Source of the DNA: an uncultured Nannocystaceae bacterium
GTDB lineage: Bacteria; Myxococcota_A; Polyangia; Nannocystales; Nannocystaceae
Direction of reading: 5' to 3'
Assembly: GCA_964352485.1 (NCBI GenBank)
Contig: CAYGTG010000001.1
Span: 1-35,675 of the forward strand
DNA length: 35,675 nucleotides
Shown here: positions 1 to 35,675 of the stretch, piece after piece
Layout of the letters: the number at the start of each line of letters is the position of its first letter
Numbering within the stretch: position 1 is the first letter of the stretch
Notes under the pieces: generated by a model
Database searches by the model: none
Seen by the model: the letters and a program-made list of their open reading frames with translations, nothing else
What the model was told of the DNA's origin: nothing
Made by a program: the position numbers and the translations under genes

Positions 1-156
1 TCCGTAGACATGGAGCCCTTCGTTTATGGCCGATACACCATCGGCGATGGGCTACCGATCGAAGTCTCGATTCCGCTGAGCGACGCGAATCTGGGACTGC
101 GACCAGGCATGTCGGAGAGCGAGGTGAAGGCGATGGGGTTGCGCACGTTCGCAGGT

Positions 157-1725
157 TCAGTTCTTGCGACGCCGAACCCAGAGCCCGCACACAGACAGGA
201 ACAGCAAGGGGAGACCACCTCGGCCCGTTCCACCCACAGAGCAGCCCGAACCACCGGATCCGTCGTCCAGCGCCGACGTGTCCGTGCCCGTGCCGGCATC
301 TTCGCCCTGGGACTCCGCCTGACCGCCGGTGTCTCCTGCGGGGCCAGCTCCTGTCGACGTATCGCCGCCCGTACCGGACACGCCGCCCGACGACTCGCTC
401 GACGGGTCGCCGCCGGTCGAGCTGTCTGCCGACGCACCGGTTTCCGAGGGCTCATCCACGACGTCGAACTCCACCGTGGCCTCGGTGGTGTGATCGGCGT
501 GGTCCATCGCGACGACCGAGATCTCGTAGTGCCCGATTTCAAGGTTGGTCAGATTGATCGCGACACGGCCGTCTTCGTCGAGATTTTGCTTCCGGTAGTC
601 GATCTCGTCGAGGAACGTCTCGCCGTCCTTGACGACAATGTTCCTCCATCCAATACCGCCGTAGTTGTCGTCGAGCACCGCGCGAACGTCCACGCTCGAA
701 AACTCTGGGAACACTGCGCCGTTTTCAGGCGAGTCGAAGGCGAGCGTCGGAGGCTCGAGGTCAGGAGTGTCGCTGCCGAACAGGAACGAGAGCTCGGCTT
801 GCTCGTTCTGCGCATTCGAGCCTTCGCCACAGAACATCTCGTGCTGGAGACCACAGCCGATGGTGTTCTTGCCCTGACACTCGACTTCACACAACGGGTC
901 ACAGGACGTGGAAAACGATTGGTCACCACCTCCGCAGTAGGACATCACGCTGGTGCAGTTGAGCGTGTGGTCCAACCCCCAGGCGTGCCCGGCCTCTTGG
1001 GATGCAACGTTGGCAAGACGCGAGGTGCTCCCCACCCCCTCGGTGAACGTGAACACGACGTGTCGCTGATTGAGGGCCCCGCAGTCGGCACTGGGCGCGA
1101 CACCGCCGGCAGGGCTGTCCAAGCTCGTATCGGTCCAGTCGCCACCCATCATCTCCATCGTGTAGGGCACCAAGGGGTCGGGGCGTTCCAGATAGACCAC
1201 ACGCACGCCGTAGGGAGCGAGGTCGTTGCTGACCGCCTGGGCGATCGCGACCGCCGCGGATTCGCCTCCGCTGAACGCTGGGAACGGCGCCGGGCCTGCA
1301 AGGGCAGAGAGGTCCTCGGCGGAGATGTCGTTGGACGTCGGCATCAGATTCGCGCCCACGAAGTTGAGATACAGGGTGTGCTTGCGCGGGTACTTGTTGC
1401 CCGGAATGTCCTCGAACGCGCCGAAGGGAACCGGGTCGATCTCGAAGCCATCCGCGATGGGAGTGGGCACGACGCCGTCCCCCACTTGCGTCCATCCCTC
1501 GGGCAGTGAAACGGGCGGACCGCTGCGATTCGTCGGGATCGATCGCGGTGCGTCGTCGTGGACCGTGTCGAGCTGCTCGAAGCGCAGGCCAGGCGCCGCG
1601 GCAGGACGCGCGGGCAAGGGCTCCGCCTTGGACATGTCCAGCGTCCTTGGACCCAGGGGAGGTCGAAAGTGCGGATGGTCGAAGTCGGAAGCAAGAAGGG
1701 TCGCCACGGCGCACAGAACGAGCAT
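157..1725 (-). CDS. Secreted metzincin-like metalloprotease homologue with a MYXO-CTERM-type C-terminal sorting signal
   Basis: 522-aa ORF with a hydrophobic N-terminus (MLVLCAVATLLAS). It has QEAGHAWGLDH followed by SVMSY, the metzincin HExxHxxGxxH plus Met-turn layout with the first His replaced by Gln. A Gly/Ser/Thr-rich linker leads to GCSVGG...LPLLFLSVCGLWVRRRKN (Cys, hydrophobic helix, basic tail). Confidence 0.75.
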   Translation of the reverse strand: MLVLCAVATLLASDFDHPHFRPPLGPRTLDMSKAEPLPARPAAAPGLRFEQLDTVHDDAPRSIPTNRSGPPVSLPEGWTQVGDGVVPTPIADGFEIDPVPFGAFEDIPGNKYPRKHTLYLNFVGANLMPTSNDISAEDLSALAGPAPFPAFSGGESAAVAIAQAVSNDLAPYGVRVVYLERPDPLVPYTMEMMGGDWTDTSLDSPAGGVAPSADCGALNQRHVVFTFTEGVGSTSRLANVASQEAGHAWGLDHTLNCTSVMSYCGGGDQSFSTSCDPLCEVECQGKNTIGCGLQHEMFCGEGSNAQNEQAELSFLFGSDTPDLEPPTLAFDSPENGAVFPEFSSVDVRAVLDDNYGGIGWRNIVVKDGETFLDEIDYRKQNLDEDGRVAINLTNLEIGHYEISVVAMDHADHTTEATVEFDVVDEPSETGASADSSTGGDPSSESSGGVSGTGGDTSTGAGPAGDTGGQAESQGEDAGTGTDTSALDDGSGGSGCSVGGTGRGGLPLLFLSVCGLWVRRRKN

Positions 1726-1828
1726 TGCGACTGCAGCGTAGATCGACTCGGGCTCCCATGGCTCGCGAAAACCTCAGCCGGCTGTGATCGCGAGTCGGGA
1801 TAGGTACAGGTTTGACCGTCGACTTCTT

Positions 1829-3967
<2,139 letters not shown>

Positions 3968-4031
3968 CTACGATCAACTCGACCGAAGACCGTGATAGAA
4001 AATCCGCGACGGCGCGAAGGACGACGACGAC

Positions 4032-5477
4032 ATGGCAAAAGTGAAGTCTTGGAGAGAGGGCGCTGCGGGTGACCCTGGGTTTCCCGAAGAATTCGACGTG
4101 CTGCAAAACGCCGTCTTGCAGGTGACCGACATCAAGACCAATCGCAACAAGTACTACTCGATCGAGCTGCACGGCGCAGCCGGCCAGTTTCGCGTCTACA
4201 CCCACTACGGCCGCACCGACGATCTGGAGAACAACCCCGGCGCCGGTGTCCGCGAGTCTCGCTACTTCATCTCGCAAGCGGACGCGCAGAGCAACTACGA
4301 GAAGATCTACAGCCAGAAGACCTCGGCGTCCAAAGGGTACAAAGAGGTCAACCTCGCGTCGTCGAAGATCGGTTCGCACCGGCTGCGCGGCCAATCCAGC
4401 GGACACGTCGACAGCGAGACGCTCGAGCGCATGGAGGGCGACGGCAAAGCCAAGGCCAAGCCGATCATCAAGAAGAGCGAGCTTCACCAAGATCTCCAGT
4501 CCTTCGTGCGCCTGATCTACGACGAGGCCACGAACGCGCTGACGTCGACGGTCGCCGCCAAGATTACCGCGAACGGCATCGAGACACCGCTGGGCGTCCT
4601 GACGCTGGGCCAGATCGACAAAGGTCAGGAAATTCTCGACGAGGCCTACGCGCTGTTCAAGGGCAGCCAGTCGCTCACCGAGAAGAAGCGCTCCAAGCTC
4701 ACCGATCTCAGCGGTGACTTCTACACGATGATCCCCCACCGCATCGGTCGCTCGCGCGCGGCCGCCATGCAATCGGTGATCGACACGCTCGAGGAGTTCT
4801 CAGCGAAGACCGAAACCCTGCAGCTGATGCGCGACATGCTCAAGGTCAGCGGCGGGGAAGACGGGGCAAGCGTCCTGTTCGAAGACGGGATCGACAGCAA
4901 ATACAAGGCACTCGGATGCGAGATCGGCTGGGTCCCGCCTGATAGCGGCAAGTTTGCCGAGCTCAAAGAGTTCGTCGAGCGTTCGCAGGTCAAGTCCGAT
5001 CGCATCAAGGTCAAACGGCTGTACTCACTGCGCCGGTCCGCCGAGCACGAAACCTACGCCGAAGGTCTAGGCAACCATCAGCTGCTGTTTCACGGCTCCC
5101 GGGGGAAGAACTGGGTGGGGATCCTCTCCCGCGGGATCTTGCTCCCCAAGGTCGTCGTGACCCTCGGGGTCAACCGGACGGACGCCGGGTGGCTCGGCAG
5201 CGGCATCTACTTCGGCAATGCCGCCTGCACCTCGCTGTATTACACCTCGCCCGGCCGCCGCAAAACGAGGATGATGGCCATCGCCCGGGTCGCGCTGGGG
5301 AAGACCAAAGAGTTCCGCAAGATCACCTACGGGATCGACGGGCCGCCCGCGGGCTACGACAGCTGCCACGGCATTCGGGCAACGAAGAAGACACCATCGC
5401 AGTTCGAAGACGACGAGTTGGTCGTCTACCGCTCCGAGCAACAACGCCTCGAATACTTGGTCGAGTACACCGCGTAA
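4032..5477 (+). CDS. PARP-like poly/mono(ADP-ribose) polymerase (WGR + PARP regulatory helical + PARP catalytic domains)
   Basis: 481 aa. WGR domain: NKYYSIELHGAAGQFRVYTHYGR...KGYKEV. Helical regulatory domain: LQSFVRLIYDE...PLGVLTLGQIDKG. Catalytic H-Y-E elements: LLFHGSRGKNWVGILSRG, GSGIYFGNAACTSLYY, DELVVYRSEQ. Confidence 0.9.
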   Translation: MAKVKSWREGAAGDPGFPEEFDVLQNAVLQVTDIKTNRNKYYSIELHGAAGQFRVYTHYGRTDDLENNPGAGVRESRYFISQADAQSNYEKIYSQKTSASKGYKEVNLASSKIGSHRLRGQSSGHVDSETLERMEGDGKAKAKPIIKKSELHQDLQSFVRLIYDEATNALTSTVAAKITANGIETPLGVLTLGQIDKGQEILDEAYALFKGSQSLTEKKRSKLTDLSGDFYTMIPHRIGRSRAAAMQSVIDTLEEFSAKTETLQLMRDMLKVSGGEDGASVLFEDGIDSKYKALGCEIGWVPPDSGKFAELKEFVERSQVKSDRIKVKRLYSLRRSAEHETYAEGLGNHQLLFHGSRGKNWVGILSRGILLPKVVVTLGVNRTDAGWLGSGIYFGNAACTSLYYTSPGRRKTRMMAIARVALGKTKEFRKITYGIDGPPAGYDSCHGIRATKKTPSQFEDDELVVYRSEQQRLEYLVEYTA

Positions 5478-5499
5478 CCCATACGAAACGAACAAGACG

Positions 5500-6243
5500 A
5501 TGCGCATCAAAGTTGTACTGGTCGACGTCAACCCCGAGATGATCGCCGCCTGGCGCGAGACCTTCGAAGACAACCCGGAGGTTGAGATTCGTCATGGCTC
5601 GATGCTCGACCAAAAGGTCAGCGCCTGGGTCACCCCCACCAACGCCGCCGGAAACATGGATGGCGGCCTGGATGGGGTCATCAAAGGCTTTCTCGGCAAT
5701 GGCATCCAAAAGCGGGTTCACGCCGCGATCAAAGAGCATCACCAAGGCGCGATGCCGGTCGGCTACGCCACGTGCGTACCTTCGCAGCGCGAGGTGCCCC
5801 AGTTCTTGATCTCAACCCCAACGATGGTCGGTAGCTCCGACGACATCTCCGATGGGATGAATGTCGCACTCGCATGTGCGGCGGCGTTTCAGGCGGTTCA
5901 CCTGCAGCACAACAAGGAGCCGGGCTCGGTGCGTTCGGTTGCGCTGCCAGGGCTGGGCGCCAATACCGGGCGTACGCCTGTGCACATTTGCGCGGACCTA
6001 ATGTGGACGGGGTACGACCTGTTCCGCCAGCGTCAGTTCGCCACCTTCGCCGAAATGCGGCTTGCGCTCGAGGAGATTCTCGGCGACCTGGGGCCGGCCA
6101 CCAAGAAGGGCGAAGCAAAGGTCAAGGCCGGCGATGTCGCCAACGAAAAAGGTTTCGGCGCCCCAGCTCCTGCAGACGAGGAGTACGATTTCGAAGACAA
6201 CGACGCGCTCGAAGACTTCGACGACGAAGAAGACTTCGACTAG
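5500..6243 (+). CDS. Macrodomain protein (predicted ADP-ribose binding/hydrolase) with a strongly acidic C-terminal tail
   Basis: 247 aa, starting 22 nt after the PARP stop. Macro-type motifs: VTPTNAAGNMDGGLDGVI and VALPGLGANTGR. The tail is EEYDFEDNDALEDFDDEEDFD. Confidence 0.85.
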   Translation: MRIKVVLVDVNPEMIAAWRETFEDNPEVEIRHGSMLDQKVSAWVTPTNAAGNMDGGLDGVIKGFLGNGIQKRVHAAIKEHHQGAMPVGYATCVPSQREVPQFLISTPTMVGSSDDISDGMNVALACAAAFQAVHLQHNKEPGSVRSVALPGLGANTGRTPVHICADLMWTGYDLFRQRQFATFAEMRLALEEILGDLGPATKKGEAKVKAGDVANEKGFGAPAPADEEYDFEDNDALEDFDDEEDFD

Positions 6244-6281
6244 CCTTCATCTCCTCGCCTTCCCACTCCCCCCACTCTCCT

Positions 6282-8813
6282 GTGATCGACCCGATCCGAC
6301 TGATTCGTCTGCCCACGGCTGACGGTGCTGGGCACCATCGCTGTGCGGTGGTTTCGGTCGAGCCCGCGGGCGCCGACGCCACGTGGATGATCCGCGTGGC
6401 GCGGGGCGAGACCTTCGCCGCGCTGGCGGGTGGAACCGCGTACGGACCGGTCGCGCAAGGAGACTTGCCGGACCAGATCGCCGCCTTGCTGAAGCAGGAG
6501 CTCGCGCAGGGGTACGTCCAGATCACGGCCGCCGAGCTCATCGAGGCCCTGCAGAGCAAGAACCCCGCCGCGCGAGGCCGGGCGGCGCAGCGGCTGGGGT
6601 GGCGGCGCGAAAAACGAGCGACGGCCGCACTGCTGATGGCGGCAGACAACGCGCGCGGAGATATCTGCCCGATCGTGGACGCCTTGGGGCGCATCGGCGA
6701 TCCCGCGGCGATCGAGCTTGCGCGGACCTACGCGTCCAAGAAGAATCTCTCGCGGCGTCGCAGCGGAGTCGAAGCGCTGCGCAACCTTGGGGACGCCGAA
6801 GGCTTGGCGGTCGCGCGCCAGGCCAGTCACCAGCGGCTGCCCTCGGCGGTCGCAGAAGTGCTGGGCAAGGCCGACGAGTCGCGCGTCACCAAAACGGCGA
6901 TCGCCGAGATCGAGACGGTGATCGCTGCCGAGGATCCCCGCCGCCTCGGCGCCATTGCGGACACGCTGTACGACCGCGACACGGCGCTGGCCAACCGCGT
7001 GGTGCGGCGCATGCTGACGCCGGCCGCGATCCGTGGGCCTCACCAGTGGCGCTACGCCAAGAGCATTCTCAAACGCTGCATGCTTCGCGAAGACGCGCCG
7101 ACTTTTGGCAAGCTCGCGCACACGATCGAACGCGCAGCGGTCGACTACCAGGGAACCACCGCGGTGGTAACCAGCGGCCTCGACGGGAAAAAGCGCTCAA
7201 CCAAGATCTTCGGGCCCAAGACGCAAGCCTACGTGCGTCGCGCGACGTGGCGCTACATGCGAGACCTGGCGCGCTATCGGCCCGAGCGCTACGTCGATGC
7301 GGCGGCCCAAGTGCTGTCCCACTACAGTACGGACGATGCGCGGCCAGCCAAGGGCGCCTACGGATCGTTTGCCGACGCGTTCCTGCTGCACCACATTCTG
7401 TACGGGCGCAGCACCCGACTGACGATGAACTGGCGATCGCTTCGCGCGCGCTTCGTGGGCTCTCATGCGGTCAAGGCCCCCGAGGGTGTCCGCGAAGAAG
7501 CGTTTCCCCAGCTGTGGGACGCTCACCCCGCGGCGTTTCTCACAGTACTCAGCGCAGCGCGGCTGCCGGTCGCGCAGGACTTCGCGGTTGCGGGGGTCCT
7601 TCGGCACCCCGAAGTCATGCAGCAGGCCAAGCTCGGTCTGCTGCTCAGCATCGCGGGGCGCGATCGCGTGGATGCGGCGGAGCTCGCCACGGCTGAACTC
7701 GACCGCCGGTTCCAAGCGAACCCCAGCGATTGGAGCCTCGTCACGGCGGTCCTTGGGCGCGGCATCGCGGCGCTGCGGGAGACGAGCATCGGGTGGTTGA
7801 CCCAGATCGCCACGACATGGGCGACCGATCCTGGCCGGCTCCTGCAGGCCCTGCGCGCCGCCGACGCAAAAGTGCGGACGCAAGCGAGCCGCGTTGCGAT
7901 CCCCTTGGTGGCTGTCGCCGCCCCCCCAACGCGGGAGCGCATCGCGACCGCGCTGCTGGAGGCCATCGCCCAAGATGAGACCCACCCCGGTGCCCACATG
8001 CCGCTGGTCGTACTCGCCCGCGAAGCTTTGGTCGCCGAGCTCGAGCCCCGCTTCACGCTCGAGGCGTTGATCGAGACGGTCCGCACCGGCACGGGTGCGA
8101 TGCGTCAGGTCGCAGGCTTCCTGCTCGGCCGTCGCCCGGGCGCCCTCGCTGTGCTCGGCCTCGAAGGCCTGGTCGGTCTGGCCAACCACGAACTCATCGC
8201 CGTCCGAGGCGCGGGTCATGCAATCCTTCGTGGCGGCGCCGCCCAGATCGCCGAGGACCCAGCCGTGCTGTACGCCTTGTGCGAGAGCGAGTGGTCCGAC
8301 ACTCGAGCGATCGCGTTCGAGTTGCTCGAGGGGCTGCCACTGTCGGCGCTGGGCCTCGACGGCGTGATCGGGCTGTGCGACTCCACGCGTGGGGAAGTCC
8401 AAGCCTTGGGTCGCACGCTGGTGCAGCAACACTTCCGCGAACTGGACGCGGACACCGTGTTGTTCCGCCTCGCAGAGCACCCGGACCAGGCGATGCGCAG
8501 TTACGCCCTGTCGCTGATCACCGCACACCTTCGCCCCGGCATGGTCCCCCTGGCACGGATCGACACCTTCGTTCGTGCCACGTTGTTCGACCTCCGTCCG
8601 CGCCGTCCGCTCAAAGTCGGGCTGCTCGACTTCCTGCGTGAACGTGGATTGATGGATGAGCGACAGGGCGAGCACGTCGCGGGGCTGCTCGGCGAGCTGC
8701 TGCGTTCGCACACCGTGTTCGACTTCCAGCGGGTGTCGCAGACCCTGGCCCTGATCCAGCTTGCGTTCCCCGCGGTGCGCAGCGACCTCCAGCTCCAGGC
8801 GGCCCAAGCGTGA
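6282..8813 (+). CDS. WGR-like N-terminal domain / HEAT-repeat protein (MolR-like family, function unknown)
   Basis: The frame is open from 5874, but the first 136 codons overlap the macro gene and read as Arg/Gly-rich junk. An in-frame GTG lies at 6282, 38 nt after the macro stop, with an alternative ATG at 6387. The N-terminus (IRLIRLP...WMIRVARGE...LAQGYVQI) looks like a degenerate WGR domain. HEAT/PBS-lyase-like repeats follow (NPAARGRAAQRLGW, DALGRIGDPAAIE, GVEALRNLGDAEGL), then a long helical repeat region. Confidence 0.7.
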   Translation: MIDPIRLIRLPTADGAGHHRCAVVSVEPAGADATWMIRVARGETFAALAGGTAYGPVAQGDLPDQIAALLKQELAQGYVQITAAELIEALQSKNPAARGRAAQRLGWRREKRATAALLMAADNARGDICPIVDALGRIGDPAAIELARTYASKKNLSRRRSGVEALRNLGDAEGLAVARQASHQRLPSAVAEVLGKADESRVTKTAIAEIETVIAAEDPRRLGAIADTLYDRDTALANRVVRRMLTPAAIRGPHQWRYAKSILKRCMLREDAPTFGKLAHTIERAAVDYQGTTAVVTSGLDGKKRSTKIFGPKTQAYVRRATWRYMRDLARYRPERYVDAAAQVLSHYSTDDARPAKGAYGSFADAFLLHHILYGRSTRLTMNWRSLRARFVGSHAVKAPEGVREEAFPQLWDAHPAAFLTVLSAARLPVAQDFAVAGVLRHPEVMQQAKLGLLLSIAGRDRVDAAELATAELDRRFQANPSDWSLVTAVLGRGIAALRETSIGWLTQIATTWATDPGRLLQALRAADAKVRTQASRVAIPLVAVAAPPTRERIATALLEAIAQDETHPGAHMPLVVLAREALVAELEPRFTLEALIETVRTGTGAMRQVAGFLLGRRPGALAVLGLEGLVGLANHELIAVRGAGHAILRGGAAQIAEDPAVLYALCESEWSDTRAIAFELLEGLPLSALGLDGVIGLCDSTRGEVQALGRTLVQQHFRELDADTVLFRLAEHPDQAMRSYALSLITAHLRPGMVPLARIDTFVRATLFDLRPRRPLKVGLLDFLRERGLMDERQGEHVAGLLGELLRSHTVFDFQRVSQTLALIQLAFPAVRSDLQLQAAQA

Positions 8814-10504
8814 ACATCGAGTTCAAATACGCGGGCCAAAGCGGCATTGTCAGCGGGCTGGGCGATGCCCGTGTGGCGTTCGCCACCAATACGTTGCGGG
8901 AGGCGGCATTCTTTCGCGGCGAATTGGCGCGCCCGCTCGTGCTTCGCGACGCACTGGCAGCGCTGCATCGCGTGGTGGTCAGCGACCTGAAGTACCGCGT
9001 GCGCGATCGGGTGGCGTTCAAGGCGTGGCTGGATGAACAAGACCAACAGTTCCTGCAGAGCCTGACCAACAAGTCCGAGGAGATCCGCCTCGAGATCGAG
9101 ACGCGCGAGACGAGGTTGGCCGAACTCGACGCCCAGCGATCCCAATTGATGCAGCCGTTTCGCCAGGCGCGAAAGAAGTACTTCGAGTACGCCTACACCG
9201 AGCAGTACGAACTGGAGTATGTGCTCGACCCGGTGATTTCCATCCATCCCGACGAGCTCTCCTTTGAGGCGTTTTCTCGTGACGAGAGCAGCTATGCCCG
9301 CGTTTCGCTCAAGTACGACCTGTTCGCAAAGATCGACGAGTTCGCGTGCGGCACCACCAACGTCGACTTTTCGCATCGACTGCATCGGCAACTCGACCGA
9401 ATGCGCTCGTATCGCGATACACGCTTCGATGTCGACGCCGGCGGGTTTACAGTCACCAACCGCGGCGATGGAGGCCACCGCGAGAAGAAGATCGACGTCC
9501 CCGACAGCTGGGTCAACGGCTTCTTGCAGGTTCAGAGCGTGATGACGTTGGGTCTGCGCCGGATCCGGCTGGCGCAGATCGATCTGTTCAATATTTGTCG
9601 CTTCCTCTCGCGCTTCAAGGCGAAGAAATCGCCGCGAGCGCTGCGCTGGATCTTGAAGCCCGGTGAGCGCACCCAGGTCGTGTTCGAGCCGTGGGAGCAC
9701 ACGTTGACCTTGTCGCCGGGCTCGGTCTACGACGGACCCAAGGCGGAGTTCATCCGCACGTGGGGGCGCGACCGCCTGCAAGTCCTCGAGCGTCTGTTGC
9801 CGAGGGTCGAGCACGCGGACCTCTACCTCTCGGGCCACGGCATGCCATCGCTGTACGTCTGCGATCTGGGCGATGTCGTGTTCACCCTCGGACTGTCGGG
9901 GTGGACCGATCAAGACTGGACGGAGGGGGCCAGCTTCGAGCTGCTCGCGCGGCGTCTGGATGCCGACCCCGACACCCTCGCCGCCGTCGACGCTGCACTG
10001 CTCAAGGCTCGCTACGCTACACCGGCCGCGCTGGCCGAGACCACCGGTGTCGGCCAGCAAAAGGCCCGCGCGTGCCTGTCGTTCCTATGCCAATGCGGCC
10101 GCGCGATGTACGATCTGTCGACCGGCGTGTACCGCCATCGCGACCTCTTCTTCCGTCCGTTCAACGCCGCCAAGGCGATCGCACAGGCGACGAAGAAGAC
10201 CGAAGCGCTCGACCCGAAGGCCAAGGCTGCGCGCCAGGTCTTTGAGGCTGGCGGCGCCCGTTTCACTGCCCGCCGACCCCACAACGGCGGCTATAAGCTC
10301 ACCGGCAGCGTGCGCGGGACGGACGGGGAGCGCGTTCGTCCCCTCCTGTCGGTCGATGGCGAGGGGCAGATCGTCGAGGCGACCTGCACCTGCAAGACCT
10401 TCAAAAAGCACCAGATGACCAAGGGCCCTTGCGAGCATATGCTCGCGCTGCGGCTGGCCCACATGGAACGACTCGAATCAGAACAGGGAGGTACTTCTTC
10501 GTAG
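8810..10504 (+). CDS. SWIM zinc-finger family protein
   Basis: 564 aa. Its GTG start overlaps the upstream stop (GTGA), suggesting translational coupling. The C-terminal SWIM CxC...CxH motif is ATCTCKTFKKHQMTKGPCEHMLALRL. Confidence 0.85.
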   Translation: MNIEFKYAGQSGIVSGLGDARVAFATNTLREAAFFRGELARPLVLRDALAALHRVVVSDLKYRVRDRVAFKAWLDEQDQQFLQSLTNKSEEIRLEIETRETRLAELDAQRSQLMQPFRQARKKYFEYAYTEQYELEYVLDPVISIHPDELSFEAFSRDESSYARVSLKYDLFAKIDEFACGTTNVDFSHRLHRQLDRMRSYRDTRFDVDAGGFTVTNRGDGGHREKKIDVPDSWVNGFLQVQSVMTLGLRRIRLAQIDLFNICRFLSRFKAKKSPRALRWILKPGERTQVVFEPWEHTLTLSPGSVYDGPKAEFIRTWGRDRLQVLERLLPRVEHADLYLSGHGMPSLYVCDLGDVVFTLGLSGWTDQDWTEGASFELLARRLDADPDTLAAVDAALLKARYATPAALAETTGVGQQKARACLSFLCQCGRAMYDLSTGVYRHRDLFFRPFNAAKAIAQATKKTEALDPKAKAARQVFEAGGARFTARRPHNGGYKLTGSVRGTDGERVRPLLSVDGEGQIVEATCTCKTFKKHQMTKGPCEHMLALRLAHMERLESEQGGTSS

Positions 10505-10519
10505 ACGGAGCGTCAGCTC
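10501..10519 (+). repeat. Retron a1 inverted repeat (left arm)
   Basis: gtagacggagcgtcagctc. It overlaps the TAG stop of the SWIM gene (10502-10504). Pairing with the a2 side extends to 21 bp using 10499-10500. Confidence 0.8.
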
Positions 10520-10582
10520 GATCAAAAGCTCAGCAACCCGCACGGTGTTACGCCGTGCTTGCCGATTTGCATCTCATTCGTC

Positions 10583-10696
10583 ACGAGCCCGTTCGGCACC
10601 ATCGGACGGTCGGTAGCCCCGGCCCTAGCTGGGTTGGTACCGCCGGTCCCCGGGCCTTCGGGCTACCCACCGTCCGCGTTAGTGGAACGGTCTCGT
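10583..10696 (+). repeat. Long imperfect inverted repeat (predicted msd/msDNA stem-loop)
   Basis: The outer arms 10583-10594 (acgagcccgttc) and 10685-10696 (gaacggtctcgt) match at 11 of 12 positions. The inner arms 10603-10619 (cggacggtcggtagccc) and 10660-10676 (gggctacccaccgtccg) match at 16 of 17. A further ggccc/gggcc pairing lies inside the apical 40 nt. Confidence 0.7.
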
Positions 10697-10716
10697 CCTG
10701 GGACTGTACGTGAGCT

Positions 10717-10735
10717 GAGCTGACGCTTCGTCTAC
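10717..10735 (+). repeat. Retron a2 inverted repeat (right arm)
   Basis: gagctgacgcttcgtctac. Its reverse complement differs from a1 at one position, which gives a G-U pair in RNA. Confidence 0.8.
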
Positions 10736-10788
10736 GACAAAGCACCTCCCCCATTTCCACCATCTCCGCCATCTTCATTATCTCCGTC

Positions 10789-12174
10789 ATGGCCACCGAC
10801 GAAAAGTCCGCGTTGTACAAGCAGCTCGTCGAGCAGGCTGACCCCTGGCTGGTGCTCGAGCGCATGCGCGAGCTGGGGTTTTGGCCCGAGGATGAATCGA
10901 TCCCCGAGGAGAGTCCGCCCGCCGCCAAAGAACGCGTGCGGCTGGACGACGAGCTGCAGCGCTTGCGTTCCAAGGGCACCACCGTGGCCGATCCCGACGC
11001 GGCGCTGCAAAAGGAGCGGATCCGTCGCTGGAAGGAGAGCAAGAAGCGGCGCGCGCTGGCCCGGGCCGACCGCATGGCGGAAGCCAAGAAGCGGGCCGAG
11101 GCCTGGGCAACCTGGTCCAAAGTATCCTATGTCCACGCCGGCGCCGGGGTGAGCGGTGGCCTCGAAGGCCGAGACAGCGATGCGGCCCGGCTGGCGCGAC
11201 ACGAACTGCCCTTGCTGAGCCGGCCCGAAGAACTGGCCGACGCGATGGGAGTGCCGCTCCAGAAGCTGCGGTGGCTGACCTTCCATCGGCGCAGCGTGAC
11301 GCTGGTGCACTACCACCGCTTTGCGATTCCGAAGAAGACCGGCGGCCAGCGACAGATCAGCGCGCCCAAGCCAGCGTTGGCTCGGGCACAGCAATGGATC
11401 CACGACAACATCTTGGCGCGGGTCGCCCCTGAGGATCCAGCGCACGGCTTTGTTCCCGGTCGCGGCGCTCGCACCAATGCGCTGCCCCATGTCGGCCGCG
11501 CCGTCGTGGTCAACCTCGACTTGAAGGACTTCTTTCCAACGGTTGGGTTTCGCCGGGTCAAGGGGTTGTTCGCGCAGCTGGGGTACGCCGAGTCGGTCGC
11601 GGTGGTGTTGGCGTTGCTCTGCACGGAGCCGCCGCGCGTTCAGGCGGAGATCGACGGGCGGGTGCTTCATGTCGCGCTCGGTGATCGCGTTTTGCCGCAA
11701 GGCGCATGCACCAGTCCCGCGATCACAAACTGCATCTGCCGACGGCTCGATCGTCGGTTGCGAGGCATGGCCGCGCACTCAAACTTCACGTACACCCGCT
11801 ATGCCGACGACCTCACCCTTTCCGGTGACGACCCTGGCCGTTTGGGAGGGTTGCTCGGCGCCGTCCGGCGCGTCGTTGGCGAGGAGGGCTTTGTCGTCAA
11901 CGAAGCGAAGACGCGGGTGATGCGTCGTGCTCGGCGCCAGGAAGTCACGGGGCTCGTCGTCAATGACAAGGTGGGACTGTCGCGAAAGCAGCGGCGAACG
12001 CTACGGGCCATGCTGCACAACGTCGCGCGCAATGGTCTGGCGGCCGAGAATCGCCACGGACACCCAAAGTTCCGCGAGTACCTGCAGGGCATGGTCGCCT
12101 ATGTGTCCGCTGTCGACCCCGACAACGCTGGGCGTTGGCGTGCGGCTTTGCGCGATGCCTTGCACCCTTCTTGA
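10789..12174 (+). CDS. ret: Retron-type reverse transcriptase with a myxobacterial-style N-terminal extension
   Basis: 461 aa. RT blocks: FAIPKKTGGQRQISAP, VVVNLDLKDFFPTV, LPQGACTSPAITN, and YTRYADDLTLSG (YADD box). It also has the retron-typical VTG block (RQEVTGLVVND). About 140 aa of charged, helical sequence precede the RT core. Confidence 0.93.
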   Translation: MATDEKSALYKQLVEQADPWLVLERMRELGFWPEDESIPEESPPAAKERVRLDDELQRLRSKGTTVADPDAALQKERIRRWKESKKRRALARADRMAEAKKRAEAWATWSKVSYVHAGAGVSGGLEGRDSDAARLARHELPLLSRPEELADAMGVPLQKLRWLTFHRRSVTLVHYHRFAIPKKTGGQRQISAPKPALARAQQWIHDNILARVAPEDPAHGFVPGRGARTNALPHVGRAVVVNLDLKDFFPTVGFRRVKGLFAQLGYAESVAVVLALLCTEPPRVQAEIDGRVLHVALGDRVLPQGACTSPAITNCICRRLDRRLRGMAAHSNFTYTRYADDLTLSGDDPGRLGGLLGAVRRVVGEEGFVVNEAKTRVMRRARRQEVTGLVVNDKVGLSRKQRRTLRAMLHNVARNGLAAENRHGHPKFREYLQGMVAYVSAVDPDNAGRWRAALRDALHPS

Positions 12175-12215
12175 TCCCGAGCTTGATCCCGAGCTTGATC
12201 CCGAGCTTGATCCCG
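12170..12215. repeat. 12-nt tandem direct repeat (cttgatcccgag, about 3.8 copies) between the RT and ARH genes
   Basis: Copies of cttgatcccg start at 12170, 12182, 12194 and 12206. The first contains the RT stop codon, each copy carries a GATC, and each carries a TGA in the RT frame. Confidence 0.9.
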
Positions 12216-12224
12216 CGCGTTCTC

Positions 12225-13367
12225 ATGTCCAAAAAAGAACAGCTCACATTTTTGCAGTCCGAGCCGGGTCATGACGCGGGAGAAGACGGTCCCCCGGCCG
12301 GCGATGGCTTGCGGGATGATGGCTTGGCACAGGACGCCCCCGCGGCAGGCGCACCGTCGCAGGCCAAGATCATTCCCGAGCTGGACTGGCTTCCGCCTGC
12401 CCCCGCGCTCGACGCGATTGTGGGCCACCCGCGAACCAACCGGATGGCGGGCGCGGTGCTCGGCGGTGCGATCGGCGACGCGATAGGACACCCAACCGAG
12501 TTCATCGGATCGCTGGCACGGATTCACGAGGAGTACGGCCCCGACGGCGTGACCGGCTTTGAGCTTTTTTGGGAGCGAGACGGTCGCCGCTTCGCGCCGT
12601 ATACCGACGACACACAAATGGCCGAGGTGGTTCTTCGCGCCCTGCTGCAGGGGCGCCACGAGGGGGCCGATCTCGACGCGACCATGCGAATGATGGCCAC
12701 GGGCTTCATCCGTTGGAGCGACCATCCGCAGGGAGGTCATCGCGCCCCGGGCAACGCGTGCCTGAGTGGTTGCCGAGCATTGGCCCACGGCGCGCACTGG
12801 TCCGAAGCGGGGGGGGCGACCGCCGGTGGCTGCGGGTCGGTGATGCGCGCGTACCCCTTTGGTCTGGTCTTCTCTGGGGACCTCTCCAAGGCAGAGCGGT
12901 GGGCCGTCGCGCACTCACGCCTGACGCACGGGGATCCGATTGCGCTGGCCGCTTCGGCGGCGATGGCCGTGGGCATGGCCCGCATCGTCTCAGACGACCC
13001 GCTGGACACCGTGATTTCCGAGATGGTCGCCGCCGCGTGTCGCTACAGCCCCAAAACGGCGGGAATGATGGCGCATGCGATCGACGATGCCCAATCGGGC
13101 GTTCCGCCCACGGTCACCCTGGACCGCTTGCGGGCGTGGGCGGCACACGAGGCGATCGCCTCTGCGGTCTACCTCTTGGCGCGCCATCCCGACGATCCTC
13201 GGGCGGCGATCCTCGAGGGCGCCAACACCCCCGGCGACAGCGACAGCATCGCGACCCTCGGCGGCGCGCTCGTGGGGGCCCGCGTCGGCCTCGCCGCAAT
13301 ACCGACCGATTGGGTCCGCGACATCGAACGCAGCGAGGTCCTCTTGGCGCTGGCCGCCAGCGTGTGA
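12225..13367 (+). CDS. ADP-ribosylglycohydrolase family protein (ARH/DraG-like)
   Basis: The ATG at 12225 gives 380 aa. The track ORF instead starts at a TTG at 12135 and reads through the repeats. ARH motifs: GAVLGGAIGDAIGHPTEF, FAPYTDDTQM, GDSDSIATLGGALVGA. An N-terminal Pro/Gly/Asp-rich extension of about 85 aa looks disordered. Confidence 0.88.
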   Translation: MSKKEQLTFLQSEPGHDAGEDGPPAGDGLRDDGLAQDAPAAGAPSQAKIIPELDWLPPAPALDAIVGHPRTNRMAGAVLGGAIGDAIGHPTEFIGSLARIHEEYGPDGVTGFELFWERDGRRFAPYTDDTQMAEVVLRALLQGRHEGADLDATMRMMATGFIRWSDHPQGGHRAPGNACLSGCRALAHGAHWSEAGGATAGGCGSVMRAYPFGLVFSGDLSKAERWAVAHSRLTHGDPIALAASAAMAVGMARIVSDDPLDTVISEMVAAACRYSPKTAGMMAHAIDDAQSGVPPTVTLDRLRAWAAHEAIASAVYLLARHPDDPRAAILEGANTPGDSDSIATLGGALVGARVGLAAIPTDWVRDIERSEVLLALAASV

Positions 13368-13389
13368 AGCCCCATCAGGAGGTGCGGGA

Positions 13390-14064
13390 TCACTGCTCTG
13401 GACAAAGCGGGGTCGCCAGCGAGACGCCCTCGTTGTAGATTCGATGCTCGGGCAGCCGCTCACGCAGCGCGTCCTCGAGGGCACCGGCGATCCGGTAGGT
13501 GGCGTCCTCGTCTTGGCGAACCAGCGTGAGGGCGTTTCCACCTTTGGTCCGTCGTAGCACGTCGATGAGCCCCTCACCGCCGTCCTCGAGCCAGTGCTCG
13601 CGATCGATCTGCAGTGCCGGGACCGCGCCGCACGAGCGCCACTGCTCCTGTAGATCACTGCGGAAGCAGCATCGATTGACGATGCCAGCGTCGCCAGGCT
13701 CACCGGCAACCTCGATCTCGAAGACGCTGAACTGATCGAGCAAGCGCTCGAGGACTTCGCTCTGGCGCGGGGATCCACCGCGCCGGGTCGCATCCGCGCG
13801 CAGGTCCTCGAGGGCCTCCGCGAGTGCTTTTGCCCGTTGGGCTGCCTTCTGGCTGGTCTGCCGCGCCTCGGACAACGCGGCCTCCGCCCGGTCGCGGGCG
13901 CTGCGAGCCTCGGCGATCGCCTCGGAGTCGCTCGCCTCGGTCGAGGGCTCCGCCCGGGCGTCCGCGTCCGCGTCGGCATCCGTGGTGGTCGTCGTCGTCA
14001 TCGCGAACAACACGACCATGAAGACGTCGAGCAACGGGAGCATGTCGAGCCGCCGCTGTGCCAT
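13390..14064 (-). CDS. ExbD/TolR-like membrane protein with an inserted acidic/coiled-coil segment
   Basis: 224 aa. It has an ExbD-like N-terminal TM (LDMLPLLDVFMVVLFAM), then poly-Thr and DADADA, an Ala/Glu/Arg-rich helix and a C-terminal globular part. Its start overlaps the upstream stop (TGATG). Confidence 0.6.
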   Translation of the reverse strand: MAQRRLDMLPLLDVFMVVLFAMTTTTTTDADADADARAEPSTEASDSEAIAEARSARDRAEAALSEARQTSQKAAQRAKALAEALEDLRADATRRGGSPRQSEVLERLLDQFSVFEIEVAGEPGDAGIVNRCCFRSDLQEQWRSCGAVPALQIDREHWLEDGGEGLIDVLRRTKGGNALTLVRQDEDATYRIAGALEDALRERLPEHRIYNEGVSLATPLCPEQ

Positions 14065-14624
14065 CAGTCGGCCTCGGCGTCGGCGTCAAATCCGGCCAGC
14101 AGTGCGTCCCGGACCGCGGCGGCCGCTCGATCGAGGACCGACTCGGCCAGGCCGGCGAACATCGACAACACCACCGCCCCCACGAGGCCGAACATGGTCG
14201 TGCCCAGCGCGACGGGCAGCTGGGCACGGAACGCCTCACCGTCGCTGAAGTCGGCGCCGACCAAGGCAAAGACCGTGCCCAAGATTCCCAAGTGAACCGC
14301 GAGCTGGGCGAAACGTTCGATCCATCCAAGCTGTCGACGCAGGCGAATCAGCATGTGGGCCGCCTCCCCGACCCCCTCGCGCCCCAGCAGATGTGCGATC
14401 TCCTCGAACGACACCTCGACGACCGGTGCCGTCTCGAGTCGTCGACGAATGGGATGCTCTTGTGGCAGGTCGCGGCCGACCTTTCGCAGGACCGACAGGC
14501 CGCCACGCAGCGCGTCGAACTGACGCCGCGTCCCGTGGACCCAGCGCGCTGCCACGCCGATCAGCCCCGCGACGACCGCAAGGACAAACAGCGCAGAGGG
14601 TTCGCGGAGGATGGTGCTCAGCAT
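14064..14624 (-). CDS. MotA/TolQ/ExbB proton-channel family protein
   Basis: 186 aa. Family signature: HLGILGTVFALVG...LPVALGTTMFGLVGAVVL. Confidence 0.8.
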   Translation of the reverse strand: MLSTILREPSALFVLAVVAGLIGVAARWVHGTRRQFDALRGGLSVLRKVGRDLPQEHPIRRRLETAPVVEVSFEEIAHLLGREGVGEAAHMLIRLRRQLGWIERFAQLAVHLGILGTVFALVGADFSDGEAFRAQLPVALGTTMFGLVGAVVLSMFAGLAESVLDRAAAAVRDALLAGFDADAEAD

Positions 14625-14631
14625 GGACGGC

Positions 14632-15036
14632 TCATGAACTCAGCATCCGAACGTCGATCTCGGACTCCCGCAGGCACGCGCGGAAGTCTTGCACGACCTT
14701 GTGGGTCCCTGCAGTTCCGTCGACTTCTACTCGCGCGGGCCGGCCGTCGACCAGGGCAGCGCAGGCGTCTGGACACGAAACAGGTTCGGCGTCATCAACG
14801 GCGCACTGATCACTCTGCACGACAACCCTCGGGGCAGCTTCGGGGCCCTGTGGCGGCGGCGAATCCGGGGCCTCGGCTTCCCCGGGCTCAGCCGTTCCGC
14901 CAAGCCTTGCTCCGTTGCACTTGGGCAGGCCGATGCCGGCCAGCGCGACGCCTGCCGCGACGATTGCGCCAATGAGGAGCGTCGACTTGCGTGCTGACAC
15001 CGTCGGGACCATCTCCCAACGGGGCCGTTCGGACAA
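14632..15036 (-). CDS. Membrane-anchored hypothetical protein with a Pro-rich linker (possible ExbD/TonB-like accessory)
   Basis: 134 aa. It has an N-terminal TM (STLLIGAIVAAGVALAGIGL), a Pro/Glu/Ala linker and a small Cys-containing C-terminal domain. It ends 7 nt upstream of the ExbB-like start. Confidence 0.5.
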   Translation of the reverse strand: MSERPRWEMVPTVSARKSTLLIGAIVAAGVALAGIGLPKCNGARLGGTAEPGEAEAPDSPPPQGPEAAPRVVVQSDQCAVDDAEPVSCPDACAALVDGRPARVEVDGTAGTHKVVQDFRACLRESEIDVRMLSS

Positions 15037-15054
15037 GCGCAGAAGGACCTGCGG

Positions 15055-15357
15055 CTATTCGCGAACGGCGCTTTCAACGACCCGCTTCAGTTTCGCGATG
15101 GCACCGTCGACGGCCATGTCGACCGTTGAGCCGTTGTGCGTCACGGCGATCGGCTTTCGACCCTCGAGCCGAGCCTCCATCACGCACCGTTTGTCGCCTT
15201 GCCCGTGCTTGTCGCCGTCCGCGTCGCTGAGATGAACCTCCACCCGGGTGACATGCTCAGCAAGACTGCCCAAGTCGCTCTGAACCACCCCGGTCACATG
15301 AGCCGAAAGCTCCTCGGTTCCCTCGATATTGTGGTCCGTATTGATCTGAATCTTCAT
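15055..15357 (-). CDS. HPF/RaiA (YfiA) family ribosome-associated protein, short form
   Basis: The ATG at 15357 gives 100 aa (MKIQINTDHNIEGTEELSAHV...VEVHLSD...AVDGAIAKLKR). The upstream 22 codons of the track ORF look non-coding. Confidence 0.8.
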   Translation of the reverse strand: MKIQINTDHNIEGTEELSAHVTGVVQSDLGSLAEHVTRVEVHLSDADGDKHGQGDKRCVMEARLEGRKPIAVTHNGSTVDMAVDGAIAKLKRVVESAVRE

Positions 15358-15510
15358 CGTGGCCCCGAAAGACCCGTAGCACGGCCAGTTGTTTGTGCGC
15401 CGGCAACGATTTCGCGTCCTCAAACAATCCCAGCTTTTTCCGCGTCCGAGCGCGACACATCGGCGGGGACGCTGTCGTGTGGGTGAGGAGACCCGTCGCC
15501 TGCTGACCAG

Positions 15511-16359
15511 CTAGGGCGCATCCGGTTCCCCGAGAAGCCCGCCGAGGCTGATCTCCAGCTGGCTTCGCACCAGACGATCGATGCTCTCGAGTTCCTCGGG
15601 TGGAATTGCGGCCTGGGCCACCATGACCGCGTGCATGCGCTCCGTCAGCGAGGCCTTGGTCTTGCTGATCCAGCGAGCGACCGTCGCCCGGTGCACGCCG
15701 TAGACCACTCCAATCTTGTCGATGTTCAGCCCCTCGACGAAGTACATGCGAAGTACGGCGCGCTCCCGGTCCTCGAGCTCCGCGCACGCCTGCTTCAACC
15801 CTTTCGTGAGCACGGACGCGTATCGCTGCTTGAGATACTCCAGGTCGGTGGGAGCCCCTCCGGGAAACAGCACCGCGTCGGCCCATAGTAGTTCATCACG
15901 CTTCTCGCCACGCTTGGTCTCTCGAAGAAAACCCAGTCCGACCCGCGCCGCGGCGACGCGCACCCAGCCGATCAGCGGGCCCCGCCCTGCGTACGCGGCG
16001 ACGCGCGGCGCCGTTTCCCCGTCAGAGACCAGCAATCGAGCCCGCAATCGCTGCTGGGCCTCGTCCACAAACGCCGGATCGGAGTCGAGCCTGCGCAGCA
16101 CCGCGTCGGTTCGGCTGATGAACTCGGCCTCGAAGATCTTCAGCGCGATCGGGTGGCCCTTACCACATGCCCAAGCCAGAACGAGCTCGGCCCAGTGCAC
16201 CCCTTCGAGGTCGTCGACACCTCGGCTCTGCAAAGCGCTCGCGACGTCGGCCACGTCCAGGTTCAGCGTCGGCCAGCGGTCCGTGAGTTCGGACCACCGC
16301 GCCTGAAGTGCCTCTTGCACGATCTGAACGATACCATTGTCCGCCGCGCGAGCGCCCAT
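15511..16359 (-). CDS. ECF/sigma-70 family RNA polymerase sigma factor
   Basis: 282 aa. Region 4 HTH: RERAVLRMYFVEGLNIDKIGVVYGVHRATVARWISKTKASL. Region 2-like helices lie upstream. The start is uncertain, with an alternative GTG at 16323. Confidence 0.85.
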   Translation of the reverse strand: MGARAADNGIVQIVQEALQARWSELTDRWPTLNLDVADVASALQSRGVDDLEGVHWAELVLAWACGKGHPIALKIFEAEFISRTDAVLRRLDSDPAFVDEAQQRLRARLLVSDGETAPRVAAYAGRGPLIGWVRVAAARVGLGFLRETKRGEKRDELLWADAVLFPGGAPTDLEYLKQRYASVLTKGLKQACAELEDRERAVLRMYFVEGLNIDKIGVVYGVHRATVARWISKTKASLTERMHAVMVAQAAIPPEELESIDRLVRSQLEISLGGLLGEPDAP

Positions 16360-19285
16360 GACCGAGTCCGAAGATGCGCCACGAGAGTCGGAGTGTCCCT
16401 CCGCAGAGGCGCTTCAGCAGCTCGCGATGGGCGAGCTCGATGCCGACCGAGGGGCGCCGATACGCCGGCATATCGATCGCTGCGTGAGTTGTCAGACCGC
16501 AGTGGCTCAGCTTCTCCTGGGCAGTGAGGGGTCCCCCTCGTTCGCCACCCGCCGAGACTGGATCGGACAGACGATCGAAGGGCGGTACACCATCGTGCGC
16601 TGTGTGGGCATCGGCGCATCCGCAGTCGTCTACCAAGCGGCCGACCAGCGCTTGGAGCGGGACGTGGCGCTGAAGGTGATGCTGGCCCGCCACCCCGTCG
16701 AGGCGGAGACGCTCCGGCGGCGGTTGCTCGCAGAGTCAAAGGCCATGGCCGGACTCCGTCACCCCAACATCGTCACGGTGTTCGACGTCTTTGAGAACGA
16801 GGGGCACACCGTTGTGGTGATGGAGTTGGTCGTGGGGGAGACGTTTCGCGAGTGGATGCGCGACGCGTCCCGGACCACCCCGCAGATCCTCGACGCGTTG
16901 TCTCAAGCCGGACAGGGTCTCGCGCACGCGCATCGCGAAGGCTGGATCCACCGAGACTTCAAGCCAGAGAACATCCTGGTCGGCGCGGACGGCCGGGTTC
17001 TTGTCACGGACTTCGGCCTCGCGAAGCTCGGACCCACGGTCGCGACGATCGAGACCCGTGACTCCGAGCCCGCGTTGTTTCCGACGGACTCCGCACTCCG
17101 TACGCTGAGCGTCGTCGGAACGCCGGCCTACATGGCCCCGGAACAGTGGGCCGGCCGACCCGTCGATGCTCGCGCAGATCTGTTTGCGTTCGGTGTGACG
17201 CTCTACGAGGCTTTGTACGGCAAGAGGCCATTCGAGGCGACGGCGGCCGAAGAGCTCCAGTGGTTGAAGCTCGCAGGTGGGGTTCAGTTCCCCACCCAAA
17301 GCAAGGTTGCGGCGCGCCTGATCCAGCTCATGGAGCATCTGCTCCAACCAGATCCCCAGCAGCGACCGGCAACGATGAATGTGGCCCTCACGGGCCTGAA
17401 CGCGCGGAAGCGGGGGCGCCGGTGGCTTCTCCCTGCGGTCCTCGGCCTGACCACGCTGAGCGTGGTTGCGCTCAGCCCGTGGGGTCCGGTCCCGCAGGAC
17501 GAATGCTCCACGGCCACGAGCCAGGCGCTGTGGGACGCAGAGACTCGCGAAGCGGCCGCAGCGCTGTGGCAGGACGACGGCGGCTGGGTTCTGCTCGATG
17601 CAGCCTTGGCAAGCTACGCCCAGCGATGGACGGATGCATGGGCAAGCGTGTGCGAGGCGGAGTCGGACGCTGACAGCAGCGCGCTGCGACGGGCGTGTCT
17701 CAAAGAGCAGCTCAGTTGGGTCGCTTCGACGGTGGACCTCTTGCTCGAAGAACGGGTGTTGCCACAGCTTGCGATGTCGGCCATCCCAGCGACGAGTGTT
17801 TGCGAAGGACCGGGGATCGTCCCGATTCGACAGGTGCCCACCGACCCGATCCAGGTCGAGGTGCACCGCGAACTCCGAGCGGACCTCTTCGGCTTGTGGG
17901 CACTGGCGCTCGACCGGGAGTGTGGAGAGGCTCTCGAGCGAGCGCCAAGTCTCGTTGCTCGCGCCGACGCAATCGATGCTTCGTGGGTTCTGGCCGAGAT
18001 CCAATTCTTGATCGGCGAATGTTCGATTGTTCTGGGCCGGCTGGACCCCGCCAAGAGCGCGCTCGTCCGGGCCGCGGAGCTCGCGAACAACAGTGGCCAC
18101 GTTGGTGTCGCCACCGAGGCCTGGATGCGAATGGCGACCGTGAGCGTGCTCAACGATGCCGATGCTGATGCCGCGCGGGAGTACGCGGCGTTGGCCCAAG
18201 GAGCGCTCGAGAGCCTCGGCGAGGCTCCCTCTGCCCAGTTGCTTCGGGCAAAGCTGGCGGCAACCCGTTCGTCTATCGCGAGAACAGAACGCGACTTTGA
18301 GGCAGCAGAGCGCCTCGCAATCGAGTCGATCCGCCTCGCCCAGCAGTACGGACCGCTGCAGGTCGCTAGCTTTCGCGAAGACCTGGCCTTGGCATACTCG
18401 GAAACCGGCAGGCCCAAGGAAGCCGTGGCCATCCTCAGAGACGTGGAAGCGCTGTATCGCAAGCACGGCGACGTGGACGTGCTGGCGCTCAACACGGTCC
18501 AGCTCAACCTCGGGGGGACACTCTTTGACCTCGGTCAGCTGGACGAGGCTGAGCGCTACACGCGACTCGCGATCGAATCGGGACTGACGCTCGAAGGTGG
18601 GGAAGGGATGGCATCGGTCGCCCCCCGGCTCAACCTCGTGCAGATCCTGCTCACTGCGCAGAAAACGTCCGAAGCAGCCGACGAACTCACCGCTCTCGAG
18701 GCGGCGTTCGAATCCATGGAGGCCGTCCGGGAGACGGACCGCGTCTCGGCCGCTCAGTTTGGGGTGCAGCTCGCTTGGGGACGCTCCGACTGGGCGGGCT
18801 GCGTCGAGTTGGGACGCTCGACCGTGGAGCTTCCCAGCTTCGAGCGAGCGAGCGCCAGTGGCGTCAACACGACCACTCTGCTCGCGAGCTGCCTCCAGCG
18901 CGTGGGACGTCCCGAGGGAGCGCTCGACGCATCGAGGTCGCTGCTCGAGGCCCTCGAGGGCAGCGCCCTGCCGCCAGCGTTCTTCGTACTCGCCGAACAA
19001 GCAGCGGCCCGCGCCTTGTTGGACCTGGACCGTGCCAGCGAAGCGCAAGCGCTGCTCGAACGCGCGCAGGGCCGGCTGGAGAACGCCGAAGACACCTTTG
19101 CCCTGCTTCCGACCCTCCATGTCGACCTCGCGCGGTCGCTGTGGGCGATTGGGAAGACGAGCGAAGCCCGGCGACTGGCCACCCAGGCTTTCGCCGAGCT
19201 TCAGGCTCAGCCCGACGAGGAGTCGAGCGAGACACTTCGCTCGTGGGCGGGCGAGCGCGGCATCGCGCTTACGGCTATCGACTAG
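16337..19285 (+). CDS. Hanks-type Ser/Thr protein kinase with an N-terminal zinc anti-sigma (ZAS-like) motif, a TM segment and a TPR-like C-terminal region
   Basis: The track start at 16337 is a TTG, and the ATG at 16358 is more likely. It has HIDRCVSCQ (H-x3-C-x2-C). Kinase motifs: VALKVM, HRDFKPENILV, VTDFGLAK, GTPAYMAPEQ. The TM is WLLPAVLGLTTLSVVAL, followed by a long helical repeat tail. Confidence 0.9.
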   Translation: MSAARAPMTESEDAPRESECPSAEALQQLAMGELDADRGAPIRRHIDRCVSCQTAVAQLLLGSEGSPSFATRRDWIGQTIEGRYTIVRCVGIGASAVVYQAADQRLERDVALKVMLARHPVEAETLRRRLLAESKAMAGLRHPNIVTVFDVFENEGHTVVVMELVVGETFREWMRDASRTTPQILDALSQAGQGLAHAHREGWIHRDFKPENILVGADGRVLVTDFGLAKLGPTVATIETRDSEPALFPTDSALRTLSVVGTPAYMAPEQWAGRPVDARADLFAFGVTLYEALYGKRPFEATAAEELQWLKLAGGVQFPTQSKVAARLIQLMEHLLQPDPQQRPATMNVALTGLNARKRGRRWLLPAVLGLTTLSVVALSPWGPVPQDECSTATSQALWDAETREAAAALWQDDGGWVLLDAALASYAQRWTDAWASVCEAESDADSSALRRACLKEQLSWVASTVDLLLEERVLPQLAMSAIPATSVCEGPGIVPIRQVPTDPIQVEVHRELRADLFGLWALALDRECGEALERAPSLVARADAIDASWVLAEIQFLIGECSIVLGRLDPAKSALVRAAELANNSGHVGVATEAWMRMATVSVLNDADADAAREYAALAQGALESLGEAPSAQLLRAKLAATRSSIARTERDFEAAERLAIESIRLAQQYGPLQVASFREDLALAYSETGRPKEAVAILRDVEALYRKHGDVDVLALNTVQLNLGGTLFDLGQLDEAERYTRLAIESGLTLEGGEGMASVAPRLNLVQILLTAQKTSEAADELTALEAAFESMEAVRETDRVSAAQFGVQLAWGRSDWAGCVELGRSTVELPSFERASASGVNTTTLLASCLQRVGRPEGALDASRSLLEALEGSALPPAFFVLAEQAAARALLDLDRASEAQALLERAQGRLENAEDTFALLPTLHVDLARSLWAIGKTSEARRLATQAFAELQAQPDEESSETLRSWAGERGIALTAID

Positions 19286-19650
19286 CCACAGACGAGATCG
19301 GGATCTTCGTCGCACTCGCAGCCGCAATAAAAATCGACGCAATCGCCGCTCAGGTCTTCGGCGCACTCATCGGTCGCGATCTCGATGGCAATGTCGAGCG
19401 ACTCCGCGTCGGAGCAAACCTCCTCCTCGAACTCGATGAAGTCCCCGTCGCACTCGGCTTCGCAGTAGCAATCCCAAAGCGGAACGTCGTCGTCGTCGTT
19501 GTTCTTGTCGTCGTCGCCGCCGTCGTCGTCGTCGTCGTTGTTCTTGTCGTCCTTGTCGCTCTTCTTGTCTCCGTCGTCGTTTCCGTCGTCGCAGGCCGGA
19601 GCGAACACGAGGGAGATCGAAAGCATGAGAATGGAAAGTGGAATCTTCAT
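19282..19650 (-). CDS. Small acidic Cys-rich lipoprotein
   Basis: The ATG at 19650 gives 122 aa. It has a signal peptide plus lipobox (MKIPLSILMLSISLVFAPAC), an Asp/Asn/Lys low-complexity linker and a Cys-rich acidic C-terminus ending in VCG. The rest of the 366-aa track ORF looks non-coding. Confidence 0.65.
   Translation of the reverse strand: MKIPLSILMLSISLVFAPACDDGNDDGDKKSDKDDKNNDDDDDGGDDDKNNDDDDVPLWDCYCEAECDGDFIEFEEEVCSDAESLDIAIEIATDECAEDLSGDCVDFYCGCECDEDPDLVCG
19485..19590. repeat. GTC/GTT triplet-rich low-complexity tract containing a roughly 28-31 nt direct repeat
   Basis: cgtcgtcgtcgtcgttgttcttgtcgtc occurs at 19485-19512 and again, with one extra gtc, at 19521-19551. The tract encodes the DDKNNDDDD linker on the minus strand. 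Confidence 0.85.
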
Positions 19651-19792
19651 GGGCAACTCGTTCGAGCTAGCGGCGCTTGCCGCTTTCACCCTCTCGACAC
19701 CGTCGCTCGCCAGACGTCGCACCCCCGCCCACTCTTTTTTTTGCGGATGCCAGTCTAAACGTCCGCGTTTCCCGCAAGGCCCTGCGAACCAC

Positions 19793-20611
19793 TCAGTCCG
19801 CAACCGTCTGGAACGCGTGCTCGTACTCGATATCCCGATGCGCATTCTCGTCGCTGATGCGGAGCTGCATCGTCCAGCTCCCGGGCCCCGGCACTTCGAG
19901 GGACCCGCGAACGACGCCTCGTGGGACGCCGAGTGCGTCGACATCGAAGGTGGTGTCGAACTCGATCGGCTCGCGAAAGACGTTCTCTCCATCCGCGTCT
20001 CGTAGGATCTTCTCAACCCGGAGGTGGTGAATTCCCAGGAGCGCTTCGATGCCTCCGACAACGAGCTCGTAGTCGACGCGGTTTCCCACCACCGGTGCGT
20101 CCTTCGGCAGGGGTGCGCGGTCGGTATCGACAAGGTGGAAATCGTAGACCTTGAACTCGCGCCACGGTTCCGCCAACACCCCTCGTTCGGCTTCGGTGTA
20201 TCCCTTCCCAGCGAACGCGAATCCGACGAGTCGACCCATCGGGTCGATAAACACGTCGAGTTCGACTCCGCCACCGCGCTCGAACTGCAGCGCGTACTGG
20301 CGTTGACCATCCTCGTCACTCGACCCAGGCTCGCTCCCGCTGCGGGATTCCAGAGGACCGAGCCACTGGACGATGCTCGCAAGGTCTTCGAACTCTGCTC
20401 GGCTGAGATCGTGGGTCAGGGGATCGGACGTATGCGAGGCCAGCGATTCGAAGTCCCCACGTTGCAGCGCGCCCAAGAGCAGCGTCACCGCGTCGTCGAA
20501 GGGATCAGAGTCTTCGACGGCGACAGAGGGTTCAACATAGCTCTGCACTTTGCCGCAGCCAGCGAGAGCAGACACACCAATTACAGCGGCCACGAATACA
20601 CGCGTCATCAT
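19793..20611 (-). CDS. Lipoprotein, function unknown
   Basis: The ATG at 20611 gives 272 aa. Signal peptide plus lipobox: MMTRVFVAAVIGVSALAGCG. GC3-rich codons run throughout, and the upstream 121 codons of the track ORF were rejected. Confidence 0.7.
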   Translation of the reverse strand: MMTRVFVAAVIGVSALAGCGKVQSYVEPSVAVEDSDPFDDAVTLLLGALQRGDFESLASHTSDPLTHDLSRAEFEDLASIVQWLGPLESRSGSEPGSSDEDGQRQYALQFERGGGVELDVFIDPMGRLVGFAFAGKGYTEAERGVLAEPWREFKVYDFHLVDTDRAPLPKDAPVVGNRVDYELVVGGIEALLGIHHLRVEKILRDADGENVFREPIEFDTTFDVDALGVPRGVVRGSLEVPGPGSWTMQLRISDENAHRDIEYEHAFQTVAD

Positions 20612-20797
20612 CAACGGCAGCGTCGCACCGAGTCTCCGCGGCGCCAACCCATGGTTCCAACTGGATCCAACGAAGGCACCAGCCGGTTCCCTACCGAGCA
20701 CACCATCCCTCGTGACGTGCGTGCGATCACGGTTTCGCGCCGCGAAATCGAGCCCACCCGACACAGACCAAGCCTTGAGCGGCGACCCAGCCTCGAT

Positions 20798-21370
20798 ATG
20801 GCCCTTCGATTCCGATGCCTCCTCGCAATCACAATGCTGGCTCCAGCGTGCGACTCCAGCTCCAACGATGACGCCTCGCTCGACGTGCCCAGCTCCAGCG
20901 ACCCCCGCTGCGCGGCCCTGTGCATCGACGAGCCGCCGATGATCGACGGTGCCTACGACGTGTGCTCCGCCCAAAGCACCCGGCTATGCGTCGATCTCTG
21001 CGAGCAGCGCATCGAGGAGACCGACAACATCTGTGCGGAGTGCCTGCTCGAAGACGCCAGGTTCAACAGCCCCTCCGGGGAGGACTTCACTGTCTGTGGA
21101 GACGACGGGATGTGTTACGTGGGCCTGACGTCCTTCTGCGAGGATGGGTGTTGGTTCGACGACTCCGGTGGGTACTGTGATGAAGGCGATTCCTGCGACG
21201 GGGCCGAGGTTCAGTACCAAGAGCAGGTCAACGCAGGCGAGGCGTGCGCATACCCCCAGGGCGACGACGTCGCGCGAGCCGCTTGCCACACGACGTTGCA
21301 TCCTCGCGAAGAGGTGACGTGCGACGTGGAGTTTGACACGGTCACCGCCTGCACCGACGTGTGCGGCTGA
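20798..21370 (+). CDS. Cys-rich acidic lipoprotein
   Basis: The ATG at 20798 gives 190 aa. Signal peptide plus lipobox: MALRFRCLLAITMLAPAC. It has many Cys residues and an acidic composition, and ends in DVCG. Confidence 0.7.
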   Translation: MALRFRCLLAITMLAPACDSSSNDDASLDVPSSSDPRCAALCIDEPPMIDGAYDVCSAQSTRLCVDLCEQRIEETDNICAECLLEDARFNSPSGEDFTVCGDDGMCYVGLTSFCEDGCWFDDSGGYCDEGDSCDGAEVQYQEQVNAGEACAYPQGDDVARAACHTTLHPREEVTCDVEFDTVTACTDVCG

Positions 21371-21427
21371 TTCCAACCGAGGCCTGTTCTCCGCGCTCCG
21401 GCCCCGATACTCTGAAGCCGCTCTCCG

Positions 21428-22201
21428 ATGGTGAAAACCGCCCTTCGAACTCTCGCCGTGCTGGGCTCGCTCTGTGCCGCGTGTCAGGGGGACAGTCTCG
21501 AGGTCGGCGGAGATCAAGTACTCGAGCGCGAGGACGTCGAGGGCTTGCCGCCTGGAGACGCCTCCGGCGACGCTGCATCCGGAGCCTTCATCGTGGGCGC
21601 CCTCGAGCAGCGCTCTTGCCGATGCGATGGCCCGGATGAGTTCGGCCTCTGCGACCTCTCTCTAGGCGCCACGGGAATCTGGCTCGTTCAGGATGATGGG
21701 GCCCTGCAGCTGCAGCTCTTGGACGCCCTCACCGCCCTCGAGGACATCGTGCTCGAGGGCGGAATCGACAGCGACGGTGCGTTCGTCGTGGGAGGCGTCA
21801 ACGAACTCGCTCTCAACGGCGTCCGGTTGACCCAGAGCTTTGACCGGGCCACAGGCGTCGTCCGTCCGAACGATGGCGGCCAGATCGAGTGGGTCCGTCG
21901 CAGTCGCAGCCTGGCAGGTGACGGATCGGACTGCACCATCACCCTCGACATGGAGTTCTCGTGGTGGGATCCCGACGACGTCGGTGCCTGCACGCTCGCG
22001 CTGCAGTGCCATCCGTCGCGGCCCTACTGCTCCAACTTCGTCTGCACCGACGGGTCTCCTGGAACAAGCTGCGGGCTACCGCCCGACTGCGCCTCGGGCA
22101 TCTGCGTCAATGACATCTGCGTGACCGGGGCCGCAGGTTCGATGTGCACCTTCAACAGTGACTGCCTCTCACGGTCGTGCAGCGCGGAAACCTGCGACTG
22201 A
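21428..22201 (+). CDS. Secreted (probable lipo)protein with a C-terminal duplicated Cys-rich motif
   Basis: 257 aa. Signal peptide: MVKTALRTLAVLGSLCAAC. The C-terminus has two similar units, GTSCGLPPDCASGICVNDIC and GSMCTFNSDCLSRSCSAETC. Confidence 0.75.
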   Translation: MVKTALRTLAVLGSLCAACQGDSLEVGGDQVLEREDVEGLPPGDASGDAASGAFIVGALEQRSCRCDGPDEFGLCDLSLGATGIWLVQDDGALQLQLLDALTALEDIVLEGGIDSDGAFVVGGVNELALNGVRLTQSFDRATGVVRPNDGGQIEWVRRSRSLAGDGSDCTITLDMEFSWWDPDDVGACTLALQCHPSRPYCSNFVCTDGSPGTSCGLPPDCASGICVNDICVTGAAGSMCTFNSDCLSRSCSAETCD

Positions 22202-22254
22202 GTCGTCGCTGGGTTGTCACTGCCCATCAGCCGGCAACAGACAGACCGTGCTTT

Positions 22255-22286
22255 GGTCAAATCGGAAAACGTTTTCCGATTTGACC
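22255..22286. repeat. Perfect 32-bp palindrome in an AT-richer intergenic gap
   Basis: ggtcaaatcggaaaac|gttttccgatttgacc is its own reverse complement. It lies 54 nt after the stop at 22201, and no U-tract follows it. Confidence 0.9.
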
Positions 22287-22622
22287 GGGAGGTCGCCCCA
22301 ACATCGGAGTCAACGAGGCGGGCGTTGTTCGGTGCCGCGCGCAGCTCACTGCAGTGCACCCATCTGCAGATACGTCGGCGAGTCGCCCACGTCGACGCGA
22401 ACGATCGGCGCCTGTCCAAGGACAGCTTCCACGACCGTGATGGCTCCACAGCTCAGCTCGCCGACCGGCAGCGGCATCGTGTTGTCGATCTCCTGGCCGC
22501 CAAAGCCCTCCGCGGGTCTGCAGATTTTTTCGCATGCGTCCGGAAAGACCCAAAGTGCGCGGTGTCTTGAACTGTGTGGCGCGGAGGGTTCGGACTGACC
22601 GAATCCGCCACCGGGAGGCGCG

Positions 22623-23336
22623 ATGGGTTGCTCGAACTGCACTCGTTCACAGGAACGAACGATCTCAGGCTGGACACCGCAGTCCGGGGTTTTGACGGGA
22701 GGTTTTGAGCTGGCACAGCGCATCGCTCGCGAGGTGCTCGAGGACGCGACCCGCTACCATCGTCAGTTTGGCTCAGGGTTCGAGTATCGAGGCTCCACAG
22801 GGCGCTTCATCATCACGGCCCAAGCCTACGAGCGGCTCCTCGCGAGGTTCGGGTCGCTCGACTTCAACGCCAACGCGATGCTGCGAGAGGGCGCATTCGC
22901 CTCCTACAACCAAGCCGAAGACCGCCTCAACTTCAGGCCCGAGAACCTCGGGAGGCCATCGGCACGGGCCGCGATGCTCCACGAGCTTGTCCACGCCTAC
23001 CAGGACCTCGAGCACTTCAACGGTCTGCACCTCGAGATCGAAGCGACCGCGTATCTGGCCCAGGCGCTGTGGGTTGCCGCCGATGAGGTGACCCGCCGGT
23101 TTCCCAACAGCACCATCCGGCGCCGGTTGCAGGTCCAGGCCTCCGTACGGGTGCAGTCGTCCAACACGCCAATCTTCATCGAAGCCGCGCGCCTATGCCT
23201 GTCCTTGGGACTCGACCGAGCGCCCCGAATCCTGGGTCGACGTGACCTCGCGCCACTCGAGCGAGCGCTCAGAGACTCCCAGGCGTACCGGGGCGTGGTC
23301 GATGCCCAGTTCCGCGGCAACGGCTTCCGGCAGTAG
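22623..23336 (+). CDS. HExxH-motif hypothetical protein (DUF4157-like zinc-peptidase motif, tentative)
   Basis: 237 aa. It has AAMLHELVHAYQD, preceded by GAFASYNQAEDRLNFRPENLG, which resembles the DUF4157 layout. GC3 is strong from about 22700 onward and weaker over the first 30 codons or so, so the start is uncertain. Confidence 0.6.
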   Translation: MGCSNCTRSQERTISGWTPQSGVLTGGFELAQRIAREVLEDATRYHRQFGSGFEYRGSTGRFIITAQAYERLLARFGSLDFNANAMLREGAFASYNQAEDRLNFRPENLGRPSARAAMLHELVHAYQDLEHFNGLHLEIEATAYLAQALWVAADEVTRRFPNSTIRRRLQVQASVRVQSSNTPIFIEAARLCLSLGLDRAPRILGRRDLAPLERALRDSQAYRGVVDAQFRGNGFRQ

Positions 23337-23368
23337 CCGCTGCGAGTCGCGTCGAGTAGAAGACCTCG

Positions 23369-23962
23369 GTGAGTCAGCCCGACCTCCGCGCCGAGCCCGA
23401 GCATGCCCAGGTGGTCATCGAAGGCCTGCAGTACCCGGGCGCGGTGCTCGAGGGTCTGGAGCTCGATGGCTGCACGATCCGCAGCAGCGTGTTCTCGGGC
23501 GCGAGCCTGCCGGAGGCGCGGTTCGAAGACTGCACGTTCCTCGGCTGCGACTTCAGCAACGCGTCGCTGCCTGGCGCTCGGCTGGTGGGCGTGAAGTTCA
23601 TCGAGTGCAAGCTGGTGGGCGTCGACTTCACCGCCGTGCGCCCCGTCGGCATCGACGTCGAGTTTCGGGCCTCGATTCTGCAGTATGCGTCCTTCTGTGG
23701 GCTCTTCCTCAAGGGCACGCGGTTTCGGGACTGCGACGCGACGTTCGCCTACTTCACCCGCACCGACCTGCGGACCACCGACTTCTCGGGGACCGATCTC
23801 AGCGGCGCGGTCTTCCACGACACCGATCTGCGTGCGGCTCGACTGCACGAGGCCCACGGCGTCGACCTCGATCCAACGCACAACCGGATCGCAAAGGCGA
23901 AGCTGAACGGGGACGCCGCTGTGCAAGCGCTGCGTCGGCTCGGGGCCGTGGTCGAAGACTGA
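23369..23962 (+). CDS. Pentapeptide-repeat protein (Qnr/MfpA-size class)
   Basis: 197 aa with a GTG start. It consists of consecutive A(D/N)LxX-type pentapeptides (SVFSGASLPEARFEDCTFLGCDFSNASLPGARLVGVKFIECKLVGVDFT...FTRTDLRTTDFSGTDLSGAVFHDTDLRAARL). Confidence 0.9.
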   Translation: MSQPDLRAEPEHAQVVIEGLQYPGAVLEGLELDGCTIRSSVFSGASLPEARFEDCTFLGCDFSNASLPGARLVGVKFIECKLVGVDFTAVRPVGIDVEFRASILQYASFCGLFLKGTRFRDCDATFAYFTRTDLRTTDFSGTDLSGAVFHDTDLRAARLHEAHGVDLDPTHNRIAKAKLNGDAAVQALRRLGAVVED

Positions 23963-24060
23963 GACAGCGACCACGACCGAGCGCTCCCGGATCGACTCCC
24001 CCAACGTTCCCGATCTGGGAAGTCGTGCCGCGGGCGCTCGGGTGTCGTTTCGAGTTTGCG

Positions 24061-25503
24061 ATGGCACCCTTCTTGCTGCTCACGGCGTGCATGAGGTGCA
24101 TCCAAGGAAGTGTGGCGTCGATCGTCGTCATCGTCGGGCTGGGCTGCAACGCCTCGACGCCGCCGGGCGATGCGGAGACCGGAGACGCCTCGGCCGGAGG
24201 TCGAACAACCGGTGGCATGGAGACATCGACCTCGGCGGCAGGTTCGGCCGAGGCCGGTCCTTCCACGGACCAGAGCACGGACTCGAGTGGCTCGTCGACC
24301 GGGACGAGCGGCGATCCCACAACACGAGGCACCACCGGCGCCACGGGCCCCGACGCCGAATCCTCGTCCGGCTCGACGGGCGGTGAGGTCGATTGTCCGG
24401 GCCTGGATGCGTTCGACTGTGCTCCGTGTGACCTGGTGGTACCCGATGACGCGCCTACAATTTCAGACGCAATCCTCGACAGCTCTGCGCCCGGATTGGT
24501 CTGCGTTCGCGCGGGGGACTACGAGGAGTCGATCACCCTACGCCCCCACGTTTCGGTGCGCGGCGTCGGTCCGCAGACGCGCATCATCGGTCAGGTCTCG
24601 CTCGTCGACCTGCCCGATCCCGACCCCACGCCCACGGTGGTCTCGGATCTGACGGTGGGAAATTCCTATGGCGGATTCCTGAGCTGCCCGCCAAACAACC
24701 AGATTTGCAATGGCAACAACGCCGACAACTACGGCCTGACGATCGCGCTGACCATCGAGCGTACGATCATCGAACCCGTGCCCGGAATCGGCACCACCTA
24801 CTGCCTCTGGTACACGCCCTTTGGTGGAAGCACGAACCTCACCGTCCGTGACAGCGAGTGTCACTCCAACGACGGGCTGAGGCTCGTTCCTCGTGCGAAC
24901 CAGCCCGAGACGATCTCGATCGACATCCTCATCGAGCGCAACGTCATCACGCCGGGGGTGCACGATTGGATCGGTGGTCCGGTCGACGTCTTGCCGGAGC
25001 TCGACCTCGCGACGGAGGACTCCCACTACGACGTCACGATTCGCAACAACTCGATGGAGAGGACGTGGGGGCCGGCCTTCTACATCACGACCTCGCCTGC
25101 GTGGCCGAGCGACGCCTCGATCACCCTCGCCCACAACACCGCAGCCGACGCGACTGGGTTGAGCATCATTCCGGCCGCCATCTGGCACGATGGACCCGAC
25201 AGCGGCGGCCCTCCTCTGCACGTCGCCAACAACCTCTTCCACGAGTATGAAGCGCTGCTGGAGGGGGTCCCGTTGCAGACCGAGATCGGGAACCTGCTGG
25301 TCGAGGGTGCGTTCCCCTTCGTCTCCATCGAGGATGGAGACTTCCACCTGCTGGATGGGGCGGGAGCGATCGATGCCGGCGCCCCCGGGTTTGCGGATGA
25401 CGACTTCGATGGGGATTTGCGGCCGCTGGACGGAGATGGGGATGGCTCGGCGGTCGCCGACATCGGGTTCGACGAATACGATCCCGACGAACCCGAGGGA
25501 TAG
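24061..25503 (+). CDS. Lipoprotein with a right-handed parallel beta-helix region
   Basis: The ATG at 24061 gives 480 aa. It has a lipobox (VGLGCNAS) and a Ser/Thr/Gly linker. Beta-helix-like repeats include IRNNSMERTWGPAFYIT and LAHNTAAD. The C-terminus is DDDFDGDLRPLDGDGDGSAVADIGFDEY. The upstream 273 codons of the track ORF overlap real genes in other frames. Confidence 0.8.
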   Translation: MAPFLLLTACMRCIQGSVASIVVIVGLGCNASTPPGDAETGDASAGGRTTGGMETSTSAAGSAEAGPSTDQSTDSSGSSTGTSGDPTTRGTTGATGPDAESSSGSTGGEVDCPGLDAFDCAPCDLVVPDDAPTISDAILDSSAPGLVCVRAGDYEESITLRPHVSVRGVGPQTRIIGQVSLVDLPDPDPTPTVVSDLTVGNSYGGFLSCPPNNQICNGNNADNYGLTIALTIERTIIEPVPGIGTTYCLWYTPFGGSTNLTVRDSECHSNDGLRLVPRANQPETISIDILIERNVITPGVHDWIGGPVDVLPELDLATEDSHYDVTIRNNSMERTWGPAFYITTSPAWPSDASITLAHNTAADATGLSIIPAAIWHDGPDSGGPPLHVANNLFHEYEALLEGVPLQTEIGNLLVEGAFPFVSIEDGDFHLLDGAGAIDAGAPGFADDDFDGDLRPLDGDGDGSAVADIGFDEYDPDEPEG

Positions 25504-25534
25504 CAAAAAACATCCCGCGTGGAACGCCTCTGCG

Positions 25535-26575
25535 TTACCCCTTCTTGGGATACGGACGCAGCCCGAGCAGCATCTCCGACTTTTCGGTGAGCGGCTGGGC
25601 AAGCCACGCAGGGTCCGTGTCCGCCTCGAGTTCCTTGACGACCAGGGCGTAGACATCTTCGCGGCTCTGGCTCGCGTCGATCTCGACCACCTTGCCAAGG
25701 CTCTTGAAGAGCTCCAGCGTGGGAAGGGTCTCCGCCTTGAAGGTGTCAAAGCGCAGCTTGAGGCTCTCGACGTTGTCATCGACGCGGCCGGAGTACTTGC
25801 TGCGCCCCAGGATTCGCTTCTCGAGCACGTCGTACGGGCACTCGAAGTACAGCATCTGTGGCAGCTCGGCTTCGCGTCCGTAGACCTCGTACCACCCTTC
25901 GAGGTTGTCCAACGAGCGCGGAAAACCGTCGACCAGGAAGTTGAGTTTTCCCGTCGCCCGCATGGCCGCCTCGATCGCGTTCTTGAGCAGCCCAACGGAG
26001 ACCTCTCGGGGCACGAGCCGTCCCGCCGCGATGGTTTCCTTGATCAGGGCCGACGTGGAGCCGCCCGCCTCCCGTTCGGCCCGCAAGAGGGTGCCCACCG
26101 ACAGGTGAACCCAGCCGAGCTGCGCTTCGGCAAGCTCGCACATCGTCCCCTTCCCGCTGCCCGGACCTCCCAGCACAAAGATGACGTTGGGCTTGGGCAA
26201 CGGCTCCCTTGGGTCGAAGTGATGCAGGACAACCTTGGGTGCTGGAGCGACGCCCTTCTTGTACACGTGCCACTCGCGCTCGGTGGGCGGCATGTCGTCG
26301 TCGCTGGTGATGTCGTAGGCCAGGTGCCCATCGAGCCGACAGATGCGCCACGACTTGTAGCTGTTGGAGTACGACAGCGCAGGACTCCGCTCGGACTTTC
26401 CATCCGCGCGGTCCCAGGCCATCTTTCCGTTCCAGTAGCCCAGACTCGAGACCGTTCCGGACTCCGATTCGGCCGGCGGCGCGGTCGAGGGGACGAACAG
26501 CCCGTCCACTTCGGGAAGACCCGCGCCGGAGACCTCGATGAAGAACGTGTTCGGTTTGAGATCGCCTTGGTTCAC
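25535..26575 (-). CDS. Eukaryote-type (short-LID) UMP-CMP/adenylate kinase with an N-terminal extension of about 130 aa and unknown function
   Basis: 346 aa. NMP kinase motifs: VIFVLGGPGSGKGTMC, LSVGTLLRAE, LVDGFPR, SGRVDDNVESLKLRFDTF. The N-terminal domain (FFIEVSGAGLPEVDGLF...GYWNGKMAWDR...YKSWRICRLDGHLAY) was not recognised. Confidence 0.88.
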   Translation of the reverse strand: MNQGDLKPNTFFIEVSGAGLPEVDGLFVPSTAPPAESESGTVSSLGYWNGKMAWDRADGKSERSPALSYSNSYKSWRICRLDGHLAYDITSDDDMPPTEREWHVYKKGVAPAPKVVLHHFDPREPLPKPNVIFVLGGPGSGKGTMCELAEAQLGWVHLSVGTLLRAEREAGGSTSALIKETIAAGRLVPREVSVGLLKNAIEAAMRATGKLNFLVDGFPRSLDNLEGWYEVYGREAELPQMLYFECPYDVLEKRILGRSKYSGRVDDNVESLKLRFDTFKAETLPTLELFKSLGKVVEIDASQSREDVYALVVKELEADTDPAWLAQPLTEKSEMLLGLRPYPKKG

Positions 26576-26675
26576 GGTGTCGTCCTTCGTCCGAGTTCGT
26601 GGCCGCGCTGACCGAGCGCGCCCTGGGCGGACCGTAGCTCAAACCGGGCCGGGAAGCTCAGATCACCGAGGGTCC

Positions 26676-27863
26676 ATGCGCCGGGACCGCGAAGAGCCTG
26701 GCGTCTCGCGAATCTGGCATCCTGAGGAGGTGCACCGCTTGCTGCCTCTCGCATCGCTCCTCAGCTGCGCCGTGATCTCAGCCTGTGGCAGCGGCACGGC
26801 GACGAGCGAGACCTCGTCGAGTTCAACCGGCGGGAGCTCGGAGTCGGCCACCGAAGCCTCGAGCAGCTCGACCTCGAACTCGGGCGATGCCGAAGGATCC
26901 ACGACCTCGTCCTCGGAAACCTCTTCCTCCCCGGAGACCTCTTCCTCCTCGGGAACCGCTGCGGAGACCAGCGACACCACCTCTACCGCCGCGTGCGAAG
27001 GGGAGTGCCTGGAGATTCCGCGGGGGTGGCAGGGCCCAGCACTCGTACAACGGGGGAAAACCGCTACGGCCTGCGAGGGGGACTTCGACGTCGAGCTCGC
27101 GCAGGCAAACCGAGGCTTGGTCGCCTCCCCTGCCTCCTGCGGCTGCGAGTGCGGCGACGCCGCGGGCATGGGATCTAGCGACATTCAAACGTTTCGCTAC
27201 GACATTCACGACACCTTCTTCTGCCCGGGAATCCCGACGACGTTTGGCAACGGCACCCTATGCGAGGACGTATTCGGCGGTGCCGGTCCCGGAGGTCTGA
27301 TGCAGCTCGACGTCGAGGATGGGTTCGCACCTCCGGGCAGCTGCGATCCCATCGAGGAGATCGAGCTCGAAGCCGTCGCGTGGGACGAGGTGGTCACGCT
27401 GTGCGGCGGCCTGGCCAGCACCGGATCTTGTGAGCAGCCAAACGAACAGTGCACCCCAGGAGAACCCGGCCTGCAGAAGTGTGTGTTCCAAGCGGGCGCA
27501 GCCGATTGCAACACGGCCGGCCCCTTCATCGTCCAGCAGGACGATGCCTTCACCGAGTTCACCGACGATCGAAGCTGCACGCAGTGCGCGTGTACACAAC
27601 CAACCGGCGGCTGCCAGATCGAGTCGGTCGAGTTCTTCGACGGGTTCTGCTCTCCGATCAACTCCCTGGGCGAGGTGAGCGTGAACGCCGATGACGCGTG
27701 CCTCGAGGTCCCCGACGTGAACATCGAGCAGTTCCGGGTCACGCAAATGCTGCTGCCACCGGCTGGCTCTGTCACCTGTGACGCAACCGGCGGCACACCG
27801 AGCGGAGCTGCCTTGCCGCAGGATCCCATCACAATCTGCTGCCTCCCCCCTGTCGCTCAGTAG
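26676..27863 (+). CDS. Cys-rich secreted lipoprotein with a Ser/Thr-rich linker
   Basis: The ATG is at 26676, with an alternative GTG at 26730 giving MHRLLPLASLLSCAVISACG. It has a lipobox (VISAC), a long S/T/E linker, and two similar Cys-rich halves (SCGCECGDAAG... and SCTQCACTQPTGGC...). Confidence 0.7.
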   Translation: MRRDREEPGVSRIWHPEEVHRLLPLASLLSCAVISACGSGTATSETSSSSTGGSSESATEASSSSTSNSGDAEGSTTSSSETSSSPETSSSSGTAAETSDTTSTAACEGECLEIPRGWQGPALVQRGKTATACEGDFDVELAQANRGLVASPASCGCECGDAAGMGSSDIQTFRYDIHDTFFCPGIPTTFGNGTLCEDVFGGAGPGGLMQLDVEDGFAPPGSCDPIEEIELEAVAWDEVVTLCGGLASTGSCEQPNEQCTPGEPGLQKCVFQAGAADCNTAGPFIVQQDDAFTEFTDDRSCTQCACTQPTGGCQIESVEFFDGFCSPINSLGEVSVNADDACLEVPDVNIEQFRVTQMLLPPAGSVTCDATGGTPSGAALPQDPITICCLPPVAQ

Positions 27864-27893
27864 TCGGCGCCTTGCGTCGGCTATGATGAGGGC

Positions 27894-28364
27894 ATGCAGA
27901 CGGCGCGGATCCCCCTGGCCATCCTGATCGCGCTCGGGATGGCCAGCGCTAGCGCGTGCAAGGTGACAGCCCCACCCTGCCTCAACGCTCCGCCTCCAGA
28001 GTACTACGAAGAAGCCGACAACCCTCCGCCTCCAGAGTACGACGAGGAAGCCGACCCACAGAGACTCGACGTGGGGACCGACCCCGAATTGGGGCCGTGC
28101 CTCTCACCGCTTCCTACCGACGACCCGTCCATCGGTCCATGCCTGGATGTCGCCCTGCCAGACGAGCCACCGATGACGCCGTGCTTGATGGTTGTCGCAC
28201 CGCCTGAGAATGAGCCCGAGCCGCACGGCGATCGGCGCAGTGAACCCCTCCGGACCAAACCTCCCAAGGCCGGAGATGTCACATCCCGCGCGGAAGTCCT
28301 TGAGCAGCTCGCCGACTCCCTGCCCCCGGACGTCCTCGCGAAGCTCCGCAAGCGCAAGGAGTGA
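27894..28364 (+). CDS. Pro-rich lipoprotein with four PCL-centred repeats
   Basis: 156 aa. Signal peptide plus lipobox: MQTARIPLAILIALGMASASAC. It has a duplicated PPPEY(Y/D)EEAD and the repeats PPCLNAPPPE, GPCLSPLPTDDP, GPCLDVALPDEPP and TPCLMVVAPPENEP. An SD-like gaggg precedes the ATG. Confidence 0.7.
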   Translation: MQTARIPLAILIALGMASASACKVTAPPCLNAPPPEYYEEADNPPPPEYDEEADPQRLDVGTDPELGPCLSPLPTDDPSIGPCLDVALPDEPPMTPCLMVVAPPENEPEPHGDRRSEPLRTKPPKAGDVTSRAEVLEQLADSLPPDVLAKLRKRKE

Positions 28365-28942
28365 CTGATACCCTGCAAGGGATGCTCGGCGGCGCACCGG
28401 ACGATTTCGCGCTCCTGGACGCCTGGACCGACGGGGATGACAAGGCCGGCGACGCGCTGCTGCGTCGGCACTTTGCCTCTTTGTTTCGCTTCTTCTCCAG
28501 TAAGGTCGACGAAGGCGCCGAAGACCTGGTCCAGACCACGTTGATGCGCTGCATCGAGAGTCGCGATCGCTTCGGCAAGCGCTCTTCGTTTCGCACGTAC
28601 CTGTTCACGGTCGCGCGCAACACGTTCATCGACCAACTCCGCAAGCGACTGCGGACCCCCGACGCCCTCGACTTCGCGGAGGTGTCGCTGGTCGATGTCC
28701 GGACCTCACCGAGTGCCGCTGCGGCCCGCGATCAGGAACACGCCGCACTCATCGCAGCGCTCCGCGCCCTTCCGCTGGAGATTCAGATCGCGGTCGAGCT
28801 GACCTATTGGGAGGGGCTCAACGCCGTCGAGGTGGCGGAGGTCTCGGGGGTGACCCCAAGTTCGGTCCGGAGCCGTCTGACCCGCGCCCGCCAAGCCCTA
28901 CGCACGTTGTTGCCCGGGATCACAGGCGCCGAGCCCGGCTGA
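28361..28942 (+). CDS. ECF sigma factor
   Basis: 193 aa. The GTG start overlaps the upstream stop (GTGA), with an alternative ATG at 28382. Region 2: DLVQTTLMRCIESRDRF...FRTYLFTVARNTFIDQLRK. Region 4: IAVELTYWEGLNAVEVAEVSGVTPSSVRSRLTRARQAL. Confidence 0.85.
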   Translation: MTDTLQGMLGGAPDDFALLDAWTDGDDKAGDALLRRHFASLFRFFSSKVDEGAEDLVQTTLMRCIESRDRFGKRSSFRTYLFTVARNTFIDQLRKRLRTPDALDFAEVSLVDVRTSPSAAAARDQEHAALIAALRALPLEIQIAVELTYWEGLNAVEVAEVSGVTPSSVRSRLTRARQALRTLLPGITGAEPG

Positions 28943-29002
28943 GCCGTCCCAAAGAAAGACTTCGCAGCACTTGGAGGGGGCCTGTCGTCTACCAACCCCG
29001 AG

Positions 29003-29554
29003 ATGCAGAGACGACACAACGCAAGCGCATGGATGACGGCCTCGGCTCTGGCGCTGACCGCCGGACTGCTGGGTCTGCCAGGCTGCGATGCTGAGGACGA
29101 CGACAACGTCCCTACGGCGACCTCGCAGGGCCCGGCTGATGAGGGGTCAACGGGTTTCCAAACCGAGGACAACGACGACGAATCGACCGCGGCTGACGAC
29201 GACAGCGCAACAACCGGCGCGGGATCGAGCGCTGGCTCGGGTGACGACGACCCAGCACCCGGCTCCGATGGCGATCCGTCGACGACCGGGGTTGGCACCG
29301 GGGATGCGGGTGACACCGGTGACATGGGCGACACCGGCGACATCGGCGAAACGAGCGGCGGCGAGGACGTCTGCGAGGGCCTCTCCAATCCGGCGTGCGC
29401 CGCGAATGAGGACTGCTTCTGGCAGGTGACCGCCCAGGATGGGGAGACGACCGAGCAGTGCGTCTCCGATCCCTGTCCTGCGCTCCCCCAGCTCGCCTGC
29501 GATCTCCAGCCACAATGTGCCTTCGACCCCGTCCTCGGCTGTACGGGCGCATGA
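29003..29554 (+). CDS. Acidic lipoprotein with a Cys-rich C-terminus
   Basis: 183 aa. It has a lipobox (LLGLPGCD), an Asp/Gly/Ser/Thr low-complexity region (GDTGDMGDTGDIGE), and the C-terminus CEGLSNPACAANEDCFWQ...CVSDPCPALPQLACDLQPQCAFDPVLGC. Confidence 0.7.
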   Translation: MQRRHNASAWMTASALALTAGLLGLPGCDAEDDDNVPTATSQGPADEGSTGFQTEDNDDESTAADDDSATTGAGSSAGSGDDDPAPGSDGDPSTTGVGTGDAGDTGDMGDTGDIGETSGGEDVCEGLSNPACAANEDCFWQVTAQDGETTEQCVSDPCPALPQLACDLQPQCAFDPVLGCTGA

Positions 29555-29642
29555 GCGCAGGCCAAACGCCCTCGCGAGGTTCGACAAGATCGGAGAGAAT
29601 CGTTTGAACGTGGAAGACGCCGAAACAACCGTCGCGGAGGTG

Positions 29643-32210
29643 ATGGACGCCCATCGCGTCCCCGGCGAGATGGACGCGGCGTTGGCAAGAGTCCGCGAGC
29701 GCATGTTCGCCTCCCAGGTCGTGGCCGGGCACGCCGTGGGCCGCTACGTACTGATCGACAAGATCGGCGAGGGCGGCATGGGCTCGGTCGTGCGGGCCTA
29801 CGATCCCCGACTGCAGCGAGAGGTGGCCCTCAAGCGGCTGCGCTCGTCTCGCAACGCAGATCTGCGGGGCCGTCTGCTGCGAGAGGCCCGGGCGATGGCG
29901 AAGCTGCACCACCCCAACGTCGTGACGGTCCACGACGTCGAGCTGATCGACGACGAGTTGGTGATCGCGATGGAGTACGTTCGCGGGATCGATCTGCAGC
30001 GCTGGCTGAGAGAAACGCGGACACCCGAGGAGATTCTGGGCGCCTTCGTGCAAGCAGGACGGGGTCTCGGAGCCGCACACGCTGCCGACCTCGTCCACCG
30101 CGACTTCAAGCCGGCCAACGCCCTCGTCGATGAAGCCGGACGCGTACAGGTCACCGACTTTGGCCTGGTCCGGGACGCACGCGAGGACACGCCGGCGACC
30201 CCTTCGGCGAGCGGGGCGACCGACCCGACCCTCGATGGGCTGCGCGTGGATCAGACGTCGGCAGACATCGCGCTGGGCACCCCGCGATACATGGCTCCCG
30301 AGCAGGAGAGTGGCGGAGCCGTCGACCGCCGCGCCGACATCTACGCCTTCTGCGTCGCGCTGTGGGAGGCGCTGGCCGGCGCTCCCCCGTTTCACCAGAA
30401 GACCTTGTCCGAGCTGCGATTCGCGAAGCTCGCTGCATCGCCGCGCTGGCCGAAGACAGTCCCGGTCCGCCCCGAGATACTCCGGGCGCTGGAACGGGGG
30501 CTCAAGCCAAGTCCGTCGGCACGGTGGCCGACGATGGCGGCACTGCTTTCCGCGATCGAGTCTCAGCCGAAGATGAACCGGCGTTGGTGGCTCACGCTCC
30601 CCATCGCCGCCGCCGTGACGGTCTCCGCGGTCGCGGCGGTCGCGGCCTCTCGCTCGTCATCCTCGCACATGGGCTCGGATGACGAGGGGCTGTCCTGGAC
30701 CGAGGAACGTCCCCTCGTCGCGCAACGGCTCGCCGATCTCGACGGCGCTTTCGCAGAAGATGTCGCAACCCGGGCGCTCGCGAAGCTCGACGGATTCGTC
30801 GACGGCTGGAATTCCCAGCGCGCTGTCGCGTGTGGTGCCGATCGAGACCACGAAGAACGCGAACTCGAGCTTGCGTGCCTGCAGATAGGGCGTGCCCGCT
30901 TGGAGTCCGTGGTCGAAGTTCTGACCACGATCAGTTCGACGGAAGTCCTCAACACGCACCGACTCCTCTCGCGGTTGCCCGACCTTTCGAGCTGCTCGAA
31001 TCGGGACTCCAGCCTCGCCCTCGAGTCACGCGACAGCCCGGAGGTCGGGGTGATCAGGCGAATGCTTGCGACCGCGTCTGACCTCGGCGCGATCGGACGG
31101 CACGCAGAGGCGCTCACGGAGGTGGAGGCTGCAGTGAACGCCGCGCACTCCGCTGGGCTCGAGGCCTTGTGGCTCGAAAGCCGGATCCAAGTCGGAGGGA
31201 TCTACATGCGTCAGCAACGCATCGAGGAGGCCATCGAACTCCTCCGAGAGGCCCTCTCCGTCGCACTCCAGCGCGGCGAGGATCGTTTGGTCGCGAGGGC
31301 AGCCTCGCTGCTGGGAAGCCTGCTTGCCGCCCGGGGCTCGCGTGCTGGTGAGGGAGTCACGCTGACCCAACTCGCGCTCGACATGTCAGCACGAACACAG
31401 GACAGCGCGAGCTGGACGGCAGCCATTCACACGAACGCTTCAATCGCATTGTCGACCGCCGGGCACCCTGACAAGGCCGTGGATGTCGGCCTACAAGCCG
31501 TACGACTCAGCCTCGAAGGAGGCCGCGAAAACACCCTGCAGCATGCGGAGCTCCTGCATTTCTCCGCAGTGTCGCTCTGCCAGGCAGGACGACATGACGA
31601 AGGGCTCGACTCCGTGAATGACGCTGTGGCTCGAACGCGAGAACAGCTCGGCGATCTTCATCCCTCGCTTGGTGGTCCGCTCGTCACCCGCGGATCGTGC
31701 AGAATGAACGTGGACGATGTCGAGGGCGGAATCGCAGACTACCGAGAGGCCCTCGCGCTGTTCGAGGCAGCATACGGACCCGACGACTCGCGAGTTGGCG
31801 TAGCGCTCGACAACCTTGGGCTCACGCTCGCTCAAAATGGAGACCCGTTCGAGGCTGAGCGCCTGATGAGACGCAGCTTGGCCATCAAGACCCAGCTCTA
31901 TGACGAGCACCACCTCCAGATCACCTATGCCCAGGAGGGTCTCGCCTACGCACTACGCTACCAAGGCCGCTTCCGGGAAGCCGAAGCCCTGTTCGAGGCC
32001 TCGGCACGGACAAAAATCGCAAACATCGGTCGAGAGACCGTGCCCGTACTCCACTCACACATCGGCCTCGCGATCGTCGCGATCGACCTCGGCCGCGTGG
32101 AGCGAGCCGTTGAGCTCCTCGATGAGGCGGACCGCATCGCCGACGCCACCGTAGAGCCAGACTCCGAGCTCCGGGCGAGGATCGACGAGCTCCGGTCCCA
32201 ACTGTACTAA
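29643..32210 (+). CDS. Hanks-type Ser/Thr protein kinase with a TM segment and a TPR-like C-terminal region
   Basis: The ATG is at 29643, with an alternative TTG at 29604 preceded by ggagag. Kinase motifs: GEGGMGSVV, VALKRL, HRDFKPANALV, VTDFGLVR, GTPRYMAPEQ. The TM is WWLTLPIAAAVTVSAVAAVAA, and the tail is TPR-like (NLGLTLAQNGDPFEAERLMRRSLAI...). The upstream part of the track ORF overlaps the preceding lipoprotein gene. Confidence 0.9.
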   Translation: MDAHRVPGEMDAALARVRERMFASQVVAGHAVGRYVLIDKIGEGGMGSVVRAYDPRLQREVALKRLRSSRNADLRGRLLREARAMAKLHHPNVVTVHDVELIDDELVIAMEYVRGIDLQRWLRETRTPEEILGAFVQAGRGLGAAHAADLVHRDFKPANALVDEAGRVQVTDFGLVRDAREDTPATPSASGATDPTLDGLRVDQTSADIALGTPRYMAPEQESGGAVDRRADIYAFCVALWEALAGAPPFHQKTLSELRFAKLAASPRWPKTVPVRPEILRALERGLKPSPSARWPTMAALLSAIESQPKMNRRWWLTLPIAAAVTVSAVAAVAASRSSSSHMGSDDEGLSWTEERPLVAQRLADLDGAFAEDVATRALAKLDGFVDGWNSQRAVACGADRDHEERELELACLQIGRARLESVVEVLTTISSTEVLNTHRLLSRLPDLSSCSNRDSSLALESRDSPEVGVIRRMLATASDLGAIGRHAEALTEVEAAVNAAHSAGLEALWLESRIQVGGIYMRQQRIEEAIELLREALSVALQRGEDRLVARAASLLGSLLAARGSRAGEGVTLTQLALDMSARTQDSASWTAAIHTNASIALSTAGHPDKAVDVGLQAVRLSLEGGRENTLQHAELLHFSAVSLCQAGRHDEGLDSVNDAVARTREQLGDLHPSLGGPLVTRGSCRMNVDDVEGGIADYREALALFEAAYGPDDSRVGVALDNLGLTLAQNGDPFEAERLMRRSLAIKTQLYDEHHLQITYAQEGLAYALRYQGRFREAEALFEASARTKIANIGRETVPVLHSHIGLAIVAIDLGRVERAVELLDEADRIADATVEPDSELRARIDELRSQLY

Positions 32211-32594
32211 CTGCTCCTCCCAGTGGCCGAACACACTGACATCAGATCAGTGGTCGGGGTCGTGGCGCGATCGAATCGTCGAAGAACTCCGTAAACGGGC
32301 GGTCGGGGGAACAACGAGGCATGCTTGGGGGTTCAAAGATGGGTGAACCACTGGATCGGAGCGCGCGCCCATGCCCCAACGCGCCTGGACGATCCGTTTC
32401 GAGGGGTGAGCCGGGTTGAGCTCCCCCGTCGAGATGCCGTACCTCGTGAGCGGGCCCTGGCAGAAACGACGCTCCCCCCGTGGCCAAAACTCCGTCGCGA
32501 GCGCACGCCACCCCCGGCGCGCTTGCGCCCTACCGCGCCACCTCGTTCGACGAGGACGCCTACGGTCTCCCTGCCGCGGCGCGGGTTTCTCTGG

Positions 32595-32786
32595 ATGACC
32601 CGAGTGATCACGGGCCTGTTGGTCGTCCCCACGCTGTATGCCCTCGCGGTCGTCGCAGGCGGATTCGCAGGCAGCCTCATGGCGCTGAAGCTCCTCAACG
32701 CCTGCCTCTTCGCTGTTGTGGCGCCCTTCCTGTTTCATGTGCTGGCCAGGCTGCTGCGCTGGACCGTCCAAGCGCCGACCGGGTGA
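32595..32786 (+). CDS. Small predicted two-TM membrane protein
   Basis: 63 aa from the ATG at 32595: MTRVITGLLVVPTLYALAVVAGGFAGSLMALKLLNACLFAVVAPFLFHVLARLL. GC3-rich codons appear only from about 32595 in this frame. Confidence 0.35.
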   Translation: MTRVITGLLVVPTLYALAVVAGGFAGSLMALKLLNACLFAVVAPFLFHVLARLLRWTVQAPTG

Positions 32787-32958
32787 AGGCCAGGCCGGAG
32801 ATCTCGCCGAGCACGAAGTTCTCAGGGCCGACGGAAGCTCGGGCGAGACCGGACCGCAGATACCGGTTTTTCATCTTTTTTGGGATCACATCCTGGAGCC
32901 GTCCGCCTACAGCAGCGACCCCGGCATCGCGCCAGGTGAACGGCCCCAAGGCGAACCC

Positions 32959-35319
32959 ATGAAAGAGCAGATCATCTCGACCCTCTCTTCTGAGAGGACC
33001 GGTGCCCCCGACCTCCAGACCCTCTTCGAGCGCGACCCCGCCGTGTTCGCGAGCGCGGCCGCAGAGGCCAAGGCGACCGCGATGGCTGCCCTCGCCGGCG
33101 ACGAAGCGTCGGTGCGCTTCCTGATGGAGCAGGAGGCCTTCTGCGAGCTGCCGCTGACCACGATCGCGCACCACCACCTCGAGGAGGTCACCGACTCCTG
33201 CATCGCCTGCATCCAATTGCTCACGACCATGCTTCCGCCCCACGCGGTGAACACCCGCCGGGCGTTCCTTGGACATCCAGCGTTCCCGCACCTTCTCGCG
33301 GGCTCCAGCCAAGCGTGTTTGACCGCGCTTTACCAGTTCTCCCTGCGAAGTCGCGTCACCCGAGAAGCACGCGCCGCATTGCTCGAGGCGGGCGCGGTCC
33401 CCCACGCACTGAGTCACAACGGGTTGACCGTCGCGCACCAGAGCGCAGCCTGGGGCGACGCAGAGTGTTGGGAGGAGCTCCCGCAGGCCCTTCGGCGCTC
33501 CGGTAGCCACCGCGCCATGGACATCCCGGTGAAGGTTGGCGAGGATTTCTACCGCGTCAAGGCGCCCGCCGGCTCCACGCCCCATGCGGTGGCGACCGCA
33601 GCCCTGAAGATCGCCCGAGCGGCCGCCGAGAACGAGGCGGTGTCCACATGGATCGCTTCACTCGAGCACCTGTTGGGCACGATGGAGACGATGCCGAAGA
33701 AGGCACCATGCACATCCGAGTACCTCTGGGAGCGTGCCTGGCCGCCTGCAAAGACGCTCAAGGCCGAGCGGGGAGCGCGGGTGTCGGACGGTGACACTGC
33801 CGGCACGGTGCTCATCAATGTTACCGCGCGACCCAACAACTGGTTCGGCGTATTGGTGCGGACCGACGACGGAGATTTTCGGTGGCTGGAGCGTTGCTGG
33901 CCGGTCCCAAAAAAGCTCAAGTCCAAGCCGACCGCTGGGGACATCAAAAAGCTCGCCACCGTTGAACACGGGAAACCGGACCTGATGCTCAACACCCTGG
34001 CGCAGCTGCGGGTGAAGTACTCCCAAGCGGGCTTCGAGCTGCTCCGGTGGGGTCTCCTCGCCGCCGACGAGAACTTTCTCCACCGCGGCTTGCTCGTTCA
34101 ACAAGCGCTCGCGCACGGCCTCTCGCCCACCGACGATGCAGCCATGATCGCGGCGTTCGCAAACTGCGGGAAAGGAGGGGTCTTCGAAGGCAGCGGTCCG
34201 GGCCTGCAGGCGCTGTTCTCCGTCCTCGACCAGGACTGGCTGCAAGAGCGGCTGCCCACCTTGCCCCCCGAGGCCCAGCTCGCCTACGCGATCGCCTTCC
34301 CCGACGCGCCGCGTGACGAAGCCCTGGTGCCGTGGATCATCGAGGCGGTGCAAAAGGGCTGGCGCGTCTCCGGACGGAACCGCTCGGAACTGGGCGAGTT
34401 GATGCGCCGATTCGAGATCTCCGCAGACGACCTTCCGGTGGCGTCGATGCTCGCCAAGGCCAAGTCCATCGACATCGCCGAGTGGTCGCCGCTGCTGGTC
34501 GGGTTGCCCAAGGAAGATCTGCTCACGCTCATCAACAAGCGCTCATCCAAGCTGGGCCACGCGCTCAAGCCCTCGTTTCTGCGCCAGAGACGGGAGCGCT
34601 CCGGCGACAGCTGGGACGACTCGGTCGAGATCGTCGAAGCGGTCAGGTCTCGGTTTCCCAAGAACGACCGCCAGCGATGGAGCTCCCTGCTCTTGGGCCC
34701 GGCCGGCCCGGTGCCGGACTGGACGCTCGAAGAGCTGACTTCAACGACCCACATCAAGCAAGACAGCACGATCGAAGCTCTCTCCAAGACGCAGCTGGAA
34801 AGACTCGTCCGCGAGAAGGCCGATGGTGACGAAGAGTTCCGAATGCTCGTCTCGGGCGAGGCGCCGCAGAAGGTGCCGGTCGACTCCATTCGAGCGCCAC
34901 GATTCTCGATGACGAAGGAGCGATTTGCAGCCTGTCTGGAACAGACATGGGACGAAGCCATCGCCGGGTCGAAGCAAGACGGCTCCAAAGAAGAGAAGAT
35001 CGAGGCGTATCGTCGCTTGGCAAGCGCTGCGCGAAAGTACCCGCTCGTGCTTCTTCAAGCCAACGGTGGCGTCTTGACCGATCGCGTGTTCGAGATGCTG
35101 CTTCCGGCTATCTATGCCCATCTCGACGCCCCGGCGCGGCGATCGATCCTGCCCGACTTCTCGGCCGACGCCACGCGAGCGATGACGCTCGAGCAGCTCG
35201 AGACCTACTACGGGCGGTGGCGACTCGAGTTTTCGTCGCAGCAGGACTTCTTCGACCACTTTGCTTGGAGCGTGTTGGCGCAGCCTCCTGCTGCCGTCTT
35301 CGCCGCACTGCAGTTCTGA
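32959..35319 (+). CDS. Large hypothetical protein (786 aa), no recognisable domain
   Basis: The ATG at 32959 (MKEQIISTLSS...) is followed by a long GC3-rich frame. The upstream 81 codons of the track ORF look non-coding. The protein is mostly helical and I recognised no motif. Confidence 0.75.
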   Translation: MKEQIISTLSSERTGAPDLQTLFERDPAVFASAAAEAKATAMAALAGDEASVRFLMEQEAFCELPLTTIAHHHLEEVTDSCIACIQLLTTMLPPHAVNTRRAFLGHPAFPHLLAGSSQACLTALYQFSLRSRVTREARAALLEAGAVPHALSHNGLTVAHQSAAWGDAECWEELPQALRRSGSHRAMDIPVKVGEDFYRVKAPAGSTPHAVATAALKIARAAAENEAVSTWIASLEHLLGTMETMPKKAPCTSEYLWERAWPPAKTLKAERGARVSDGDTAGTVLINVTARPNNWFGVLVRTDDGDFRWLERCWPVPKKLKSKPTAGDIKKLATVEHGKPDLMLNTLAQLRVKYSQAGFELLRWGLLAADENFLHRGLLVQQALAHGLSPTDDAAMIAAFANCGKGGVFEGSGPGLQALFSVLDQDWLQERLPTLPPEAQLAYAIAFPDAPRDEALVPWIIEAVQKGWRVSGRNRSELGELMRRFEISADDLPVASMLAKAKSIDIAEWSPLLVGLPKEDLLTLINKRSSKLGHALKPSFLRQRRERSGDSWDDSVEIVEAVRSRFPKNDRQRWSSLLLGPAGPVPDWTLEELTSTTHIKQDSTIEALSKTQLERLVREKADGDEEFRMLVSGEAPQKVPVDSIRAPRFSMTKERFAACLEQTWDEAIAGSKQDGSKEEKIEAYRRLASAARKYPLVLLQANGGVLTDRVFEMLLPAIYAHLDAPARRSILPDFSADATRAMTLEQLETYYGRWRLEFSSQQDFFDHFAWSVLAQPPAAVFAALQF

Positions 35320-35379
35320 TGAGCCTTGGTCGACCCATCCGCGGCGGACTTCGTGGGACAAGTTCGGTCGACGGCGTGA

Positions 35380-35675
35380 CGGTTCCGCCTTACGCTCAAT
35401 GCCATCCTCATCGTCGCTCTCACGCTTGCGTTTGCCGCCCCCCCGACGAGTTGCGGGGCAACAGCAGATGTCGAATCCCGGCTCGAAACGAGGCTTGGCT
35501 CCACGATCGAGCCCGGACGGGTCGTGGCGGAGATCCACTCGAGAACCACGGAAACGGGCGTCGAGGCGGACGTGGTGCTCAACGTCGACGGCCGAGAGTA
35601 CCGACGCAAGCTGGCGGGCGAGTCGTGTGACGGGATCTTGGACGCCGCGGCTCTCCTGACGGCTTCCCTCTTGGA
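35380..35675 (+). CDS. Partial ORF running off the window, encoding a signal-peptide/lipobox-like protein with an unresolved start
   Basis: This frame is open and GC3-rich from 35380 to the window end (RFRLTLNAILIVALTLAFAAPPTSCGATADVESRLE...). No ATG, GTG or TTG lies between the in-frame TGA (35377-35379) and the signal peptide. A GTG at 35376 sits one base out of frame. Confidence 0.35.

Follow-up and report, generated by a model that had tools for sequence, protein, structure and literature searches.

Results

The window, by which we mean the whole 35,675-nucleotide stretch of DNA analyzed, carries on its plus strand, between positions 4032 and 13367, a run of genes in the order PARP-Macro-HEAT-SWIM-ncRNA-RT-ARH, with a ligA gene on the minus strand, divergent from the PARP gene. 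The spacers, read from the coordinates, are 22 nt between the PARP and Macro genes, 38 nt between Macro and HEAT, and 50 nt between RT and ARH; the HEAT and SWIM genes overlap by 4 nt, and the SWIM gene ends, with its stop codon at 10502-10504, within the first repeat, a1, of the retron RNA. The six coding sequences and one retron RNA of the original prediction agreed in all coordinates and spacers when re-read, and the Pfam search that it proposed found PARP, Macro, SWIM, RVT_1, and ADP_ribosyl_GH domains.

The first gene (4032..5477, plus strand) encodes a 481-aa PARP-type ADP-ribosyltransferase made up of WGR, helical regulatory, and catalytic domains with an H-Y-E triad, all three domains scoring above the Pfam cut-offs (WGR, 9e-09; PARP_reg, 8.6e-18; catalytic domain, 1.6e-26). 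The triad had been described as intact, and indeed H354, Y393, and E462 did not vary among 31 homologues. The best match in the PDB was the regulatory and catalytic region of human PARP4 (5.7e-44), in an alignment in which HGS, GIYF, and DDELVVY are visible, and PARP2 and PARP1 also matched, WGR included.

The second gene (5500..6243, plus strand) encodes a 247-aa protein with an acidic C-terminal tail and a Macro domain (Pfam, 2.5e-08; 34.3 bits against a cut-off of 22). It scored under the cut-off of the NCBIfam "ADP-ribose-binding protein" model (3.7e-14), its top PDB match was macroH2A1.1 (2e-4), and its pocket motifs PTN..G.MDGGLD.VI and ALPGLGA.TGR.P were at least 90% conserved across 37 homologues. 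Catalytic MacroD-like proteins carry N-x6-GG-[VLI]-D as a first motif and G-[VIA]-[YF]-G as a second. The first of these is kept in the window protein (N-AAGNMD-GG-L-D), whereas its second loop, GLGANTG, lacks an aromatic residue, as does that of the noncatalytic macroH2A1.1. Because the second loop is macroH2A-like, a hydrolase and a plain ADP-ribose binder look alike here, and we predict from these motifs that the protein is an ADP-ribose reader or eraser; its AF2 model (pLDDT 42) was too poor for use.

The last gene of the run (12225..13367, plus strand) encodes a 380-aa ADP-ribosylglycohydrolase of the ARH/DraG family that matched ADP_ribosyl_GH over the full profile (Pfam, 2.9e-59) and MJ1187 and DraG in the PDB, scored under the DraG and Tri1 equivalog cut-offs of NCBIfam, and conserves the GDA.G, TDDT, and GDSDS motifs of the acidic metal site. 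Thus, the claim that the locus holds two ADP-ribose hydrolases with preserved catalytic motifs stood for ARH, but for the Macro protein it stood only as far as the first motif.

Between these genes lie four components that the sequence comparisons assign to a known type XIII retron. The HEAT gene (6282..8813, plus strand), whose GTG start at 6282 fits the N termini of its homologues, encodes an 843-aa accessory protein of the cluster 216 type that matched the PADLOC models WGR_XIII (2e-95) and HEAT-ARM_XIII (1.1e-68); it begins with a beta-sheet-plus-helix domain, which the literature calls "WGR-like," and continues with HEAT/ARM repeats. Pfam found HEAT_2 alone in this protein and no WGR, and hhalign detected no similarity between its N-terminal domain and the PARP WGR alignment (probability 0.07). 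The AF2 model of the domain (pLDDT 66) shows strands followed by a helix, with which Foldseek returned nothing under E = 0.5 and placed PARP1/2 chains at TM 0.34-0.42. The "WGR" label comes from the names given by Mestre and PADLOC. Of the two WGR-type modules originally proposed, the one in the PARP was upheld; the one in the HEAT protein is a possible WGR at most.

The adjoining SWIM gene (8810..10504, plus strand) encodes a 564-aa zinc-finger protein of cluster 114 that matched the PADLOC model SWIM_XIII at 1.2e-185, from position 1 to position 504 of the 509 in the profile, and Pfam SWIM at 1.3e-06, with its CxCx12CxH motif readable at 10384-10437; it is predicted to be a nuclease or DNA binder. 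The 461-aa reverse transcriptase (10789..12174, plus strand) contains RVT_1 (Pfam, 1.4e-20) with an invariant YADD motif. Its top PADLOC model was RT_XIII (1.5e-159; 530 bits, with the runner-up model at 360 bits), and it falls in clade 10 of Mestre 2020, that of the type XIII RTs.

The retron RNA (msr-msd; 10486..10750, plus strand) is bounded by a 34-nt inverted repeat, a1 (10486-10519) and a2 (10717-10750), that is 88% complementary, and contains an msr hairpin (10540-10558) and a long msd stem (10583-10696); the G at about 10533, within a conserved AGC, is the candidate branching residue. Its fold had a z-score of -8.2 against shuffles, and 32 of the 46 predicted pairs showed compensatory changes across 16 related loci. 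Rfam holds no family for it. A covariance model, R1, scored 176.8 bits on the window RNA and found the same RNA beside nearly all type XIII RTs, with full-length matches adjoining those of Archangium, Hyalangium, and ~60 others; the subclade of the window stands apart, at 135-192 bits versus at most 102 for the rest.

Type XIII retrons, defined in Mestre et al. 2020 (NAR 48:12632; PMC7736814), include Mx162, Sa163, Mx65, and Ne144, and their RT clade, SWIM protein with CxCx12CxH, HEAT/ARM protein, ncRNA, and HEAT-SWIM-ncRNA-RT order are all as found here. The published definition is without PARP, macro, ARH, or LigA ("PARP" and "ADP-ribos" occur 0 times in PMC7736814), whereas in the window subclade ADP-ribose genes lie on both sides of the retron, and sometimes one is fused to the RT. 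The proposal of an undescribed retron system holds for the link to PARP, Macro, and ARH but not for HEAT and SWIM, canonical type XIII accessory genes that had gone unrecognized. In the literature searched, no paper describes a retron with a PARP, macro, ARH, or LigA partner; for the first three, this is as had been supposed.

The linkage was counted from both ends. From the RT side, among loci of species-representative genomes with at least 6.5 kb of upstream sequence, one or more ADP-ribose genes were present at 8/8 close-clade RT loci versus 1/45 other type XIII-like loci (Fisher p = 1e-8, kinship between loci ignored). They were absent from ~44 more distant type XIII loci, including those of Archangium and Hyalangium, relatives of the Mx162 host, and the link is a property of one type XIII subclade. 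From the PARP side, where 12 loci had at least 6.6 kb downstream, HEAT and SWIM followed in 10 and an RT in 9. The PARP-Macro-HEAT-SWIM-ncRNA-RT block also occurs, in different flanks, in the isolates Tautonia plasticadhaerens (Planctomycetota) and Sandaracinus amylolyticus (Myxococcota); because these two genomes are complete, an assembly or binning artifact is unlikely. The window RT and PARP are 58% and 66% identical to those of Tautonia, from another phylum, and 58% and 64% identical to those of Sandaracinus, from the same phylum. Similarity across phyla that is about as high as within one, together with the different flanks, points to horizontal transfer, and the same gene set in two phyla looks like one system. 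The only neighbors in common beyond the module were ligA, which lies beside four loci, and the flanks shared by a trio of related genomes; the surroundings are housekeeping genes, with no recognizable defense islands.

Gene order is fixed and the spacing stays tight (22 nt, 38 nt, and 4-nt overlap) down to ~52% RT identity. PARP and Macro diverge, pair by pair, in step with the retron genes (Mantel p <= 5e-4; r = 0.62-0.71), their distance correlation to the RT being about 0.63 and that of HEAT and SWIM 0.85-0.91. At one Pirellulaceae locus (L049) all parts are present but rearranged as Macro-ARH-x-SWIM-RT-PARP. Macro without PARP is found in two members of the clade (L006 and L010), and there are retron-free loci with PARP-Macro (L090) or ARH-PARP (L103). 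A break of synteny exactly at the ncRNA and RT borders had been named as the outcome that would count against the association; instead, the close RT orthologues retain their neighbors, in unrelated flanks and two phyla.

Several of the genes also occur fused. The RT is fused to ARH in 6 of the 120 best RT homologues; this RT::ARH adjoins PARP-Macro at three loci (L138-L140) and is the sole ADP-ribose gene at another (L003). Retron types I-C (Toprim), XI (protease), and XII (TIR) likewise carry an enzymatic domain on the RT C terminus; the ADP-ribosylglycohydrolase of RT::ARH is outside the listed types, and the separate SWIM and HEAT genes are kept. One homologue (P0231) is a PARP::Macro fusion, and another protein joins a DSP phosphatase, an ARH 66% identical to that of the window, and an RNase T-type exonuclease. 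ARH::LigA occurs as one open reading frame at three loci (L014, L091, and L114), and three 50%-identity clusters contain it as well. Taken together, these comparisons indicate that PARP, macro, and ARH are tied to the retron.

The window ligA (1829..3955, minus strand) encodes a full NAD-dependent DNA ligase, Ia domain included, with adenylation, OB, HhH, and BRCT domains (Pfam), scoring 605.6 bits on NCBIfam PRK07956 (cut-off, 369) and 396 bits against E. coli LigA. It lies divergent from the PARP gene at L002, L084, and L122 as well. Because three homologues of 67-73% identity are found in other surroundings, with neither PARP nor retron, the window gene is probably an ordinary ligase, of uncertain membership in the system as far as this copy is concerned. 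In sister loci, all the same, a LigA is fused to ARH.

Discussion

The reading that we favor, and consider probable, is that the locus is one working system in which a type XIII retron is joined by a coinherited PARP writer, macro reader/eraser, and ARH eraser; the HEAT-SWIM-ncRNA-RT core is known, and its joining to PARP, Macro, and ARH is new relative to the literature searched. From family membership, the RT would make msDNA, in which a long DNA hairpin is branched onto RNA, and the SWIM and HEAT proteins would hold it. A nucleic-acid end presented by the retron (from msDNA, as made or altered, or from cutting by SWIM) might then activate the PARP, whose WGR-autoinhibitory helical-catalytic layout is that of the DNA-end-activated PARP1-3 class, and the active enzyme would spend NAD+ to ADP-ribosylate nucleic-acid termini, proteins of the complex, or both. 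Macro and ARH could take the mark off, after which, to judge from the fusions, an ARH-fused ligase, phosphatase, or exonuclease might process or seal the freed end. Least certain is the role of the whole, which would most likely be conflict or antiphage signaling, as in other retrons.

There is precedent for the individual reactions. PARP1-3 add ADP-ribose to DNA terminal phosphates, the best substrate of PARP1 being a DNA hairpin; MacroD2, TARG1, and ARH3 reverse the DNA-end mark; and DNA ligases can use a 5' phosphate modified by PARP3 (PMC8385414). A free 5' phosphate would arise on msDNA only through processing, and the role of msDNA as a PARP substrate is therefore speculative. The eukaryotic PARP1/2/3 systems of strand-break signaling and DNA-end ADP-ribosylation (PARG, ARH3, MacroD, ligase) share with the locus the WGR-helical regulatory-catalytic architecture, the erasers, and a linked ligase; in contrast, the locus is bacterial, its PARP lacks zinc fingers and BRCT, its ligase is NAD dependent, and the proposed DNA partner is retron msDNA rather than chromosomal breaks. 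In DarTG, a toxin-antitoxin and antiphage system, a transferase of PARP-like fold and a macro-domain eraser likewise share an operon, DarT targets single-stranded DNA (PMC8385414), and an ARH-type "DarG3" antitoxin has also been reported. However, DarT is small and highly diverged and modifies thymine bases, whereas the writer in the window has the complete WGR-HD-CAT layout and the H-Y-E triad of a PARP, and DarTG has no RT or ncRNA. We rejected membership in DarTG, since no PADLOC DarT or DarG model matched and the writer is a canonical PARP.

Several observations weigh against a single system. The link is not obligate, as the retron-free loci and those without PARP (L006, L010, and L003) demonstrate; shared descent alone also predicts codivergence and co-occurrence; the surroundings are housekeeping genes; and no PADLOC model (E <= 0.01) matched the PARP, macro, or ARH proteins. 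These same incomplete loci, and the looser fit of PARP and Macro distances to the RT than of HEAT and SWIM, would suit an autonomous PARP-Macro(-ARH) unit, a toxin-antitoxin-like or stress pair, that shares a transferable segment with the retron without biochemical coupling. We think this quite improbable, because RT::ARH places an ADP-ribose enzyme and the RT in one polypeptide, order and spacing are conserved, the rearranged Pirellulaceae locus is complete, and, with the two exceptions noted above, no further flanking gene is shared. Far less likely still is the alternative raised at the outset, that independent modules came to lie side by side by chance in a conserved region of the chromosome; in the window taken alone the genes are linked by proximity and strand only, promoter and terminator scans adding no further link, but the comparative counts hold from both the RT and the PARP side, the flanks differ between loci, the module recurs in two phyla, and several fusions are independent.

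A different question is what an integrated system would do. The same components could serve as an analogue of PARP-dependent strand-break repair rather than antiphage defense, with the PARP sensing nicks or ends, ARH and macro clearing the mark, LigA sealing, and the msDNA of a vertically inherited retron acting as cofactor or scaffold. Type XIII inheritance is indeed unusually vertical (correlation with 16S, 0.78; Mestre 2020, PMC7736814), the loci lie among housekeeping genes, the enzymes fused to ARH (LigA, phosphatase, exonuclease) are end-repair enzymes, ligA adjoins the module in the window and at three other loci, and the PARG of D. radiodurans is induced by DNA damage (Perina 2014). 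The distribution is nevertheless patchy, with PARP or ARH lost within the clade, and the module is 58-66% identical between two phyla, about as within one, in different flanks, which argues for horizontal transfer. Shuffled and fused genes are typical of conflict systems, and the retrons studied functionally in the papers searched are all phage-defense systems. On balance, we regard a repair role as rather unlikely, although clearly a better candidate than either of the two readings weighed above.

Under the favored reading of one working system, the locus bears on the role of PARP enzymes in bacteria. Bacterial PARP homologues such as that of Herpetosiphon aurantiacus have, as here, WGR (with or without regulatory) and catalytic domains and a conserved H-Y-E triad, and the Herpetosiphon enzyme is DNA dependent in vitro (Perina et al. 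2014). That paper gives no genomic partner system for bacterial PARPs (the words "operon" and "SWIM" are each absent), whereas the PARP clade described here is tied to a retron. The retron-PARP link may thus offer a testable role for bacterial PARPs.

Organization of the gene cluster

Every gene called in the cluster was matched by Pfam at its predicted position. On the plus strand lie a gene for a protein with WGR, PARP_reg and PARP catalytic domains (4032-5477), a Macro gene (5500-6243), a HEAT-repeat gene (6282-8813), a SWIM gene (8810-10504), a reverse transcriptase (RT) gene (RVT_1; 10789-12174) and an ARH gene (ADP_ribosyl_GH, 2.9e-59; 12225-13367); a complete NAD-dependent LigA is encoded on the minus strand (1829-3955). 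The spacing was likewise as described, with 22 nt between PARP and Macro, 38 nt between Macro and HEAT, a 4-nt overlap of HEAT and SWIM, and 50 nt between RT and ARH. A promoter and terminator scan of 3600-14200 yielded no promoters and five terminator-like sites against 6.4 expected, and is uninformative at 65% GC. Across the PARP-macro stretch (4001-6000) G+C is 0.61-0.62, compared with 0.68 in the neighboring HEAT gene, and AT skew is strongly positive (0.12-0.24). The remainder of the window, in which no defense genes were recognized, has a content typical of myxobacteria, including a sigma-70 region-4 protein (15511-16359, minus strand) and two large TPR-repeat Ser/Thr kinases (16337-19285 and 29439-32210, both plus strand); Pfam matched nothing in several window ORFs, 250-750 aa in length.

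The H-Y-E residues of the PARP, reported to be intact, are invariant among 31 homologues (H354, Y393 and E462). The original prediction had also assigned preserved catalytic motifs to both putative ADP-ribose hydrolases; this stands for ARH, whose metal-site motifs are conserved, but not for Macro, which retains N-x6-GG-L-D and has a second loop like that of the noncatalytic macroH2A1.1. Judged by these motifs, the Macro protein may be a reader instead of an eraser; its AF2 single-sequence model (pLDDT 42) was unusable. The C-terminal tail of Macro is strongly acidic (...EEYDFEDNDALEDFDDE; 6190-6243), its terminal DFDD is kept in at least 60% of homologues, and it resembles the SSB C-terminal tail. 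A second WGR domain had been proposed in the HEAT protein, whose N terminus is called “WGR-like” in the literature, and our comparisons did not confirm it: Pfam gave no match, hhalign found no similarity to the PARP WGR, and Foldseek matches to PARP1/2 were nonsignificant, with no significant Foldseek match of any kind for the AF2 single-sequence model of this region (mediocre, pLDDT 66).

The core is a type XIII retron with a conserved ncRNA

PADLOC recognized a single known system in the HEAT, SWIM and RT genes (WGR_XIII/HEAT-ARM_XIII, 2e-95; SWIM_XIII, 1.2e-185; RT_XIII, 1.5e-159). Type XIII, whose members include Mx162, Sa163, Mx65 and Ne144, has as its defining features a distinct ncRNA and a SWIM protein, in most cases with a HEAT/ARM protein ahead of the latter (Mestre 2020, PMC7736814). 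On sequence grounds, the HEAT-SWIM-RT core is thus a retron of this type. The HEAT and SWIM proteins, which had been counted among the new partners, are canonical retron components, because PADLOC, the published definition and the shared ncRNA all place them in type XIII.

The ncRNA lies between SWIM and RT, where a 34-nt inverted repeat (a1, 10486-10519; a2, 10717-10750) is 88% complementary and contains the SWIM stop codon in its first arm, as had been noticed. For the 251-nt stretch, the folding z-score relative to shuffled sequences is -8.2, and when the spacer was aligned across 16 related loci, RNAalifold predicted 46 pairs, 32 of them maintained by two-sided changes. The inverted repeat, the fold and the two-sided pair changes together argue for a genuine retron RNA that is maintained by selection. 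A covariance model built from the 16 ncRNAs of these loci was matched over its full length next to RT in almost every one of ~75 type XIII loci, those of Archangium and Hyalangium among them. No Rfam family matched this RNA, either at gathering score or at E ≤ 10. Tandem double ncRNAs occur in nine mapped type XIII loci (L021, L025, L031, L034, L036, L037, L063, L065 and L077) besides L104, which is described below. In the type XIII loci of Thermoactinomycetaceae, the match to the ncRNA is 5' of the HEAT genes, several kilobases from RT, and not in the SWIM-RT gap (L015, 5301-5502; L016, 5546-5746; L035, 1989-2191).

The ADP-ribose genes are associated with the retron in both directions

RT homologues 55-89% identical to that of the window are common in Myxococcota and Planctomycetota. 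For both RT and LigA, the best matches with a named source belong to Nannocystaceae, and the window is probably from a myxobacterium akin to that family. The order PARP-Macro-HEAT-SWIM-RT recurs in Tautonia plasticadhaerens (Planctomycetota), with flanks unrelated to those of the window; in Sandaracinus amylolyticus (Myxococcota) a divergent ligA is followed by PARP-Macro-HEAT-SWIM-RT-ARH; and further loci read PARP-Macro-HEAT-SWIM-RT::ARH, with RT and ARH fused in one gene. There are six such fusions among the best 120 RT homologues, and their divergent ARH was missed by plain tblastn, so that iterated HMMs were required. When a single genome was scanned for each species, 80 type XIII-like loci were obtained, and their genes were mapped with these HMMs. 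At least one ADP-ribose gene (PARP, macro or ARH) was present in all eight loci of the close clade, the nearest RT relatives of the window retron, that had at least 6.5 kb upstream, versus 1 of the 45 other loci (Fisher p = 1e-8, loci being counted without phylogenetic correction). That one distant locus, L049 of a Pirellulaceae genome (3496-12751), has the order MacroD-like (176 aa), ARH, a 596-aa protein, ncRNA (7218-7398, 5' of SWIM), SWIM-like, RT (645 aa, with a long N terminus) and a WGR-PARP without a PARP_reg match.

The loci with RT::ARH fusions have shorter HEAT proteins, of 738-757 aa versus 837-850 aa (L003, 4894-7110; L138, 5615-7876; L139, 3983-6256; L140, 5486-7759), and that of L003 is without the N-terminal “WGR-like” domain. 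In three of them, a gene for a protein of metallo-beta-lactamase fold (Lactamase_B; weak match to Anti-Pycsar Apyc1) lies 3' of RT::ARH (L003, 12735-13727; L138, 12764-13645; L140, 12618-13652); it could be an extra component or mere local synteny.

The association was also seen from the PARP. Among 12 loci from scanned metagenome contigs that had at least 6.6 kb downstream of PARP, HEAT and SWIM followed in 10 and RT in 9, and PARP contigs that ended sooner still reached into the HEAT gene. The exceptions were L090, with PARP-Macro alone; L103 (5565-12017), with a ClpB-like double AAA+ ATPase, ARH, a PARP 51% identical to that of the window and a 185-aa ORF, and with neither retron nor ncRNA match; and L104, where HEAT and SWIM are followed by two tandem ncRNA copies (16549-17095; 155 and 161 bits) and no RT was found in the 4.3 kb beyond them. 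More distant PARPs, 33-42% identical, had no retron at the loci mapped, and plasmid and phage collections held distant PARPs only (≤32% identity), the best plasmid match having no adjoining retron.

The original prediction had set against a linked system the possibility that independent modules lie side by side by chance in a conserved chromosome region. The flanks beyond the module are common only to one trio of related genomes. The window proteins are about equally similar to those of Tautonia (RT 58%, PARP 66%) and Sandaracinus (RT 58%, PARP 64%), which suggests that the block moved between phyla as a whole. PARP and Macro also diverge in step with the retron genes (r = 0.62-0.71 for pairwise distances, Mantel p ≤ 5e-4); correlations within the retron set itself are tighter (r = 0.85-0.91). 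Chance juxtaposition is excluded by the two-way association, the unrelated flanks, the signs of block transfer and the correlated distances. The proposed tie of PARP, macro and ARH to the retron is therefore upheld by the counts from RT and from PARP and by the fusions, and we consider it likely that the retron and the ADP-ribose genes are functionally linked.

ARH fusions and the status of ligA

ARH and LigA form a single ORF in loci L014, L091 and L114 and are adjacent in L087. Relatives of the window ARH in a set of 1.84 billion representative proteins included three ARH::LigA clusters, an ARH::Macro fusion, DSP-phosphatase::ARH proteins, a type also present in Sandaracinus, and P0366 (771 aa), a DSP-PTPase phosphatase::ARH::RNase T-type exonuclease whose ARH is 66% identical to that of the window. 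Being fused to ligase, phosphatase and exonuclease, this ARH clade associates with enzymes of nucleic-acid ends.

The window ligA itself exceeds the LigA equivalog cutoff and has many homologues, 64-79% identical, in Myxococcota MAGs, three of them in other contexts and not by PARP or a retron. That it is a dedicated paralogue is thus unproven, and from its sequence it is probably an ordinary ligase. A divergent ligA beside PARP recurs in L002 (S. amylolyticus CP070225), L084 and L122, which is suggestive, but not proof, of membership. In CP070225 ligA (L002, 954-3034) is split by a frameshift into two overlapping genes of 333 and 376 aa. We rejected a pseudogene, as another S. amylolyticus assembly carries an intact 702-aa LigA (P0323), and the split may be a sequencing error.

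Possible mechanism and significance

The WGR, helical and catalytic architecture of the window PARP is that of DNA-end-activated PARPs. Terminal phosphates of DNA are ADP-ribosylated by PARP1-3, and for PARP1 the best substrate is a DNA hairpin; MacroD2, TARG1 and ARH3 reverse the mark, and ligases can use a PARP3-modified 5' phosphate (PMC8385414). In the proposed scheme, the PARP would be activated by msDNA, or by ends arising when the retron complex is disturbed, and would spend NAD+ to place marks on nucleic-acid ends, proteins of the complex or both; Macro and ARH would erase the mark, and the fused ligase, phosphatase or exonuclease would finish the end. We put forward this specific route from msDNA or ends through PARP to Macro and ARH tentatively. 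As to the role, we lean toward anti-phage action over genome maintenance. We give a lower probability to a fuller reading, in which nucleic acid made by the retron, either msDNA or ends derived from it, both activates a true bacterial PARP under physiological conditions and serves as its substrate, with a dedicated reversal and repair arm made up of macro and of ARH in fusion with RT, a ligase, a phosphatase or an exonuclease.

The type XIII core is known; what is new is the association of PARP, macro and ARH with it, a type XIII subtype. Neither “PARP” nor ADP-ribosylation appears in the retron classification (Mestre 2020, PMC7736814), and no PADLOC model matches the PARP, macro or ARH proteins. 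As the original prediction held, no characterized retron with such partners was found in the freely searchable literature, where, subscription journals aside, the papers on retron classification, PARP distribution and myRT, a 2026 retron survey and a 2026 defense-domain screen link no retron to PARP, macro, ARH or LigA. Bacterial PARPs are catalytically active with no biological role assigned (Perina 2014), and the searchable literature states no mechanism for type XIII (Mx162-class) retrons. The conserved and at times fused partnership gives both a concrete, testable partner: msDNA is a defined DNA species to be tried as PARP ligand or substrate, the eraser fusions point at nucleic-acid ends, and experiments are feasible because two cultured hosts, T. 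plasticadhaerens and S. amylolyticus, have the module. Retron biology would gain an ADP-ribosylation arm, and the debated physiological role of PARP-catalyzed DNA-end ADP-ribosylation (PMC8385414) would gain a bacterial model. If the msDNA reading is true, reversible ADP-ribosylation of nucleic-acid termini by a PARP would here be met in a natural system for the first time, and both bacterial PARPs and one branch of the Mx162-class retrons would acquire a function.

Follow-up and report, generated by a model that had tools for sequence, protein, structure and literature searches.

The window, a 35.7 kb stretch of DNA from an uncultured Nannocystaceae bacterium, carries on its forward strand genes for a bacterial PARP, a macrodomain protein, a HEAT/ARM-repeat protein, a SWIM zinc-finger protein, a reverse transcriptase (RT) and an ADP-ribosylglycohydrolase (ARH) (Table 1). 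The stop codon of the SWIM gene (10504) and the RT start (10789) are separated by a gap of 284 nt, in which an earlier note on this DNA had placed an unannotated msr-msd locus of classical retron architecture. The gap was indeed not empty. Inverted repeats, fold, covariation and the type of the RT point to an msr-msd RNA gene inside it, and the classical architecture was supported by the RT clade and by covariation. We are highly confident that 10486-10750 is an msr-msd ncRNA gene which, together with the RT gene next to it, belongs to a type XIII retron.

Table 1. Features of the retron locus; positions refer to the window.
Feature	Position	Strand	Basis or remark
Bacterial PARP; WGR, PARP_reg and PARP catalytic domains	4032-5477	+	Pfam, motifs, PDB matches
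Macrodomain protein	5500-6243	+	Pfam Macro 2.5e-08; same position kept in related loci
HEAT/ARM-repeat accessory protein	6282-8813	+	start approximate, ORF open from 5874
SWIM zinc-finger protein, primary type XIII accessory	8810-10504	+	PADLOC, Pfam
a1 outer arm	10486-10519	+	inverted-repeat search, compensatory changes in close relatives, duplex energy
7-nt 5' bulge (GATCAAA)	10520-10526	+	unpaired in MFE and duplex folds
a1 inner arm (AGCTCA)	10527-10532	+	pairs with 10711-10716; ends directly 5' of the predicted priming G
Predicted priming (branching) guanosine, context CAGC	10533	+	invariance, context, helix position
msr stem-loop (GCACGG-TGTTACG-CCGTGC)	10540-10558	+	covariation (helix 3)
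Conserved linker; predicted msr 3' end and msDNA 3' end (about 10566-10573)	10559-10582	+	invariant positions; Sa163 analogy
msd long stem-loop, putative msDNA hairpin template	10583-10696	+	inverted-repeat search, covariation
msd template 3' end (predicted)	10697-10710	+	conserved C10709-G10710 directly 5' of a2
a2	10711-10750	+	inner arm 10711-10716 (TGAGCT), outer arm 10717-10750
Retron RT, 461 aa, N-terminal extension typical of the clade	10789-12174	+	Pfam, PADLOC
ADP-ribosylglycohydrolase, ARH/DraG family	12225-13367	+	Pfam ADP_ribosyl_GH 2.9e-59; start ATG 12225 inferred

The RT matched Pfam RVT_1 (1.4e-20, residues 180-389) and the PADLOC model RT_XIII with 530 bits (E 1.5e-159, residues 4-455), while the next model reached 360 bits. 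All best PADLOC matches were retron RT models; the group II intron maturase model scored 57 bits against a cut-off of 300. The motifs NALPH (NAxxH), VTG and YADD were seen in the alignment to the Mx162 RT, to which the identity was 42% (419 aa, E 3e-79, part of the N-terminal extension included); identity to the Mx65 RT was 48%. The nearest named relatives, with 67-71% identity, came from Nannocystaceae MAGs. The RT thus fell into the clade that holds Mx162, Sa163, Mx65 and Ne144 and not among non-retron enzymes. Type XIII was defined by RT clade 10 together with a SWIM protein, a WGR/HEAT-ARM protein and a type XIII ncRNA, and includes these four retrons (Mestre et al. 2020, NAR 48:12632).

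The SWIM and HEAT genes correspond to the type XIII accessory genes, the latter over its HEAT/ARM part. The SWIM protein matched PADLOC SWIM_XIII over its full length (616 bits, 1.2e-185) and Pfam SWIM at residues 516-547 (1.3e-06). The HEAT protein, the N-terminus of which was set by alignment to the gene of the related locus L084, matched WGR_XIII with 319 bits (2e-95) at model positions 93-534 only and HEAT-ARM_XIII with 230 bits (1.1e-68). Neither Pfam nor a WGR profile search detected a WGR domain in it.

Structure and conservation of the RNA

The terminal repeat was present as the earlier note had described it: gtagacggagcgtcagctc (10501-10519) is the reverse complement of 10717-10735 with a single G-U pair (G10508-T10728), and in the MFE fold 10499-10500 pair with 10736-10737 to give 21 bp. 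An inverted-repeat search showed that the arms are longer, with 34 nt each (10486-10519 and 10717-10750), 88% complementarity and a distance of 197 nt. They form the top-ranked inverted repeat of the whole window, the next best being 72-84% complementary. The first 19 nt of the outer a1 arm overlap the end of the SWIM gene, with the TAG stop (10502-10504) inside a1. Past the bulge the helix is extended by six further base pairs, AGCTCA (10527-10532) with TGAGCT (10711-10716), which had been overlooked before. Folding of the RNA from 10495 to 10741 yielded -135.8 kcal/mol compared with -90.5 ± 4.5 kcal/mol for 200 shuffles, none of which was as good (z = -10.0). The cognate a1/a2 duplex of the window had an energy of -64.5 kcal/mol, compared with a mean of -23.6 kcal/mol for non-cognate arms.

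A scan of 10200-10900 revealed neither promoter nor terminator. As no sigma-70-like promoter precedes a1, and the SWIM stop codon falls within a1, the RNA is probably transcribed together with the genes upstream. An Rfam scan of the region gave no family at the gathering thresholds and only noise at E values up to 10. Readings of the region as a terminator or attenuator were rejected, as was a coding function of the open reading frames 10429-10713 (+) and 10581-11120 (-), where conservation is by base pair and indels occur.

The RNA family was analysed with nhmmer profiles and RNAalifold. About 50 related loci, which span several phyla, have a homologous RNA upstream of the RT; iterated nhmmer searches located the msr module on the RT strand in 50 loci, in most of them directly upstream. 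For 41 cores RNAalifold predicted 34 base pairs, 27 of which had double-sided changes. In the alignment 91.1% of the cells were paired compared with 41-45% in slid controls, the covariation score was 0.569 compared with 0.09-0.15, and none of 500 shuffles reached the observed values on any measure. G-U pairs were frequent, which fixes the RNA strand as the plus strand. Covariation across the homologous loci supported all three elements, namely a1/a2, the hairpin of the msr and the long hairpin of the msd.

The arms of a1/a2 have unrelated sequences in the different loci and MAFFT was unable to align them. Since column-wise counting is unusable on unrelated arms, the helix was tested by comparing cognate with non-cognate duplexes. 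The cognate duplexes had a mean of -48.3 kcal/mol compared with -22.1 kcal/mol for the non-cognate ones, and in 35 of the 41 loci no foreign a2 was better than the locus' own. Thus the structure of the helix is kept across the 41 loci, the sequence is not. Close relatives, with RTs 71-89% identical, had a near-invariant RNA core, and their outer arms were exchanged by compensatory substitutions. Of the inner helix, the four innermost pairs covaried (CG/UA/AU/GC) with 98% of the cells paired.

Between the arms, the short hairpin that the earlier note had taken for an msr stem was recovered by the repeat search and is backed by compensatory changes: 99.7% of its cells were paired, and double-sided changes occurred in 4 of 8 pairs (closing pair GC/CG/AU/UG). 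The 114-nt imperfect hairpin assigned to the msd was likewise recovered with arms 10583-10619 and 10660-10696, and its base, middle and apical helices (4, 6 and 7) all covaried. The two hairpins conform to the general retron layout, in which one to three msr hairpins precede a long msd stem-loop. The linker between both elements contains the invariant TCAC at 10581-10584, which overlaps the msd part, and the invariant positions C54, C57, A58 and C59 of alignment A5. An HMM built from distant canonical members only gave one match in the window, exactly at 10533-10710 (E 3.5e-10). As judged from these profile matches, the RNA itself is a further member of the known type XIII ncRNA family.

Priming guanosine and predicted msDNA

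The earlier note had named G10520 as the branching guanosine. This base is situated in the 7-nt bulge, of which neither sequence nor length is kept even in relatives with RTs 71-89% identical. G10533 on the other hand is an invariant G, followed by C, in all 41 aligned cores and is also invariant in the msr alignment of 50 loci. It lies directly 3' of the a1/a2 helix, where it faces the invariant G10710 on the template side. In the loci L003, L023 and L053 the helix is unbroken over 34-45 bp right up to the priming G. The context CAGC is that reported for the priming G of Mx162 and Sa163 (PMC6868368), and the conserved priming G that retrons in general have where a1 ends on its 3' side, mostly within (T/C/G)AGC, corresponds to G10533 and not to G10520; the majority of the family has TTGC. 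By virtue of the invariance in about 50 loci, the CAGC context and the position directly 3' of the helix, the branching residue is very probably G10533 and not G10520.

One prediction is at odds with this model. In helix 2, RNAalifold paired G10533-C10534-A10535 with a UGC after the msr hairpin. This pairing showed little covariation; if formed, it would compete with a free priming G and counts against the model.

A retron as drawn in the earlier note would end its helix at 10519/10717, branch at G10520 and copy from 10716 leftwards. G10520 does directly follow the 21-34 bp outer helix, and AGCTCA (10527-10532) can pair with 10711-10716 or with 10716-10721, i.e. there is a competing register. 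Yet the bulge around G10520 varies in sequence and length in relatives with RTs 71-78% identical (e.g. CCGCAAAG, ACGCCA), the aligned invariant G in the Mx162/Sa163 context CAGC is 10533, and the inner helix covaries and abuts the G10533 equivalent in all loci, being continuous over 34-45 bp in the three loci mentioned above. In addition, the C-G motif, with a near-invariant C and an invariant G, is located 5' of 10711 and not of 10717. We therefore consider branching at G10520 very unlikely.

With G10533 as priming residue, the first templated base is predicted to be C10709. At least 90% of the 41 loci have a C at this position (C184 of A5), and the following G10710 (G185) is invariant. The distance of 197 nt between the repeats, which according to the earlier note must hold msr and msd, is correct as the distance of the outer arms; the functional spacing is the 177 nt from G10533 to G10710. 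The spacing from G to template G was 174-181 nt in 39 of the 41 loci. The msr and msd boundaries were carried over from known retrons by architecture, not by alignment. Templating in Sa163 ends about 8-9 nt beyond the 3' side of the msr hairpin, from which we place the msDNA 3' end at approximately 10566-10573. The msDNA would then run from C10709 to about 10566, i.e. over about 144 nt, and would begin with GTACAGTCCCAGG... at its 5' end, complementary to 10709 and the bases leftwards of it. A fold of this predicted 144-nt DNA gives a long hairpin (-37.6 kcal/mol). The earlier note had expected a long msDNA of the Mx162, Sa163 and Ne144 kind; the predicted length is about 144 nt (lower estimate about 130 nt) and not about 162 nt.

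The computations show that the outer (10486-10519/10717-10750) and the inner (10527-10532/10711-10716) a1/a2 helix allow the transcript to close on itself. By analogy to the biochemistry of Mx162 and Ec86 the RT would bind the msr hairpin, prime at the 2'-OH of G10533 and copy the template leftwards from C10709. Copying would end near 10566, a few nucleotides short of the msr hairpin, and RNase H would strip most of the template to leave a branched RNA-DNA with a DNA part of about 144 nt in the form of a long hairpin. The complex of msDNA and RT presumably acts as an anti-phage sensor/effector together with the co-evolving SWIM and HEAT proteins.

The msDNA of this subclade is a prediction, the RNA has no promoter of its own and it lies inside an operon between the SWIM and the RT gene; it might therefore control the expression of the RT or the operon as a structured leader, a regulatory RNA or a decayed retron RNA, and no longer be reverse transcribed. 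We regard this as highly improbable, as the features required for priming, i.e. terminal helix, G, C-G motif, msr and msd hairpins, are under strong purifying and compensatory selection across phyla, the RT retains the catalytic YADD and the retron motifs, and Mx162, Sa163, Mx65 and Ne144 from the same clade produce msDNA experimentally. Long terminal inverted repeats around some 200 nt are also reminiscent of a mobile-element remnant or palindrome (terminal repeats of a MITE or IS, or a REP-like element) that came to lie upstream of the RT by chance. In the present family the arms differ wholly between loci and are nevertheless complementary, while the interior is conserved, which is the reverse of a transposon pattern. 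The element occurs as a single copy in the window and in nearly every case precedes a type XIII RT gene on the same strand, and its G-U pairs indicate selection at the RNA level. We thus attach next to no weight to a mobile-element origin and retain the type XIII msr-msd gene as the reading of the locus.

Comparison with known retrons

With canonical type XIII retrons the locus shares RT, SWIM and HEAT proteins that each match type XIII models best, the gene order HEAT-SWIM-ncRNA-RT, the N-terminal extension of the RT, the adjacent SWIM zinc-finger protein (cluster 114), the fit of the ncRNA to the profile of canonical members, a G-to-template spacing of 177-179 nt and the consensus structure. 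It differs in the HEAT protein, which is about 200 aa shorter and without the N-terminal WGR-like domain that most canonical homologues (cluster 216) have, and in the genes around it, as WGR-PARP_reg-PARP and macrodomain genes precede the HEAT gene and an ARH gene follows the RT.

Mx162 (Retron-Mxa1) and Sa163 (Retron-Sau1) have the RT clade, an a1/a2 of about 34 nt, a CAGC priming G directly 3' of a1, a single dominant msr hairpin whose G/T-rich loop is similar, and a long msd hairpin in common with the window. The differences are a G-to-a2 distance of 178 nt here compared with about 212 nt in Sa163, a predicted msDNA of about 144 nt compared with 162-163 nt, and an a1/a2 broken by the 7-nt bulge. 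The RTs of Mx162 and Sa163 are 73% identical to each other and about 42% identical to the RT described here. Alignment with both RNAs gave a weak match (E about 1e-4 to 1e-3, three sequences) that was confined to the msr hairpin, and Mx65 RNA did not match the family profile; the Mx162, Sa163 and Mx65 RNA sequences were taken by OCR from a preprint supplement and may be off by a few bases. What ties the locus to the retrons studied by experiment is therefore its RT, accessory genes and architecture, not RNA sequence. Consequently, the kinship with myxobacterial retrons proposed earlier held for the RT family; the RNA belongs to the widespread type XIII ncRNA family, and RNA similarity, spacing and RT identity all set it apart from the Mx162/Sa163 subgroup.

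Ne144 (Retron-Nex2, Nannocystis exedens) belongs to the same RT clade (Mestre et al. 2020); beyond this it agrees with the window solely in the predicted msDNA length of about 144 nt and the Nannocystaceae affinity. Among the 120 best RT matches there was no N. exedens protein.

Ec86 (Retron-Eco1), which serves as structural model for the priming of retrons, is similar in that its a1/a2 helix extends to the priming G, the msd hairpin comes after the msr hairpins, and a C-G lies directly 5' of a2 (...CTGAC-G-TAAGGGTGCGCA). Ec86 differs by its RT clade, a type II-A NDT-like effector, a short a1/a2 (about 12 nt), an msDNA of 86 nt and a TAGC context.

The earlier note had also observed that the composition of the element matches that of the neighbouring genes, which was confirmed, and had linked this to an ancient, vertical inheritance of myxobacterial retrons. 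Purely vertical descent was not established: the gene cassette described below is found in different phyla with different flanking genes.

PARP-macrodomain cassette

The PARP encoded upstream of the retron has an intact H-Y-E triad with the motifs LFHGS, GIYFG and DDELVVY, and its PDB matches were PARP4 (5.7e-44) and PARP2/PARP1 (about 1e-22 to 4e-24). In the RT subclade the order PARP-Macro-HEAT-SWIM-ncRNA-RT(-ARH) is conserved. The RT clade that carries this cassette comprises Myxococcota and Planctomycetota including the isolate Tautonia plasticadhaerens. In the homologues P0035, P0063, P0091, P0098 and P0120 the ARH is fused to the RT. A LigA gene beside the PARP gene was rejected as part of the cassette, since it recurs only in the closest relative L084 (L089 contig) and not in L087 and L088. 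In this subclade the retron system probably includes the WGR-PARP, macrodomain and ARH genes beside it.

Known bacterial PARPs, e.g. those of Herpetosiphon aurantiacus and Clostridioides difficile, share the WGR, helical and catalytic domains, the H-Y-E triad and a writer gene that adjoins an eraser gene (PARG/macrodomain). In the present case, by contrast, the PARP gene forms part of a conserved cassette together with a retron that is predicted to produce DNA. The characterised bacterial PARP requires DNA for activation (PMC8120803). Reviews list the function and targets of bacterial PARPs as unknown and mention no retron. In the literature searched we found no description of a link between retrons and PARPs, macrodomains or ARHs. 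Mestre et al. (2020) describe SWIM and HEAT/WGR proteins alone as type XIII partners, with one effector type for clade 10 and without mention of PARP, macrodomains, glycohydrolase or NAD.

Tentatively, the cassette may represent a PARP-coupled subtype of type XIII retrons, a possibility to which we give somewhat less than even chances. In such a monophyletic RT clade the WGR domain of the canonical HEAT protein, which is missing here, would be supplied by the WGR-PARP enzyme instead. The msDNA, or its loss or modification in phage infection, would be the nucleic-acid ligand that switches on the PARP via its WGR domain, and the effector output would be ADP-ribosylation or NAD+ consumption. Resetting or restraining this output may fall to the macrodomain protein and the ARH, the latter in some cases being fused to the RT.

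The RNA extends the type XIII retrons by another well-supported msr-msd gene with a corrected anatomy, i.e. a predicted priming G at 10533, a predicted template start at C10709 and a 177-179 nt spacing that is conserved across phyla, and thereby sharpens experiments. The gene context outweighs the RNA finding, as a PARP-macrodomain-(ARH) cassette surrounds the RT genes of a whole clade. Among the retron effectors reported to date are nucleases, NAD-glycohydrolase-like NDT proteins, TIR domains and proteases. A functional cassette would join a DNA-synthesising sensor to a DNA-activated ADP-ribosyl writer and its erasers, and would make the function of bacterial PARPs directly testable. If the PARP-coupled reading is true, bacterial PARPs would gain a concrete role.

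Fold and conservation of the msr-msd RNA

The inverted repeat (a1/a2) of the earlier note, 19 nt with one G-U pair and extendable to 21 bp, was found where it had been placed, as were both hairpins, the short one at 10540-10558 and the long imperfect one at 10583-10696. The arms are longer than described, with 34 nt each (10486-10519 and 10717-10750) and 88% complementarity, and constitute the top inverted repeat within 400 nt across the whole 35.7 kb window. The SWIM gene terminates within a1 (stop codon 10502-10504). Folding of the RNA from 10495 to 10741 yielded -135.8 kcal/mol compared with -90.5 ± 4.5 kcal/mol for dinucleotide shuffles (z = -10). The GC content of 0.635 matched that of the adjoining genes (0.59-0.70), in line with the note.

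RT homologues number in the thousands. The set of loci comprised 80 from reference genomes, the contigs of the four closest proteins (RT identity of 89, 78, 76 and 71%), three further contigs and 80 metagenomic loci retrieved with the PARP. The core of the RNA hardly varied among the closest relatives, and the outer a1/a2 arms carried multiple compensatory substitutions, e.g. GGTACTTCTTCG/CGACAAAGCACC versus GGTGATCCGCCG/CGGCGGATCACC. Iterated nhmmer searches detected the msr module on the RT strand of 50 loci, mostly directly upstream of the RT, from Myxococcota, Planctomycetota, Cyanobacteria, Acidobacteriota, Bacteroidota, Vibrionaceae and others. A profile built from distant canonical members only had a single match in the window, exactly at 10533-10710 (E 3.5e-10).

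Covariation was assayed in an alignment of 41 cores that started 7 nt ahead of the conserved G and included the first 6 nt of a2. RNAalifold predicted 34 pairs, 27 of which showed double-sided changes. Paired cells amounted to 91.1% versus 41-45% when the partners were slid by 1-3 columns, and the covariation score was 0.569 versus 0.09-0.15; no measure came up to its observed value in any of 500 shuffles. Support was obtained separately for the inner a1/a2 helix, for the msr hairpin and for the msd hairpin at its base, middle and tip. Because the outer arms could not be aligned by sequence, every a1 was folded with every a2. Cognate duplexes had a mean of -48.3 kcal/mol versus -22.1 kcal/mol for non-cognate ones, and in 35 of the 41 loci a foreign a2 was never better than the own one, the exceptions being close relatives. 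Frequent G-U pairs indicated that selection acts on the + strand.

A motif in the upper msd hairpin is kept across phyla (consensus TTCCGGTTTGG; window CTGGGTTGG at 10640-10650, alignment columns about 120-131), and the stem sequences around it are free to vary; it may serve for recognition of the RNA or the msDNA. Several Bacteroidota and Acidobacteriota loci possess two to three tandem msr modules before one RT (see table). In the three loci with copies examined in full (L013, L016 and L070) each copy so examined is a whole msr-msd unit whose own a1/a2 arms complement each other, and a direct comparison of the L070 copies showed almost identical msr and different msd stem sequences. Thus one RT may produce several different msDNAs. 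In three loci the ncRNA is not immediately in front of the RT but 2.5-5.7 kb away on its upstream side, preceding the accessory genes or lying among them (L008 3303-3506, L072 5434-5626 and L075 2238-2444); L008 and L075 have a longer G-to-template spacing of 189-192 nt.

Predicted priming guanosine and msDNA

G10520, which had been proposed as the branching guanosine, lies in a 7-nt bulge, GATCAAA, of variable sequence and length even among close relatives. A single G with a C after it is invariant in the family alignment, and corresponds to G10533 of the window. Its context is CAGC, in which Mx162 and Sa163 are also primed according to a review (PMC6868368). In all loci a helix ends directly 5' of the conserved G; in the window it has 6 bp (10527-10532 with 10711-10716), and in L003, L023 and L053 it runs unbroken up to the G over 34-45 bp. 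The template side has C10709, kept in at least 90% of the 41 sequences, and next to it G10710, which is invariant, directly 5' of a2. Ec86 likewise has C-G at this position, and its msDNA starts opposite the C.

Between the conserved G and the template G, 39 of 41 loci have a spacing of 174-181 nt; that of the window is 177 nt, compared with about 212 nt in Sa163 (sequence from OCR text of a preprint supplement). In Sa163 some 8-9 nt separate the msr hairpin from the point on its 3' side where the 163-nt msDNA ends. If the same rule applied here, the DNA would extend from C10709 to about 10566, i.e. roughly 144 nt, while scaling by total length would predict about 130 nt. The 144-nt product is predicted to fold as DNA into a long hairpin. 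The predicted length is about 130-144 nt instead of the 162-163 nt of Mx162 and Sa163. Taken together the data support the retron msr-msd interpretation of the note, with corrections as to which G primes, how far the helix extends and how long the msDNA should be.

What we observe are structural prerequisites; by analogy with the chemistry of Mx162, Sa163 and Ec86 the established retron pathway is the most likely mechanism. Because no promoter-like site was found preceding a1, the ncRNA is probably transcribed together with the upstream genes. The a1/a2 helix would close, and the RT would bind the msr hairpin, prime from the 2'-OH of G10533, copy the msd template and halt near the msr hairpin. 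RNase H would trim the template and the branched msDNA would remain bound to the RT and partner proteins.

Assignment to type XIII

Type XIII retrons are defined by an RT of clade 10, SWIM and WGR/HEAT-ARM proteins and an own ncRNA type, and include Mx162, Sa163, Mx65 and Ne144 (Mestre et al. 2020). The best PADLOC model for the RT was RT_XIII with 530 bits, and the SWIM protein matched SWIM_XIII with 616 bits. Pairwise identity of the RT is 42% with that of Mx162 (E 3e-79) and 48% with that of Mx65, and the NAxxH, VTG and YADD motifs as well as an N-terminal extension are present. Thus it is a retron RT, as the earlier reading presupposed. All testable defining features of a retron and of type XIII were found with the exception of an N-terminal WGR domain in the HEAT protein. 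The RNA gene therefore belongs to the known type XIII family.

Genes and msr modules of the window and related loci (L numbers)
Feature	Position	Strand	Remark
LigA	1829-3955	-	NAD-dependent DNA ligase, BRCT domain; divergent
WGR-PARP_reg-PARP protein	4032-5477	+	
Macrodomain protein	5500-6243	+	
HEAT-repeat protein	about 6282-8813	+	PADLOC WGR_XIII/HEAT-ARM_XIII
SWIM zinc-finger protein	8810-10504	+	PADLOC SWIM_XIII
Gap between SWIM and RT genes	10505-10788		284 nt
Reverse transcriptase	10789-12174	+	PADLOC RT_XIII
ADP-ribosylglycohydrolase (ARH)	12225-13367	+	start at 12225 likely
Sigma-70 family gene	15511-16359	-	
Serine/threonine kinase with TPR repeats	16337-19285	+	
PARP-macrodomain-ARH arrangement	window 4032-6243 and 12225-13367		also L102-L104, L108, L111, L114, L115, L120, L123, L126, L127, L143
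Three msr modules	L070 2261-3060		
Three msr matches	L046 7236-7795		
Two msr modules each	L013 1032-1524; L016 7288-7827; L036 910-1400		

The window retron falls outside the Mx162/Sa163 subgroup: RNA similarity is limited to the msr hairpin, the spacing is reduced by 34 nt and RT identity is only 42%. A relation to Ne144 is plausible from the agreement in predicted msDNA length and from the nearest named relatives of the window RT being Nannocystaceae MAGs. A tandem 12-nt unit, TGATCCCGAGCT, with about 3.6 copies is located at 12172-12215, between the RT stop and the likely ARH start. The sigma-70 and kinase genes downstream of the retron are of a kind usual in myxobacteria and have no evident connection with it.

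A PARP-macrodomain-ARH cassette

The order PARP-Macro-HEAT-SWIM-ncRNA-RT, usually with an ARH beside the RT, recurs in L004-L007, L057, L084, L087 and L088, the last being the complete genome of Tautonia plasticadhaerens, and in 15 of 27 metagenomic PARP loci with enough downstream sequence. The ARH may follow the RT, lie on the opposite strand or precede the PARP (L103/L104), and the genes flanking the cassette differ from locus to locus. In a neighbour-joining tree of 101 RTs all PARP-, Macro- or ARH-linked RTs, that of the window included, formed one monophyletic clade across Myxococcota and Planctomycetota, with the WGR-HEAT loci in a separate clade. Canonical type XIII HEAT proteins have about 1030-1120 aa with WGR at the N-terminus; those of the PARP-linked clade have about 740-840 aa, i.e. 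are some 200 aa shorter, and the sole WGR domain is on the PARP. The latter retains the H-Y-E triad and resembles the catalytic regions of human PARP4, PARP2 and PARP1. No PADLOC model matched PARP or ARH.

Several further arrangements were seen. RT and ARH are fused in single proteins of about 650-780 aa (P0035, P0063, P0078, P0091, P0098 and P0120; loci L086 10001-12343 and L087 10001-12343). L086, which has the fusion, lacks both a PARP and a macrodomain gene within 10 kb. The canonical type XIII loci L043 (1562-6062, Archangium minus), L024, L030, L035, L038 and L063 possess a second gene with WGR fused to a beta-propeller. LigA adjoins the PARP gene in the window and in the closest long relative (L084 1-1250), and is absent there in L087 and L088. 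A third RT clade (L010-L012, L015, L018-L020, L031, L047-L073) has a SWIM gene upstream; no HEAT, WGR, PARP, Macro or ARH partner was found, nor an msr module by nhmmer, and both its ncRNA and its partners may differ from those above.

In the type XIII paper PARP, macrodomains, glycohydrolase and NAD go unmentioned, and one single effector type is stated for clade 10 (Mestre et al. 2020). These terms are likewise absent from a 2026 survey preprint, and reviews of bacterial PARPs list the function as unknown. In the literature searched we found neither a retron-PARP link nor a description of the cassette. The linkage of the retron genes with the PARP cassette is strong. The retron may be coupled to the PARP, and our hypothesis is that msDNA might control the PARP via its WGR domain. 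The RNA gene is of modest interest alone, and its PARP-macrodomain-ARH context raises that interest.
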